A stretch of DNA of 64,000 nt. It comes from Leucoraja ocellata (Eukaryota). Under the pieces are notes generated by a model. The model did not search any database, was not told where the DNA came from, and saw only the letters and a program-made list of their open reading frames with translations. The position numbers and the translations under genes are program-made. Below, piece after piece: positions 1 to 64,000 of the stretch. Numbering within the stretch: the first letter of the stretch is position 1; the number at the start of each line of letters is the position of its first letter. The stretch spans positions 186,001 to 250,000 of the forward strand of contig JAWMAR010000836.1 of NCBI GenBank assembly GCA_036785375.1. Direction: 5' to 3'.

Positions 1-1084
1 TAAGCTGATGCTTTGAGGATTTTATGGTTTGCGGTCCTAGGTCACAGGGCAGTAAAATCAGGACAAAGGATGAAGTCAAACGGCAGCTGGTAGAAGATAA
101 ATTGAAGGAAGGCCATGGGAATAAAAGGTCCCTGTGCTTCGTCCTTTCCCCCTCCCCCTCCCCCTCCCCAATAAAATAACATCGCTGGTGAGTTTCAATT
201 AGTGAAACACAATTCAAAATCTCATCCTCTCATTGCAGCGCACAGCTCACGGGTATTGAAAACTGGCAAAATGTTTGTGTGAGATGAAATTTGAGGCATA
301 AAGAAATTTCTTATTGTATAAGAAATACACAAGTGCTAATTTATCAGTAGATCATTTTCCAGTCCGAATGCATCAAGTATCTGATTAAAGTTGCATCATA
401 TATATATATGTGTCATTTACTGAAATTGTTTTGCACCGTGATTTGTAGTTGCCCATAAAATCTGGAATAAATGTCAGTGCCAAATAAATTTGCAGGCCTC
501 GCTCCACAGCTCATGGCTAACTTTGATGACCCCTGGCAACCAGCAGTGGGATTGTGATGCATAATTAACCAAGCCCACCATTTGCAGATGCTATGCATTT
601 CATCAATGTGCTGTTATCAACATTGTAGCGTCTATGTCAGCCGCAGGAGTAGAGTGTTACACTTGCGTTAAAGCTGCCCTATGCTGAACCCACCCCACCT
701 CCTTAAAGGAGAGGTACACTGTGGTTGGAACAGCAGTAAGGCTAGAAGTCAAATTGATGTAACGAGCAGTAAGGAATCTGATGATGTTGGGAATAAGTGG
801 GGTGGGGGGTTGTCAAGGATTTCAGATCTTGCACGAGGGGATGTGGAGGAAGAGATGGAAAGTACAAGAGGGATTTCTGTATCTTCAAGCACTTGGGCGC
901 ATGCTGTGAAGGTGGTGTGAATAGTGAGCCCATTTAAACTGTTCTTTTCTTTGTGACCTCCACAAGATTGATTGCTAAAATTCCTGCTGCGTCATTTTCT
1001 ATTTTTAAGCGGAGCTGAGTGCCCAACCATTTCAATACACATCCTTTACTATAGTAGATTTCGGGCAGGATTTTCCCAGGCTGA

Positions 1085-1945
1085 GCCTGGGGGGCTGTCC
1101 CGAGGGATGCGCTCCTTCGGCAGCTTACTTGGGTTCAGAGCAAAGATACTAGAGCATTTGGTTCAGAGCGCTCAGTCACCCTCCACAATTATTTACAACA
1201 CAGAACTTGAGATAATTTCACCGGTTTTTAACAGTTAACATAGTACCTGTTCTTACCTGTTTAAAAACCGCCAAAATGGTCAATTTTTGCGCTGTAAATA
1301 ATTGTGGAAATCGGGGTAACGGTAATAGGATAATGAGAGACATTTATCCTACTTCAGAATTCCAAAAGTGAGGAGAAATTATGGCAGAGAGAAGCGACAG
1401 GTAAAGGGACAACGACAGCTAAAGTGGTTGATGAACATTGGCCGTGCAGGTATCAAGATTGAAAATATTGGGAATTTTCGCGCTTGCTCGCTCCATTTCA
1501 TCAACGGTAAGGCATTATTTGTGTTTTTTCTTGGTTCATTTGGTATCTAAAAATGTAAAAACCCACCTGAGAACCATCGGCGATTTTAAAATTTTACAAC
1601 CGGATTTATCACTTCCTGAAACTTTTTAGATACCAAAGGAATCAAGAAAAAACACAAAAGTAAATGCCTGGCTGTTAATGAAATGCAGTGAGCAAAAGCG
1701 ATCATTCCCATTTTCAATCTCGATATCTGCACGGCCAATGTTCGCCAGCCACTTTAGCTGTTGTCCCTTCAGCTCTCGCTTCTCTCTACCATAATTTCTT
1801 CTCACTTTTGGAATTCTGAAGTAGGATAAATGTCTCTCACAGTTACCCTGATTTCCACAATTATTTACAGCGCAAATTGACCATTTGGGCGTTTTTTTAA
1901 CATGTAAGAAAGTACTTGTTTCGTGTATTAACAGTGTATGCGGTA
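1085..1945. mobile_element. Foldback / DNA-transposon-derived repeat
   Basis: ~1245-1556 is the reverse complement of ~1621-1915; 1090-1235 and 1860-1943 match 57005-57188 in reverse. Confidence 0.75.
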
Positions 1946-2154
1946 GGCTGCCATGTCCTCCACATGCATTGAGCTGCTCTGTATGTCACGCCCTTTGACC
2001 CGATGACCTTGCCTGCAACCCCCCTATAGCTGTTTTTAAAATAGATTTTAAAATTTGGACTACCGTGTCAACTAACATATTGCATATGGGAGGTACACAA
2101 AAATGCTGGAGAAACTCAGCGGGTGCAGCAGCATCTATGGAGCGAAGGAAATGG

Positions 2155-2188
2155 GCGACGTTTCGGGCCGAAACCCTTCTTCAGACTG
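2155..2188 (-). ncRNA. Minimal hammerhead-ribozyme-like motif in a short Penelope-derived insertion (2092-2186)
   Basis: Minus strand CTGAAGA-A-GGGT-TTCG-GCCC-GAAAC-GTC; TSD TGCATATGGGA; related copies at ~22495-22528 and ~59205-59238. Confidence 0.6.
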
Positions 2189-4374
2189 CATATGGGACTC
2201 GCTTCGATGAGGCAACTTGGTTGGCATGGGTGAATTGGGCCAAAGGACGAGTTCCATGCTGTATGACTATTTACTAAATGTTGTACCACTCAAGCATGGA
2301 TACATTTGAATACTTTTTTTCTTGTATTCCTTCTTCAGATCTCCTGTACAAATAATCGGCACACATTCTCGGAGGTAATTGGTTGCCTGACTGCGAGCTT
2401 CTACCTGCGTGGCACACCGCATCCTCTAGGAGGTACATAGATGTTGCTTGGAATTGTTCTACCCTAGATTGTTATTTTTTTTTCATTATGGGAACATCTA
2501 GCTCTCATTCTGTGTTTCCCCCAGATAAACCGGGGATAAATCAGACAACTGGGTGATCAACATGTGAGAAATTCCTATTGCTTTTGATGCCATGCTCACT
2601 TAAATCTCTCAGCCCAACCCTCTATTCTTTTCAACGTGTGTCTGCCCAGCTTCCCCATGGATCTGTACTACTATTTCTCTCACTTTCTGTGGAAGCAAGT
2701 TTGAAAAGTGGTGTGAATACAAATAAAGAAGTTTCCTCTGAATTTCCAATGGGATTTCTTGATGACGTAGATTTTAATGATGTCCTTCCCTGCAACTGGC
2801 ATCTGTTTATTCAAAATCCACATTAAAAATTAGATTATCCAACTGTGTTTTATTGGAGGAGAAATGAGACCCAGTTGTATTTACTTGCTTGATCTATATA
2901 TACCCTCGCGTTGTGGTATTGTTCCAAATGTTCTCTTTGCCACTTTCCATATCCTCTTCATGGAATGCAGACCCAAGATAATCATAGTCATTGAGCTGTA
3001 CCTGCACGGAAACTTGTCCATGCTAACTAAATTGGCATGCTGAGCTAGTCCGACTTCATAGTCGTACAGCACGGAACAGGCCCATCTAATCCCTTAACTT
3101 TGTGTCAGTCCCAGTCAATATTAAGGAATAATATCAAGTTTAACCTGAACTTAACCATTGAATCCTTTTGGGTCACTTCTGGTAGATCAGTTTGATTAAA
3201 ATTTAAAAGGATTTAGCCTTTTGCCCATGCTTGTATTATTTTGAACATATCGTTATTCAGTTTTGACTGTTTGAATGCAGAATGGGTTATTCAGCAGTTG
3301 AAACAGAACGAAAAAGGGTCTCGGCCCAAAACGTCACCCATTCCTTCTCTCCAGATATGTTGCCTGACCCTCTGAGTTACTCCAGCATTTTACGTCTTCC
3401 GTTGAAACTGAACGCTTGATTACAAACATCACTAGCTATAGGTTTACAACAAAGACCTTTATTTAATCTTATTATTAACCTGTGATTGCTTTGTACTAAG
3501 TTAAATGTTCATGTTTCCGAAACCAAAAAATTCTGCTAACTCTAAAAATGCTTGACAGCACCTAACTACATGGATAAAATATTTACATAAATTATTCGAA
3601 TGACCCCCCCCCCCCCCCCCCCCGAGTTTAACTAGTCGCTTGATAAAATGTTTAGCGTGGACTCACTAAATTAGCATAACTTTTTTTATCTCCAGTCTTT
3701 ATCCACCCATCTGTCGAACCAACCCCCCCACCCCCCCCCGAAGTATTCACCTATCACTTGCCAGGCTTTGTCTTGCCCCAACCTCCTTTCCAACTTTCTC
3801 CCCCCCCCCCCCCCCCACCCACCCCACAATTAGTCTGAAGAAGTGTCCCGCCCAAAAGGTCACCTATCTGTGTCCAGCAGAAATACTGCCTGACCCACTG
3901 AGTTACTCCAGCATCTTTTTGTAAAGCAGAGTTACTGTTGAAATTGTCAAGTTGTACTCGTGTTTAGAATGGCAGCCAGGTTGAACGCAGTGAAGAATTT
4001 GAAGCCATTTTGTCAGGGTGGTTAATGTTAAATGTGCAGCTGGTTTGTGCAGCTATTCTGACAATGAAAAATGTATTTCAAGTGTCCACATGTCCTGTCA
4101 AACTGACAGTCGGAATGCCATTGGAAAGGTTCAATATTTCATACGACCGATCCTGTTTCATCTCGTGCTTAGAATCTATTGTAAAGTGGCTGTAATTTGA
4201 TCAGCCTTGAGAGTGCCCGGAGAAAAGTCTCGTTTTTAAAGACAGTGATCTTGTAACTGGTGCAGTAAAACGTCCAGGATCACCAGTTAATTCATTTTTA
4301 AATTAAGAAATACAGAAAAGCTTTAACATTAACAACTTAAATATAACATTTGCAGAATAAAGGTTGATAAGACA

Positions 4375-4944
4375 AAACTATTTGAACTCTGCAGTGAAAC
4401 CTGAAGGTTAATGAAGGTCATTTGGTGAATGACAGGGTTAACTTTCAGAACTGAACTCAAACATGCTCACCCTTCTGATGGAGCAGTGAGCTCTGACAAT
4501 AACCAAGCGTTCAAAGTTCAACTGCTGAATAACTCATTCTGCGGACTCTATCTGAGATACTTTGTTGGATAAGCTTGCAGGATTCACGCTAGTAACACTG
4601 TGTAAGGTATTTGCACTATCCTGTCACATTTCTAGATTAGTTACTTCTATAGGTGCAAATAAATTGTTACAGCATCTCAAATCTCATTAAATTATCTGGA
4701 TTGGGGAGTAACGTTCTTGTATGGCTGCAGGGACTAGCTAAATCCTCAGGCCCTATTTTCTCCAGGTTTCTCAGTTTCCCATGTCATTGAATCCTTGTGC
4801 TCTCAAATATGTTTGAACGGAGCTAGTTGTTCCCACACTAGGAGAACAGGAATGTAACTGGAGTTAAGTTCTGAAGGTTAACCCTGTCATTCACCAAGTG
4901 ACCTTCGTTAACCTTCAGGTTTCACTGCAGAGTTCAAATAGTTT
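4375..4944. mobile_element. MITE-like element with ~84-bp inverted arms
   Basis: 4375-4458 is a near-perfect reverse complement of 4861-4944; no clear TSD. Confidence 0.65.
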
Positions 4945-6955
4945 CAGAAATGCAAAGCAGAAAGTTGCAGATGCTGGAAATGTGACCAAGATGTGAAAAA
5001 TGCTGGAGATACTTAGCCTATCCGATACTTGGTCAGGAACATGGGTAGGAAGAGTTTGGATGGGTATAGGTCTGGCACAGGCAAGTGGGACTAGCTCTGT
5101 TAGACTACGTGGTTTGTGCTTCTAACGCTATGATTCTGTCACTGTTCAGAAAGGTTGGGTTCTGCTTTGATAGTCAAAGCAGTTTTGTCGGGGAAGTGAT
5201 AACCTATCCTAATTTTAACTTCCGTTAGCTTTTTTCCAAATCAATGTACTTTACTCCTTTGTTGTTTAGCACGTCCCACTTGCGCTAGGTTTCGATCCTG
5301 AGCAAATCTCCTTGGAGCACTCTGTAATAATTGATAATAACTCCACTCTTCAGCACAAGGATATTTTTATTTGATGTATGAATTATTGAGTGCTAGTGTT
5401 ATTAAATCTGTGTATAGATCTATATATAGATCTTGACATGAGGGCGTAGTGAATAGTGGCTTGTGTGCGGCTTTTCAGATGGTTGGTATATTCCTTCAAT
5501 TTGGGTAGAGCTGCTGCCTTACAGAGCCAGAGATGCAGTTCGGTCCTGACTACAGGTGCTTGTCTGTACAGTGTTTGTACATTCTCACTGTGACTACGTG
5601 GGATTCCTTCCACATTCAATAGACAATAGGTGCAGGAGTAGACCATTCGGCCCTTCGAGCCACCACCGCCATTCAATGTGATCATGGCTGATCATTCCCA
5701 GTCAGTACCCAAAGTTCCAAAGATGTGCAGGTTTGTAGGTTAATTGTCTTCTGTAAACTGACCGTAGTGTGTTGGATCGAACTATTATATGGGCGACTGT
5801 TGGTCAGTGCTGACTTGATGGAACGAAGGGCCTATTGCCATGCTATAATCTATAAACTGATCTAATTGCAGATAACTTGCTTGTTAATGCTATTCCGAAA
5901 GTTGGCTGCAATGGCTGCTGGGCATCTGTAACAATCGAACGCCTGCACTTTATAACAAGTTATCACTAACTATAAATAGGGTCTGGATGCAACCCAATAT
6001 AGATCTGACCCCTTGCTGTTGTGGATGGCAATTCCATCTCTGGCACTCCAGAGCATGGTGACAGAATCACTCAACAGAGCATATTGCAGTGCCAAGATAA
6101 TTGGATTGCTGCGCAAAGTAGTACAACGCTAGAATTTAGAAGATTGAGGGGGGATCTTATAGAAACGTACAAAATTCTTAAGGGGTTGGACAGGCTAGAT
6201 GCAGGAAGATTGTTCCCGATGTTGGGGAAGTCCAGGACAAGGGGTCACAATTTAAGGATAAAGGTTCCCCTTTATCCTTAAATCCTTTAGGACCGAAATG
6301 AGAAACATTTTTCACACAGTGGTGAATCTCTGGAACTCCCTTCTACAGAAGGTATTTGAGGTCAGTTCATTGGCTATATTTAAGAGGGAGTTGGATGTGG
6401 CCCTTGTGGCTAAAGGGATCAGGGGGTTTGGAGAGAGGGCAGGTACAGGATACTGAGTTGGATGATCAACCATGAATCGCGGTGCAGGCTCGAAGGACTG
6501 AATGGCCTACTCCTGCACTGTTATGCGCTCCCTCTGCTAGTGTTATAGGGTACTCACCTTTCTCTGTTTCTCTGTTAGGCGCTTCCCCTCCTGGTGAATG
6601 CTATGTACTTACCTTTCTCTGTTTCTCTCCCGAGTACAGGCCTCGTGGCTGTGAGTCTGGAATCAAGGGGTCAAAGGCTCCTGTACCCGATTGGCCAAGC
6701 TGCGTCAGGTGACGGGTGACTCATCTGAAGCTTAAATACCAGAGTTTCCCAGGATTCTCTCTCTTCTTCGTCGACCCTGACTTGTGAGCAGCCTGCTGGT
6801 GTGAGCTGAGGAAGGCCTGGCCACATGGCATAGAACTTTGTGTACATTCACCATTACTTGTTAACAAATATTGAATTGGGACGGATAAGGGCTGATCTTG
6901 GTGTTTTCGGGTATTTTGTTTCAGGGTTATATCTCTTTAGGCATGTTTTAGAGGT

Positions 6956-7020
6956 TCTAGGGGTATGATTCTCGCTTGGGGTGCGAGAGGTCCCGGGTTC
7001 AAATCCCGGACGAGCCCCCG
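6956..7020 (+). pseudogene. 5'-truncated tRNA-Pro copy with anticodon GGG and CCA-like tail (CCG)
   Basis: Matches vertebrate tRNA-Pro from position 11 (TCTAGGGGTATGATTCTCGC...GGACGAGCCC); 5' acceptor strand GGCTCGTTGG absent; anticodon 6978-80. Confidence 0.9.
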
Positions 7021-7023
7021 TTT

Positions 7024-7534
7024 TGTTACGACTCCCGAATGCAGGTACTTCAGAGCCGCGTAACATAATTCAAAAACCAGGTTCAAGTTCAAAAATAGTT
7101 TTAATTATTCAATGGAACACAAAACCCAAACCTGATTTAAACAACCCAGTCAGGGATATGGATGGACTAACAAACAATTAAACAGTGCTCCAGCCAGCCA
7201 CGTAATGGACTGTCGAACCAGTGACACCCAATTATAGTGTCAGCCCTTATCTGTCCCAATTCAATATTTGTTAACAAGTAATGGTGAAAATACACAAAGT
7301 TCTATGCCATGTGGCCAGGCCTTCTGCAGCTCACACCAGCAGGCTGCTCACAAGTCAGGGTCGACGAAGAAGAGAGAGAATCCTGGGAGACTCTGGTATT
7401 TAAGCTTCAGATGAGTCACATGATGCAGCTTGGCCAATCGGGTACAGGAGCCTTTAACCCCGTGAAGGCCTGGACTCGGGAGAAAACAGGAACAGGTGAG
7501 TACCCTATAACACCAGCAGAGGGAGCGCATAACA
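7024..7534 (-). mobile_element. Complete LTR (511 bp) followed by a tRNA-Pro PBS
   Basis: Minus strand TGTTA...GTCGTAACA-AAA-CGGGGGCTCGTCCGGGAT (the canonical Pro PBS is TGGGGGCTCGTCCGGGAT); TATA-like CTTAAATA and ATTAAA inside. Confidence 0.75.
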
Positions 7535-8581
7535 TGCAGCTATTTTCTATGTTTCTAACTCTATTTTTCCCATGGGACATGAAACTTGTAACTGTAGGGA
7601 CAGGAACAGGCCCTTCAGCCCACAATGTCTGTGCCAAACACGACGCAAGTGACAAACTATATTGTGGTTATCTTCATTGAACAATGTAGCCAACGTTATC
7701 CCCTTTTAAGCCAAGGTGAGATGCAGTCTGCTCCACCATTAAATGGACTCCAAGATGTGCTGGCCTGAGACGTGAATGATGTGTAGCGGCATGCCATTCC
7801 AATGCTTATAAAGTTCTTAACCAAATATCATGCCTCTTGCATCATTTAAAATCTCCTGTGATCAGCATGGCGAGTTGGACCAAAGGGCCTGTTTTTATAC
7901 TGTACAAATCCAGTGTTTACATATTCTCCCAACAGAAAAATCAAGATATGAACATTCATTATTTTCCGCTTTTTAGAGGTTAAACAATGAGATGAACAAA
8001 TTTTACTCTTATGCTTGGCTACAAAATCCAAATTCTTAACTTGTTTTCAGTTTTCCAATCCAAAAAATATCTAATCAATTTTGTTCAGCAGTATTTTACT
8101 CTAATAAATTACTGATCTATTTTAACCATGCTTGTAATTTTTGTTTTTGCAAAAAAATGGTCACTGCAGTCTTGTTTCCACGACCTGTCATCCCCAATTA
8201 TCATAGCTTGCCCACAATGATAGACAACTTGTGCAACTCTGTGCAAAAATAATTATCTATTGTCGTCAGAAGTACTCTGCAAAATTGGACGTGGACTTTA
8301 TACACATTTGTTCGATGTATATTTTTCCTGAAAGCGAACTGATGAGTTATGGCCTCTCTCGGTAGACAATTCAAACAATTTGTAAATTAGAATGTCAGTC
8401 ATACAGCACACAAACAGGCCCTTCGGCCCATCTCATCCCTGTCAACCGTCTAGGTTAGTCCCATTTACCTGTACCCAGCCCAATGTCCCCAAACTTTTTC
8501 GATCCATGTACCTGTCCTCTTAATGAATTTTAAATTGTGGGGTAGGTTGATTTCCATGACCAAACTTGGAAAGGAGTTCAC

Positions 8582-9570
8582 AATTAACCATATAACAATT
8601 ACAGCACGGAAACAGGCCACCTCGGCCCTACAAGTCCATGCCGAACAACTTTTTTCCCCTTAGTCCCACCTGCCTGCACTCATACCATAACCCTCCATTC
8701 CCTTCTCATCCATATGCCTATCCAATTTATTTTTAAATGATACCAATGAACCTGCCTCCACCACTTCCACTGGAAGCTCATTCAACACCGCTACCACTCT
8801 CTGAGTAAAGAAGTTCCCCCTCATATTACCCCTAAACTTCTGTCCCTTAATTCTGAAGTCATGTCCTCTTGTTTGAATCTTCCCTATTCTCAAAGGGAAA
8901 AGCTTGTCCACATCAACTCTGTCTATCCCTCTCATAATTTTAAAGACCTCTATCAAGTCCCCACTTAACCTTCTGCGCTCCAGAGAATAAAGACCTAACT
9001 TATTCAACCTATCTCTGTAACTTAGTTGTTGAAACCCAGGCAACATTCTAGTAAATCTCCTCTGTACTCTCTCTATTTTGTTGACATCCTTCCTATAATT
9101 GGGCGACCAAAATTTTACACCATACTCCAGATTTGGTCTCACCAATGCCTTGTACAATTTTAACATTACATCCCAGCTTCTATACTCAATGCTCTGATTT
9201 ATAAAGGCTAGCATACCAAAAGCTTTCTTTACCACCCTATCTATATGAGATTCCACCTTCAAGGAACTATGCACGGTTATTCCCAGATCCCTCTGTTCAA
9301 CTGTATTCTTCAATTCCCTACCATTTACCATATTTGTCCTGCCATGGTATAGCATCTCACATTTATCAGCATTAAACTCCATCTGCCATCTTTCAGCCCA
9401 TTTTTCCAAATGGCCTAAATCACTCTAGACTTTGGAAATCCTCTTCATTATCCGCAACACCCCCTATCTTGGTATCATCTGCATACTTACTAATCCAATT
9501 TACCACACCTTCATCCAGATCATTGATGTACATGACAAACAACAAAGGACCCAACACAGATCCCCGAGGC
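8582..9570 (-). mobile_element. CR1 LINE, 5'-truncated, young
   Basis: 249-aa RT C-terminal ORF (WAERWQMEFNADKC...RPNLEYG); nearly identical to 51790-52800. Confidence 0.93.
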
Positions 9571-11013
9571 AAAGCTAAACTTAATTTAAGTTAAAGCTAA
9601 ACTTAATTAAAGCTAAACTTAATTTGTACAGGAGAGCAGCCCCAGTCACTGTCTTTCAGCTGACCCAGACACCGACATAAAAAAATCACGTGAAAAAGCC
9701 GTGTTCCGCTTTGTATTCTCAGCATGAAGCCCGGCCACAGGGTGAAGCATCTTCATCTCTTCTCGGGCTCTAGATGAGTTTTTGCAACACATAGCAAATG
9801 CAGTACTTTTGAATAATATAGCAAAAATATATAATGATTAGTTAGTCCACTGGCAATAGGGGATATGGACGGACATAGTCCTAAAGCAGGGAATTGGAAA
9901 TAGCTGGCGTAACTCAGCGGGACAGGCAGCACCTCTCGAGAGAAGGAATTAGTGACTTTTCAGGGACGAGACCCTTCTTCAATTGGAAGGACTGTTTGCA
10001 TACAGTTAGTAGAGCATTGAAAACATTAGCAAAAAAAAAACTCCAGGTTAAATGAATCACAACTTTGATGGAGGGAGTATACTTGGACATGGATACGCAA
10101 TGCAATTCTAATGTAGTTTGAAGTGAGCATTTGCTGCCATTAAATTTTAATTATAAATATTTGTGTGCACATTTTTTGTACATTGAAACACCGACATGAT
10201 AATTGTACTCTAGGAAATTTTTATTAAGGCAAGGATACACAGATCCAAAATATGTTTGTATATTTCTGGAGTAGGAGGAAGTACACTTGTATATGCCTCC
10301 CCCTTCTCCGCTACTCATCAATTAAGTCACAAACTTGATCTCATCTGCATAAATATATACACATATACACAAATGTATACATACATATATCCATACACAA
10401 GCCACATGCATACATACATACATATATGCATGCACACAAACATACATATAAGTTTTTAAACAATTATCCAAATTCTATGTACAACGCGAATATCACGCTG
10501 TCAATAAACTAAAACGTAACCGTCGTCACAGCCCTTACTCATTTTTATACCTCTGGAAAATAATTTTTTTGCGCTTCTTAAACTGACTAATGTTTGTGCT
10601 TTGCTTGAGTTCTACATCCAAATCATTTAATTGATTGAATATAGCGAATGTTTGGGGTGATCTTCCACTCAACTGGTGAGAGAGAAGCAAACTCCTAGCG
10701 AAGTGACGTTTCTCCAGGCGGTGTCCTGGACTTTTCTGTTCTGAGCAGGAGAGTGCATGTAATTTCTATGTGGCTTAGAGCACTAATTTAAATGTTAAAT
10801 TATGTCTGAACGAAAAAGCAATTCAGTACCCGAGTTCTTGCCCCAGCACATTAATAACAGGAATATTTCTCAAATATCTATCACTGCTTATCTTAATCCT
10901 TTCTATTTTGGCATAGTTCACTTTGAACCCATTGTACAATAATTGCCGTGTGATTTAATGAATTATCAATGTTTTCAGCGATTTATTTAACTCTGCAGGT
11001 TTTGTCCTGAACC

Positions 11014-11236
11014 ATGGGTGTGGTAGTAGCAGATGGTAAAGGCCCAAGAGCGGAAATCCCCGATGGTGGCTGGGGCTGGGCTGTTCTCATTGGCTGCTTC
11101 GTCATCACCGGATTCTCTTACGCTTTTCCGAAAGCCGTCAGCGTTTACTTCAAGGAACTAATCAAGGAGTTCCATATTGGGTACAGTGATACAGCATGGA
11201 TCTCATCCATTGTGCTCGCCATGTTGTACGGAACAG
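11014..11236 (+). CDS. slc16a3: Monocarboxylate transporter 4, coding exon 1
   Basis: Acceptor ctctgcAG at 10997-8, Kozak accATGg, MCT signature [27 protein letters not shown], donor GTcagt at 11237; 223 nt, phase 1. Confidence 0.96.
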
Positions 11237-13572
11237 GTCAGTCTTTACTGGGTAGTAACTGGATGTGATTCACTTTTATTCACAATCTAAATCTTAATTC
11301 GGAGCAATTTTTTAAACTTTAGTGTTTAATAATGCATGTAACATGCAACAAAGAATTGTAACAGTTATATGGGCAGCACAGAGACGCAGTGATAGAGTTG
11401 CAGTGTCACAGGGCCATAGACTTGGGATTGATTCTGATTACGGGCGCTGTCTGTACGGAGTTTGCACGTTCTCCCTGTGACCGCGTGGGTTTTTTTCTGG
11501 CTGCTGTGGCTTCCTCCCACGTTCCAAAGACGTGCAGGTTTATAGGTTAATAATTGGCTTCTGTAAATTGTTCCTCGTGTGTACATTAGAAGTAGTGTAT
11601 GGGTGACGAGGGCTAGAGGTGAAAAGGAGACACGTCCCAAGTAAAAAGAGGAGTGAAATATGAAGCTGGAGGGAGGGTTATTGGTGGAAGGGGATAGGGT
11701 GGTGGGGAGGAGAATGAATGGGGCTGAGGTAAATTGTGACTCTGTTATGGGAGTTGACTGTATGGATGAGGGGAAAGGAACAGGGTGAATGAGGTAGAGG
11801 GTAGGAGATAGTTGGAGAAATGTGTGAGTACGGTAGTGGGAGGGGCAGGGGAAAGAGAAGGGAGGTATTATATTACTTAATTAGAGAGCCCTGGACGGTG
11901 TTCCCTTTTGTAGGCTATGTCGCTGTGGCAGAGAGTGCATGGATGTGGGTGTATGCAACAATTTGTGCGCAGCAAGTGTGGGAAGTGGGAAATGTTAAAA
12001 ATGTAATAATTTTCTATATTTGCATGCAACTGCTTAACAGATTAATTTGAGGATTTAAATGTCTTGCTCAGTTCACGAGGCTTGCAGCTAGGGTTAAGTA
12101 GTGAACTTTGTCTGCAGCTGGTCTTAGAAACATAGAAAATAGGTGCAGGAGTAGGCCATTCGGCCCTTGGAGCCTGCACCGCCATTCAATATGATCATGG
12201 CTGATCATCCAGTCGGTATCCTGCACCTGCCTTCTCTCCATACCCCCTGATCCCTTTAGCCACAAGGGCCACATCTAACTCCCACTTAAATATAGCCAAT
12301 GAACTGGCCTCAACTACCTTCTGTGGTCTAGTCTATCAAGTCTATCAAGTCTTCATATGAAAGTCCTGACATCCTAGGAATCAGTCTGGTGAACCTTCTC
12401 TGTACTCCCTCTATGGCAGGAATGTCTTTCCTCAGATTAGGTCTTCCTGGCGCAGTGAGTGATCACTTGACCCTGGTGCAGTGAGTGATAATGTTTCCCT
12501 TCCCCTGCCTTTACACTCACATGCACGTTGTGGCCAGGTCATGTAGGTAGTGACTGGGATAAATTCCATTGTCGCCTAAACAAATCGCCGAGTGGCGCAG
12601 GCCCTTAACAGTTTGTTCTTTTCATTGTTATTGTCTTTATTTTAATTGAGAAAACTAACAAAGAGAAAGGGACTTTCTCTTCTGAGAAACGGGTAGCACA
12701 GCTGGTCGAGCTGCTGCCCTCACAGCGCCAGGGACCCAGATTCAATCCTAACCACATGTGCTGTCTATCTGGAGTTGACACATTCTCCCTGTGATTGCGT
12801 AGGTCTCCTCTGGGTGCTCTGGTTTCCTCCCACATCCCAAATATGTGCAGAATTGTAATTTAATCGGCCTCTGTAAGATTTGCCCTGGTGTGCAGGGAGT
12901 GGATGAGAAATCGTGTTTCCATGATACAGCCGTGATACTGTGTGAATGTAAAAGCCCACCTCAAAGGCATTTCTTTTCATTATAATGTGAATGGGAACCA
13001 AAGACAAATTTGTTTTTCATAATGGTGCACAAGTCAATTTCCAACAATTGACGTGGGAGAGTGAAATGATCTTTGAGGGGTATTTTTTTCACCGAGAGTG
13101 GTGGGTGTATGGAGTGAGCTGCCAGTGGAGGCAGATGGAGTGGTACAATAACAACATTTGGAAGACACAAAGTGCTGGAGTAACTTGGTGGTTCTGGCAG
13201 CATCTCTGGAGAACATGGATAGGTGATGTTTCGGGTCGGGACCCTTCATCAAACTGCTGTTGTCTATCAATGTTCTCCAGAGATACTGTCTGACCAGCTG
13301 AGTTACTTCAGCACTTTGACATTTTATGTAAACCAGCATCTGTAGTTGCTATTACAACATTTAAAAGACGTTTGAACAGATATACGAATGGGGAAGGTTG
13401 GAGGGGTTGAGTCAAATACGGGCAAATGGGACTGGCTTCTTGGTCGGAGTGGAAGAGATGTAACAGATTAGATTAACTCTGACTTAAGTCTTCTACGCTA
13501 GGCAAACTTGTGCTGAATTAAATACTTGCAGATATGCAACTTACCTGACTGACCTTTCTCCCCTTCTACCAG

Positions 13573-13716
13573 GACCGATATCCAGTGTACTTGTCAATCG
13601 CTTTGGTTGTCGTCCTGTGATGATGGTGGGAGGTTTATTTGCATCAGCGGGTATGATCCTGGGGTCACTGTGCACCAGCATCATCCAGATCTACCTTACG
13701 GTTGGCGTTATGACTG
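13573..13716 (+). CDS. slc16a3: MCT4 coding exon 2
   Basis: ttctaccAG|ga..., (G)[20 protein letters not shown]...VMTG, donor GTaagg at 13717; 144 nt, phase 1-1. Confidence 0.96.
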
Positions 13717-13768
13717 GTAAGGAGCTGTTAAAGCTAAAATGTAACTTTTTTTTAAATAAAGCTATATA

Positions 13769-15001
13769 CAGGTGCACAACCTTTTATCCGGAGTTCCAGA
13801 AACCGAAAAGCTCCGAAAACCGGCCATTTTTTCCAGATGTCGTCTGCGCACCAAAGCTCGCGTTTGGCGCCAAACTTGACCCAAAACGACCCACAGTCAA
13901 CCCAGGTCTGTACTACTGTAGCGGCTGCCTCCTCCCCGGAGACTGGGAGACGCTTAAACATCTGTAAATCATTGCTTAAATGTTAGTCAGTTAGTTTGGA
14001 GGGCTTTTATGTGAAGGGGGGATTGAAGGGGTAAACTTTAATTCTTAGTCCCCTACCTGGTCGGAGAGGCGGGGAGCGGTCAATGCCTTACCGGGTCGCC
14101 GTGCAGTAAGCTCCGCAGCGCTGAGGCCGGTGGGGCTGCGGGCGGCGCCGGTTGTAGCTCCGACCCCGGCAACTCTACCCCTGGCTCCGAGGCGCTCCAA
14201 ATCCAGCGCGGCCCGCGGCCGGACGCCCCAGCTCCGCGAATGTCGGGAGTCGGCGGCGTCGCAGCGCTGGGATACCAGCGGGGAGCGGGCAATGCCTTAC
14301 CGGGTCACCGTGCGGCAAGCTCCGGAGCGCTGTGGCCGCCGACACACAACATCGCGGAGCGTCGCTGGATTTGGAGCCGCGGAGCCAGGGGTAGAGTTGC
14401 CGAAGTCGGAGCTCCAACCGGCGCCGCCCGCGGCCGGACGGAGCCCCCAGCTCCGCGGCTCCAAATCCAGCGACGCTCCGCGAATGTTGGGACTCGGCGT
14501 CCACAGCGCTCCGGAGCTTGCCGCACGGTGACCCGGTAAGGCATTGCCCGCTCCCCGCTGGTATCCCAGCGCTGCGACGCCGCCGACTCCCGACATTCTC
14601 GGAGCTGGGACGTCCGGCCGCGGGCCGCGCTGGATTTGGAGCGCCTCGCAGCCAGGGGTAGAGTTGCCGGGGTCGGAGCAACAACCGGTGCCGCCCGCGG
14701 CCGGACGGAGCCCCCAGCTCCGCGATGTTGGGAGTCGGCGACCAGGTAGGGGACTAAGAATTAAAGTTTCCCCCTTCACCCTACTCCACCACCACCACAT
14801 AAAATCCCTCCAAACTAACTGACTAACATTTATGCAATGATTCCCCGGTCTCCGGGGAGGAGGCAGCTGCTCCAGACTTTTCAAGCCGCCCGCGCTACCT
14901 ACCTAATCTACGCTAAAAATCTTCCATTCTGAAATCCGAAAATGTCCGAAATCCGACAAGTGTCTGGTCCCAAGGCTTTCGGATAAAAGGTTGTGCACCT
15001 G
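13769..15001. mobile_element. Tc1/mariner (pogo/Tigger-like) non-autonomous element, GC-rich foldback
   Basis: TA|CAGGTGCACAACCTTTTATCCG...CGGATAAAAGGTTGTGCACCTG|TA; nested internal inverted repeats. Confidence 0.9.
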
Positions 15002-16415
15002 TACATGGATATTAGAAATACGATCTGGGCCACTTAGGAAAGGATGAGGAACATCTGTAGGGAATGGTTCGTAAGTTCATTGCTGACCTGAAATGGTGAT
15101 CGTAGTAAGGGTCAGCCAGACTAAAGAAGGGTTCAGACACAAGGCCTTGCCTACTCCTTTTCTCCAGAGATGCTGCCCTGACCCACTGAGTTACTCCAGC
15201 ATTTAGTCTATCGTTTATTGTCACGTGTACAGAGTTATCGTGACTTTTGTTGCATGCGGGAAGACTATACACAATTGCAATCAAGCTGTCCACTGTGGTG
15301 TACAGATAAAGGGAATAACATTTTGTGCAAATTAAGTCGGGTAAATTGTCAGTTACTACCTTTTCATTTGGAAGGTAAAATCTTGTTATTGTCCACTGGT
15401 ACCAAGAATCACACACATCTACAACACTACTTCACCTATGATAATGTCAAATTAACCTCCCTTGGGTAGCTTACAACCCAACACTATGAACAATGAATTC
15501 TCCAATTTTATGTAACATCCCAATCAGCCCCCGCCCCCCCCCCCCCTCCCCCACCTTCCCTGTTTCCCTGTCTCCCACCTAGACAACATTAATTTCTCCT
15601 AATATCCCCATCTCCATCCACCCGCTCTGGCTTCCCATTTCAGTCCCCTTTCCTCGCCTCGCACCTTTTTATCTTTTCATCACTGGCCTTTTTCCAATCC
15701 ATCTGCCAATTATACTCTTCCTTGCTGGTATCTGGCTATCACTTGCCAGTCTTTGTCCCACCCCACCTATCTCTTCCAGCTTTCTCCCCACTACTCATCA
15801 GTCCGAGGAAGTATCTAGACCTGGAACATCACCAATTCACATCCTCCAGAAATGCTGCCTGACCCGAGTTACTCCAGTATTATACACAAAAATGCTGGAG
15901 AAACTCAGCGGGTGCAGCAGCATCTATGGAGAGAAGGAAATAGGTAACGCTTCGGGCCGAAACCGAAGGAAATGGGTAACTCCAGTATTATGTTTTTTTG
16001 TAAACCAACATCTGCAGTTCCTTGTCTGCAGAGATATCTTGATCGGTGCAGTGAGTTTGCCTTTGGCTCCAAACTCCAGTGCCCTTGCGCATTTCAATTC
16101 TCGTGTGGGAGGTTGTAAAAATAGCCTGCGCTGGGTCCAGTTGTCTAGTTAGAGTTGAAGATGCTGTTAGTGTTTGTACAGGCAGCAGAGCAACTGTATC
16201 CAGCCAATCGACCAAATTCCAATTTCCTATTGATCATCTTTTCACTAAAGATCAATATAGAATGAAAATGAGGATTTGAACTCGCAGGAAAGATTTAGGG
16301 GGAGATATACTATGATATTTAATATATCTGCATCCATGTATGCTTGCTTAAAATGAAACTGATTTCATTTAATTGTGAATAATCTCTCCTGATTACCCTA
16401 AAAGAAGTAATCAAA

Positions 16416-16733
16416 GGTGGTACAGTGATGCAATGGGTAGTGCTGCTGCCCCTAAAGTGCCAGAGACTCTGGTTTGATCCTGACCTCTGGTGCTGTCTGT
16501 GTGGAGTTTTCCCATTCTCCCTGTGACTGTGTGGGTTTCCTCCGGGTGCTCTAGTTTCCTTCCCACATTGTAAAGACGTGCGGTTTTGTAGATTAATTGG
16601 CTGTAAACTGTTCCTAGTGTGTAGGGAGTGGATGAGGAAGTGGGATAAACACAGAACTAGTGTGAACGGGTGATCGATGGTCGGCGTTGACTCGGTGGGC
16701 TGAAGCTTCCATGCTCGAAACTAAAACTAAACC
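16416..16733 (+). mobile_element. HE1-like V-SINE
   Basis: tRNA-like head, V-domain ctgtctgtgtggagttt...tgggtttcctccgggtgctc, (ctaaa)n tail. Other copies at ~5495-5860, 11370-11610, 12690-12910, 29252-29540, 29958-30245, 31320-31605, 32860-33070(-), 56400-56500(-), 57650-57905. Confidence 0.85.
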
Positions 16734-16753
16734 AAACTTGTTTTTTCTCCCAG

Positions 16754-17533
16754 GTCTGGGTCTGGCCTTGAACTTTCAACCATCCCTCATCATGATAAAC
16801 CGCTACTTTGACAAGCGACGGCCGTTAGCTAATGGCCTGACTGCAGCTGGGAGCCCCGTCTTTCTGTGTACCCTCTCACCGTTGGGCCAAGTACTGATCA
16901 AGACGTACGGGTGGCGAGGGGGCTTCCTCATCTTTGGGGGTCTGCTGCTCAACTGCTGTGCCTGTGCAGCTCTGATGAGACCACTGCGGCCAAGCGGCAA
17001 AGAGAAACCCCAGCTGAAAGAGGAGAAGGAGACACCAGTGAAGAAGCACAAAATGCAGCTGCTGGATTGCTCTGTTTTCAAGAACCGAGGTTTTCTCATT
17101 TACACCATCGCGGCGTCCGTCATGGTCTTTGGACTCTTTGTTCCTCCTGTCTTCGTCGTAAACTATGCAAAAGACTTGGGAATACCAGACACAGACGCTG
17201 CTTTCTTGTTATCCATCTTGGGATTCGTCGACATTTTCGCCCGCCCGCTCTGCGGTATTCTCGCGGGTACAAAGTTCATGCGCCCCCGATGTGTATATTT
17301 CTTTGGCTTTGCAATGCTCTTCAACGGGATCACTGATTTGGGCGGCTCCTTTGCTCACGATTATGTCGGACTGACAGTGTTCTGTATTTTCTTTGGAATG
17401 TCCTATGGAATGGTGGGCGCCCTGCAGTTCGAGGTGTTGATGGCCATTGTTGGAACCCAGCAGTTCCCCAGTGCGATCGGACTGGTGTTGTTGATGGAAG
17501 CCATGGCCGTGTTGGTAGGCCCACCAGGTGCTG
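16754..17533 (+). CDS. slc16a3: MCT4 coding exon 3
   Basis: ttttttctcccAG, [28 protein letters not shown]...DIFARP...LVGPPGAG, donor GTaagt at 17534; 780 nt, phase 1-1. Confidence 0.97.
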
Positions 17534-17998
17534 GTAAGTACATGTGCACGCGTGTGCGAGCGTGTTCACTCCAACATTAACAAGAAACAAAGGTGGGGGG
17601 GGGGGGGGGGGAAATTGAACAAAATGTTTCAATGACACAAATGGGGGGCAGGGGGGAGGAAGGAAGGAAGAATCATAAATGTGATTCCAGTGAGTCTATT
17701 CACCAGAGCAATCGGGAGTGGAGATACCAGAAGCAAAAACAAAGACTGGGAAGGGTAGATGTGGTGGAGTTGCAGACAATGAGGAAGGCAGTCAGAAGAA
17801 AAAGAGGGCTATAGACCAGCTGCAGAATAGGTGGAGAAATGGCAGATGGGGTTTAACCTGGGGAAGTGCAAGGTGTTGCAAACTGGGAGGTTGAATTCAA
17901 GGAGGGAGTATACAGTTAATGGAAAAACCGTTGCAGGCATTGATTGCAGAGGGATAGAAACATAGAGTCCAAGTTCATCGGTCACTATGGTGACAATA

Positions 17999-20371
17999 CA
18001 GGTGCACAACCTTTTATCCGAAGATCCAAATAACGAAAACCTCCGAATAGCGACATTTTTTCAGTCCTTGAAAAAAGGTCCTTGAAAACGTTCACGGAGG
18101 GCGGCCCGCAGAGGTGACAGAGGAACCTCCGGTCGGTCCTCGAAGAAAGGGGAACTAAATCCCCATCCATAAAAGAGAAGGTGAGGGTATATTGCGCGGG
18201 AGGGTTAATAATTGACAATCTGCTGCTGCCTGCCCGCTCAGTTAAAAAATTCCCACGGTAGACTCACGATACACAGTGGATCGTGAGTCTTGCATGAGAA
18301 CTTTTTATCTCAGCGGGCAGGCAGCAGCAAATTGTCGCTCCCTTACGTTTCACCCCACCTACACCCCTCTGCTTCCCGGCCATGTGTGTGACCCCTTCCC
18401 TCCCCTCTCCAGCTCCCCGCCCATTGCACCGGCGCGGGGGCTTTGCACTGCCTTCACGTCGGAGCTAGTGCCAGAGATGTCAGGCCCAACGGGACACCGA
18501 CCCCCAGGCCCACTGCAAGCACGGAGATCCCAGAGACCCGCAGCCAGCAGCAGCCCAGCCCCGTTCCAACTCCAGAGGAACACGCTCCCCGTAGGGACCG
18601 AAGCTGATGGTGTGCAAGGTGCGTCTTGGTCTTGAGGTTGCAGATGAGGGGGCGCAGCTCGGGCTGTGACGTCTCCGGCCACCCCCCTGTACAGGAGCTG
18701 AGACTGGGAACTGTGGGGTTGTTTGCAGTTGCAGAGGGAGGGGGCAAGGGCGGTACAGTTCCCAGTCTCAGCTCCATTCCAGGGGGGTGACCGGAGACTT
18801 CAGGACCAACGGGACACCGACTGCAAGCACGGAGATCCCAGAGACTCACAGCCAGCAGCAACTCTAGCCCAGCCCCGCTCCAACTCCAGAGGAACCCGGG
18901 TTGCAGATGAGGGGGCGCAGCTCGGGCTGTGGGCGAACTGCCACTTGTCGCCGTAGCGGCCCATCGGGGAGCGGGTTCCTGTTGGTCCTGACGTCTCCGG
19001 CCACCCCCCTGGACAGGAGCTGAGGGACGTCAGGACCAAAGATCCTAGAGGAGCTAGGATCTTTGGTCAGGACCACCAGAAGCCGCTCCCCGATGCGCCG
19101 CTACAGCGACAAGTGGCAGTTCGCCCACAGCCCGAGCTGTGCCCCCTCATCTGCCACCCGGGTTCCTCTGGAGTTGGAGCGGGGCTGGGCTGGACACCGA
19201 CCCCCAGGCCCACTGCAAGCACGGAGATCCCAGAGACTCACAGCCAGCAACAACTCTAGCCCAGCCCCGCTCCAACTCCAGAGGAAAACTGCGAACTAGC
19301 GGGAGACATCGGGACCACCAGAAGCCGCTCCCCGATGCGCCGCTACGGCGACAAGTGGCAGTTCGCCCACAGCCCGAGCTGTGCCCCCTCATCGGGACAC
19401 CGACCCCCAGGCCCACTGCAAGCACGGAGATCCCAGATCAGCAACTCCAGCCCAGCCCCGCTCCAACTCCAGAGGGGCAGCTGCTGCTGGTGCGTAAGGT
19501 GCGTCTTGTTCTTGAGGTCGCGCAGCTCGGGCTGTGGGCGAACTGCCACTTGTCGCCGTAGCGGCCCATCGGGGAGCGGATTCCTCTGGTGTTGGGGGTG
19601 GGGGGGGGAGGGGGAGGGGGGTATTGTGCTGTTTGATCGCCCCCTGCTATCCCAGGGACAGGGAAACAGGACGTTCACCGAGGGCGGCCCGCAGAGGTGA
19701 CAGCGGAACCTCCGGTCGGTCCTCGACGAAAGGGGAACTAAATCCCCATTCATAAAAGAGAAGGTGAGGGTACATTGACCGGGAGAGTAGGAATCCCAAG
19801 ACAAAGTTGAGTGAGCGTTCACCGAGGGTGGCCCGCAGAGGTGACAGGGAACCTCGGGTCGGTCCTGGAAGAAAGGGGAACTAAAAAGAGAAGTGGAGGG
19901 TATATTGCGCGGGAGGGTATATCGCCTACCTGGAAGAAACCAGACATTTTTTCCAGGATGTCTGCACACCAAAGCTCACGTTTGGCGCCTCTGCTGCACA
20001 CGGATATCAGAGTGTGAAAATGTCGCCTTAGGCCGCCTTAGGGCATGTAGCCCCGCTAGGGTGACATGAGTGCGGGAGGTGATTCAATGCTGCGGTCACA
20101 TTTACAAATTCAGGAACTCATTCAACACACTGCATTTCATACAGACATTTATTCTGCAAGAAAAAAACTACACTGAAGACTCAAACTCGCGACCGAGGAA
20201 CTGCCGGGATCAAGGCGCAAACTCGCGACCTTGCGGATATGAGCCGGGCACTCGACCACTGAGCCAGCCATTAAAATCTACGCTAAAAAATTTCCATTCC
20301 GAAGACCGACAAATTCCAAATTACGAAAAGTGTCTGGTCCCAAGGCTGTCGGATAAAAGGTTGTGCACCTG
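17999..20371. mobile_element. Second element of the same TIR family with a different interior
   Basis: Identical 22-bp TIRs and TA TSD; inserted in a CR1 fragment; scrambled GC-rich direct and inverted modules. Confidence 0.9.
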
Positions 20372-20373
20372 TA

Positions 20374-20985
20374 CAAGTAGATAGGGTGGTAAAGGTGGGA
20401 TATGGAATGCTTGTTTTCATTGCTAGGGGCATTGATTGAGTAAGAGTCGGGAAGTCAAGATGCAACTATAGGAATTTGGTTGGGCTGCATTTGGAATATC
20501 GTGTGCAGTCCTGTTTGCCTCATTACAGGTAAGGTGTAGAAGCTTTGGAGGGTATGCAGAGGAGGTCTATCAGAATGCTGCCTGGATTAGAGGCTTTCAA
20601 CTACAGGGAGAGGTTGGATAGACTTGAGATTGTTTTCTCTGCAACATTGGAGGTTGAGTGCAGATTTGTTAGAAGTATTTAAAATTATCTGGCATAGATA
20701 GGATAGACAGTCCGAACCTTTTCCCCCAGCATCAGAGGGCATAACAATGAGGTGCGAGGGAAAGTTTAATGGAATAGGCAGGGCAAGTTTTTACACACAG
20801 GTGGCAGGGCCTGGGATGCACTGCCATTGGTGGAGGCAGATACGATAGCGCTGTTTAAGATGCACATGGATATGCAGGGAACGGAGAGATATGGATTATG
20901 TGCAGGCAGAAGAACTCCATTCAGCTAGGCATCATGTTTGACACAAACATTGGGCTAAAGACCTGTTTTTGTACTATAGTGTTAT
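20374..20985 (+). mobile_element. Degenerate CR1 fragment (left part at ~17860-17996)
   Basis: Similarity by eye to the other CR1 RT 3' regions; similar decayed fragments at 12125-12440, 31870-32300, 33165-33630, 37615-38050, 39410-39785, 55110-55450, 60720-60930, 61945-62310. Confidence 0.7.
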
Positions 20986-21123
20986 ACGTTGCTGAGAATG
21001 ATCTTGAATACCTGCTTTAACCATGTGGGGTAAACTGTTTTTGCTTGAGCTGTTTGCTTGCATGAATGCTGGGTTTTGTGTGACGAAGGTATTAATTTTT
21101 CTTTTGCACTGTACCTGTTACAG

Positions 21124-21404
21124 GGAAACTGTTGGATTATACAAAGGTTTACAGGTATGTTTTTTACTTGGCTGGCACCGAGGTGCTCCTCTCGGCCCTG
21201 ATACTGACTGTCGGAAACTTTTTCTGCATAAGTGGGAAAGCTAAACCACCTGAGACTGAGCCGAAGGACGCTGTGCAAGAGGCGAGGCCAGGGGAGCTGG
21301 ACCAAGAGCAGGGAACTGTGGAATCTGTGGAAGTGGACCAGTTCCTGAAAAGCGACACGGAAGATAATGGGGAAATTGTGCCGACGCCCGAAACCAGCGT
21401 ATGA
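21124..21404 (+). CDS. slc16a3: MCT4 terminal coding exon
   Basis: ttacAG|gg aaa ctg ttg gat; GKLLDYTKVYRYVFYLAGTEV...TPETSV*. The C-terminal PETSV matches MCT4 rather than MCT3. Spliced CDS 1428 nt = 475 aa. Confidence 0.95.
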
Positions 21405-21938
21405 ATCTCCGAAGAGGACGAACAGAATGTTTACAAAAGTCAATAAGAAATGGAGTCTGTACATTTATTTAGGAATGTGAGGTATCTTCTTGTATTGGTG
21501 AGAGTAGTTTATTTAATGGTGCAGAATATTTTTGTGACTTTTGTTTTAATTTGCTGCCTTGCATTTGTCATTCAGTGTGTCTTTACAGAAAACGTTATTT
21601 GAATGTGGTCCAATGTGGGGATTGGAGTATCAAATCTACCCTGCGGTTCCACAAAGCTATAGAAATGGGAAAAGTGGCCAGATGTACAACCTACTCTCTG
21701 CTAACAATGTTGGTGACAACGGGACCCTTGTTAAGAAATTGTCCACAATTGAAAATGTCCGCAGTTTACTTGGCAGGAGGATTCCAGTTGTGAACCAGCA
21801 TGGGTCAACTATTTTTAAAGGAGGCAGAAGTGAACCAGATACAAATAAGCTCCATCTGAAATTCTAACCTAGTGTTTTATTTATCAATTAAGGAGGCAAC
21901 TAAACTGCAAGTATGTACCGATCTTACAAGGCAATTAA

Positions 21939-21944
21939 AATAAA
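21939..21944 (+). terminator. Candidate polyadenylation signal of slc16a3
   Basis: First AATAAA I found in the AT-rich region after the stop; further AATAAA near 24337 and 24369; usage unknown. Confidence 0.35.
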
Positions 21945-24900
21945 ACTAGAACATTTTTTAAAATCTCCGTTATTAGTATTGGCTTGTTGCCATTGAAAAA
22001 TGATCTTGCTATAATTTGTGCAGGTTAACATTCACACCACTGGAATATGAGATGGATATAATGACTATTATTAACATGGTGATTTTGTTCACTGTATTAA
22101 AACAATATTTCTGTTTCTTTCCAAATAAGGAATGTCTGGCTAGATAATTGCTTTGTGAAACCTATAAGATTTCTTTTGATAGTGGCATTCAACATTGGGT
22201 GATTAGAAGGGGAAGCACAAAGCAGGGTTTAACTTGGGGACTGCATTGCTGTCATCAAAGGCATTCTAGTTTAAATGTATGAAAGGTAAGGTGATCCTTT
22301 GAAGCACTCGTACTATGGCATAGCCACATCTACAGGGAAGGTGACGACCTTTAGTAGTGGATGAGTGTGGGGTGTGTATGAAGATTCTTCAGTTGGGGCA
22401 TCCAGTATAACACATCAGTAAATTATCTAAGGTACACATAAATGCTGGAGAAACTCAGCGGGTGCAGCAGCATCTATGGAGCGAAGGAAATAGGCGACGT
22501 TTCAGGCCGAAACCCTTCTTCAGACTGATCTAACCCACTACAGTGTCAAAGAATGGGATTGCCCTCAAACATTTCAAATTCCTATATCATGTAGTAAATT
22601 AATTTGAGCTAATTCCAGCAATTTATAGACCGAGAAACCAGACTATCGCTGGTGGTTGTAAAGCCTTTGCGTTTCTTAATAAATTTATGAGCATCTGGTA
22701 AAATTAGCCTTCCAGGGAGGAAGTCCCAAACCACCATCCCTAGTTCTTGAAGAAATGACCCCATTGTCAGCGCATCCTGGAGGATGCAATAAAACACAAA
22801 GTGCTGGATCAGCGGAGGGAATGGACACATGCTGTTTCAAGGGTTGGGACCATCGGTCAGTCTATTCCGGCCACAAATATTGCCCGATCGACTGAGTTCT
22901 TCCAGTATTTTATGTTTTGCTCAAAATTCCAGTGTCTGCAGTTTCTAGTCACCTGAGCAACAAACTCTATGGTGCTGTATCTGACCCCCTTGTCCATTCC
23001 ATTCTGGGACACCTTATTTACAACGGCTAGAAGTGAAAACAAGCAATGCTAGTAATGTTCTGAGATTGACTGTTCCTAAAATGCTCTGAAGATAGTTGTA
23101 TCAAAGAGACTCTACGTATGCCTTTCTTCATGGGTGCTTTAAAGCATTTGACATATTCTCAGACTGGTGGAAGTGGTGGTCTTGCATGATTCCAATTCCT
23201 GAACAGCTGTTTAGAAACTTTTAAAATATATATATTTCTAAAATTAAATGCTCCAAATCTGCCAAATATGATTTAACACCTTTTTTAAACTTGTTCCTGT
23301 TTTGTGTTTTTATTTCAGTAAAAATTGACCATAAGGTTCTTCTGTTTGGACGTCTGGTCTGAGCAAGAACGTGCGTCTTTGCCATTCTTGCTTGTAACAC
23401 TCACTCTCGGCTGTCTACCCATTTACTCTTCTGTTGCAGCTCTTGCAGGTTAGCCCTGTGTCTGGGCTGCCACACTGGCACACGAGACTCTTGCACTTGA
23501 CCTCAGCACAGGCAGAGGAGGGATGATTAAAACTTGACCTCCTGCTTTAAGGCCGTGTTATGGACTGGTCGACTTTTGCAGATCATGGAGAATTTCTGAG
23601 GCTTGATGTGAGTCCCATCGTTGGCTGACAACATCTGCCAATTGAAGACCATTGTATGGATGATAGATTACAGTATGTTGGTGCCAGGGACACCTGTCCA
23701 TGAATGTACTTCTAGAGAGACGTAGACCAGGGCTCAATCCGCTCACTTTTTTTTTTTTTTTTTTTTGTCTTGGAGGCTGGAAACAAGAGATTTTCAAATA
23801 GATTGTTATTCACATGCAACATTTTAAGATTTACATCTATTAACTTTTTTCAGATTTGTACAGAGTTTTTAAAAAAATCTAGTGTTTTAAGCTTATATTA
23901 AACCACACTCTAAGGTTTCTTATCATTTCCAAAGGGGAGCAAAACCACAGTAGCCCTCCTCTCTGACACTCTAGATAAAACCTGGCCAAGCCCGGAGAAG
24001 CTGGCTGATCCTCCGGCCCACAAGGAAATCTCAGGTTAATTATCCACTTCCCTAATTCCATGTCTTGCTGCTTATCTGGGAGATGAGAAATGGCCTGATC
24101 TGGGCCTCTGTACAATGAATGCTCTTACCTGTTCTAAAATGCCTGAGCTTTAATATATCCGGTTTAAAAGTTTATTTCAGAACAAAGTCGATCACTGCAT
24201 CTCGATGCCCTGTTAAACGTGGATGGATTTCAAACCCCCATGATAAACCTAGGTGTAGTATTTAAATCGACGTGAAAGGCTACTGGAATTTGACAGCATT
24301 TTATTGGGTTGGTTGTAAAATGTCTAGTTTCACCGTAATAAATGATGTTGTCTCGCTTAGTGTAAACCAATAAACAGGGACTGTTCTTGCCAAGGAACAT
24401 TTAAAGGAGCAGGCAACACAACAGCAATGCCCCTGATGTTAGGGTGAAGAAGATCCTCAACAACGTTTACTGAGGAGTGAAGCTGTGAGGTGTTGCATGC
24501 AGTTGGATAAGTTAACTACAAATCGCTGGAGGAATTATCTGTTTGCTCAGCTGTTTGGATTTAAAGTGGCATTAGAACCAATGCACTAGGTTGCAGAAGT
24601 AAAATCTGTGGGTCTGTTAGAGGAAAGTCTGCTCATTTGTGAGACGTGCAAAGCGCAGGCACTTATTGCTGCCGCAAGTTTTCACGGGTCGTGTCGTTTA
24701 TAAATGGGGAAGAGGATTTACCTAAACATGTGACGGTTGGAATTTAAGCATTGGCTATTTCTTGTTGGGGATAATATGTATTAACTACAGAGATTAGCAA
24801 TTAAGATCATTAATGCTGCACTTTATTTGGAAGAATTAAACCTGTGTACTTTACAGGTTTAAAGCCATGTTGAACAAGTTCCACACGTACTCCCTTTTAT

Positions 24901-27900
24901 ACAACTTTCTAGTTGATTTTGGTCTTTGTATAAACTGAGCTTTGTTGGAAGGTGTTCATGTAACTGACTCCAAATAAATAGGCTGCTTCATATTTAAACC
25001 TAAGGCACAAATTAAAACAAAAGTCTAAGCCCAATGTGAAACATCACCAGCATAGGAATCTTCTTCGAATTAGAAAATTCAGATACAGATTGCAGACTAT
25101 AAATGATTACATTTTCACATCTTTACTTTGCCACCAATCTCTGCACTGCAAGATCTCCGTCGGGTGAACATTGACATTGGCGTGTCATTACACACCCTGC
25201 CTTATTTTCCATTCTTGTTTGGCTGCCACCTGTTTTGCCAACATGCTGAAGCTGAATTTGATTTATTTCACTAAAATTCCACTACCCATCTGTTGCATGT
25301 CTTAAAAAAACAAATGTAAAGATCTCAGTGAGAGAAGATTCATCAACTTGCTCAAACTTGAATCTGAAGATGTTGCTGTGCAAAGCATTTTTAAATGGCA
25401 CGATGACCAACGCTATACAGTAATTTGCAGAGAATATTTATTAACCAAAAATGCAGGTTTGTTTTGAAATGTTCTAATAATGTGTGGACTGTGGGGAGAG
25501 GAGCAGATGTGAAACTCGTTCTGTAGAAGCCTTTTTTCTCTAGTTGGTGTGTTTTATAATTGATCTACTGGTCTATGATCGATTAGTGTCTGGGTAATTA
25601 GAGCCTCCACATTTGGATGCTTTGAGAGGTTGTAGGCCACGTCCATGCTGTAAGCCACACACATAAAGAATGCAACATCCGAGGCCATGTTTAATATCCT
25701 CCTGATGCCATTTTGTCACAAGTAATCACTTTTCACAACCTGGTGAAACTTAATGACCAAATTCATCCATTCCCTCTCCCAGCTTTTTCTTTTATACATT
25801 TTCAGTGCAGTTTGTCTATGATATCCTGCAGAATTCTACCTAATGCATTGAAATTCCTATCTGATTTCCATCTTATTTTTGAAATCTCCTCTATCGTTTA
25901 AAAAAAAAAAAAAAAATGACAAGGTGTTCCTGGGATTTATTTGTCACCATCCTAATCCTGAATGTTTGTTCTCAACTCGCATAGAATGTAGGATCTAACT
26001 ACCCAGACACTAATGGGTCACAGGCCAGTTGATCAATTCTCAACTGGAGTTCAATCTTAAATTGTGTCTGTCGCTGAGAAATTCTGCTTCCCTAACATCA
26101 CAACTACCAGTGTTGGTTGGTCCACACCTCCTGGGGTTGTTGTGGTTAGGCTGCCCTTTTCTATTCCACAGTAATTGATAGAGGACCTCGACAAACAGGT
26201 GATTCATACCCATTCCCAGCGGGGTGGTCTCCCCATTGGAGTTTCGTCCATGTTCTGTACAAATCGTAGAATGCATATTGATTAAAGCAGAGCTCGGTGG
26301 TATATTTACTAATGACGGCCAACTTGCCTTTCCTCAAGTACACAGACTGGACCTGTTGGGTGCAGAGCAGCAATGTTATTTCTCTCTGTACATGCAAGGC
26401 CAGAGAAACAAATACATTTGAGCAGTGTTGTGATTATTGGCTGTTTTGTATCAATGTTACATCATCCTGTAATGTTATTTGTCGATGTTCTTGTGCTAAG
26501 TCTCAGATGGGTGGCGTTCCGTTCTGACCGCGTGTGTGAAACTTGGTCTGTTGTCCTGCCTGGTCAGTGTTGTGTCTCAACACCGTGTACAGGCCTTGTT
26601 TTAAATGAACAGATACTTAATGAGGCAATTATCAATGTTAGCAATAATCCGATGCAAGTTAATTGATGATCGGCTGATCAGTTGGGGGTTAATGTTGGTC
26701 CCAAACATCCAAGGGAAAAAGAAACGAGAAACACCTAATGGGACACACAATGCTGAAGTAATTTAGTGGGCCGGACAGCATAGAGTGGACAAGGATAGGT
26801 GAATACTTCTGAATGAACCAACCCGAAATGTCACTTATCTGTGTTCCCCAGGGATGCTGTCTGACCACCCTGAGTTACCCTGCATTTTATGCCCTCCTTT
26901 TAGACCAGCATCTGCTGATCTTTGACCTGTGACAATCTGTGTCAGCCTTCGATCAGAACATGCTTGTAGCCTGCACATTGCCACGGATGGTCAAATGGAC
27001 CTTTGATCATTGCTGCCTGGGTTTATAGTTGCAGACTGTATCCCTGGTGCTATAACTTGCCAGGGATAGTGAGTTTTCTGTAACAAAGAAAATTTGAGCA
27101 TCTATTTTCAGGATGGCTTTGTGATTTTTGGGGCAAAGAGGGAGGGAAAAGTACTTGGGCATGCAATGGAAGATTTTCTTCTAGTCTTCATTCGTGTGTG
27201 GATAATGTTGCCCCTAGAAAAACGTGGCCAAGTGTTGCATTCACTCACTCTGCTATGCCACAGTTTAATGGGTAAACAACATGCTTTATTGTGGTGTTTT
27301 GGTTGTCAGTTGAAAGTATTTGAGGATGTGGGGTCCATTTATTAATGTTTTCATATACAGGACAATGGAGAACATCAAACATTTTGCAAAGTAATTGTAG
27401 CTTTCAGGGGATTGATACACTAAGACACTGCTCAACAATTATAGGGTTCCGAGTTTTTAGGATGCAGTGTTTCGCCATTTGAGCGTTGACGTGAATATTG
27501 TCTGTCTTTCATTCCTTTACTGAAAGGAGGTGCTGAACTAAGCTTTCAAATGTGTTACCTGTCTAAAAATGTGGTGTATCTGTACTTCTGTATCTATTAC
27601 GGTCCAACTTAAAATCTGTCGTTTGCAGTGACTTCGCTGAGTTCCAACTCACAAATTTAAAGGAAGATGGATTCTAAAATAGTTTTAAATCGTAGAAACA
27701 TCAGGAATATATTTACATGGTTGGAACTTAAAAATAACTTGTTTTGAGCCGGTATATCAAATTAAATTAGACCAAATGTTTTTTTTGCCACTTGGAACTG
27801 TGATTGTTGAATCTGTCACTGTGACATCTCCAGCCCAGAGTCTTTGTCAACATGTTAGTTCATGGAACAAGGCACACAGATTGTCACAGTGCCAGCTCAG

Positions 27901-30589
27901 GGTGGCATTTCCAATGAACTAATGCATATGCAAAAGACAAATAAAGGACAATTGTTCTAAACTTTATTAATGTTCATGATTTATATCATATCATCCCACA
28001 CTAATGCTTCAGGTTGGTTGAACTGCAGTAAGCATCCAATGCTGCAAGCCTCTATTTGTCCTGAGATGCTTCAATCTTGGATATGTCCAGTGATGCTGTT
28101 TTGTGTTTTGTGACAGTGTACCCCTAACCTCCTCTGTTTTCCGTTTGTGACATTAACCCCTAACCTCCTCCGTTTTCAAATATAGAATTTATTTTTAATT
28201 TTAATTTGATTTTATATCTTTTAGTTACTAGTTTATTAAATTAGAAGTGATTGGTTACAAGATCAAAACAAGAGGGAGGTAGATTGATGGAAGAACATTC
28301 TTTATATGTAGCTTAGCGTTTAACTAATATGGGTATTATGACTGAATATGAATCTAACTAATTGTGAATGCCGGAACGGTTAGATTCTGTTAGTGTGAGA
28401 TAAAGGAGTGTAGTCGCTGTCAGGAGATAATACAAATGCTTGGGTGACCACAGTTTTGAAACTACTAACACATTAATGTGGTCCCTTGTAGTCAAAAACC
28501 CACCATGACCATTACACTGTTAATCTTGCAACTTCCTTCTCTCAAAGTTCATATTATTATTGGGCTTTCACTTTTATGTATGGACTTTCTCTGATTATCT
28601 GTGTGGAAGTTAGTTTGTTTCCTTGAAGTTTGAAGTGCTCTGGGTACTTTTTTTTGTAGTTACATGGTAGATTTGTATTAAATATATAAAAGAAAAATGG
28701 AAAAAATGTGGTTTAGTCTTCAGTTTGTTCAAATATCTTGGAACAAACACTAACTACACTACATCGTTCTGACAATGAGGGAGTGGGTGTGAAAGTTGGT
28801 GTCGAGGAAATTGACAGAGGAAAATTACAGGACAAGCAGACTTTGAGCTTCGCTTCAAGAGGATTTATTGCAGCATATGGAGAGATGGCGGCAGTTCTGT
28901 CTTTACAGCAGAATTAGCCAACAGTTATACAGTCCAGTAAACAATTTTTTATCTGTTAGATTCGATTATAGGAAAATATACTTCATCCTTGGCCAAACGT
29001 TTCCTGTTATTTATGTCTCGTTCATGGGTATTAATTATTTCATTAGTCATAATATACTTTTTTATGATCTTATTCAACAACAGATGGTTAATACAAGTCA
29101 AACATGGAATAATGTCAAGATGCCCTTATCTCATCTTTCACTGCCCCTCCCTGAGCCGATCACAAGCACGCATTGTCAGCAACGTTTCTGCTCTACTATT
29201 GCTGTTGTGTTTTGTTCGCCGACGCCATGCATTCCGAGACAGTAAACGCGTGTCGGCGCAGTGATAGAATTGCTATCTTGCAGCGCCAGAGACCCGGGTT
29301 CGATCCTGACTATGGGTTCTGTCTGTACGGAGTTTGTACGTTCTCCCCTTAACCTGCGTGGGTTTTCTCTGGAATCTTCGGCCTCCTCCCACACTCCAAA
29401 GACGTACAGGAATGTAGGTTAATTGGCTTGGTAAATGTAACAATTGTCCCTCGTGGGTCTAGGACAGTATTAATATGCGGGGAACGCTGGTTGGGCTGAA
29501 AGGGCTGTTTCCGTGCTGTATCTTTAAACTAAACTAAAAAATAAAACATTCCCGGAGATAAGGTGTCTGAAACCTGTTTTGCTCTGCAGCCAGTCACCAA
29601 GAAATGCCAATTGCCACATCCTCTCACCCTTGTGTTACCTTATTTAATTCCAACCTTAATTAAGTATCTGGAGATTTTAATCTTTCTTCTACAGTTGGAT
29701 AACAGGCCGGCATGGACTCGATGGGCCGAAGGACCGTTAGCCATAAACAAAACATGAATATGCTGTCCTGGCATGATTTCCTGCAGCTCCTCCCTTGCTC
29801 CCCCTCCCACTAGTCACAACAGAGACCGAGTCCCCCTAGTCCTTGCCTTTCACCCAAGCAACCGTGGCATAAACCCATAAACCTCTGTAATTCCGCTGAC
29901 TGGATAGCGTTCAGCAAAAAACTTCCCTGTACCTTGGTACATGTGACAAACTAAACTACAGGTGGTGCAGCCGTAGAGTTGTTGCCTTACAGCGCCAGAG
30001 ACCCTGGTTCAATCTTAACCACGGGTGCTGTCTGTATGGAGTGTGTACGTCCTTCCCGTGACTGCGTGGGTTTTCTCCGGGTGCACCGGTTTCCTCCCAC
30101 ACTACAAGACGTACAGGTTTGTAGGTTAATAGGCTTCAGTAAAAATTATAAATTGTCCCTAGAGTAGTGCTAGTGTTCGGGGATCGATGGTCGGAATGGA
30201 CTCGGTGGGCCGAAAGGCCTGTTCCTGCACAGTATCTCTAAACTTGTCTAATTTATCCAGTTTGTGGAATGAATAGGTGCCTGGTGTGTGAACAATAAGG
30301 AGAGTTTTGGGGCTTACTGATGTGTAGCTGCAAACTTGCTGTGGGTGTGTCTGGCAAACACAGGAACTCGGGCTGGGCTCGGCAGGCCAGGGCATGGTGG
30401 CAGGAAACGGCACTGACACAAATCCTGCCTGTGACACGAGCAGTGTAGTGATGGAGCTCTGGGTGGGAAGTGGCTGCTTGTTCCCTTTTAGCCAAGTTTA
30501 TCTATTGGTACAAAGTGACAACTAAAACACCATGGGACAAAGTCGTCTAAAATAGTACGTACGCATCCAAGTATGAACGCAAAAATGTT

Positions 30590-31150
30590 GTTACTTTTCA
30601 AGAAGCATTCAGGCCCCTGCGGTGCCCAGCAGTCCTGGAAAGTGGCCACGGTGCCTGTAGACAATGAGTGCTCCCTCTCCAGAGACATCCAGGCACGGGC
30701 GTAGGCCCAGAGGATGGGGAAGGCAGTCGGCCTGGGTGAAGCCCCTGGATGCCCAATGCATGATCCATGAATGGTCAGGATGGCCAGGCCCTGCAGCAAA
30801 CCCACCAGGAAATCCTCTGTCTGACCCACTCCCCCCCCCCCCCCCTCCCCCCCCCCCCTGCATCGATGCTCAAAGATTGGCGGAGTGGGGCTGAAGTGTA
30901 GCCAGAATTTGAGGAGCAGTCCCTTCAGATATTTAACGAGGGGCAGCAACCTCTTGTATCCCATCTACATGATGTACACGTCCTGGTGCAGACGGATGAG
31001 GAGTCCGTGATGCACCGCATGGCTCTGTGCAACAATCTCCACCTCAGGTCCCTGATGTGAGGGGGAGGACTCCCTGCGCAGAGACCACCACTGGGGATTA
31101 TCTGGCCCTGTTACTACAGGTGGGCAGTAGTGTGGACAGACGGGATAGCT
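30590..31150 (-). mobile_element. Tx1/L1-like LINE ORF2 3' fragment
   Basis: Frameshifted peptides LKFWLHFSPT...ARAWMSLEREH...FQDCWAPQG resemble Tx1 C-termini (recalled, not searched). Confidence 0.55.
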
Positions 31151-33864
31151 CACTCCCGACCCCTTGTGACTCGTGTAAAATCACCTTTTTGTGATTTTAT
31201 TGTTCCGATACGATAAACTTTATTCATCCCCGGAGGGCAATTGGTCACAACACACAACAACGTACACAGACTTGAAATTAAAAGTGAAAAAAGAAAAGGA
31301 CAAGTCACCTGCTTAAAAAGGGCCGTGCAGTGTCGCAGCTGATAGAACTGCTGCCTCACAGCCCTGGAGACCAAGGGTCGACCCTGAAATGTGGTGCTGT
31401 CTGTGTGGAGTTTGCACGTTCTCCCTGTGACCATGTGGGTTTTGTCTGCTTTCCTCCCACATCCCAAAGCCGTGTGGGTTTGTTGGCCTCTGTAAATGGC
31501 CCCTAGCGTGTAGGAAGTGGAATAACATAGAACTAGTGTGATCGCTGGTCGGCGTGGACTCGGTGGGCGGAAGAGACGGTTTCAATGATGTATCTCTGAA
31601 CTAAAACCAAGCAATATCGTGAAAATGATTTATCCCTGTCCAAACAATGCCTATTCAATCCAAACTTAAACTGAGATTGATGATGTCAGCTGGTGAGTAT
31701 CCTGAGTGATTCTAATCACCTCGTTTTGTTGGGCAATTCAGATTGTATTGTCACTACGATAATTACCCTCGAGAGGACAAAACTGTTGCTGAGAGATGTA
31801 TTAACATCCTGGTCATTAATTTCTAACCAAGCACCATGAATATTTGGCTATGTGTGCATTCTTAAAATGGATCATAGTCCTACCACATGGAAATAAGCCC
31901 TTTGGCCCAACTTGTCCACACCAATCAAGATGCCCCATTTAAGACAGTCCCATTTGGCCCATATCCCTCTAAACCTTTCCCTTCCATGTATCTGTTCAAG
32001 TGTCTTTTAAATATTGCTGTAGTACCAGCCTCAACTGCACGCACCACCCCCTGTGTAGAAAAAGTTGCCTCTCGTTAAATATTTTCCCCTCTTTAAACCA
32101 ATGACCTCGGGTTCTTGATTCCCGTACCATGGGGGTAAAAGACTCTGTGCATTCACCCTGTCTATTACCCTCATGGTTTGACACACTTCTCTTAAGATCT
32201 CGCCTTGGCCTCCTGCACTGTAAGGAATGAAGTCCTAGCCTGCCCAACCTTGCCCGATAGCTCAGGCCCCGGCAGCATCCTTGGACATCCTCTCTGCAAT
32301 CTGCTGCTTAATTACATTGGGTGGTGGGTCTGAAATTTACACGAATTTAATTTGCGTTCTAAAATGTGTCGCTTAATGGTAAGACATTAAAGGTTTGGCA
32401 CACAGTTAGTTCATGGATTAAAGTGCATTAGGGGATAGATAGATTGTAAAGGCCACATCTACATGGCTATCAGTGCAGGCATTAAAGCCTGATTAGAACA
32501 TGCATTGTTCAATAGTGATTGCAGATTAATATTGGCTCGGTAAATAGTGTACAATTTACTGGCTGCTCTCCCTGCGAATGGTCAGTTATTCGGGATGCCT
32601 GGTTCATAGTAAATTACTTTCATTCATTTGAAATAACAGAGCACATTAACCTCTGTTCATGACATCATGTGGCTTAGTAAGGCCAAGCTGTGGATTAGTA
32701 GGGTCACACTGTCAACTGAATCAGAAGCGTCTGGTTTCCACGCAGACTCCAGACATTTGAACACACACGGTCTCTACCAACCCCATTCACACATAAATAT
32801 TGCCCTTTACATGAGACAGCTGGATTTTATATTTAGGAGACACAGGCTGTTCGGCCCACAAGCAATTACCCTATACTAGTTCTATCCTACACACGAGGGA
32901 AGGTTTATAGAAGCCAATTAACCTAGAATCCTGGACCTATTTGGAATGTAGGAGGAACATGGAGAAAACTCACATGATCAAGGGAAGAGCATGTAAACTC
33001 CATACAGACAGCACCTGTGGTCAGGATTGAACCCGGGTCTCTGGTGCTGTGAGGTTACCCCACTGTGTCGCTGCCTCTTGATGGATTTACTGTAGAAGCT
33101 GCTATGCCACTGCCTTCAGTTGCAGAATAAAATCTTCCGTGTGACCAGACAGGTCACTCTGCTACTGGAAGGAGGTCATTAAGTTGGAGAGAGTGCAGAG
33201 GAGATTCACCAGGATGTTACCTGGGTGTGCGGGCTCGAGTTACAGGGGGAGTTGTGATAGGATGGGACTTTTATTCTTTGGAACACAAGAGGCTGAGGGG
33301 TGACCTCATTGAGGTGTACAAGGTCACGAGGGGCATGGATAAAGTGAATGCTCAGTTTTGTTTAGGTTGGAGAATTCTAAAATTAGAGGGCACAGGCTTC
33401 AGGTACGAGGGGAGATTTAATAGGGCCACCTTCTTCATTCACAGGGTAGTCTGTATCTGGAATGAACTGCCAGAGGAAACTATATAAGTGTATAAAATAA
33501 GGGTGTCAAAGATAACTAGGAGAAGGCAGGAGAATGGGGTTGAGAAGAGAAAAATAGATCAGCTATGATTGAATGGTAGAAGTTACTCAATGGGCTGAAT
33601 GGCCTCATTCTGCTCCAATGCCTTATGGTCATACAAGTTGGCATTAGTTTATTATTGTTGCATGTGCTGAGATATGGGACAAAGCTTTTGTTTGTGGGTC
33701 AAATCATACTATACATTAATACAATCAAGCCATTCGCAAGCACAACAGATTATTTTTCTCTTCCCACCACCTGTGTGCAGAATAGTTTGATCTGAGTTTG
33801 AAGGCACTGGGCCTGTACCTGCTGGAGTTTAGAAGGATGAGGGGGTACCTCATTGAAACTTACT

Positions 33865-36205
33865 CAGGGCTGCCAAGAATGGGTGAGAGTTGGGAATTAG
33901 AAATTGCAAGGGGCCAAGCCCAATGGCGCGTAGCTCCTGTGGGGTGGGGTGGGGTGTTGGAGCTTGAAATTGTGCAATCTGGTGCACACTTTAGCGAGTC
34001 TTTTAACTTGCACTTGAATACAATATGCTTTAAATTGGATTAGCTATGAATAAGGTTAGGCTAAATTACATTCCACAGTAGAGCCAGGTTCCGATTGACA
34101 GGTGCAGCACATCAATGATCTTAGTGTATTCATGTGTGGAAATCAGATTTTAATCAAATACTTGCTCATGTTGACCAACCTGGGTCCCACTGCACACCGG
34201 GTACTCCTGACCCTGACTCCAGTTGCATACCTTCTCTCATTCCTGACCCTGAGTCCAGCCTTACACCCAGTACTATTCCAGACCTTGACTGGATGCACAC
34301 TTGCCTTGCTCCTAGCCCCTCTGCATTGACAATATATCTGGCCCACACATAAAGCCCCACAACTGACCCCCTGGACATAACCTATTACGTACAAGTCCAC
34401 AGGTGCTTATCTACTGCAGTAATCTTTTATGGGGCACTTCACTGACCCATTGGCGTCCTTGTTATCTAACATGCTAGTTACTTTGTCAAATAAGTCATCA
34501 ATTGGTTGAACACAATTTCTCATCCCTAAAATTATACTCACTCAGCTGTATAAGTATTCTGTTACCATTTCCTTCATTTTCCTAACAAACTGTCCTGAAG
34601 TCATTTTCACCCCCAATATCTCCAGTATTTTGGTGTCTTCCTCTCAGCTGGGACTTTTCCGCAAGATCTAATAACTATATATTTAAGCAATATTATTCTA
34701 TTAAATGTGTTAATATGAGAGTACATAATATTTTCTGTGGTATTCATAATACATATCATTCAAAATGATAAAAAGATCTTTATTTTGATTGCACCTACCA
34801 ACATGCGTACATTATTATATTACAGTTAATATGTACCAAAGGCAATTTTTTGTTCCATTGCTCATGAGATATTTTTGTTTCATTAATTAAACGAGATTGG
34901 AGACATTTCTATTCAACTTGTCAAAGGTATTTGAGGGGGGGTTTAGAAATAGTCAGTGAGGTAAACAAACATAATAGTTGTGTGGCAAATGACAATAGTG
35001 CTACCTTCCCAATATTTAATTGGAGGAAATAATGGGTTATCGGGGCTGTATGTTGTGACACCTTGCATGTCATTTTAATATTACACTTATCCCATCCCCC
35101 TGGATATTCCGGATTAATAAATTAAGGTTTTGTCAACTAATTACAAATCAATAACATTAGCCAACTCAGAAACATGAAGCGCTGAGCATTGGAATCCAGA
35201 CATCACGGACAACTGCCCTCTGTTCCCGCTCACATCTGGCAGTGCTCTCCGTCTGAACCAGGGGCCACGGAGCGATTTTGAAAGTGGGGAGGCTGAGCGA
35301 TCACTGATCACTGGCCTTGGGGATACACAGTGAGGGAGTGGAGCAACCGAGTGGGGAGAGGGTGTGGAAGGGGGGGGGGGGGGTGTCCCCTCTCATGGTA
35401 GGGACTTTTGAAATTTGATATATTAAAATCATGTTTTAGTGCATTGTAGAAGTATGATTTCAATGTTTTTTGTTTAAGTATTTAAGGTATAAAGTATGTT
35501 TAAGGGGTAACTTTTTCCACACAAAGGTGTATGGAATAAGTTGCCGGAGGAGGTAGTTGAGGCAGGGACTACCCAACATTTGAGAAACAGACCGATACAT
35601 GGATAGGACAGGTTTGGAGGTATGGACAAAAAGCAGGTAGCGTAGCTGGGACATGTTGGCGGGTGTGGGCAAGTTGTGCCGAAGGGCCTGTTTTCACACT
35701 GTATCACTCTATGACTACATTATACCTCCACCATGCATGAATGCTTCAAAATCAAGTGGCTTGAGTTTTATTTCCATATACTCAAGCATAGAAACATAGA
35801 AAATAGATGCAGGAATAGGACATCGGCCCTTCGAGCCAGCACTGCCATTCAATATGATCATGGCTATTCATCTAAAATCAGTACATCTTTCCTGTTTTTC
35901 CCCCATATCCTTTGATGTTGTTAGCCCCAAGAGCTAAATGTATCTCCCTTAAAAACATCCAGTGAATTGACCTGCACTGCCTTCTGTGGCAGAGAATTCC
36001 ACAGATTCACAACTCTCTGCGTGAAGAAAGTTTGTCCTCATCTCAGTCCTAACTGGCCCCCCCTTTATTCTTAAACTGTGACCCATGGTTCTGAACGCCC
36101 CCAACATCGGGAACATTTTTCCTGCAGTTACAGTAAGTGAAAATCTAGCAGGCAAGCAGGATGCTTCCTCCATCCACCCCCATTTGAAGCTCACTATCTG
36201 CCACC
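33865..36205 (+). repeat. Copy 1 of the CAGGGCTG element (right-truncated)
   Basis: Colinear with 42768-45610 over >2 kb with indels, including shared embedded CR1 fragments. Confidence 0.85.
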
Positions 36206-36444
36206 TTATTCTGCAGGTTTCCAACTTAATGTCTTCATTAAAAAGACAACCAATTCTTCATATTGTGTTCCATATAATTTGCAATGTCATTCACACTTGG
36301 CACAGGAGCAATTCTTGTCTTCTACTAGACCATGCTTTTGTAGAACGACACAATTTTGTAAACTAATATATCCGACTGATAGCTCTTTCAAGAGCAAGTT
36401 GGGCCGAAGGGCCTGTTTCCACGCTGTATCATTCAATTGTATCT

Positions 36445-36511
36445 TCATTCTTTGTGCTTTTGAGAGTTTCCTGGCTCTCTCCATCGACACTTGCATACAA
36501 ATGTTACAACA
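36445..36511 (-). CDS. Uncharacterised membrane protein, last coding exon (end of TM and cytoplasmic tail)
   Basis: tctttattgttcttcgacAG; phase-2 join gives C-VVTFVCKCRWREPGNSQKHKE*, continuing the hydrophobic helix followed by basic stop-transfer residues. Confidence 0.65.
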
Positions 36512-37412
36512 CTGTCGAAGAACAATAAAGATTAGATTATTCAGAAGATATTTCTTAAACTTTCCNNNNNNNNNNNNNNNNNNNNNNNNNNNNNNNNNNN
36601 NNNNNNNNNNNNNNNNNNNNNNNNNNNNNNNNNNNNNNNNNNNNNNNNNNNNNNNNNNNNNNNNNNNNNNNNNNNNNNNNNNNNNNNNNNNNNNNNNNNN
36701 NNNNNNNNNNNNNNNNNNNNNNNNNNNNNNNNNNNNNNNNNNNNNNNNNNNNNNNNNNNNNNNNNNNNNNNNNNNNNNNNNNNNNNNNNNNNNNNNNNNN
36801 NNNNNNNNNNNNNNNNNNNNNNNNNNNNNNNNNNNNNNNNNNNNNNNNNNNNNNNNNNNNNNNNNNNNNNNNNNNNNNNNNNNNNNNNNNNNNNNNNNNN
36901 NNNGACAGGTTGGAATGATCTTTGCAAGGGCCATCTGTGAGTTTTCTTCCAATACATCCTAGATTGGGAGGGAGAGATAGATCAGGCATGATTGAATGGT
37001 AGAGTAGACATGATGGGCCGAATGGCCTAATTCTGCACATATTGTCCATTGTCTCTGGGGAACGATGTGCGGGCTCTGGACAGAGGGTCCAGGAACAAGT
37101 GAGTTAACGTTTACGATGAGCGTTTGTCGGCGCTGGGCCTGTACTCGCTGGAGTTTAGAAGAATGGGGGGGGGGGGGGCACCTAATTGAAACTTCACCCG
37201 AACAGTGAAAGGCCCGGATAGAGTGGATGTGGAGAGGATGTTTCCACTGGTGGGAGAGTCTAGGACCAGAGGGCGCAGCCTCAGAATTAAAGGACGTTCC
37301 TTTAGGAAGGAGATGAGGAGGAGAGAGAGAGGGAGAGGGGGAAGAGAGAGAGAGAGGAGGAGGAGGAGGTAGGGAGGGAGGGAGGGAGGGAGGGAGAGAG
37401 AGGTAAACATAC

Positions 37413-37485
37413 CATCCAACGATAACGATGATGATCGGAGTGACGATCCCAACACAAATCCAATATATGGCATCAGTTGACAGAC
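37413..37485 (-). CDS. Uncharacterised membrane protein, transmembrane exon
   Basis: tttcccatccAG / GTatgt; LSTDAIYWICVGIVTPIIIVIVG; 73 nt, phase 1-2. Confidence 0.7.
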
Positions 37486-39007
37486 CTGGATGGGAAACAT
37501 GACTTCAATATCTGATCCCTCCCCCTCCCTCTTTCTCTCTCTCCTCCCCCCATCTCTCTCTCCCCATCTCTCTCACCCCCCTCCCCCCCCACCCTCTCTC
37601 TCTCTTCTCTGTCTCAGTGGATTGAGTTTAGAAGTTGGGAGGTCACGTTGCAGTTGTACAAGATGTCGGTGAGACCATGTTTAGAATATTGTGTTCAGTT
37701 CTGGGCACCGCATTACAGGAAAGATGTCGTCGAGCTTGGAAAGGGCGCGGAGAAGATTTACGAGGATGTTGCCGGGACTCGAGGGGCATGAGCTACAGGA
37801 AGAGGTTGGGGCAGGCGGGGACACTATTCCTTGGAGCTCAGGATGATGAGCGGCAATCGTATAGAAGCGTACAAAATCACTAGAGGAATAGATCGGGTAG
37901 ACGCACAGTCTCTGTCCAGAGTAGGGAAAACAAGGACCAGAGGACATGGGTTTAAGGTGGGGGGGGGGAGGGAGATTTAATAGGCCAACATTTCCACACA
38001 GAGGGTGGTAGGTGTACGGAATGAGCTGCCGGAGGAGGTAGTTGAGGCTTGGACTAGCTCAGATAATCCCACAGATTCACCACCCTCTGGCTAAAGAAAT
38101 TCCTCCTCATCTCCTTCCTAAAGGATCATCCTTAAAACATCACCATAATTAATGAGACTGTTTAAACACCTTAAGTTTAATTAAATGCTATGTTAGGGAG
38201 GAATGGAATTATATATCATAATTCCAAGAATTATCCCTAAATGTAAAAATTGCAATTCACAGTCAGAAGAAAAAAGCTACCTTGCATTAAACAGTCCATG
38301 AGTGGGGAGAAGAAAATGTTTCTTTCCCGCAACAGTTATATTGCAAATGTTTTAATTTTACAATATAACTACCAGGATATCCTATGTATATATATATATA
38401 TCATTTATAAATCACACAATATATATAGTGCATATAATATAAACATTCATGCAGACTTATCCATAACAATCTGTCCTGGAATTCTCTAACTCAAAAATAG
38501 TCCCATTATAAAAGTTTGATTTATAATACATCTTGTGATTCGAGGACCAGAGGACACGGGTTTAAGGTGGGGGGGGGGGGGGGGGGTAAGATTTAATAGG
38601 ACAACTTTTCCACACAGAAGGTGGGTGGGTGTATAGAACGAGCTGCCGGAGGAGGTAGTTGAGGCAGGGACTATCACTACACTTGGACAGGTACATGGAT
38701 AGGACAAGTTTGGCGGGATATGGGCCAGACGTGGGCAGCAGGTGGGACTAGTGTAGATGGGACATGTTGGGCCGAAGGGCCTGNNNNNNNNNNNNNNNNN
38801 NNNNNNNNNNNNNNNNNNNNNNNNNNNNNNNNNNNNNNNNNNNNNNNNNNNNNNNNNNNNNNNNNNNNNNNNNNNNNNNNNNNNNNNNNNNNNNNNNNNN
38901 NNNNNNNNNNNNNNNNNNNNNNNNNNNNNNNNNNNNNNNNNNNNNNNNNNNNNNNNNNNNNNNNNNNNNNNNNNNNNNNNNNNCCCTCCCTCCCTCCCTC
39001 CCTCTCT

Positions 39008-39155
39008 CCACTTTTCCACCCAGAGTGTTGTGAATCTGTGACCATTTGGGACTGTGATGAGGAGAAACTTTTCCACCCAGAGTGTTGTGAATCTGTGGCC
39101 ATTTGAGACTGCGATGAGGAGAAACGTTTCCACTCAGAGTTGTGAGTCTGTGGAA
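39008..39155 (+). repeat. CR1-derived ~57-bp tandem repeat (about 2.5 units, next to a gap)
   Basis: Unit ttttccacccagagtgttgtgaatctgtg.ccattt..gactg.gatgaggagaaac. Confidence 0.75.
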
Positions 39156-39926
39156 TTCTCTGCCTCAGAGGACAGTGGAGGCCGGTTCTCTGGATACTTT
39201 CAAGAGAGAGCTAGATAGAGCTCTTAAACACAGTGGAGTCAGGGGATATGGGGAGAAAGCAGGAACGGGGTACTGATTGTGGATGATCAGCCGTGATCAC
39301 ATTGAATGACGGTGCTGGCTCGAAGGGCCGAATGACCTACTCCTGGCACCTATTGTCTATTGGTTGGTGCAAAATTTGAACCACCATAGAAACCTCTCTC
39401 TCTCTCTCTCCCTCCATACACCCACCACCTTCTGTGTGGAAATGTTGCCCCTCAGGTTCCTATTCAATTTCTCCTGCCCCCTGTATCTCTCACATTAAAC
39501 CCATGTCCTCTGGTTCTTGATTCCCCTACTCTGGGCAAGTGACTCTATGCATCTACACAATCTATTCCTCTGGTGATTTTGTACACCTATATAAGATCAC
39601 CTCATCCTCCTGCACTCCAAGGAATATAGTCCCAGCCTGCCCCAAACTCTCCCTGTAGCTCAGGCCCCTCGAGTCCCAGCAACATCCTCATAAATCTTCC
39701 CCGCGCCCTTTCCAGCTCGACGACATCTTTCCTGTAAACGATGCCCCAGAACTGAACACAATACTCTAAATGCGGCCTCACCACCAATTGTCAGGAAATT
39801 AACAGTCAGGAAAAAAAGCTGTCATGCATTTGAACAGTCCAAAGCAGGGGAGATAAAATTGTTTCTTCCCCACAGCATGCAGGAAACATTCTTATTAAAT
39901 TATATAATATGATTAGCAGAACATAC

Positions 39927-39942
39927 TCAATATTGCCATGAT
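39927..39942 (-). CDS. Candidate 16-nt microexon of the membrane protein gene
   Basis: tctttgtttatAG / GTatgt; IMAIL+a, phase 0-1, which is the phase needed to join exon 3 to the TM exon. Confidence 0.35.
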
Positions 39943-40120
39943 CTATAAACAAAGACATTGGACCTACGTTTGAAAATTAGCCGTGTTTCAATGCCATTCT
40001 GTGAATAAAATTGAACAGAGTTAATAACTTTGTATAAAAATGAGAGAGAGGGAGAGAGAGTGATAGAGAGGGAAAGGGGGGAGGGAGAGAGAGATTTAAT
40101 GATATTTAGTTATTACTTAC

Positions 40121-40216
40121 ACAAAAATAATGACGTTCAATAATATGGCATCCAGTAAACGCTGTTTTGTTTATCATCGGTGGGATACAACCTAGATCAT
40201 CGCAAACTACTGTTTC
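40121..40216 (-). CDS. Uncharacterised membrane protein, exon 3 (Cys-rich)
   Basis: ctgtctctccAG / GTaagt; only frame 0 is open: ETVVCDDLGCIPPMINKTAFTGCHIIERHYFC; 96 nt, phase 0-0. Confidence 0.7.
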
Positions 40217-40487
40217 CTGGAGAGACAGGGAGAGAGAGTGAGAGAGGGGAGAGGGAGGGAGAGGGAGAGGGACAAAGGGGAAGAGACGGGGGGGGGGGGG
40301 GGTTGAGACAGAGGGGGAGGAGAGACAGGTAGAGGAGGCATTAGTATCAGTTTCTCATACTCCCAAAATTGCTCAACCCCTCCACCTCCCTCTTCCCCCC
40401 CCCTCCCCAATCTCTTGCTCTCTCCCCCCCTCCCTCTCTCTCTCTCTCTCTCTCAATCAAAGTTACACAGAGATAAAAAATACTTAC

Positions 40488-40597
40488 ATTAATTAAAATA
40501 TCATCTCGTTGGCAGTTTTGGAAAGACTGGATTTGTGGGATAGCTTGAACTCCTGAATCTTTACACGTGTAATGTTTTTCCTCTGTGATGACATTTC
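40488..40597 (-). CDS. Uncharacterised membrane protein, exon 2
   Basis: ttttggtttAG / GTaagt; (G)NVITEEKHYTCKDSGVQAIPQIQSFQNCQRDDILIN; 110 nt, phase 1-0. Confidence 0.7.
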
Positions 40598-41082
40598 CTA
40601 AACCAAAATAGTGCATTTGAGTTGAGTGTAGTTTATTGTCCCGTGTACCGAGCGAGGTACAGTGAAAAGCTTTCTTGTCACGTGCTCTCCAGTCAGTGGG
40701 AAGACTGTACATGATCACAATCAAGCCGTCCACAGTATAGATACAGGATGAAGGGAATAACGTTTAGTGCAAGGTAAAGTTCATTAAACTAAAGAGTTTC
40801 CTGTTGAACTACAATCATCTTCTAAAATCATCATCACATTTGTCCTCCCTCACTCTCACTTACAAAGTGTCTTCCTCTCTCTCCCCCGCTCTCTCTCTCC
40901 CTCTCTCTCCCCTATGTCTCTCTCCCTCTTTCTCCCCCTCTCTCGCTCCCTCTTTCACCCCCCTCCCGCACTCTTTCTCTCTTTCCCCTCTCTCTGTGCC
41001 CCCCTCCCTCACGAACACACTCAAAACTCTCATTCACATACACACACAGTAAAAGTTAAGGGAATGGGGAGGGAGGGAGTGT

Positions 41083-41519
41083 GGAAATTTCTCGGAACAA
41101 CGTACTCTCTCCCTCCCTCTCTCTCTCCCCTCCCTCTCCTCTCTCCCCTCTCTCTCTCCCTCTCTCTATCTCTCTCAAACTTTCCGAAACTTTCCAAGAC
41201 TCTCTCAAAACTTTCTCAACCTTCCCCACCCCCTCCCTCCCTCACCCTCCCTCCCCCCCTCCCTCCCTCACCCTCCGACTCCTTTCACCTGAAGAGAAGA
41301 CGTAAGTGAGAGTGAAGAGGGAACAGAGTAATATTCCAGAGGCGAAATTCTTCCAGGAGACATTTCTTCCAGACATCTTCCCGTGGAGTGCAGAACGTGG
41401 AGAATGGCGATCAGCTGGAAGGTGAGGGAGTGAGAGGCCTGGAAACTTCCTCTCTCCCTCTCTCCGCCTGTCGGTGTGGGGAGAGAGCAGAGCGTGTTGG
41501 GGCGTGTAGTCCTGACTCA
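41083..41519 (-). promoter_or_regulatory. Putative promoter / first-intron motifs of the membrane protein gene
   Basis: AP-1 TGACTCA 41513-19, GC-box-like GGGGCGTGT 41499-507, NF-kB-like GGAAACTTCC 41441-50, overlapping GGAAATTTC and GAS TTCTCGGAA 41083-97; motif matches only. Confidence 0.35.
41289..41376 (-). CDS. Uncharacterised type I membrane protein, exon 1 (signal peptide)
   Basis: aagATG MSGRNVSWKNFASGILLCSLFTLTYVFSS-G, donor GTgaaa; 88 nt, phase 1. Confidence 0.65.
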
Positions 41520-41547
41520 CGCTCGTACACGCACGCAAACACATCAA

Positions 41548-42767
41548 CGTGCCCTCCATAATGTTTGGGACAAAGACCCATCATTAATTGGTTTCTTTAT
41601 TTAGTTGCCTCTGTGCTCCACCATTTGACATTTGTAATTCAATAAATCACACGTGATTAAGGTGCACATTGTCAGATTTTAATAAAGGCCATTTTAATAC
41701 ATGTTGGTTTCACCATGTAGAAATTACAGCACTGTTTATACATAGTCCCCCCATTTTAGGGCACCATAATGTTTGGGACACAGCAATGTCATGTCAATGA
41801 AAGTAGTCAATAATAGGCAACAGACAATAGGTGCAGGAGTAGGCCATTCGGCCCTTCGAGCCAGCACCGCTATTCAATGTGATCATGGCTGATCATCCCC
41901 AATCAATACCCCGTTCCTGCCTTCTCCCCATATCCCCTGACTCCGCTATCTTTAAGTGCCCTATCTAGCTCTCTCTTGAAAGTATCCAGAGAGCCGGCCT
42001 CCACCGCCCTCTGAGACAGAGAATTCTACAGATTCACAAATCTGTGGGTGGAAAAGTTTTTCCTCGTCTCCGTTATAAATGGCTTACCCCTTATTCTTAA
42101 ACTGTGGCCCCTGGTTATGGACTCCCCAACATTGGGAACATGTTTCCTGCCTCTAGCGTGTCCAAACCATTAACAATCATATATGTTTCAATGAGATCTC
42201 CTCTCACCCTTCTAAACTCCAGAGTGTACAAGCCCAGCCGCTCCATTCTCTCAGCATATGACAGTCCCGCCATCCCGGGAATTAACTTGGTGAACCTACG
42301 CTGCACTCCCTCAATAGCAAGAATGTCCTTCCTCAAATTTGGAGAACAAAACTGTACACAATACTCCAGGTGTGGTCTAACCAGGGCCCTGTACAACTGC
42401 AGAAGGACCTCTTCACTCCTATATTCAACTCCTCTTGTTATGAAGGCCAACAGGCCAAAACTGCAACAATACTCCAGGTGTGGTCTCACCAGGACCCTGT
42501 ACAACTGCAGAATGACCTCTTTGTTCCTATACTCAACTCCTCCTGTTATGAAGGCCAACATGCAATTGGCTTTCTTCACTGCCTGCTGTACCTGCATGCT
42601 TACTTTCATAGACTGATGAACAAGGACCCCCAGATACTGTTATACTTCCCCTTTTCCCAACTTGACACCATTTAGAAAGTAGTCATATTTAGTATTTTGT
42701 TGCATATCCATTGCATGCAATGACTGCTTGAAGTCTGCGATTCATGGACATCATCAGTTGCTGGCTG
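41548..42767. mobile_element. Tc1-like IR/DR transposon end, interrupted by CR1 and truncated by the CAGGGCTG element
   Basis: GTGCCCTCCATAATGTTTGGGACA with direct repeat CATAATGTTTGGGACA at ~41557 and ~41765; sequence resumes at 42675. Confidence 0.6.
41810..42674 (-). mobile_element. CR1 LINE 3' fragment
   Basis: RT C-terminal ORF (LYRALVRPHLEYCVQF, with an internal ~108-bp duplication); 11-bp TSD GAAAGTAGTCA at 41799 and 42675. Confidence 0.9.
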
Positions 42768-45700
42768 CAGGGCTGCCAACATTGGGTGAGAGTTGGGAGT
42801 GAGAAATTGTGAGAGACCAAGCCTAAGGGACCGTAGCGACCGGGGGTGGGAGGGGGGGGGGGGGGGGGGGGGGTGGGCAAGAGGGACACCCCCCCCCCTC
42901 CCATTGGTACAGAGCTTTTGCATTTTTCAGTTTGAAATTGTGCAATCTGGTGCATACTGTAGCGAGTCTTTTAACTTACACTTGAATGCAATATTTATGC
43001 TTTAAATTGAATTAGCTATGAACAAGGTTAGGCTAAATTACATTCCTAATTATATTCCACAGTAGAGCCAGGCTCTGATCAACAGGTGCAGCACATGAAT
43101 GATCTTAGTGTATTCATGTATGAAAATCAGATAATAATCAAACACTTGGTCCATGTTGACCAACCTGGGTCTCACTGCACACCTGGTACTACTCCTGACC
43201 CTGACTCCAGTTGCATATCTTCTCTCATTCCTGACCCTGAGTCCAGCCTTACACCTGGTGCCCTATTCTACCCTGATCATAGCTCCTTATCTGCTTAGGT
43301 TCCCAGTGCTGAACATTCCCATTGTCCCAGCTTTGACTGCACACCTTGTACTATTCCAGACCTTGACTCTGGATGCACACTTGGCCTTGCTCCTAGCCCC
43401 TCTGCATTGACAATATATCTGGCCCACACATAAAGCCCCATATCTGACCTATTTAACCTATTACGTTCAAGTCCACAGGTGCTTATCTACTGCGGTAATC
43501 ATTTATGGGGCAATTCACAGACCAAATTATCTATAACATAATTTGCTACATCCATTGGCTTCCTTGTTATCTAACATGCTAGTTACTTTGTCAAATAAGT
43601 CATCAATTGGTTGAACACAATTTCTCATCCATAAAATTATACTCACTCAGCTGTATAAATATTCTGTTACCATTTCCTTCATTTTTCTAACAAACTGTCC
43701 TGAAGTCATTTTCACCCTCAATATTTTCAGTACTTTGCTATCTTCCTCTCAGCTGGGGCTTTTCCGAAATGCAAAGTCTAATAACTATATATTTGAGCAA
43801 TATTATTCTATTTAATGCGTTAATATGAGAGTACATAATATTTTCTGTGGTATTCATAACACAACAATGATAAAAATATCTTTGTTTTGATTGTGCCTAC
43901 CAACATGCATACATTAATATATTACAGTTAATAAGTACAGAGGGCAAATTTTTGTTCCATTGCTCCCCATTCCCAATTACTTTTACTTTGAAGTGATTGA
44001 AATCCAAGTGAAGTTGAAATGGCATCAGAAAAATAAAACCTCTGGAATGGATGATATTCATTACATGGTTGGTTGGAGTCAGTATCAGCACAATTACTAT
44101 ATTAAACTTTGAATCTTCAGATGTCCTGGTTCAAGTTAAAACTAAAGACAGATAATAACCTTCTCACATGTTCCCCTACAAGTATCTCTGTCACTCCTTT
44201 AAAATATGCCCCTTCTTTGAACAAGCTCTTAAACATCGCATCTGAATCAGTTTCCATCTGATTACACTCCATGCGGATGTTCATCTACGTGTTCAATTAA
44301 TCAAACAATGAGATTGGGGACATTTCTATTCAACCTGTCAAAGGAATTGGGGGAGGGGGGTTAGAAATAGTCAGTGAGGTAAACACACAGAATAGTTGTG
44401 TGGCAAATGACAATAGTGCTACCTTCCCAATATTTAACTGAAGGAAATAATGGGATGTCAGGGCTGTATATTGTGACAGACAGCCTGACACCTTGCATGT
44501 CATTTTTAATATTACACTTATCCCATCCCGCTGGATATTCCGGATTAATAAATTAAGGTTTTGTCATCTAATTACAAATCAGACTAATTACAAATCAATA
44601 ACATTAGCCAACTCCGAAACACGAAGCGCTGAGCATTGGAATCCAGACATCACGGACAACTGCCCTCTGTTCCCCGCTCACATCTGGCAGTGCTCTCTGT
44701 TGAACCAGGGGCCACGGAGCGTTTTTGAAAGTGGGGAGGCTGAGCGATCACTGATCACTGGCCTTGGGGATACCCAGCGAGGGAGTGGAGCAACCGAGTG
44801 GGGGTGTCCCCCACCCACCGTAGGGACCTTTTTGAAATTTGATGTATTAATATCATGTTTTAGTGCATTGTAGAAGTATGATTTCAATGTTTTTTGTATG
44901 AAGTATTTTTAAGAGGTAACTTTTTAAGGGGTAACATTTTTCACATAAAGGGTGATGGGTGTATGGAACAAGCTGCCAGAGAGGTAGTTGAGGCAGGGAC
45001 TATCCCAACATTTGAGAAACAGTTAGACTGATACATGGATAGGACAGGTTTGGAGGTATGGACCAAAAGCAGGTGGCGTAGCTGGGACATGTTGGCGGGT
45101 GTAGGCAAGTTGTGCCGAAGGGCCTGTTTTCACACTGTATCACTCTATGACTACATTATACCTCCACCATGCATGAATTCTTCAAAATCAAGTGATCGAG
45201 TTTTATTGCCATATATTCAAGCATAGAAACATAGAAAATAGGTGCAGGAATAGGCCATTCGGCCCTTCGAGCCAGCACCGCCATTCAATATGATCATGGC
45301 TATTCATCTAATATCAGTACCTCTTTCCTGTTTTTTCCCCCATATCCCTTGATTTTGCTAGCCCCATGAACTAAATGTAACTCTCTCTTGAAAACATCCT
45401 GTGAATTGGCCTCCACTGCCTTCTGTGGCTGAGAATTCAACAGATTTACAACTCTTTGTGTGAAGAAAGTTTGACCTCATCTCAGTCCTCACCATCCTAC
45501 CCTTTATTCTTAAACTGTGACCCCTGGTTCTGAACTCCTCCAACATCAGGAACAATTCTCCTGCAGTTATATTAGTGAAATCTACCATTTGAAGGCCACT
45601 ATCTTCCACCGTTTCTACCCAGTGCTTGGTACTTACTTCCAGCAGCCCCTGGTTGTCTTCCAGGATGCACCGAGCCGCAGCCTGATTCATGCCGGTCACC

Positions 45701-47203
45701 TGGGGGAATTTGGCACTGAGACTCTCACGTCAGCGGCGCAACGCTTCCGACGGCCCGGGACTCTTGCACTTAGGCTGCTCCATGGCCGTAGTTGTAGCAA
45801 GTGACTCGCCAGCCCAGCAAACACTTGCCAGCCCCGGCTCCCCGTCCGCATCTGTCCCACCAATACGGTGGGCGGCGCGACTCACGTCGCAGCGGCCTCT
45901 GCAGTCCGTCTGTCTTTTTGTTATTTTTTGTCCCGTTTTAATGCAGTNNNNNNNNNNNNNNNNNNNNNNNNNNNNNNNNNNNNNNNNNNNNNNNNNNNNN
46001 NNNNNNNNNNNNNNNNNNNNNNNNNNNNNNNNNNNNNNNNNNNNNNNNNNNNNNNNNNNNNNNNNNNNNNNNNNNNNNNNNNNNNNNNNNNNNNNNNNNN
46101 NNNNNNNNNNNNNNNNNNNNNNNNNNNNNNNNNNNNNNNNNNNNNNNNNNNNNNNNNNNNNNNNNNNNNNNNNNNNNNNNNNNNNNNNNNNNNNNNNNNN
46201 NNNNNNNNNNNNNNNNNNNNNNNNNNNNNNNNNNNNNNNNNNNNNNNNNNNNNNNNNNNNNNNNNNNNNNNNNNNNNNNNNNNNNNNNNNNNNNNCCCTG
46301 CACGGAGAACCCGACCTTTTCCCTGTCGGGTCTCCGTTGTCGTTGGGGCTGCAACGTGGAGCGGCCTCCAGCAGGAACGTCCTGAGTCTCCAGTCGCGGA
46401 GCTGCGGAGCTACTCACCATCGTGGAGCTGGCCGAGTCCGGAGCGGGAGGAGCGGTGGTGGCGCTCGGCTGCGACCCGACCCCCGGGGATTCGGAGGCTC
46501 CGGCCGCGGGTCCGGTGGACGATGATATCAGGTGCCCGCGGGTCCCTGGTGGGAGACCGCTTATCGAGGCTTCTGCAACGGCGACTTCTCCTGCCCGAGT
46601 CCCGGGGTCGAGGAGTGCCTGGAGTGGGGCCTTACATCACCGCCCGGCGCGGCTTCAACGGCTGTGGGACTTTGCTAGAGTCCGCCGGGGGCTCCAACAA
46701 CAAGACCCGGAGCGTGGCCTTGCACCGCCCGGCGCGGCGTTAATGGCAGCGGGACAATTGCCATCGCCCGCCGGGGGCTTTGACTCTGACATCGGGAGGG
46801 GAATGGGAAGTGCAGGGGAGAGATAAGTTTTTTGGCCTTCCATCACAGCGAGGAGGAGATGCGCTGTGATGGATGTCTATGTAAATTGTGTTGTGTCTTG
46901 GGTCTTTTTTTTCACATGTGTATGACTGCAGAAACAACATTTCATTTGAGCCTCTATGAGGTTCAAGTGACAAATAAATTGTATTGTGTATTGTATTGTG
47001 TTGTGTTGTACTTCTGCTTCCATCCCAACCGCAGCCCCGGCTCTCCAACACCCGCAGCCCATGCAGTTGATGAGTTTTGAAATTGTCGTTGATCACAGAA
47101 TTTCTCACGACAGAGCGTGATAAATTTGTGGTCAGCGTGTGAGCATGAGAATTTGTCGAAATGCGTGATTCTCATGCTCAATGCGTGAGAGTTGGCAGCC
47201 CTG
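42768..47203 (+). mobile_element. Copy 2 of the CAGGGCTG element, with right end
   Basis: CAGGGCTGCCAAC start; subterminal GCGTGA/TGAGA repeats at 47100-47190; ends GTTGGCAGCCCTG; spans a gap. Confidence 0.75.
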
Positions 47204-49729
47204 ATTTACTGAATAGTGAACGGCCTGGATAGAGAGGATGTTTCCACTAATGGGAGAGTCAAGGACCAGAGGCCACAGCCTCAATAAAAGGACGGACCTT
47301 TAGGGGAACGAGAAGAGGAGGAATTTCTTTACTCAGAGGGTGGTGAATCAGATGGCTGTGGGGGCCAAATCAATGGATATTTTTAAGGTGGAGATTGACA
47401 GGTTCTTGATTAATTTGGGTGTTTGGGGTTATGGGGAGTAGGCAGGAAAATGGGATCGAGAGGGAAAGATAGATCAGCCGTGATTGAATGGCAGAGTGGA
47501 CTTGATGGGCCGAATGGCCTAATTGTGTTCCTATGACTTATAATTGGTGAACTTCTCCAGCATCAGCACTATTTGCTTTGGCTGAGGAACGGAAGGTACA
47601 CGTGCAGATGGTACACAACGGCACTGGGCATCAAATCAACGCACACAATCAAAAGGCAATTGGACAGTTTGATAATGGTGCACTTGCGCACCAGCTGGTG
47701 AGAAGTAGATTTCATCTCCTGTGTTGCATAACATTGTAGCAATCGGGTGCTGCCAGCGTTGGTGTCGGCTTGTAATTGTCACGTGTATCGAGATGCAGGG
47801 AAAAGCCTTTGCGTGAAACAGCTGGATGATATCTAGTCTCATCATATTACAGTAAACCCTTATTATAATATATCCACAGTGGGGGGGGGGGGGGGGGGGA
47901 GAATGGTGTCCGTTATTGCCCATTGTCCGCTATAATCAACTAATAATCTATGGCATTTCATGTCTACAGACCCAACAATAACATTTAGGATGAGCAACAC
48001 CTGCACTGACAGAGGCGTCTTTTTTCAGCTGAAACTTTAAATCAAAGCCGTACCTGCCATGTGCTACAAAGCTCCAACGTCTCAACACAGCAATACAGGC
48101 AGTGAGGCGAGCACGGTCTAGGGAGCTGCCAGGGGTGGTGTCGGCAGCCCGGCTTGGCGGTGAAGATCGGAACGTCCGTCCGTTATATACTTGATTAATA
48201 CAGGTGTCAGAGGTTATGGGGAGATGGGTTAGAGAGAGAGAGAGAGAGTTAGATCTAGCTCTTGGGGCTAAAGGAATCCAAGGATATGGTGGGAAAGCAG
48301 GAATGGTATACAGATTTTAGATGATCAGCCAATCAGCGATGAAGGGCCGAATGGCCTACTCCTGCACCTATTTTCTATGTTTCTATGACTGTTCAGTAAT
48401 TTGATAATAGCGGGTAGATGCGGTTTTCTGAGTCTGGTCCTTCATGCTTTTAAGCTTTAGTACCTTCTACCCAATGGGAGAGGAGAAAAGAGGGGATGAA
48501 TGGGGTGAAAAATATCCTTGAATATGTTGGCTGCCTTCTCAAGGCAGCGTGAAGTGCAGACGGACTTGATGGTGGGGGTTGGGGCGAATGCAACACAACA
48601 CGTTCCCTCCAGAGGGGAAGGCAAGGTGTGGAAATCCAGTGTTTGGACTTAAAACAATGCATTGCTGTGTGTGCAGTGGAAAGGCCACCCTGAGGGCAAG
48701 TGTTCAATTATGTTTTACTAAAATCAAACGCTGCTTTATTCATCCCTGTTTATTTACATATCATAACCGCACGAGCTTACCCTACCCAACTAAAACTATC
48801 CAGGAAACACTTCGAGAAACTGCCAGACCCGCTCAGTTTGGACTTGCCTTTGTGGAGATAGTGATCACTGTATTCACCAAAGATCCAACATTTCCAGGCT
48901 GCAGTGACACGAACCTGCCTGAAAATCAGAACAAAGCAGATGCCAAAAACCTGAATCAAAGCGAGAAACAACAGGTCATTCTGCACGGAAACAGGCCCTT
49001 CAGCCCAACTTGCTTATGCCGACCAAGAAGTCCCATCTACACTAGTCCCAATGTAGAAACAAGGAATGCAGATGCTGATTTACAAAACAAGACAGAAATT
49101 GCTGGAGCAACTCAACGGGTCAGGCAGAATCCCCGGGGAACACGGCTAGGTGACATCTTGGGTCAGGACCCTTCTTCAGACTGACCCGAAACGTCACGTA
49201 TCTATGCTGTGTTGAGATGCTGCCTGACTTGACGAGTCACTCCAGCAATTTGTGGCTTCTACACTCATCCCAAGATAAACAGATAATGTTTAGGTCCAAG
49301 ACTCTGTCCTTGAACAGTGGGAGCCGCCATGCTTCTCCAGCATGTGCTGTATTTAGGAAGGAAGTTTGCACTTTATTGGTTCCAACACATCTGGTCCAAT
49401 TCACATCTGCATCTGAGAGGCAGCACGGTGAGTGAGACACCAACACTGGCTGCCAGCATGGTACAATGTAATTAGAGTCAAACAGCACGCAAACACACTC
49501 TCCAGCCTATTCCATCCACGCTAAACAAGGTGCCCCATCCAAGCGAGTCCCATTAGACCTTGCTTGGCCCAATCCCTCTAAACCTGTCCTATCCATGTAC
49601 GTGTCCAAATGTCCTTTACATAATGTTATAGTACCTGCCTCAACTACCTCCTCCAACAGTTTGTTCCATATACCTACATGTGTGTGAAAACGTTGCCCCA
49701 TTGGGTTCCTATTAAATGTTGTCCCTTAA

Positions 49730-50136
49730 AGGGCCTGTCCCACGAGCATGCGACCTGCATACGGCAAGCGCGACCAAACTGGAGCGGGGGCCGCACGGAG
49801 GTCGAGTGAGTGACGTGAAGTTTGAGCGAAGTCCGCGGGAAGTTCGCGCGTGACGTACGGCGTCAAGATGCTGCGTATGGCCTCAAGACGCTGCGCACGC
49901 CCGTGGAGGCGGTGCGTATGGCGTCGAGGCGGCTGCGGGCCAGCAGGCCATTGCCGCTCGGAATTTTTGAACACGGTCAGTTTTTCGGAGCCCTGCACGA
50001 TGTCGGGACCAGCTTCGCACAACTCCATACGGCTCTGGCGATCGAAGTGGGACCGGCCCAAAGAGGCCATACGGTTCAAGCGACCACGTTAGGTCGCGCT
50101 TGCCGCATGGAGTCGCATGCTGGTGGGACAGGCCCT
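49730..50136. mobile_element. PIF/Harbinger-like MITE
   Basis: AGGGCCTGTCCCAC...GTGGGACAGGCCCT, flanked by TAA/TTA. Confidence 0.75.
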
Positions 50137-50340
50137 TTACTCTGTGTAAAAGGAAAACTGTGCGTTCACCCTCTCTATTGCCCTCGTGATTTTAGATCAC
50201 CCTTGTGTGATCATACCTTAGCCTCCTGCGCTCTAAGGGATAAAGTCCTAGCCTGCCCAACCTCTCCCCATAGCTCAGACCCTTGAGTCTTGTTAACATC
50301 CTCATGAATCTTCTCTGCACTCTTCCCAGTTGAATGATAT

Positions 50341-52802
50341 GTAGTAAGCACAAGGTAGTGATTGTGGGAGATTTCAATTTTCCACACATAGACTGGGAAA
50401 CACATTCTGTAAATGGGCTGGATGGGTTGGAGTTTATAAAATGTGTGCAGGATAGTTTTTTGCAGCAATACATAGAAGTACCTACTAGAGAAGGGGCAGT
50501 GCTGGACCTCCTGTTAGGAAATGAGACGGGTCAGGTGGCAGAGGTATGCGTTGGGGAACAGTTCGAGACCAATGATCACAATACCATTAGTTTCAATATA
50601 ATTATGGAGAGAGTCAGAACTGGACCTAGGGTTGAGATTTTTGATTTTGGAAAGGCTAACTTTGAGGAGATGCGACAGGATTTAAAAGTAGTAAATTGGG
50701 ACAGTTTGTTTTATGGGAAAGATGTGGAAGAGAAATGGAAGACATTTAAAGGTGAAATTTTAAGAGTACAGAATCGTTATGTCCCTGTTCGGTTGAAAGG
50801 AAATAGTAAAATTTGGAAAGAGCCCTGGTTTTCAAGGGAAATTGGACACTTGGTTCGGGAAAAAGAGAGAGATCTACAATAATTATAGGCAGCATGGAGT
50901 AAATGAGGTGCTTGAGGAGTATAAAGAATGTAAAAAGAATCTTAAGAGAGAAATTAGAAAAGCTAAAAGAAGATATGAGGTTGCTTTGGCAAGTAAGGTG
51001 AAAGTAAATCCAAAGGGTTTCTACAGCTATATTAATAGCAAAAGGATAACGAGGGATAAAATTGGTCCATTAGAGAGTCAGAGTGGACAGCTATCTGCAG
51101 AGCCAAAAGAGATGGGGGAGATTGAACAATTTCTTTTCTTCGGTATTCACCAAGGAGAAGGATATTGAATTATGTGAGGTAAGGGAAACAAGTAGAGTAG
51201 CTATGGAAACTATGAGATTCAAGAAGAGGAAGTACTGACAGGTCCGGACAGGATATTCCCTAGGACATTGAGGGAAGTTAGTGTAGAAATAACAGGGGCT
51301 ATGACAGAAATATTTCAAATGTCATTAGAAACGGGAATAGTGCCGGAGGATTGGCGTACTGCGCATGTTGTTCTATTGTTTAAAAAGGGGTCTAAGAGTA
51401 AACCTAGCAATTATAGACCTGTTAGTTTGACGTCAGTGGTGGGCAAATTAATGGAAAGGATACTTAGAGATAATATATATAAGCATCTGGATAAACAGGG
51501 TCTGATTAGGAACAGTCAACATGGATTTGTGCCTGGAAGGTCATGTTTGACTAATCTTCTTGAATTTTTTGAAGAGGTTACCCGGGAAATTGATGAGGGT
51601 AAAGCAGTGGATGTTGTATATATGGACTTCAGTAAGGCCTTTGACAAGGTTCCTCATGGAAGGTTGGTTAAGAAGGTTCAATTGTTGGGTATTAATGGTG
51701 GAGTAGCAAGATGGATTCAACAGTGGCTGAATTGAGATGCCAGAGTGTAATGGTAGATGGTTGTTTGTCAGGTTGGAGGCCAGTGACTAGTGGGGTGCCA
51801 CAGGGATCTGTGTTGGGTCCACTGTTGTTTGTCATGTAGATCAATGATCTGGATGATGGTGTGGTAAATTGGATTAGTAAATATGCAGATGATACTAAGA
51901 TAGGTGGGGTTGTGGATAATGAAGTCGATTTTCAAAGTCTACAGAGAGATTTATGCCAGTTGGAAGAGTGGGCTGAAAGATGGCAGATGGAGTTTAATGC
52001 TGATAAGTGTGAGATGCTACATCTTGGCAGGACAAATCAAAATAGGACGTACATGGTAAATGGTAGGGAATTGAAGAATGCAGGTGAACAGAGGGATCTG
52101 GGAATAACTGTGCACAGTTCCCTGAAAGTGGAATCTCATGTAGATAGGGTGGTAAAGAAAGCTTTTGGTGTGCTGGCCTTTATAAATCAGAGCATTGAGT
52201 ATAGAAGTTGGGATGTAATGTTAAAATTGTACAAGGCATTGGTGAGGCCAATTCTGTAGTATGGTGTACAATTTTGGTCGCCTAATTATAGGAAGGATGT
52301 CAACAAAATAGAGAGAGTACAGAGGAGATTTACTAGAATGTTACCTGGGTTTCAGCAACTAAGTTACAGAGAAAGATTGAACAAGTTAGGGCTTTATTCT
52401 TTGGAGCACAGAAGGTTAAGGGGGGACTTGATAGAGGTCTTTAAAATGATGAGAGGGATAGACAGAGTTGACGTGGATAAGCTTTTCTCACTGAGAGTAG
52501 GGAAGATTCAAACAAGGGGACATGACTTGAGAATTAAGGGACAGAAGTTTAGGGGTAACATGAGGGGGAACTTCTTTACTCAGAGAGTGGTAGCTGTGTG
52601 GAATGAGCTTCCAGTGAAGGTGGTGGAAGCAGGTTCGTTTTTATCATTTAAAAATAAATTGGATAGTTCTATGGACGGGAAAGGAATGGAGGGTTATGGT
52701 CTGAACGCAGGTGTATGGGACTAGGGGAGAATACGTGTTCAGCACGGACTAGAAGGGTCGAGATGGCCTGTTTCCGTGCTGTAATTGTTATATGGTTATA
52801 TG
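50341..52802 (+). mobile_element. CR1 LINE ORF2 (endonuclease C-terminus and RT), disrupted
   Basis: VIVGDFNFPHIDW, NYRPVSLTSVVGK, DFSKAFDKV, YADD motifs with stops, frameshifts and an internal deletion; TSD GATAT; nested in an older minus-strand CR1. Confidence 0.95.
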
Positions 52803-53963
52803 GATATCCTTCCTTTAGCGGGGTGAACCACGAGAGGTCTCCGACTTCTATTCAAACAGCAGGTGGATTTGTGCAGTGCAGAGGTATGACCGGTGTAGTG
52901 AATGCTTAGTCATTTTTAATCCAGTCACCTAGTTTATTCGACAATGTATGGTTTGTGATAGATTGCTGGAATATTGCACGCATCATTTACCCAAATGATA
53001 AACTAAATATCTAAAGATGCAGAAATATTGAGAATCAATAGTTCATGATTTAAAGATCCATAAACACTGAGAACTGACAGCACTGCTACTGATTTCTCAG
53101 TCATTTTTAATCATGCGCCACCTCGGAAAATGCAAAGTTAGGCAATGGACCACTGACGAGGGCCACTAGTGGTGCCATGAACTTGTCCTGGGAGATTCTC
53201 CCAAAGATCCTATGAGGCAGGTGTCCCATGTAGACTCTCAGGCAGGCGCCATGCCAATGCAATCTAGTCGCACGCCCTACACCACATCGTTCCTGTTGAC
53301 TGGTGGGGTGAAACTTCAAACCATGCAGGTCTCTCCTGGAGGAACATTCAAAATGGCCTGACATTGAGAGCAAGACACTACATCTTACAGCTACACACTC
53401 TATTGCTCTCAGAACCTAACACTCAAGGCTAAACCATGAGAACAAAGCAATGTATTTGATTGATGTTGAAAGTGTGTAGGGGAGATTTTCTGGTTTGATG
53501 AAGGGCCTCGACCCAAAACGTCACCTAGTCATGTTTTCCAGAGACCTGCAGTTACTCCAGCATTTTGTGTCTTTTTTTTGTAAACCAGCAACCGCAGTTC
53601 CTTGTGTCTTCACTAGGATGTTTCGTAGGATGAGGTAAAGGGAGTGGGTTGGGACTTTCGTCCTTGAAGCGCAGGAGTCTGAGGGGTGAACTTATTGAGC
53701 TGTACAAGATCACAATGGGCCTGGATAAAGTGAACACTTAGTCTTTTTCCGGAGGAGGTGAAATCTAAAAATAGAAGCACATAGTGAGTGGGGGAGAGAT
53801 TTATGAGGAACCTCAGCAGCAACCTTCACAGCTGGAGGGCGGTATGCCACTCCACCCGCCTGAAGGGAGGTCCTGACCCAAACGCATTGTCTGTCCATTC
53901 CCTCCACGAATGCTGCCCGACCTGCTGAGCTCTTGTAATGTTTAGTTTTTGCTCACGGACTTA

Positions 53964-54169
53964 TGCCCCTGTCCCACTTAGGAAACCTGAAGGGAAACTT
54001 CTGGAGACTTTGCGCCCCACCCAAGGTTTCCGTGCTGTTCCCGGAGGTTTTTGTCAGTCTCCCTACCTGCTTCCATTACCTGCAACCTCCGGGAACTGCA
54101 CGGAAACCTTGGGTGGGGCGCAAAGTCTCCAGAGGTTTCCGTTCAGGTTTCCCAAGTGGGACAGGGGCA
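53964..54169. mobile_element. PIF/Harbinger-like MITE (hairpin)
   Basis: TTA|TGCCCCTGTCCCACTT...AAGTGGGACAGGGGCA|TTA; ~85-bp inverted arms. Confidence 0.85.
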
Positions 54170-57004
54170 TTAAGCTCTGATCTCTTGGTTTCTCTGGTTT
54201 GGTGGGAGCCACGTGTTTGCCTGCCAGATATCTTCCTTTTCTTGTAAATGGCAGTTTAGCTACAGTTAACCCGACTGTCACCCACTTCAGTCCATTTCCC
54301 ACAGATTTGCTCTCTCCCCCCCCCCCCACCCCTCCCGCCCCCCCTCATCCAGAGAAAGATCAGGTGCCCTTAACCTCCTCTGCAACCCCACCACCCTCTA
54401 CATCCAGTGTAGTCCCTCAGGCAGCTGTCAACAAGTGCCATGCCAGTGCAACCTTGCAGCATGTCCATTGACCACAAGGTTCCTGTTGACGTGTCAGGCA
54501 AACCCTCAAACGATGTTGAACATTCATTCCAGGAAATGCCCTGCCGTCTAGACCAAGAGACCTGCTGCTGAACATGTAACAAGTCTTAGGACGTCACATA
54601 ACATCCTACTGAGAATACAACCAGTACATGTATCTGTATGAATCATCTCAATCAATCATTTAACATTGAATTCCAAATTACTTACAAAGGAACCAGTATA
54701 CTTGCAGAAAGGTTTCCAAATTTAACCAGTACTAATATAGCATGTGATCAGTGCTGGCAATATTCTGTTTGAGAAGGAACTGCAGATGCTGGAAAATTGA
54801 AGGTAGACAAAAGTGCTGGAGAGACTCAACGGGTGCAGCAGCATCTATGGAGCAAAGGAAATAGGCAACGTTTCGGGCCGAAACCAAAGGGTTTCGGCCA
54901 GAAACGTTGCCTATTTCCTTGGGATTCAGCCCAAAATGTTGCCTATTTCCTTTGCTCCATAGATGCTGCTGCACCCGTTGAGTTTCTCCAGCACTTTTGT
55001 CTACCTGCCAATATTCTTCCAATATTCTTCCTTTAACTTAGGAACACAAGATGTTTTGGGCATTTTAGACTCATTGCATTACTCCATCAATTGTGGGATT
55101 GACACAAACATTCCTCTAACGGCTTGGATAAGAGTGGATGTGGAGAGGATGTTTCCACTAGTGACCAGTGGTCATAGCCTCAGAATTAAAGGACGTTCCT
55201 TTCGGAGAATGAGGAGAAATGTATTTAGTCAAAGGGTGGCATATCTGTGGAATTCTTTGCCGCAGAAAGCTGTGGAGGCCAAGTCAGTGGATATTTTTTA
55301 AAGCAGAGATAGATAGATTCTTGATTAGTACGGGTGTCAGAAGTTATGGGGAGAAGGCAGGAGAATGGGGTTAGGAGGGAGAGATAGATCAGCCATGATT
55401 GAATGACTTGAAGGGCTGAATGGCCTAATTCTACTCCTATTCCTTATGAAATAGGACTTGTTTAAACGCAAGTCTTGAAAGGAAAACATTCAGGCAAATT
55501 TAGAGTCACTGAGCCATGCAGCACAGAAATAGCTGACGAAGAGTCCCGACCTGAAACACTGTCTATCCACTCCCTTCACAAACGCTGCCCCACCTGCTGA
55601 GGTCTATTCAAGTAGCTCCACGTCTTCAGTCCAGCAGAGAAAAGATCCAGAGCTTTTATTCCTGATTGGTGAACAGTGACCTCAACTGGAATAATTAGTG
55701 ACTGCAGCTCAAGAGAAAAGGTTGAGAGCCTCAGTGATCAGAGACAAGGAATTGCAGATGCTGGAGTCCTGAGCAAAACACAAAGTGATGGAAGAACAAC
55801 GGGGCAAGCAGCATCTGTGGAGGGAATGGATAGGCGACGTTTCAGTTTGGGAACCCTTAAGGTTTGAAGAAGGGTCCCAACCCAAAACGTCACCTATCCA
55901 TGACCTTTGCGCCTTTTTTTGTAAACCGGCATCTGTAGTTTCCCGGATTCATCATTCACCTGCCAGGGGTAAATATCAAAGCACACCAAACAATTTAATT
56001 GAAAATCTTGCACAGGGATTCACCTTCATTAAAATTTAATTCACAATATCATTGATAATTCTAAGAGGAAAGTGTCAACATTTGTACATACCAGCCACTC
56101 ACTGACTGATGATGTATAGAGCACATTAAGATTATATGACAATATTGACCCACTGTTAATACCCATCATTTTGCAAGCTCTGCACATATTTAATTTCCAA
56201 TCCATGCATTCCTTCCTCGTTGAAGAGCTTGGAGGCATTTTCTTAAATAAGACATCCACTGAATTGGACATCTGTTTTAATTCACTAATCTTCACTCCAG
56301 CCTCTCTGACAGACCTGATTGTCAGAGACAGAGATCTCCCACCATGAATAGACTTTATCAATCAATGTCAAACTCAAGCTGAAATGGTAACGTCTTGATT
56401 TAGCGAACTCTGCACAGGCAGCACCCGTGGTCAGGATCGAACCTATGTCACTGGCGCTGTGAGGCAGCAGCTCTACCGCTGCGCCACTCTGCCGCCCCAT
56501 GAGAAAGCAATTTGTGGAGCAATACCGAGGTCAACGTGACCATTTTATGGGGATTCTTTTTATCTAAGCCATGCTGTAAAAATCAGAGTTTTAATCTAAT
56601 TTTATTATATTATTATATTGAGGGATTAAAAGGTCAAATCCCAAAGCTTGCTTTGACATGGATGCTGTTAGCACCTGCCCATTCACAATCCAGCCTCACC
56701 TCTACAGTGCCAGTTTTAATATTCATTCATTAGACAATGCAAAAAACAGCAGCCGCAGAGGGAAATTCTCCCGTTCCCCGACTGAATGAAGTTGAGGGCT
56801 CAGGTGGACCTCCGATCAAAGAATAACAAACATTTTTGCAGAAAATGGATTGCAAGGTTGAACCATGCCAACATCTGCATAAAAACACAATATCTTCCAT
56901 ACATACTTAGCTTTGTGTTTATTAATGTCACACATATTGAGGTATAGGGTCAAAGGGCATGATGCACGGGGCAGCTCAATCCGTCTGGAGGATTTTGCAG
57001 CCTC

Positions 57005-57188
57005 CGGCATACACTGTTAACACACGGAACGCGTACTTTCTTACCTGTTAAAAACCACCAAAATGGTAAATTCTTGCGCTGTAAATAATTGTGGAGGGCG
57101 ACTGAGCGCTTTGAACCAAATCTTTGCTCTGAACCCGAGCACCAAGGTGTAAACGGCCAAAGGAGCGCATCCCTCGGGACAGCCCCCA
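57005..57188. repeat. Second copy of the 1.1-1.9 kb foldback family
   Basis: Shared motif aaaaacc.ccaaaatggt...gcgctgtaaataattgtgga and gagcgcatccctcgggacagcccc. Confidence 0.7.
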
Positions 57189-58061
57189 CTCTTCCCCCAG
57201 GGTCAGCGCTGTCCGGCCATGGCCACCCTCCCCCCGTGCAGACGCACTGTCACGGGCTGCGGGTCGGCAGTGCGCGCACACAGGACCGGGTTGAAAACCC
57301 GGAAAGGTCCCCGTCATCTGCAGCAGAGTTGGGGACAGTCTGGTCCCTCCACCCACCCAGTCACTGGCCACACTGCATCTGCACCCGCACCCCCCCCCCC
57401 CCCCCCACTACCGACCTCCTCCCCACTCCCGGCCGCGGGGACAGACTACCCGGGGTCCGTGAGTGTGGAACCAGTCAGCGTGGAGTCCGGATGCTGGGAC
57501 CGAACACGGGCCCGCTGTACTGTAAGTGCCTGCCTGCAGTTCACCGCGTGTACTCCAGTTGGCGTCGTGACCCGACTGCCGTGCAGCCTCCATATTGCGA
57601 AGAGCTTTGTTTTGTCTGCTATCCAATCAAATCAGATACTATATCTTGGGGCGGTACACTAGCACAACGGTAGATTTGCTGCCTTGCAACGCCAGAGACC
57701 CAGATTTGACCCTGACTACGGGTGCTGTGTGTACACAGGTTGTACGTTCTACCTGTGACTGCGTGGGTTTTCTCCAGGAGCTCCAGTTTCCTCCCACATT
57801 CCAAAGTACAGGTTTGTAGGTTCATTGTCTTCTGTAAAATTATAAATTGCCCCTAGTGTGTTGGGTGAAGCTAGTGCATTCAGATCGCTGGTCAGTATAG
57901 ACTCGGTGTAGACAAGATAATCAGGTAAAACTCAATTGCAATAGAGTGAAGGTGAAGATAGAATGCAGACTATAATTCTCAGCATTGTCGTGCATCAGTT
58001 CTATAGACAAAGTCCAATGTCCACAATGGAGTAGAGGTGAATCAGACAGTATCACAGCTTG

Positions 58062-58620
58062 GCCATCATTACATCGGCAAGACCAAACGCAGACTGGGCG
58101 ATCGTTTCCCCCAACACCTTAGCTCAGCCCGCCTGAACCAACCTGATCTCCCGGTTGCTGGACACTTTAATTCTCCTTCCCATTCCTACACCTACCTTTC
58201 TATCCTTGGTCTCCTCCATTGTCAGTGAGGCTAAATGCAAATTCCAGGAACAGCATCTCATATTTCACTTGGGCAGCTTACTGCCCAGTGGTATGAATAA
58301 TGATGTATCTCACTTCATGTGCCCCGGAGTTCCCTCTCTCTCTACCCCTCCCCCACCCAAGTCACACCAGGTTCTCATTTTCACCCAACAAACAGGTTAC
58401 AATGGGCTGTTTCCTTTATCATTGTTACTTTTTGGTAAATCTTCCATTCATTGTTCTTTATCTCCACATCACCCTCTATATCTCTCGTTTCCCACTTTGA
58501 AGAAGGGTCTCAACCCGAAACGTCACCCATTCCTTCTCTCCAGAGATGCTGCCTGACCCGCTGAGTTACTCCAGTGTTTTGTGTCTATCTTCGGTTTAAA
58601 CCAGCATCTGCTGTTCCTTC
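58062..58620 (+). mobile_element. Penelope-like element 3' fragment
   Basis: HYIGKTKRRLGDRFPQHL...HFNSPSH, followed by the same 3' tail. Confidence 0.85.
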
Positions 58621-59141
58621 TTACACATTGCATTTTGCAAGCTCTTTTACATAGCAGAATGGGACAGCAAACACTAGCTTGGCTATCATTACAAGAATAG
58701 CAAGACAGACAGAACAGACGTTGTGTACAGCCGTACAGACATTTGATACCTCATTCCTACAGAAATTTTCACCAAATTGAAGCATTTCATTATGACCATA
58801 AGATATTTCTGCCAAATACTGATTAGCATTCAGGTGTATGATTACAATTTTAATCCTCAGTTAATTAGTGTAATGTGTTGAGGTTAGAGTGGCCCAGGAG
58901 GTACATACATCACTTGTATTCAGGCTTAGTTTACATTCTGCATCTTTAGTAAAGTATTGGACTACATGAAGGAAAAGGAAGGAGTGCTAAATGAACTGCG
59001 TGTGCTGCTTCTTTGTGATGGTGCAGTGTATCGGCACCTATAAAAAGTCAACTTTTTTCCCCCATACGTTCAATTTTTAACGCGTGTGGATTTTACCACA
59101 AAGTGGAGGAACTGAGTGGGTCAGGCAGCATCTATGGAGGG

Positions 59142-60022
59142 TTACACAAAAAAGCTGGAGAAACTCAGCGGGTGCAGCAGCATCTATGGAGCGAAGGAAA
59201 TAGGCAACGTTTCGGGCCGAAACCCTTCTTCAGACTGATCGGGGGCGGGGGTGGGTGGGGACAAGAAAGGGAAAAGGAGGAGGAGCCCGAAGGCTGGGGG
59301 ATGGGAGGAGACAGCAGGGGGGCTGAGGAAGGGGAGGAGACAGCAAGGACTAACAAAATTGGGAGAATTCGATGTTCATGCCCCCGGGGTGCAGACTCCC
59401 CAAACGGAATATGAGGTGCTGTTCCTCCAATTTCCGGTGCTGCTCGCTGTGGCCATGGAGGAGACCCAGGACAGAGAGGTCGGAGACGGAGTGGGAGGGG
59501 GAGTTGAAGTGCTGAGCCACAGGGAGGTCAGCTTGGTTATTGCGGACCGAGCGGAGGTGTTCGGCGAAACGATCGCCCAACCTCCGCTTGGTCTCACCGA
59601 TATAGATCTGCTGACATCTATAGCAGCGGACGCAATAGATGAGGTTGGAAGAGATGCAGGTAAACCTCTGTCGCACCTGGAACGATTGCTTGGGTCCTTG
59701 AACGGAGTCGAGGGGGGAGGTAAAGGGACAAGTGTTGCATCTCTTGCGGTTGCAAGGAAAAGTGCCCGGGGAGGGGGTGGACCGAGAGGGAAGGGAAGAA
59801 TTGACAAGGGAGTTATGGAGGGAGCGGTCTTTGCGGAAGGCAGATATGGGGGGAGATGTGGCGAGTGGTGGGGTCACGTTGGAGGTGGCGAAACTGACGG
59901 AGGATTACTTTTTGTATGTGACGGCTGGTGGGGTGAAAGGTGAGGACTAGGGGGACTCGGCCCTTGTTGCGAGTGCGGGGATGGGGAGAGAGAGCAGTGT
60001 TGCGGGGTATTCTTAAACAGAA
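59142..60022 (-). mobile_element. Penelope-like element 3' part with GIY-YIG endonuclease
   Basis: ORF 59350-59877 with CNRKRCNTC...NLIYCVRC...IYIGETKRRLGDRFAEH; 16-bp TSD CAGCATCTATGGAGGG. Confidence 0.9.
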
Positions 60023-61589
60023 CAGCATCTATGGAGGGAATGGACAGACGACGTTTCGGAACATTCTGAAGATGGGTCCCGACCCAAAACACAGTCTGTC
60101 CATTCCCTCCACAGATGCTGCCCAAGTTCAATGATTCTGTATTGTCACGTATGTATGCAGAGATTCTTTTTGCCCAACCCACAAATGCACAGTCGCCATA
60201 TTCAGCAGCATTTCCCCAATTCTTTGTGTTTTGCTCAAGGTTCCAGCATCTGCAGTCTCCAGTGTCTCCATGTGTTGATTTTTATACTTTTAGGTATTAG
60301 TTTATCAAGTTAGACGTTGATTGGTCACAAAATCAAAAAATTGTATTCAAAAGCTGCCAATAATTGTAGCTTTATTTTTAAATGATATGCATACCAGCAC
60401 CTTCTTGTCTACAAATAAAAATCACTACGAATAGAAAACCACACAGACAAATAAACAAGACGTGTTTTAGATTATTTTATGTGGTCAGTTTGTATCAATC
60501 ATTTACCACATTTGAGAAGAGTTAATGACAGTAGTCAGACGGTGACAATTACTCTTAACAGATGCTTTAAGGTTGATAGAAACTCAAAAAACACATTTTT
60601 CAATAATCTATGTTAACAAAATATTTAATTACTGCATAATGCTTTAATACATATCAGGCGCATTTAAAATGTAGATCAGTAATCCAGAAAACAGTTCAGA
60701 CCAGGAACAGGCTCTTCAGTCCACAATGCCTCTGCTGAACAGGATGCCAAGTTAGCCACATCTCCTTTGCCTGCATGTGATCCCTCCCTGCATATCCATG
60801 TGCCTATCTAAAAGCATCTTAAACACCACAATCACATCTGCCTCCAGCAGCACGTTCCAAGCCCACACCATTCTGTGTAAAAAGAAAAAATTGCCCCGCA
60901 CATCTCCTTTTAACTTTGCCTCTCTCACCTTAATGCAATGCGCTCTACTCCATCTAGCTATGTTATTATTGAACAACGTTTTAATCAATACAAGTGCTTT
61001 TGGTCAGAGTGGTTGTCAATTACACAAGATGTAAGCATTGCTGGCAGGAAGATTAGTAATTACAATGTCAGAAAGCAGCTTATTAAATAAAAATAATCTA
61101 TTTGAACAATCAATAATACTTATTCTCATTCATGTAGCCATTTCTCCAGGGCTAAGCTAATTTAGCCAGGTGACATCGTAGTTTATACCGGCTAAGGGAA
61201 ACACATTACTACACCCATTGGTTATACAATGTTTTTTCATATCTAGGGGAACAAAATGGTTTAAAATGATGGTCTAGTAATGATCATTTGGTACCAGATG
61301 CACGCTAGAAACATGCCCACAACTTGTTTTGTCATGCAGATGAAGTGTTGATTATCCATAAATTGTAGGTGTTCTCACATAATTTCGAGATGGCAAAGAT
61401 CTGGGATTCTAATGCCACACAAATCAACAGTTTTCAAATTTTAATTACAGCCAACTTGGTGTTAAGCTCAAGAGGACTCAAAGTGCTGGAGTAACTCAAC
61501 GGGTCAGGCAGCATCTCTGGAGAATATGGATAGGTGGAGTTTCAGGTCATAACTTCATATGGTCCAACTTCTCGCCTAAGGACTCCATT

Positions 61590-61940
61590 TATACCTCATG
61601 CTGCCTCGGCAAGGCCAGCAGCATAATCAAGAACAAGTTGCACCCTGACCACTCCCTCATCTCCCCTCTACTATCAGGCAAAAAGTATAGAAGAGTGAAA
61701 ACGCACACACACCACATTTTCTTCCCAGCTATTTTCAGACAACTGAATCATCCTAACCAGAGAACAGTGCTGGAATACTATCTACCTCTCTGATGACCCT
61801 CGGACTTTGCTAGCTTGACCTTGCATTAAACATTATTCCCTTATCATGTATCTTTACACTGTAAATGGATCGATTGTAATCACGTAATGTCTTTCTGCTG
61901 ACTGGTTGCACGCAACAAATGCTTTTCACTGTACCTCGGT
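61590..61940 (+). mobile_element. Rex1/Babar LINE 3' fragment
   Basis: Encodes KASSIIK..LHPDHSLISPLLSGKKYRRVKT and the tail gcttttcactgtacctcgg; related tails at 40625-40790(-) and 15215-15340(-). Confidence 0.6.
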
Positions 61941-62419
61941 AAGAAATAGGTGGGGAATTAGGCCATTCAGCCCGTCCATTTTTCCCTCTCAACCCCATTC
62001 TCCTTTCTCACAGTAACCGTTAACACCCTTACTAATCAAGAACCTGTCTTTAAAAATATCCAATGACTTGGCAATAAATCCCAGATTTACCACCCTCTGG
62101 CTAAAGAAAATCCTCCTCATCTTCTTTCTAACGGTATATCCTTTTATTCTGAGACTGTGCCCTCTCGTCCTAGACTCTTCCACTCTCCAGGACTTTCATT
62201 ATTCAGTAAATTTCAATGAGATCCCTTCTCATCCTTCTGAACTCCAGCAAGTACAGGCCCAGAGCCGCCAAACGCTCATCATATCTTGACCCAATCATTC
62301 CTGGGAACCCTCATCAGTATAGATTGTTAAGTTAAAAACCTCAAAATAAAAATTAGAAAGATTCCAACAACGTAGAATTTTAGAACAAAACAGGAGAACC
62401 CATTACAAGTTATTATGAA

Positions 62420-64000
62420 TTTATTTACATTTTTTAAGTACACAAATACAGCTGCAATACAAATAGGTCACCAGCATTTGTTACCATCACATGTTATACA
62501 CAGACATTCTAGAGGGGAAACCAGCCACCTGAGATACTGATGGTCCATCCACGCAAAATAAAAGTTGGAAGAGTCCATTGTCTTGGAGGCACCACCAGTT
62601 AGAAAGAAAACATTGATTCTCAAGTCTCAGCCTCTAGGGTGAAACATTAATTTAACCACACACACGCATATTTACAAAATAAAAACTGAGGGGCTGCTGA
62701 AACAAAATGGGGAGCCTGGGGGTAACGATGACAGCCGTGCTGTGCTCCTGTTTAACACGTCAGTGCGCGCGCATGCACATATGGTGAGGCATTGCTGACA
62801 TCCCTCCAGATGCCCATCCATGCGACCTCCCAAAAGGCTGGTGAATTACAAACCTGGCTGTTACAAACAAAAAAGGGCCTAGACTGTGCATAGGATGAAG
62901 CACGCGCACATACACACACACACATCCATGAGTTCGGCTGAACTTCCTCCATTCCTTCAGCTACCTGAAACTATACCAATGGCCAAGAATTCTTATAAAA
63001 CTCAATTTTAAGCTGAAACTTTTGAATTGTTGTCACTTGTAAACATTTAAAAACAAAATCAAGATATAGGTTTAGAAGCCGCGCACTGGAATGTAAAATT
63101 TCACCAGCACCCCCCCCCCCCCCAAGCTAATGGCAGAATTCACATTTTAACTGTACAAATCCTTCACAGCTCTGTTTAAAAGACCTTGCTACGCCTAAGT
63201 GATTAATGGAGATGCTACAAATCCTTAGGATAGGGAATCCCGAGACAAACTCGATACCAACACTAATCAGAAATTAAAAAAATAATTCACCAAAACACAG
63301 CTTTACCTTAACTTTTTAAAAAAACTTTATTCTTCCACATTTTCATTTTTAAGGTCACAGTTTTTGATAAGCCTTGGCACTGCCATTTTCCCTGTGCGTT
63401 GTCAGTGTCTTCCACAAGATGCCAAATGGCCACTGGCATCAATCAGCATTCAGGTTTCATGACAAAAATAAAATGTGGAAGTTAAAAAGTGTGCAAACAA
63501 ATCTAGATACTAAACCAAAAAACATTAATTGTTACAGTGTACTACCAAAAAACATTTTTAAACTCAAGTTTAATACAAAAAGACTGGAAAAAGCTTTTAA
63601 ATAAAATCAGCTGCATTTTAAATTCACAAACACTCACTGCCAACCCTACGTATGACAGGATTTTTCAAGTCAGTCAATTCTCATTTCAGATTCTCAGACC
63701 TCTAGAGCATCACAGACATAGGCTGGACAACATTCTACTTTTCTACACCGATGCTGCTGTCAAATTTAGAAGGGCAATACAAAATATTTAAACCAGGTAT
63801 AGTCTACGTTGTACAGTAGAGTAATAAAAGGCTACATTACGCCAATCATGGAAGGAGAAGGGATGGCGATACCTATTCTATTTGCGGTAAATTCTGTAAA
63901 CCGTCTTTAGAAAACCACCCCGCTGCTGAAGCAGTGGGCACAATCTTTTAACGTATCTTATACTGCAGTCAGGCAAAAGGTCTCCTTGCAAAGATGTTCC
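62420..64000 (-). other. Probable 3' UTR of a convergent gene (csnk1d by human synteny)
   Basis: Repeat-free stretch, U-rich on the minus strand, AATAAA at 62420-25(-); CSNK1D lies tail-to-tail with SLC16A3 in human; no coding exon seen. Confidence 0.35.

Follow-up and report, generated by a model that had tools for sequence, protein, structure and literature searches.

An inverted LTR-tRNA-Pro-LTR unit inserted in a LINE tail of Leucoraja ocellata, and its possible origin from over-run of a tRNA primer

How can two LTRs come to lie in opposite orientation on either side of a copy of a primer tRNA, and enter a genome together? The question is raised by a 1,016-bp unit at positions 6519-7534 of a 64,000-nt stretch of Leucoraja ocellata DNA (assembly GCA_036785375.1, contig JAWMAR010000836.1, positions 186,001 to 250,000). 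We refer to this whole stretch as the window, and all positions are those of the window. The unit is a real feature, and consists of a 511-bp LTR-like arm, 3 nt, 65 nt of tRNA-Pro, 60 nt, and an inverted, truncated variant of the arm.

Anatomy of the unit and its insertion site

On the minus strand, the order of elements is the right arm (7534-7024), AAA (7023-7021), the complement of tRNA-Pro (7020-6956), the spacer (6896-6955) and, in reverse complement, the left arm (6519-6895). The right arm is a full LTR-like sequence with U3, R and U5, while the left arm, which reads on the plus strand, is a variant LTR that comprises a U3-like part and the first part of R and is truncated there. A first-pass annotation of the stretch had described a minus-strand 511-bp LTR, the AAA and a tRNA-Pro PBS, followed by a diverged and truncated variant of the same LTR in the opposite orientation, and alignment confirms both the coordinates and the anatomy. 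The two arms (6519-6895 on the plus strand, 7534-7240 on the minus strand) match by blastn with 84% identity over 324 columns (E 1.5e-99). In a global alignment, 280 of the 295 aligned positions are identical, and the remainder are 15 mismatches (9 transitions), with three gaps of 56, 19 and 7 nt for which the extra bases are all in the left arm. Two of these extras, both in the U3-like part, are variants of short direct repeats. The U3 parts differ at 10 of 160 positions as well as by the three indels, and the R parts at 5 of 135. The indels suggest that the arms were made from two different templates, and not by the fold-back of one molecule.

The right arm begins with TGTTA and ends with TAACA, and carries a short imperfect end repeat. 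Its termini (TGTTATG ... CGTAACA) fit the integrase att motifs listed for rGmr1 (TGTNANR/CGTNACA) and Sushi in Table 3 of PMC3601003. Within the arm there are short candidate promoter and poly(A) motifs, namely an inverted CCAAT at 97, a TATA-like motif at 132 and an ATTAAA at 430, but no AATAAA. The left arm retains CCAAT-like and TATA-like motifs. Both outer ends of the unit are the same U3 end, as the first reading of the sequence had proposed, and no polypurine tract (PPT) lies outside them. Because the LTRs are inverted, where two direct LTRs would be expected, and because the PPT is absent, the unit is not a standard LTR element.

The spacer is 60 bp long, in agreement with the earlier description of about 60 bp of no assignable origin. 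Its composition (30 T and 16 G on the plus strand) is like that of the T/G-rich 3' part of the LTR. Against the remainder of the right LTR it shows no significant similarity (p 0.42, by shuffles), and its reading as a diverged part of that LTR was rejected on this basis; within the window its best match has an E-value of 0.19. The spacer would most simply be a continuation of the variant LTR itself. A possible junction microhomology, in which 6940-6946 resemble the 5' acceptor strand of the tRNA at 5 of 7 positions, was also rejected, since shuffled sequences did equally well near the junction in 18% of cases (p 0.18).

The unit codes for nothing. None of its frames contains a Pfam domain, and the five Pfam matches found in the whole window (all 124 N-free frames that reach 88 aa) include no integrase, RNase H, protease or gag. 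A blastn search of the 64-kb window returned no second copy of the unit or of its arms, so that one copy is present there.

The unit is inserted in the 3' fragment of a LINE, which occupies 6121-6518 on the plus strand to the left of the insertion (blastn to other LINE tails of the window; tblastn) and resumes in register on the right (7540-7558). The fragment matches the C-terminal ORF of an endonuclease- and RT-bearing LINE at 50.3-52.7 kb (tblastn E 1.2e-19; Pfam), and we take the host LINE to be of CR1 type from its C-terminal motif and tail. A perfect 15-nt inverted repeat with a 4-nt gap lies inside the same fragment, at 6250-6283. The first-pass annotation had claimed a 5-bp target-site duplication (TSD) in this tail. 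The claim stands as to length and place, with an empty site in all seven paralogous tails, although the left copy (TGCAC, 6514-6518) and the right copy (TGCAG, 7535-7539) agree at only four of their five bases; the mismatch may be later or initial. In the paralogous tails printed, the target word is single in seven of seven and exactly TGCAC in five of seven, and these empty tails run from the word straight into the sequence that resumes at 7540. Empty paralogues on one side and a filled TGCAC-unit-TGCAG on the other indicate that a single event brought in all 1,016 bp. The one-piece integration that had been suggested is supported, as an insertion of the integrase type, by the paralogues with an empty site and by the att-like ends, which match. 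A 5-bp TSD that directly abuts TG...CA ends is what insertion by integrase leaves (here with the 4/5 match), and the range for integrase-made TSDs is 4-6 nt (PMC5210030).

The tRNA-Pro copy and its LTR junction

The tRNA-Pro copy (6956-7020, sense on the plus strand) covers linear positions 11-75, based on comparison with the sequences given in PMC12217144 and PMC5159642, the second of which shows a CGG form of tRNA-Pro with the same body. By eye, 63 of the 65 bases agree with the Pro-TGG-3-1 sequence of PMC12217144, and the two differences are the wobble base and the terminal A, both of which are G in the copy. The complementarity claimed earlier, of about 65 nt, is therefore correct in length, with the exception that the first base of the PBS (7020) mismatches the terminal A of the tRNA. 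On the minus strand, 7003-7020 is an ordinary 18-nt PBS, which starts 3 nt past the right arm's 3' end and matches tRNA-Pro at 17 of 18 bases, and 6956-7002 is a 47-nt over-run. For comparison, the gap between LTR and PBS in ERVs is 2-4 nt (PMC7472051). The 17-nt core of the PBS occurs once in the window, with 0.03 occurrences expected.

Normally the plus strand of a retroelement extends 18 nt into the primer and ends at m1A58. Here A58 (7002) and G37 (6981) are both copied correctly. The copy carries the CC of the CCA end, with G as its last base, and lacks the first ten 5' bases, so that its 5' break adjoins G9/G10; tRNA-Pro presumably carries m1G9. This modification is common in fish tRNAs (PMC11417395). 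The five CpGs of the reference are all intact, which suggests that the copy is young, and the terminal G creates a sixth.

The anticodon, at 6978-6980, is GGG. With few exceptions, eukaryotes have no genes with GNN anticodons in the boxes where A34 is converted to inosine, Pro included (PMC8007984), and the human Pro genes are UGG, CGG and AGG (PMC11251516). RT reads inosine 34 as G in zebrafish tRNAs (PMC11417395). A simple calculation over the 65 nt gives a chance of about 3% that two substitutions would hit the wobble base. Taken from the sequence, the most likely template is a mature, inosine-edited tRNA-Pro, because the copy combines the GGG anticodon, the CC of CCA and the loss of the first ten bases. 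These three features, together with control elements whose tRNA match stops at 18-19 nt (see below), add support to the proposal that the primer tRNA was read through. Two points stand against it. The last base is not the expected one, and no misincorporation is seen at A58 or G37, so that an under-methylated primer would be needed.

ARAGORN calls a single tRNA-Pro(GGG) in the window, at 6940-7019, while Rfam gives no match to the copy at the gathering threshold, and weak tRNA-like matches by E-value alone. On the plus strand the copy, with its T-loop (B-box region) intact and a run of four T after it, resembles a truncated pol III unit (6956-7024). The four T are the 3-nt spacer and the end of the LTR.

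As controls, genome contigs were searched for an LTR end followed by 1-5 bases and the PBS core, which gave four loci (L001-L004). These are eukaryotic contigs inside bacterial assemblies, titled Sedimenticola sp., and are probably host contamination in species-representative genomes. In all four, the tRNA match ends at 18-19 nt after a 2-3 nt spacer, and a gag-sized ORF directly follows the PBS. In three of them pol begins with a MYND finger, after which RT, RNase H and integrase follow in Gypsy order, and one of these also shows a weak match to protease; the fourth contig ends within gag. Their LTR end (TAACA) and Pro PBS form the same junction as the skate right arm, but the likeness is confined to the junction and PBS, and the LTRs are unrelated. 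Essentially, the control elements show how the junction works, and not the family to which the skate arm belongs. Among the best 120 of 173 relatives of the control elements, the named ones include teleosts, a frog and lancelet, and no cartilaginous fish; look-alikes of the control gag in the Atlas fall mostly in chordate clusters.

Judged by these sequences, gag-pol Gypsy elements normally have, as their 5' junction, an inner LTR end followed by 3 nt and a Pro PBS. The parent of the skate arm was most likely a tRNA-Pro-primed LTR retroelement of Gypsy type, and a class I ERV with a Pro primer would be an admissible alternative. No gag-pol partner of the skate LTR is present in the window, and translated-frame searches gave no firm candidate. 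A translated-frame search for other copies of the LTR returned one weak match (E 2.4e-4, 35% identity), and an exact 22-nt word of the LTR had no match in species-representative genome contigs. Such blanks say little, because the collections hold little skate DNA.

Possible routes to the unit

In Ty3, the first plus strand, which copies the tRNA, undergoes displacement and builds up as a dead-end product, while more plus strands are started (PMC5371799, PMC7472051). The right arm and tRNA copy are exactly such a tRNA-copying plus strand. We consider it likely that a read-through strand of this kind was joined to a sister LTR, whether by an RT switch or by host end-joining, and was then integrated. 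With less assurance, we favor the more specific account in which the primer was read through, RT itself switched onto the sister LTR, and integrase inserted the product, as a one-off or rare recurrent accident.

The events would then be as follows. In the first step, which is well supported, plus-strand synthesis would have copied U3-R-U5 and the 3-nt spacer, passed A58 of the primer, and gone on to copy 65 nt of mature, inosine-edited tRNA-Pro, ending at position 11 beside the often methylated G9. Over-run into the tRNA would block the normal transfer at the PBS and so leave the 3' end to move to a second LTR strand. For this second step, we infer a move onto the R of a variant LTR strand in the same particle, which would have been copied to its U3 end. 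A displaced plus strand, with its clean U3 5' end, would be the natural partner, and the use of a variant plus strand as second template would explain why the arms differ by indels. In the third step, which is supported, the short duplex with its two U3 att ends would have been inserted by integrase into the LINE tail with a 5-bp duplication. The RNA template, the second template, the enzyme and the place of the join are all inferred. Read-through of A58 occurs with under-modified primer (PMC8599865, PMC13191261), and longer over-extended plus-strand products are recorded in PMC13191261. Against this account, PMC8599865 states that over-run strands are unable to complete synthesis or integrate.

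One locus cannot separate an RT switch from host end-joining. In the latter case, two separate cDNAs would have been attached at one site by integrase, each through its U3 end, and their inner ends, namely the tail of the tRNA copy and the truncated variant LTR, would have been fused by end-joining, with the spacer being either variant LTR or filler. Two-donor concerted integration is known from in vitro work, and its product would be the same, down to the 5-bp TSD and the difference between the arms. A spacer without a match and a junction without significant microhomology agree with such a fusion. It requires, however, two half-integrations, with all else of both molecules being lost exactly at the tRNA tail, and a single RT jump is simpler; we regard this route as unlikely.

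Somewhat more doubtful is the idea of a mobile, non-coding element with inverted LTRs, of which the unit would be one copy, and which propagates on a helper's integrase and uses the dead-end strong-stop DNA of a Gypsy helper as primer. A standard retroelement cycle is impossible for the unit, as it has neither direct R repeats nor a PPT. A transcript from the left promoter, containing the tRNA and the antisense LTR, might instead anneal to the helper's displaced plus strong-stop DNA, which would prime copying; a jump to the helper's R would supply the second U3, and each cycle would yield a U3-ended unit. A selection argument favors such a family, in that a scan will come across one of many members more readily than an isolated accident. 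Promoter-like motifs are kept in both arms, and the U3 parts differ more than the R parts, as borrowed U3s would do, though the difference is small. Set against these points are the single copy in 64 kb and the cycle itself, which is our own construction and for which we found no precedent in the literature.

The over-run could also be older than the unit. If a long tRNA match from a past read-through had been inherited in the parent family, the spacer would be its 5' leader and the inverted LTR alone would be accidental. The spacer can equally be read as an A/C-rich leader on the minus strand, and the short primer over-extension sequences known in lentiviruses (PMC13191261) are a precedent. 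Known over-extensions span few bases, however, the control elements uniformly stop at the ordinary PBS, and a near-perfect copy with intact CpGs suggests recent copying, all of which make this reading very unlikely.

It is harder still to derive the unit from something other than LTRs, either as a Ginger-like TIR transposon with a captured tRNA gene or pseudogene, or as a pre-existing tRNA locus. The ends do fit TGTNR, which is common to Ginger and Gypsy, and the plus-strand tRNA with its intact T-loop and following four T is called as a gene by ARAGORN. But the 5-bp TGCAC duplication and arms of about 295 bp are unlike Ginger1 and Ginger2, the inner LTR end lies exactly 3 nt from the tRNA's 3' end, and the tRNA lacks its first ten bases while carrying the CC of CCA and a GGG anticodon, with the four T being accounted for by the spacer and LTR end. 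An assembly or library chimera can hardly be the answer: although the assembly window has three N runs and inverted repeats are error-prone, the arms differ at 15 sites and by three indels, the LINE tail is continuous with a TSD, and the nearest gap, at 36566, is 29 kb away.

Surroundings, implications and known systems

Four coding exons of SLC16A3/MCT4 are found on the plus strand (11014-11238, 13572-13748, 16747-17544 and 21114-21401), and the unit is upstream of them, at a distance of about 3.5 kb from the first. The exons are 86-95% identical to the Amblyraja radiata protein, which is also the best named match, at 96%, in a search with the large exon (16.7-17.5 kb). Introns of the gene contain GC-rich, internally repeated stretches at 14042-14900 and 18450-19590. 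The window is otherwise rich in LINE fragments, one of which has a 108-nt tandem duplication (42347-42560). A frame with a THAP domain is present at 1629-1985 on the minus strand (Pfam E 6.9e-9), and pieces at 1090-1252 and 1854-2009 are related to 56940-57187; the region is probably a DNA transposon remnant. There is also a direct duplication of about 2.2 kb (33961-36150 and 42929-45587, 86-87% identity), which is broken by insertions, and a 184-aa frame at 59353-59904 on the minus strand, which has no Pfam match and which we take to resemble the GIY-YIG endonuclease end of a Penelope-type element.

Strong splice-donor-like words occur antisense in the U3 of both arms, at 7493-7501 on the plus strand and at 6552-6560 and 6607-6615 on the minus strand. 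The unit holds three of the four matches to the splice-donor-like pattern in the window, and the one on the plus strand points towards SLC16A3. A transcript from the presumed start of the right arm is predicted to fold at -368.8 kcal/mol (z -30, relative to 20 shuffled sequences), and its stem spans about 135 bp. The hairpin follows from the inversion of the arms and is no evidence of function; as a matter of speculation, it could feed small-RNA silencing.

If the account favored here, of primer read-through and an RT switch, is right, then the unit is an in vivo, germ-line case of a primer over-run that was rescued and integrated, contrary to what PMC8599865 states. It would also be a record of the isoacceptor that primed and of its editing, that is, a tRNA-Pro with inosine 34. 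In the case of HTLV-1, direct sequencing of virion products was needed to establish the primer isoacceptor (PMC11251516). The unit suggests a cheap genome-wide screen, for an LTR end joined to a long tRNA complement with G34. On the same account, LTRs would give rise in one step to inverted repeats with TGTNR ends, an origin which for Ginger1 is put forward only as a hypothesis in PMC2836005. Were the unit instead a member of a mobile family, it would link LTR retrotransposons and Ginger-type TIR transposons as a living intermediate, and would carry its own source of hairpins able to silence the parent family. Taken as a single dead fossil, the unit has a modest biological reach.

Primer or strong-stop sequence is preserved as DNA in other settings also. 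Colicelli and Goff reportedly described, in 1986, retroviral circles in which a tRNA copy separates the LTRs, and Ty1 cDNA is captured at double-strand breaks; to our knowledge, in neither case are there two inverted U3 ends together with an integrase-type TSD. A literature survey, mostly of titles and abstracts and with few subscription or older papers, yielded no description of an integrated inverted LTR-tRNA-LTR unit. An ERV with an inverted 5' LTR is known from the guppy (PMC5210030), but it has internal genes, unlike the skate unit, and no tRNA over-run is mentioned in that account. In DIRS-1 elements, inverted LTRs are able to give sense and antisense transcripts, as in the skate unit, and the defining features are ORFs for a tyrosine recombinase and RT and an internal complementary region (PMC5633606). 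A DIRS-1-like identity was rejected, as the unit has no ORF with a Pfam domain and, apart from the short end repeat of the LTR, no internal sequence that matches the arm ends; it lacks a tyrosine recombinase, and has a TSD and tRNA priming.

With Ginger1 and Ginger2, the unit has TGTNR inverted-repeat ends in common, and the TIRs of Ginger1 have been proposed to stem from two opposed LTRs (PMC2836005). According to the same source, Ginger1 has a 4-bp TSD (CCGG/CCGT) and TIRs of 40-270 bp, and Ginger2/Tdd has a 4-bp TSD at RTATAY in animals, with 5 bp in Dictyostelium TDD only, and TIRs of 50-180 bp. The skate unit differs in having no transposase, a non-specific 5-bp TSD, an inner LTR end with a tRNA copy, and arms longer than 270 bp. 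Membership in Ginger1 and in Ginger2/Tdd was rejected from the TSD (5-bp TGCAC) and the arm length (about 295 bp).

The four control Gypsy elements, with a pol order of MYND-PR-RT-RH-IN in the three that extend far enough, have the TAACA end, the 2-3 nt spacer and the PBS as in the skate, but their PBS stops at 18-19 nt and gag follows, and beyond the junction there is no LTR similarity. The over-extended plus-strand strong-stop DNA of Ty3/Gypsy elements and retroviruses likewise consists of U3-R-U5 and then a primer copy (PMC5371799, PMC8599865, PMC13191261), and its longer products are seen with under-methylated A58. Relative to such DNA, the skate unit is distinguished by a 47-nt over-run, an inverted second LTR, and fixation in the germ line with a TSD.

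Follow-up and report, generated by a model that had tools for sequence, protein, structure and literature searches.

We conclude that the 13,339-bp block at positions 33865-47203 of the window, the 64,000-nucleotide stretch of the Leucoraja ocellata genome that was analysed, is one insertion bounded by the left end of one transposon copy (copy 1) and the right end of another (copy 2), a reading that is well supported by the sequence comparisons, and there is good evidence that the gene inside it came from elsewhere with the transposons, by one of several possible routes. It is likely, with a probability of about 0.6, that the outer ends of two copies lying near each other were used by a transposase, which may have moved the pair whole or acted through reversed-end transposition with re-replication. 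That the block is one insertion and the gene is not native to the site follows from the rejoining of the flanking CR1, a target-site duplication (TSD) of the length found in the family, a Tc1 element cut without its remainder, and paralogous pieces beside which Tc1 is uncut.

Table 1. Features of the block and its surroundings (window positions unless a contig is given).
Feature	Position	Strand	Basis or remark
slc16a3 (MCT4) coding exons, left neighbour	11050..17577 (approximate)	+	limits approximate
CR1 target, left half	33788..33857	+	matches other CR1 copies; runs into 47211+ once joined
Left TSD, ACTTACT	33858..33864	+	flank of left TIR
Copy 1: left TIR and 2.3 kb of non-autonomous element	33865..36205	+	right ~440 bp including right TIR absent
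Last 185 bp of unrelated ~550-bp interspersed repeat, left-cut	36206..36390	+	bluntly joined to copy 1
Last coding exon and stop codon	36445..36511	-	gene model
Cytoplasmic exon	36904..36958	-	17/18 residues match L. erinacea X1; acceptor AG; 3' end enters window N stretch
Transmembrane exon	37413..37485	-	gene model
Stretch beside gap, not collinear with other haplotype	37995..38783		an 81-bp segment in it resembles intron 4 of this gene at 77%
200-N assembly gap	38784..38983		N in genome contig too
Ig exon	C805:606367-606673		equivalent place in window is the 200-N gap
Exon 4	39968..39998	-	AG/GT bounds, frame, RefSeq model match
Exon 3	40121..40216	-	gene model
Exon 2	40488..40597	-	paralogous fragments on C581, C1809
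Exon 1, ATG, signal-peptide-like	41289..41376	-	29/30 residues match L. erinacea
ATG-to-Tc1 spacer, 172 bp	41377..41548	-	one AP-1-like and two GGAA motifs; putative promoter
Tc1 left end	41549..41809	+	comparison with other Tc1 copies
CR1 fragment lodged in Tc1	41818..42674	-	same junction on C1809 and C480
Tc1 continuation	42675..42767	+	cut by copy 2 at ~position 318 of ~1.6-kb element
Copy 2: complete family member, two 13-bp TIRs	42768..47203	+	collinear with 3.3-kb members L103, L107, L121
Later 1.15-kb insertion inside copy 2	45860..47010	+	missing from other members; no TSD seen
Right TSD, ATTTACT	47204..47210	+	6/7 match to left TSD
CR1 target, right half	47211..47541	+	matches other CR1 copies
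csnk1d, right-hand neighbour	C836:266-278 kb, outside window	-

Evidence for one insertion into a CR1 element

Both ends of the block are TIRs of an abundant non-autonomous DNA transposon of about 3.3 kb; CAGGGCTGCCAA is located at 33865 and at 42768, and TTGGCAGCCCTG at 47192-47203. The 7-bp TSD outside these TIRs and the rejoining of the flanks as one CR1, both of which had been claimed in the initial annotation, were borne out. The outer termini have a common TSD (6/7, in a family whose TSDs measure 5-7 bp) in a single CR1 target, and on C805, the contig of the other haplotype, 2 bp are missing from the right TSD, and the C>T change of the window is not there, which fits a common ACTTACT. 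When the flanks were joined with one 7-mer removed and compared with other CR1 copies, 29 of 52 HSPs crossed the join by at least 30 bp per side, several of which come from a single CR1 that was retrieved two times; of the 29, just one was gapless over all 51 columns, many having an 11-bp gap 25 bp to the right of the join and some having small indels near it. A simple family member on contig C31, found by a search aimed at such a site, has the same signature in CR1 (TSD 6/7), 6 bp from the equivalent site in another CR1 copy. With this member left out, 0 of 37 left and 2 of 47 right ends of other members lay inside the ~400-bp CR1 stretch, neither at the site of the block. A CR1 hotspot giving the rejoining by chance was rejected, the background being low.

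Mis-scaffolding at the gaps, a possibility raised in the initial annotation, is rejected as well, since C805 contains no N and is collinear with the window to the left and right of each of the three N runs. Of these runs, the one of 200 N is the only one that is N in the genome contig too. The two haplotype contigs overlap and give a gapless cover of the block; C805 ends within copy 1, so that the left junction is supported by one contig. C805 was also considered as a second insertion site and rejected, its flanks being collinear at 95-99%. Among the best candidates scored in the genome, no second site of the block was found, only the two haplotypes of one site, which counts against the preferred reading.

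The transposon family and its two copies

The family is multi-copy (the best 40 scored out of 3430, 2482 and 1962 candidates), and the interior of its element is a patchwork with captured CR1 ends. TSD lengths in 15 flank pairs were 7 bp in four, 6 bp in three and 5 bp in two, with none clear in six. The 13-bp TIRs of copy 2 and other members are as short as those of hAT elements. A TSD of 8 bp is typical of hAT, and this length occurred in 0 of the 15 pairs, 5-7 bp in 9. Repbase lists hAT families with a 7-bp TSD as well, according to the available part of PMC4455052, and a literature search returned no text joining hATw, 7-bp and target site duplication. By eye, no transposase-like frame was recognised within the element. 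The autonomous partner proposed for it was not found either: none of 150 PF05699 matches in the genome was linked to these TIRs, and this too counts against the preferred reading.

Two same-orientation copies had been said to bracket the gene. Their orientation and placement on either side of host DNA stand, while copy 1 proved incomplete, having lost its inner right end. The copies align over ~2.3 kb at 86-87%. At the inner junction (36205/36206) both partners, copy 1 and the ~550-bp repeat, are truncated, with no clear microhomology; the repeat is multi-copy (best 40 of 611 candidates scored) and extends ~370 bp more on the left in 6/6 fetched copies.

Copy 1 and copy 2 diverge by 6.9% over 1984 columns, below the minimum of 7.2% between copy 1 and any of the 70 members with enough overlap. 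They have in common five variants found in 0/39 members, a rate reached by only 4/729 member pairs, and FastTree groups them with a support of 0.955, which becomes 0.757 once 44540-44800 is left out; the common sites 44583 and 44640 are in only one haplotype of copy 2. This close kinship is as expected of a local pair, and gene conversion after juxtaposition may be an alternative source of it. As for the lineage of the right end (copy 1 or copy 2), divergence and shared variants gave no signal (rho 0.07 and 0.06, n=32).

The interrupted Tc1 and the paralogous fragments

Copy 2 does interrupt a Tc1-like element whose remainder is missing after 47203, as had been proposed: all ten of the other Tc1 copies examined run on past the cut, and Tc1 transposase motifs are present in a sampled copy. 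Tc1 matches in the window and the 40 kb to its right belong to two separate copies, which were rejected as the missing remainder because both are whole. The inner terminus comes from a different site, the left flank of copy 2 being Tc1, unlike its right flank.

Fragments paralogous to exon 2 were found on contigs C581 and C1809 with the same upstream Tc1 and without a transposon copy. C1809 has the CR1/Tc1 junction in common with the block, and on C581 the Tc1 is uninterrupted through the cut site. The paralogous pieces are short and 82-92% identical to the cargo. Since the fragments diverge from the cargo by 8-11%, against 7% between copy 1 and copy 2, copy 2 probably came later than they did. 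C480 contains the Tc1-with-CR1 unit and was rejected as the donor, as there is no exon match in 40 kb. The search for a donor locus found none, and the expected donor scar (right TIR, then Tc1 remainder) gave 0 matches in the possibly incomplete assembly, which is a further point against the preferred reading.

The cargo gene

The cargo of 6.6 kb (6,562 bp) is predicted to be an eight-exon gene on the minus strand, encoding a type-I membrane protein whose Ig domain is LILR/KIR-like. The intron-containing membrane-protein gene of the initial annotation was confirmed, with two exons more than the window by itself suggests, the short cytoplasmic and the Ig exon. The N-terminal domain of the protein is Cys-rich, fits no Pfam family and is 45% identical to A. 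radiata LOC116978047. It is followed by one Ig domain, and 22 PDB matches include weak ones of this domain to LILRB2, PIR-B and KIR3DL1 chains (E 1e-7 to 1e-3). An orthologue of CD7 or SECTM1, the mammalian neighbours of CSNK1D, was also considered; neither is among the 22. An AlphaFold model from a 3-sequence alignment (pLDDT 30) was unusable, and the best ESM Atlas score for residues 28-110 (0.78) is a lead only. The AP-1-like and GGAA motifs upstream of the ATG may be regulatory. Four of 24 listed sequencing runs were compared with the block: in the one RNA run (5% read, tissue unstated) depth over the exon-1 bin was zero, and exon-3 contigs with a few differences were seen in runs X13 and X9.

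No close parent gene was found in the assembly, only the short paralogous pieces. The Ig exons of contig C4564 were rejected as the parent, being only 24-34% identical and without the N-terminal domain, and a search of this genome with one query did not find the A. radiata paralogue. None of the three LOC and two XP identifiers concerned was found in any paper.

In L. erinacea and A. radiata, consecutive accessions suggest that the orthologue lies directly after slc16a3, and therefore the event is probably old and shared; the reading frame is kept in the three skates. No orthologue appeared in rays or sharks, though MCT4 proteins of these animals are included in the database searched. DNA runs of three other organisms, in which repeats dominated, displayed no empty allele or junction-spanning contig, and no Amblyraja-Leucoraja divergence date was found in the available part of PMC9605692.

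Possible routes of relocation

The initial annotation held that the block had moved as a composite and that a DNA transposon had thereby relocated a whole intron-containing gene. The single insertion with the outer ends of two copies and the foreignness of the gene to the site are both well supported. The intact cut-and-paste is only one of several routes, and reversed-end transposition or repair capture also fit, because copy 1 is without its right end and the inner junction is blunt. In the reading that we prefer, the TIR family would have undergone a burst in the ancestor of Leucoraja and Amblyraja, and at a different locus copy 2 would have entered a Tc1 lying a short way upstream of an Ig-receptor-like gene, with a sister copy arising close by, probably through a local hop. 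A transposase acting in trans would then have engaged the left end of one copy together with the right end of the other, using both outer ends in one event, and insertion into the CR1 between slc16a3 and csnk1d would have produced the 7-bp TSD.

Two variants seem about equally likely. In the first, the donor order would have been copy 1, gene, copy 2, the block being cut and pasted and the right end of copy 1 lost by a separate deletion; that no close parent gene was found in the assembly fits this variant. In the second, the donor would have carried the gene first, then copy 2, a gap and copy 1. The reversed ends, which face each other, would have transposed into unreplicated DNA; re-replication would have gone through the whole of copy 2 with 6.6 kb of its flank and through no more than 2.3 kb of copy 1, and a blunt joining of the two broken ends would have followed, in the manner of maize composite insertions. 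In either variant the parent gene would since have been lost, or it is unassembled. Compared with the available passages of PMC4270019, the block has the features of such a product: a full element and its flank meet a partial element at an internal junction, and the TSD is on the outside. In maize, the donor of reversed-end composite insertions is retained, usually on the same chromosome, with a tandem duplication or reciprocal deletion that is absent in solo insertions (PMC4270019; PMC9910405, as far as the available parts go), and no retained donor with reversed ends was found in the unplaced contigs of the assembly. It is possible, and proposed here tentatively, that the block is a natural vertebrate product of reversed-end transposition and re-replication, a process known from maize, and that a skate-specific, apparently intact immune-receptor gene arose by it at a new locus, the parent being lost and the copy retained by two skate genera or more.

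The rival that survives best, which we nevertheless consider less likely, is a capture by repair only, of the Pack-TIR gap-filling or one-sided-invasion kind, by which the gene was copied into a resident element and not transposed. A single element in the CR1 would have broken near 36205, its right fragment invading a family copy in the donor Tc1, and copying would have run leftward via that copy, the Tc1 and the gene (~9.4 kb) before end-joining to the left fragment. Taken together, copy 1 and the stretch of copy 2 past 45610 make exactly one element, which means that this capture needs no deletion; the blunt inner junction and the patchwork interior of the family are also in its favour, as is the report that most single-copy animal Pack-TIRs originated by repair without transposition (available part of PMC8277862), which counts against the preferred reading. 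Against it, known captures are small (median 224 bp), the largest human case measuring 3,585 bp with no more up to 10 kb, although the Pack-TIR table of PMC8277862, of which part was available, may include larger vertebrate captures. In addition, the parent gene and its element must later have been lost, and the close kinship of the copies is not predicted unless conversion came after. The Pack-TIR definition of Tan et al. 2021 asks for an internal 100-5000 bp between parts of one element and for a unique parent of at least 90% identity free of flanking TEs; the block has its longer cargo plus a second left end, and only short pieces of 82-92% identity stand in place of a parent.

Homologous recombination is a far less probable route. 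The two same-direction copies round the gene would have recombined to a circle, which then integrated by homology in a copy already resident at the CR1; a later deletion would have removed the right end of copy 1. This would yield direct-repeat copies with the TSD of the resident outside, and non-allelic homologous recombination (NAHR) was favoured for the CACTA-flanked Takifugu supergene (available part of PMC9191631), but three elements and one more deletion are required, and a crossover sign is not resolved in the sequence. Finally, a native origin of the gene between slc16a3 and csnk1d, with two elements landing beside it independently and the TSD and CR1 matching by chance or through an assembly artefact, can hardly be upheld: the position of the orthologues in two other skates, the variable family TSD with its 6/7 match and the C31 member would suit it, but it is opposed by the scarcity of other family ends in the CR1 stretch, the missing Tc1 remainder, the gapless cover by two haplotype contigs, and the fact that no orthologue appeared from rays or sharks, of which the database includes MCT4 proteins.

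Comparison with known systems

The general idea of gene carriage by DNA transposons is already known from maize, amphioxus and tilapia; the comparisons below rest on the available parts of the papers. The composite insertions and macrotransposons of maize Ac/fAc (PMC4270019; PMC9910405) have, like the skate block, the termini of two neighbouring elements at both ends with a TSD, and one complete element with flank joined to a partial one. Their internal junctions show little or no microhomology, and their sizes are 14-28 kb (14-24 kb in PMC4270019). The skate block differs in being in a vertebrate, ancient and common to several species, in its TSD (7 bp versus 8) and in carrying a whole gene. 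In another chordate, amphioxus, the unit Bb-b-SDR holds a host-gene copy, tesDwb, between two Zator-1 TIR elements, with outer TIRs and a TSD (PMC12905397). That unit is young, polymorphic and present at several sites, with its parent present and an antisense lncRNA, whereas the skate block is old and was found at a single site, without a close parent; it contains an open reading frame, and of its two flanking copies one is truncated.

Among vertebrates, the 26-kb tilapia figlaY insertion (PMC13232571) also places a gene within a TIR insertion (TIRs 122 bp, direct repeat 8 bp). Unlike the skate gene it is a truncated chimeric duplicate whose parent is present, and a two-copy composite is not described in the available part of that paper. 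In the Takifugu GsdfY supergene (PMC9191631), same-direction CACTA elements flank relocated genes, as in the skate, but no TIRs were found and NAHR was preferred, whereas the skate block shows outer TIRs and a TSD in a target that can be rejoined. Animal Pack-TIRs, including Drosophila Ssk-FB4 (PMC8277862), resemble the block in having host DNA between TIRs of one family, in single copy and with a blunt or microhomology junction; their median cargo is 224 bp with a 5 kb cut-off, in one element and with an identifiable parent, in contrast to the 6.6 kb, eight-exon gene and second internal left end of the skate. The cargo itself may be related to mammalian LILR/PIR-B/KIR-type receptors, to which its Ig domain is weakly alike; it would have one Ig domain together with the Cys-rich N-terminal domain.

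Significance

DNA-level gene relocations have been inferred to outnumber retrocopies by ~5:1 in bilaterians (available part of PMC13689697). The vehicle of such a relocation is rarely visible, and here the target, TSD, outer termini, donor repeat and inner junction can still be read. The block would provide a base-level case in which a TIR family brought a whole multi-exon gene to a new place in a vertebrate genome, and a choice between two-ended transposition and capture by repair can be made with the help of skate genomes. It would also reveal one way for fast-evolving Ig receptor genes to move out of their clusters.

Structure and coverage of the insertion

The 13,339-bp block, in which two same-orientation members of a ~3.3-kb non-autonomous element family enclose an eight-exon Ig-receptor-like gene, is a real, old insertion that is well documented at base level. 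The TIR motifs lie where the initial annotation placed them, and its proposal that the flanks rejoin into one CR1 stretch was borne out: dropping one 7-mer restores the CR1, and 29 of 52 HSPs, some of them the same CR1 fetched twice, cross the join with at least 30 bp on each side (1 of the 29 being gapless across all 51 columns). Of the two copies that it described, the right one is complete and the left one is truncated. The right edge of copy 1 is fused, with clear microhomology absent, to the terminal 185 bp of an unrelated ~550-bp repeat; the other ~370 bp of that repeat are missing. Copy 2 interrupts a Tc1 near position 318 of its 1.6 kb, where 10/10 other Tc1 copies continue; as previously noted, the remainder was not found in the window, nor in the next 40 kb, and both Tc1 copies there are whole. 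The insertion within copy 2 (45860-47010) is GC-rich with a simple-repeat tail, is present in both haplotypes, and replaced ~8 bp of the element without a TSD.

Features of the insertion locus (window positions unless stated otherwise)
Feature	Position	Strand	Remark
Block	33865-47203		outer TIRs, CR1 target
Copy 1	33865-36205		last ~440 bp missing
Copy 2	42768-47203		complete, with later 1.15-kb insertion
csnk1d exons	16-28 kb past window end	minus

All three gaps in the window are crossed by C805, a second-haplotype contig that is collinear with window positions 34893-64000 (95-99% identity, zero N); of the N runs in the window, the genome contig has only the 200-N one. Gapless stretches extend from the left flank to 38783 in C836, the contig of the window (its positions 186001-250000), and from 34893 rightwards in C805, and because they overlap, the block is wholly covered, its left junction being supported by one contig. 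The right TSD in C805 has lost 2 bp and is without the C>T change. The segment 37995-38783, which is single-copy within this assembly, is not collinear with the other haplotype and holds an 81-bp piece 77% like cargo intron 4; contigs over 38087-38335 have a depth of 404 in X10 and 58-73 in X13 (sequencing runs of other organisms), where single-copy places have ~10-20. Either a mis-join by the gap or a fragment from a gene family that has expanded in other skates could explain it. Many matches in the assembly are near-identical pairs on the same contig, 0.1-2 Mb apart and often on opposite strands (e.g. C91, C35, C395, C88, C31); both haplotypes seem to be retained in the assembly, which inflates copy counts.

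Age of the insertion and the element family

The slc16a3 exon in the window shares 97% identity with Amblyraja radiata MCT4 and exactly matches a protein clustering with Leucoraja erinacea MCT4, which places the window in a rajid skate. The MCT4 accessions are followed directly by those of the cargo gene in L. erinacea (XP_055510155-157, then 158-159) and in A. radiata (XP_032900468-471, then 472), and within each species the chromosome given for the cargo gene has the same length as that given for MCT4. These consecutive accessions suggest that the two genes adjoin in both RefSeq skates, and therefore that the event would predate the Leucoraja-Amblyraja split. When three DNA runs were compared over 31600-42920, repeats swamped the result, leaving only exon-3 contigs, in two runs.

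Searches with three parts of the element each had 40 candidates scored (of 3430, 2482 and 1962). Full members are ~3.3 kb with 13-bp TIRs. Among 15 flank pairs, four had a 7-bp TSD, three a 6-bp and two a 5-bp one; the remaining six, two of them a single insertion seen in both haplotypes, gave no clear TSD. A member on contig C31, located by a search directed at the CR1 junction, lies inside CR1, displaced by 6 bp from the corresponding position; it has a 6/7 TSD and offers a model of simple insertion; C31 aside, 2/47 right ends and 0 of the other left ends (37 examined) lie in this CR1 stretch. The median distance of members from the majority base is 3.6-5.0% (non-CpG), as it is for copies 1 and 2, so the burst is old and finished. 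CR1 3' pieces are a fixed part of the family body (44900-45560 and members), and the family thus amplified after other repeats had been captured. In two members, L058 and L060, the terminal right end is preceded by a second piece resembling it, which leads into long CT-rich simple repeats. No transposase was seen in the element interior, and none of 150 hAT-domain matches in the genome could be linked to its ends; hAT is a lead, since Repbase includes hAT families with 7-bp TSDs (PMC4455052). On a few contigs (C719, C892, C807, C770, C824, C251 and others), dozens of nearly identical remnants of a hAT dimerisation domain lie tens of kb apart, probably as parts of a large tandem unit with a hAT fragment.

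Origin of the segment and mechanism

Neither a second close copy of the cargo gene nor a donor scar was found in the assembly. Exon-2 fragments sharing intron 1 occur three times on C581 (547.6, 555.1 and 594.6 kb) and once on C1809 (108.8 kb), which also has the CR1/Tc1 junction of the block, and in one C581 copy a Tc1 in the same orientation runs uncut through the site occupied by copy 2. The paralogous pieces differ from the cargo by 8-11%, copy 1 from copy 2 by 7%, and haplotypes by 2-3.5%. Together with the uncut pieces, these values indicate that, shortly before the insertion of copy 2, an element-free version of the segment was present elsewhere. However, C480 has a matching uncut Tc1-with-CR1 unit without the gene, which somewhat lowers the strength of the link to the cargo. 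These orphan exon-2 copies include part of intron 1 without exon 1 and are 82-87% (DNA) and ~37% (protein) like the cargo; that on C1809 lies beside C2H2 zinc-finger genes.

Copies 1 and 2 differ at 137/1984 columns, and copy 1 is closer to copy 2 than to any of 70 members with enough overlap. Five variants are common to both and present in 0/39 members (86 rows, 50 with at least 1100 columns, 39 after near-duplicates were dropped), a rate reached by 4/729 pairs; tree support for the pair is 0.955, or 0.757 without 44540-44800. This kinship is consistent with sister elements that form a local pair. Since only one haplotype carries two copy 1 variants at 44583-44640 in its copy 2, recent gene conversion is possible there and may contribute to the kinship.

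A transposase that acted on the outermost ends of two such copies would account for every feature, and we give this reading, its two routes together, a probability of about 0.6. The copy 1-gene-copy 2 unit could have moved whole, or reversed-end transposition could have been followed by aborted re-replication, which predicts that a complete element, together with its flank, is joined bluntly to an incomplete one, as in the 14-24 kb composite insertions of maize (PMC4270019). The old two-element insertion with a gene inside stands, while the whole-block relocation originally proposed becomes one of two transposase routes. Because copy 1 and the right part of copy 2 together equal one element, repair capture into a resident element would also work and is a less likely alternative, although Pack-TIR captures known so far are described as much smaller (PMC8277862); a test aimed at separating it from a two-ended event gave no signal assigning the right end to either copy.

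The cargo gene and its significance

An open reading frame runs through six cargo exons, all with AG/GT bounds. A search with exon 2 led to L. erinacea LOC129708432 (1 match among 6 candidates), and from this to A. radiata LOC116988104 (2 matches among 49); over exons 1-4, the cargo shows 94% and 80% identity to them, respectively. The gene models of these skates contain two further exons, one cytoplasmic and one Ig, of which the Ig exon was found in C805 where the window has its gap, and the Ig domain resembles those of LILR, PIR-B and KIR. In the one RNA run compared, 5% of it read, the exon-1 bin had no depth. The N-terminal domain was found elsewhere only in A. radiata LOC116978047, on another chromosome (best 150 of 533 representatives); no ray or shark orthologue was among the matches listed, and the literature did not name the gene under its identifiers. 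In exons 2, 3, TM and last, most substitutions between the window and C805 alter residues, and several C805 residues agree with L. erinacea and not with the window; these differences hint at balancing or relaxed selection. Single-base losses in C805 resemble sequencing errors.

The block shares with macrotransposons and composite insertions their structural features, the likeness being one of structure, and departs from the Pack-TIR definition in two respects. Among the papers listed on 'macrotransposons', all are plant studies apart from a Teratorn review; macrotransposon excision is described in PMC9910405, and PMC6431247 and PMC13689697 serve as background. Precedents include amphioxus tesDwb, which lies between two Zator-1 elements and is flanked by TSDs at several sites (PMC12905397); tilapia figlaY, carried within a TIR-bounded insertion of 26 kb (PMC13232571); and the Takifugu supergene, for which no TIRs were reported (PMC9191631). 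The cargo gene, for which no close parent was found, has been retained by skates of at least two genera, and an apparently intact eight-exon vertebrate gene within a two-element insertion is unusual.

Follow-up and report, generated by a model that had tools for sequence, protein, structure and literature searches.

Skates are reported to carry MDIRs, a multigene set of immunoglobulin (Ig) superfamily receptors that resemble CD300, TREM and pIgR and include activating and inhibitory members (PMC3031540). A chimera of Ig and SRCR domains, the mammalian FCRLS, has also been described (PMC7940838), and SECTM1 is reported to combine an Ig-like fold and an atypical disulfide with membrane and secreted isoforms and a role as a ligand (PMC4603632). 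Here we describe a gene on the minus strand of a 64,000-nt stretch of the Leucoraja ocellata genome (contig JAWMAR010000836.1, positions 186,001 to 250,000; hereafter the window), which is a real gene for a small, uncharacterised cell-surface, and probably also secreted, Ig-type glycoprotein of skates. Going by the published description of the MDIRs, its product differs from them in having no activating or inhibitory signalling feature. FCRLS can be likened to it by the description of its architecture only, and SECTM1 is a functional analogue for which we found no sequence link to the skate gene.

Two other groups invite comparison through the second domain found in the orthologues of this gene. 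This domain is of the same C2 type as those of LILR/KIR/PIR-type receptors and HIDE1-like Ig domains; in contrast to LILR, KIR and PIR, however, the orthologues have one such domain, placed behind an unrelated Cys domain, and neither an ITIM nor a charged residue in the membrane segment. Among the matches listed, its closest single Ig repeats are in unnamed SRCR-plus-Ig mosaic proteins (47% identity over 96 aa in P0007, and 44% in P0016 and P0009). The gene has a weakly SRCR-like Cys spacing, but its product is small and lacks a Pfam SRCR domain.

Structure of the gene

An earlier note on this DNA had proposed that six exons encode a type I membrane protein of 149 aa. It was right that the gene has several exons and that the product is a type I membrane glycoprotein whose ectodomain has six Cys and falls in no named family, but its 149-aa model is partly wrong. 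Five of its six exons (88, 110, 96, 73 and 67 nt) stand at their proposed positions with AG/GT ends, and the sixth, a 16-nt microexon, is unsupported (Table 1). Exons 1 to 3 are 91-94% identical to a skate database protein (tblastn E 1e-20 to 1e-14, far above chance). The six ectodomain Cys and both sequons, one of them spanning the exon 2/3 junction, also occur in the L. erinacea protein, and the N-terminus, whose predicted signal peptide has a hydrophobic 15-mer of KD 1.82, is kept in all relatives. The microexon gave background scores of 12-15 against all five relatives tested. At the middle junction we place instead a 31-nt exon 4, which scores 45 and 44 against two orthologues and is identical to each in 9 of 10 residues; since only 25 nt separate the microexon from the donor of exon 4, both cannot be used together.

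Table 1. Features of the gene, in positions of the window and in the order of transcription
Feature	Position	Strand	Description
Exon 1	41289..41376	-	88 nt, ends in phase 1; ATG with A at -3; signal peptide (predicted)
Exon 2	40488..40597	-	110 nt, phase 1-0; Cys 1-2, where the Cys domain opens
Exon 3	40121..40216	-	96 nt, phase 0-0; carries Cys 3-6, a sequon and the Tyr-x-Cys motif
Exon 4	39968..39998	-	31 nt, phase 0-1; completes the Cys domain; canonical AG/GT
Microexon of the earlier note	39927..39942	-	16 nt, canonical ends, without support
Assembly gap	38784..38983	.	200 N; sole stretch from exon 4 to the membrane exon that could hold the Ig exon (probable placement)
Transmembrane exon	37413..37485	-	73 nt, phase 1-2; helix without charged residue
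Juxtamembrane/tail exon	36904..36958	-	55 nt called, enters N gap 36566-36903
Last exon	36445..36511	-	Stop at 36447-36445 in the frame of the earlier note; TAA at 36506-36504 in the paralogue-matching frame

The predicted hydrophobic helix is present, but the proposed split across two exons is not required, because the best hydrophobic 19-mer (KD 2.49) is contained in the 73-nt exon. This exon scores 54 and 41 against the paralogues P0160 and P0166, and a helix is also modelled in P0166. The junction first proposed here gives a higher hydropathy, 2.81. Both disputed junctions have canonical ends and keep the reading frame, and with this hydropathy they may be used in minor isoforms.

The tail of the 149-aa model proved wrong or unsupported. 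The frame in which it read the last exon is used by no relative and scores 17-31 against them, whereas the paralogue-matching frame scores 43-54. It had also missed the juxtamembrane/tail exon, which matches both orthologues, one frame scoring 90 against P0004 and another 52 against P0005; judged from these two proteins, 5 further nt of this exon probably lie inside the N gap. No convincing candidate was found for an exon that would restore the frame from the membrane exon to the tail exons, and the 64-kb window holds no second copy of the gene's exons. Nothing in the window reached the Rfam gathering score. The idea of an intronic snoRNA was dropped because the 117 sub-threshold Rfam matches near the gene lay mostly on GA/CT tracts and none covered a duplicated intronic segment; a decayed exon 4 in this duplicate was also rejected, as 194 of 500 shuffles scored equally high.

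Orthologues, paralogues and the second domain

The gene had been called hidden; going by sequence matches, the annotations of two further skates, L. erinacea and A. radiata, already include it among their uncharacterised predicted proteins, and our literature search found no paper naming these loci. The two candidates matched with exon 2 are both orthologues, LOC129708432 of L. erinacea (P0004) and LOC116988104 of A. radiata (P0005). In these database gene models exons 1-4 and the tail exons match the window gene, with about 90% identity to L. erinacea; an Ig domain is present, the membrane exon is absent and the tails are read in other frames. The second domain, which follows the Cys-rich part, scored 35.1 and 33.7 bits with Pfam Ig_2 (cut-off 27) in the two orthologues, and the locus thus belongs to the immunoglobulin superfamily. 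The best PDB sequence matches of an orthologue were LILRB2, PirB and LILRB1 (LILRB2 at E 4e-8 over the whole chain, with weak single stretches), and the second domain matched Pfam Ig_C19orf38 at E 0.002, under the cut-off.

Paralogues extend this picture within skates. The family comprised 15 matches among 1640 candidates, from four loci in two skate species; the whole-protein HMMER search, covering the best 150 of 510 matches, was crowded by multi-Ig proteins, and relatives in sharks or bony fish may exist. P0166 is 38% identical to the gene over 120 aa (E 7e-16) and has six Cys at similar spacing. LOC116978047 of A. radiata and LOC129706155 of L. erinacea have the signal peptide, the Cys domain (38-47% identity), the start of the membrane exon and the tail exons in common with it, but they are Ig-less and carry 9-residue stalk repeats, several variants of the membrane segment and an extra juxtamembrane segment; LOC116978047 has five Cys. 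Sequence comparison shows the window gene to be the orthologue, in a third skate, of LOC129708432 and LOC116988104, and a member locus of a small family of type I glycoproteins in skates that are still uncharacterised.

The orthologues' Ig exon is missing from the model of the earlier note, and tblastn finds no match to it in the called bases of the window. In the orthologues this exon would be about 300 nt long and in phase 1-1. In L. ocellata it probably lies in the 200-N gap, although it is longer than 200 N. We give some, if clearly lesser, weight to a true absence of the exon, which does not depend on how the first domain folds and would leave a short one-domain membrane protein near the earlier design and the Ig-less paralogues. 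Outside the gap, the 2482 nt of intron hold no Ig match where about 300 nt would be required, a direct splice from exon 4 to the membrane exon keeps the frame, and the paralogues show that Ig-less relatives occur; yet the Ig domain is present in both orthologues, from two genera, none of 49 phase 1-1 candidates is a paralogue-like stalk exon, and the adjacent gap at 36566-36903 does swallow exon sequence, gap sizes being estimates. It is improbable that the membrane form is decaying, as in a young duplicate drifting to a secreted-only product or a pseudogene. In the paralogue-matching frame the last exon has a stop as early as the second full codon, P0005 is matched by the tail exon in two frames, which implies a frameshifting indel between skates, and the membrane exon is absent from both orthologue models; against this, no stop interrupts exons 1-4 or the membrane exon, their splice sites are canonical, and they share about 90% identity with L. 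erinacea. We regard as very improbable a distant relative of CD7 or SECTM1 that was retained beside SLC16A3 and CSNK1D. These four genes adjoin in mammals and the neighbour gene of the locus encodes a monocarboxylate transporter, but we found no sequence link to CD7 or SECTM1, CSNK1D was not identified within the window, and the paralogues sit on other, longer contigs. Further, SECTM1 is reported to be eutherian-specific (PMC4603632).

Fold of the Cys-rich domain

The first domain spans about 75 residues and three exons, with six Cys and two sequons that are predicted to carry glycans. It belongs to no Pfam family (none of four single window exons gave one), and no Pfam Ig hit fell on it in the window exons and relatives scanned. 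Exons 2-4 encode no Trp and hence none at the Ig core position. Of the Ig sequence signature, to which the core Trp and the B-F disulfide belong, the domain shows just a Tyr-x-Cys motif; this feature of the Ig F strand occurs near the domain end in all five relatives examined. In an AlphaFold model of the paralogue P0166, residues 44-109 form seven strands and contain no helix, with pLDDT 61-69 over residues 51-110 (mean pLDDT 48). In a wide structural search with this model, 47 of 50 rows were Ig-superfamily chains by title (Z 4.6-5.7, rmsd ~3); most rows aligned 65-79 residues, the best had Z 5.7 and rmsd 3.1 over 72 aligned residues, and none reached Z >= 8. Foldseek gave 0 matches at E 0.001 on the PDB and viral models. 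The AlphaFold model of an orthologue, built from 2 sequences, was unfolded (pLDDT 29), and the first-domain profile scored 13.4 against 120 Ig domains, which is background (shuffled maximum 14.4). With the paralogue model as a guide, the most likely, if weakly supported, reading is that the first domain would be a shortened Ig-like beta-sandwich with non-canonical disulfides.

It seems unlikely to us that the Cys domain is instead an SRCR domain, truncated and re-wired, and that the gene is a piece broken from a scavenger receptor of the SRCR-plus-Ig mosaic kind. Of the non-self matches listed whose best stretch starts N-terminally, three of five are SRCR-repeat proteins; Cys spacings of 12 and 4 and a Cys-x-Gly-x-Glu motif align with SRCR; the SRCR profile score, 19.0-19.7, is slightly above background and above 40 of 40 column shuffles (maximum 15.7); and the closest relatives of the second domain, among the matches listed, sit in SRCR-plus-Ig mosaics. 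However, per-domain SRCR scores are just 9-19 bits, hhalign gives a probability of 8.5-11% over 16 aligned columns with an unbiased set, Pfam SRCR was found in none of seven relatives scanned, the domain has about 75 residues where SRCR has about 100, and the third Cys is missing from one paralogue. The SRCR fold contains a helix, at whose position the P0166 model, of middling confidence, has strands; no SRCR chain is among the structural-search rows listed for this model, although the domain may have this fold all the same.

A wider version of the Ig-like reading, which we offer tentatively and consider doubtful, would make the first domain an undescribed miniature Ig-like family (about 75 residues, three exons, three disulfides) reaching beyond skates. 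One copy in skates would then be a chimera with a LILR-type Ig exon captured from an SRCR-plus-Ig mosaic gene, shifting from a membrane-bound protein to a secreted decoy. In an ESM Atlas feature search with a paralogue, the top rank (score 0.93) went to unnamed clusters from chordates, about 200 aa in length, and 11 of the 30 matches were without a common Pfam family; with the Cys domain of P0004 the ESM Atlas gave no usable match. TMEM156 and C17orf78 (ESM Atlas, score < 0.9) were set aside for lack of Pfam support, Kelch matches because their scores are sums over repeats of which none exceeds 8 bits, and MHC class II matches at E ~1.

Proposed role and significance

By the motif definitions of ITIM, ITAM and ITSM as applied to the tails, none of the three occurs in either possible tail or in the three of three paralogue tails, and no ITIM lies in any frame of the last exon; the membrane helix has no charged residue. 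Relatives differ in the frame in which they read the tail, and both orthologue models are without a hydrophobic membrane segment (KD at most 1.1). The missing signalling motifs and the unconserved tail frame, together with a probable secreted form by skipping of the membrane exon, suggest that the protein would act extracellularly and not as a signalling receptor.

On balance we lean towards a reading in which this orthologue of LOC129708432 and LOC116988104 has an Ig-like Cys domain and a captured Ig exon, and its product would be a non-signalling, partly secreted ligand, adhesion partner or decoy. Its signal peptide would lead a compact domain with six Cys and two glycans, folded as an Ig-like sandwich with non-canonical disulfides. 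The second, C2-type Ig domain was probably acquired when a phase 1-1 exon came in from a large gene of the SRCR-plus-Ig mosaic kind, as the paralogues have a short stalk alone at that place. The uncharged helix would anchor the protein in the membrane, and skipping of its exon would yield the secreted form. Outside the cell, the protein would most likely serve as a ligand, an adhesion partner or a soluble decoy for another surface receptor, with immune recognition as a plausible setting.

No lineage with antibody-based immunity is older than the cartilaginous fish, whose non-rearranging surface receptors have received little description. Our results overturn nothing: the architecture is ordinary, the gene was predicted elsewhere already and its function is one that we infer. 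The apparent capture of the Ig exon would be a small case of exon shuffling. With their compact domain of no assigned class, their variable stalks and membrane segments and the fast change within the family, these proteins may be fair candidates for a skate immune ligand or decoy.

Exon structure and skate orthologues

The exons listed in the earlier note are located on the minus strand, with canonical AG/GT ends at those of 88, 110, 96, 73 and 67 nt. Its 16-nt microexon is unsupported: in none of its three frames did it score above background against any of the five relatives, and only 25 nt separate it from the real donor. In both orthologues the peptide after exon 3 comes instead from a 31-nt exon. 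A tail exon overlooked in the note is used by both orthologues and spliced there to the last exon. The gene read from raw sequence is therefore a true one, but its middle and tail had been wrongly joined, and its exon structure is demonstrated in the called bases.

Features of the gene and its surroundings in the window
Feature	Position	Strand	Remark
Gene	41376-36445	minus	
31-nt exon	39998-39968	minus	peptide continuous with exon 3 in both orthologue proteins
16-nt microexon	39942-39927	minus	earlier note
Membrane exon (73 nt)	37485-37413	minus	canonical AG/GT ends
Tail exon	36958-36904	minus	
Last exon	36511-36445	minus	
TAA in last exon	36506-36504	minus	
N gaps inside gene	38784-38983; 36566-36903		
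Intronic duplicate (82 nt)	39877-39797; 38334-38254	minus	77% identity
Direct repeat (~2.3 kb)	33865-36150; 42768-45587		80-87% identity
Transporter exons	about 13500-21400	plus	SLC16 monocarboxylate transporter
GC-rich imperfect palindromes	13916-14875; 18863-19583		transporter introns
Retroelement remnants	8585-9571; 50300-52800; 59350-59900		putative, reverse-transcriptase-like, recognised from translations
UTR-like segment	about 62400-64000	minus	repeat-poor; ends near AATAAA at about 62424

Nor is the gene hidden, as had been supposed, since predictions for its orthologue already exist in two skate genomes. A query of exon 2 with a few flanking codons matched both candidates, two uncharacterised proteins: P0004 (229 aa), which is isoform X2 of Leucoraja erinacea LOC129708432, and P0005 (267 aa), from LOC116988104 of the rajid skate Amblyraja radiata. 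Window exons 1-3 are 91-94% identical to P0004, and the window thus probably comes from another skate. After the 31-nt exon peptide, both proteins carry an Ig domain scoring over the Pfam cut-off; among solved structures, its closest sequence relatives are LILRB2, PirB, LILRB1, LILRB3 and KIR3DL1. At the sequence level, orthology and this domain in the orthologues are demonstrated. No trace of the Ig domain was found by tblastn in the called bases of the window, where the exon would require ~300 nt against a gap of 200 N, but gap lengths are estimates and the second gap truncates a real exon. The Ig exon may lie in the 200-N gap or be absent from this species. Literature searches found no mention of LOC129708432, LOC116988104, LOC116978047 or LOC129706155, which supplementary expression tables could list, and topic searches judged by title and abstract start returned nothing on this skate family.

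Paralogues, membrane helix and tail

HMMER against 1.84 billion representatives gave 510 matches at E 0.001; the best 150 of these, as listed, were nearly all multi-Ig proteins and included P0083, a paralogue matching the N-terminal half at 47%. A profile search returned 15 matches among 1640 candidates, all in four loci of L. erinacea and A. radiata. The two new loci are LOC116978047 of A. radiata, with 12 isoform records listed, and LOC129706155 (P0166) of L. erinacea. Besides the signal peptide and the Cys domain, these paralogues have a membrane segment, a tail and a short stalk made of 9-residue repeats, but no Ig domain. P0166 shares six similarly spaced Cys with the window protein; LOC116978047 has five. 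Among the LOC116978047 records (P0083, P0155-P0165) the N-terminus, the membrane segment and the number of stalk repeats vary, a pattern suggesting either that tandem paralogues were collapsed into a single locus or that splicing is unusually modular. A juxtamembrane peptide of P0166 (145-164) resembles a dispersed-repeat translation at window 35991-36050 (55% over 20 aa, E 0.086), a weak hint that this paralogue exon may have been made from a repeat. An ESM Atlas feature search with P0166 ranked unnamed chordate clusters of ~200 aa first (0.93; 4-10 of every 100 shuffled proteins attain 0.9), which hints that the family extends beyond skates; the same search with the first domain of P0004 returned nothing.

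The membrane exon is tied to the gene by its match to the paralogues' membrane exons (scores 54 and 41), although neither orthologue model has it. Both models skip the helix, which has no charged residue, and their products would be secreted. One frame of the tail exon matches P0004 (90), while a different frame partly matches P0005 (52). The last exon likewise has one matching frame for P0005 (100) and a separate one for the paralogues (54, 53, 43), and the paralogue frame is interrupted in the window by a TAA. Once the membrane exon is spliced in, the tail exon of the window is read in the third frame and, if 60 nt long, ends in the frame proposed earlier, so that C-terminus, common to no relative, may be a real product in this species. 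No ITIM, ITAM or ITSM pattern occurs in any tail version; in the predicted proteins, this lack of signalling motifs and the instability of the tail frame are both demonstrated.

Origins of the two domains

For the compact six-Cys first domain we found no Pfam family and no solved relative by sequence, and the sequence and structure leads conflict. Descent from SRCR domains is suggested by a likeness to part of SRCR repeats (9-19 bits per domain) and by a profile comparison (probability 8.5%, score 19.0, 16 columns) that exceeded all 40 column shuffles (maximum 15.7), the SRCR profile comprising 88 domains from 35 proteins chosen independently of this likeness; comparison with 120 Ig domains scored at background. 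The predicted P0166 model, built from six sequences (mean pLDDT 48, 61-69 over residues 51-110), instead has seven strands and no helix, and we consider an SRCR origin unlikely. Against 48161 chains this model reached Z 5 with 10 and Z 8 with none, and 47 of the 50 best rows were Ig-superfamily chains judged by titles, such as nectin-2, SLAM, CD80, CD166 and CD48; a second structural look had the same outcome, and Foldseek gave no significant match. Tyr-x-Cys occurs near the domain end in all five relatives examined, and the predicted structure of the orthologue itself did not fold. With the paralogue model as its structural basis, the first domain is probably a shortened Ig-like sandwich.

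At the level of single domains, the second domain comes closest to Ig repeats in large SRCR-plus-Ig proteins (47% and 44% identity). The simplest reading of its source would be that a symmetric exon was captured from a gene of this kind, the alternative being that the paralogues, which lack it, lost the domain. SRCR domains and HIDE1-like Ig repeats are mixed in the large unnamed proteins P0006, P0007, P0009, P0013, P0016 and P0029; one literature search for teleost examples of this mixture came up empty.

Genomic surroundings and proposed role

The plus-strand neighbour is a monocarboxylate transporter gene (MFS_1; MCT2 E 4e-80), which we take to be probably SLC16A3; by gene order, the UTR-like segment may presumably be the 3' end of CSNK1D. 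The direct repeat flanks the gene on both sides, with a third copy in the window for only 549 of its 2286 bases, and may mark a tandem duplication or gene insertion; no second set of gene exons was found in the window. The intronic duplicate (0 of 500 shuffles as high) has flanks that are not significantly alike and no Rfam match, and may be left over from an internal duplication of the sort seen in the paralogues' stalk repeats.

Skate MDIRs have been described as CD300-like receptors of both activating and inhibitory kinds (PMC3031540), and FCRLS as an Ig/SRCR chimera in mammals (PMC7940838). The nearest working analogy is SECTM1, an Ig-like ligand that has an atypical disulfide and exists in both membrane and secreted forms, although it is reported as eutherian-specific (PMC4603632). 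This skate gene is real and uncharacterised, belongs to the Ig superfamily and encodes a compact, as yet unclassified front domain. Like the first-domain fold and the exon capture, two further points are inferred: that the secreted isoform is produced, and that the protein may take part in immune recognition as a ligand, adhesion partner or decoy.
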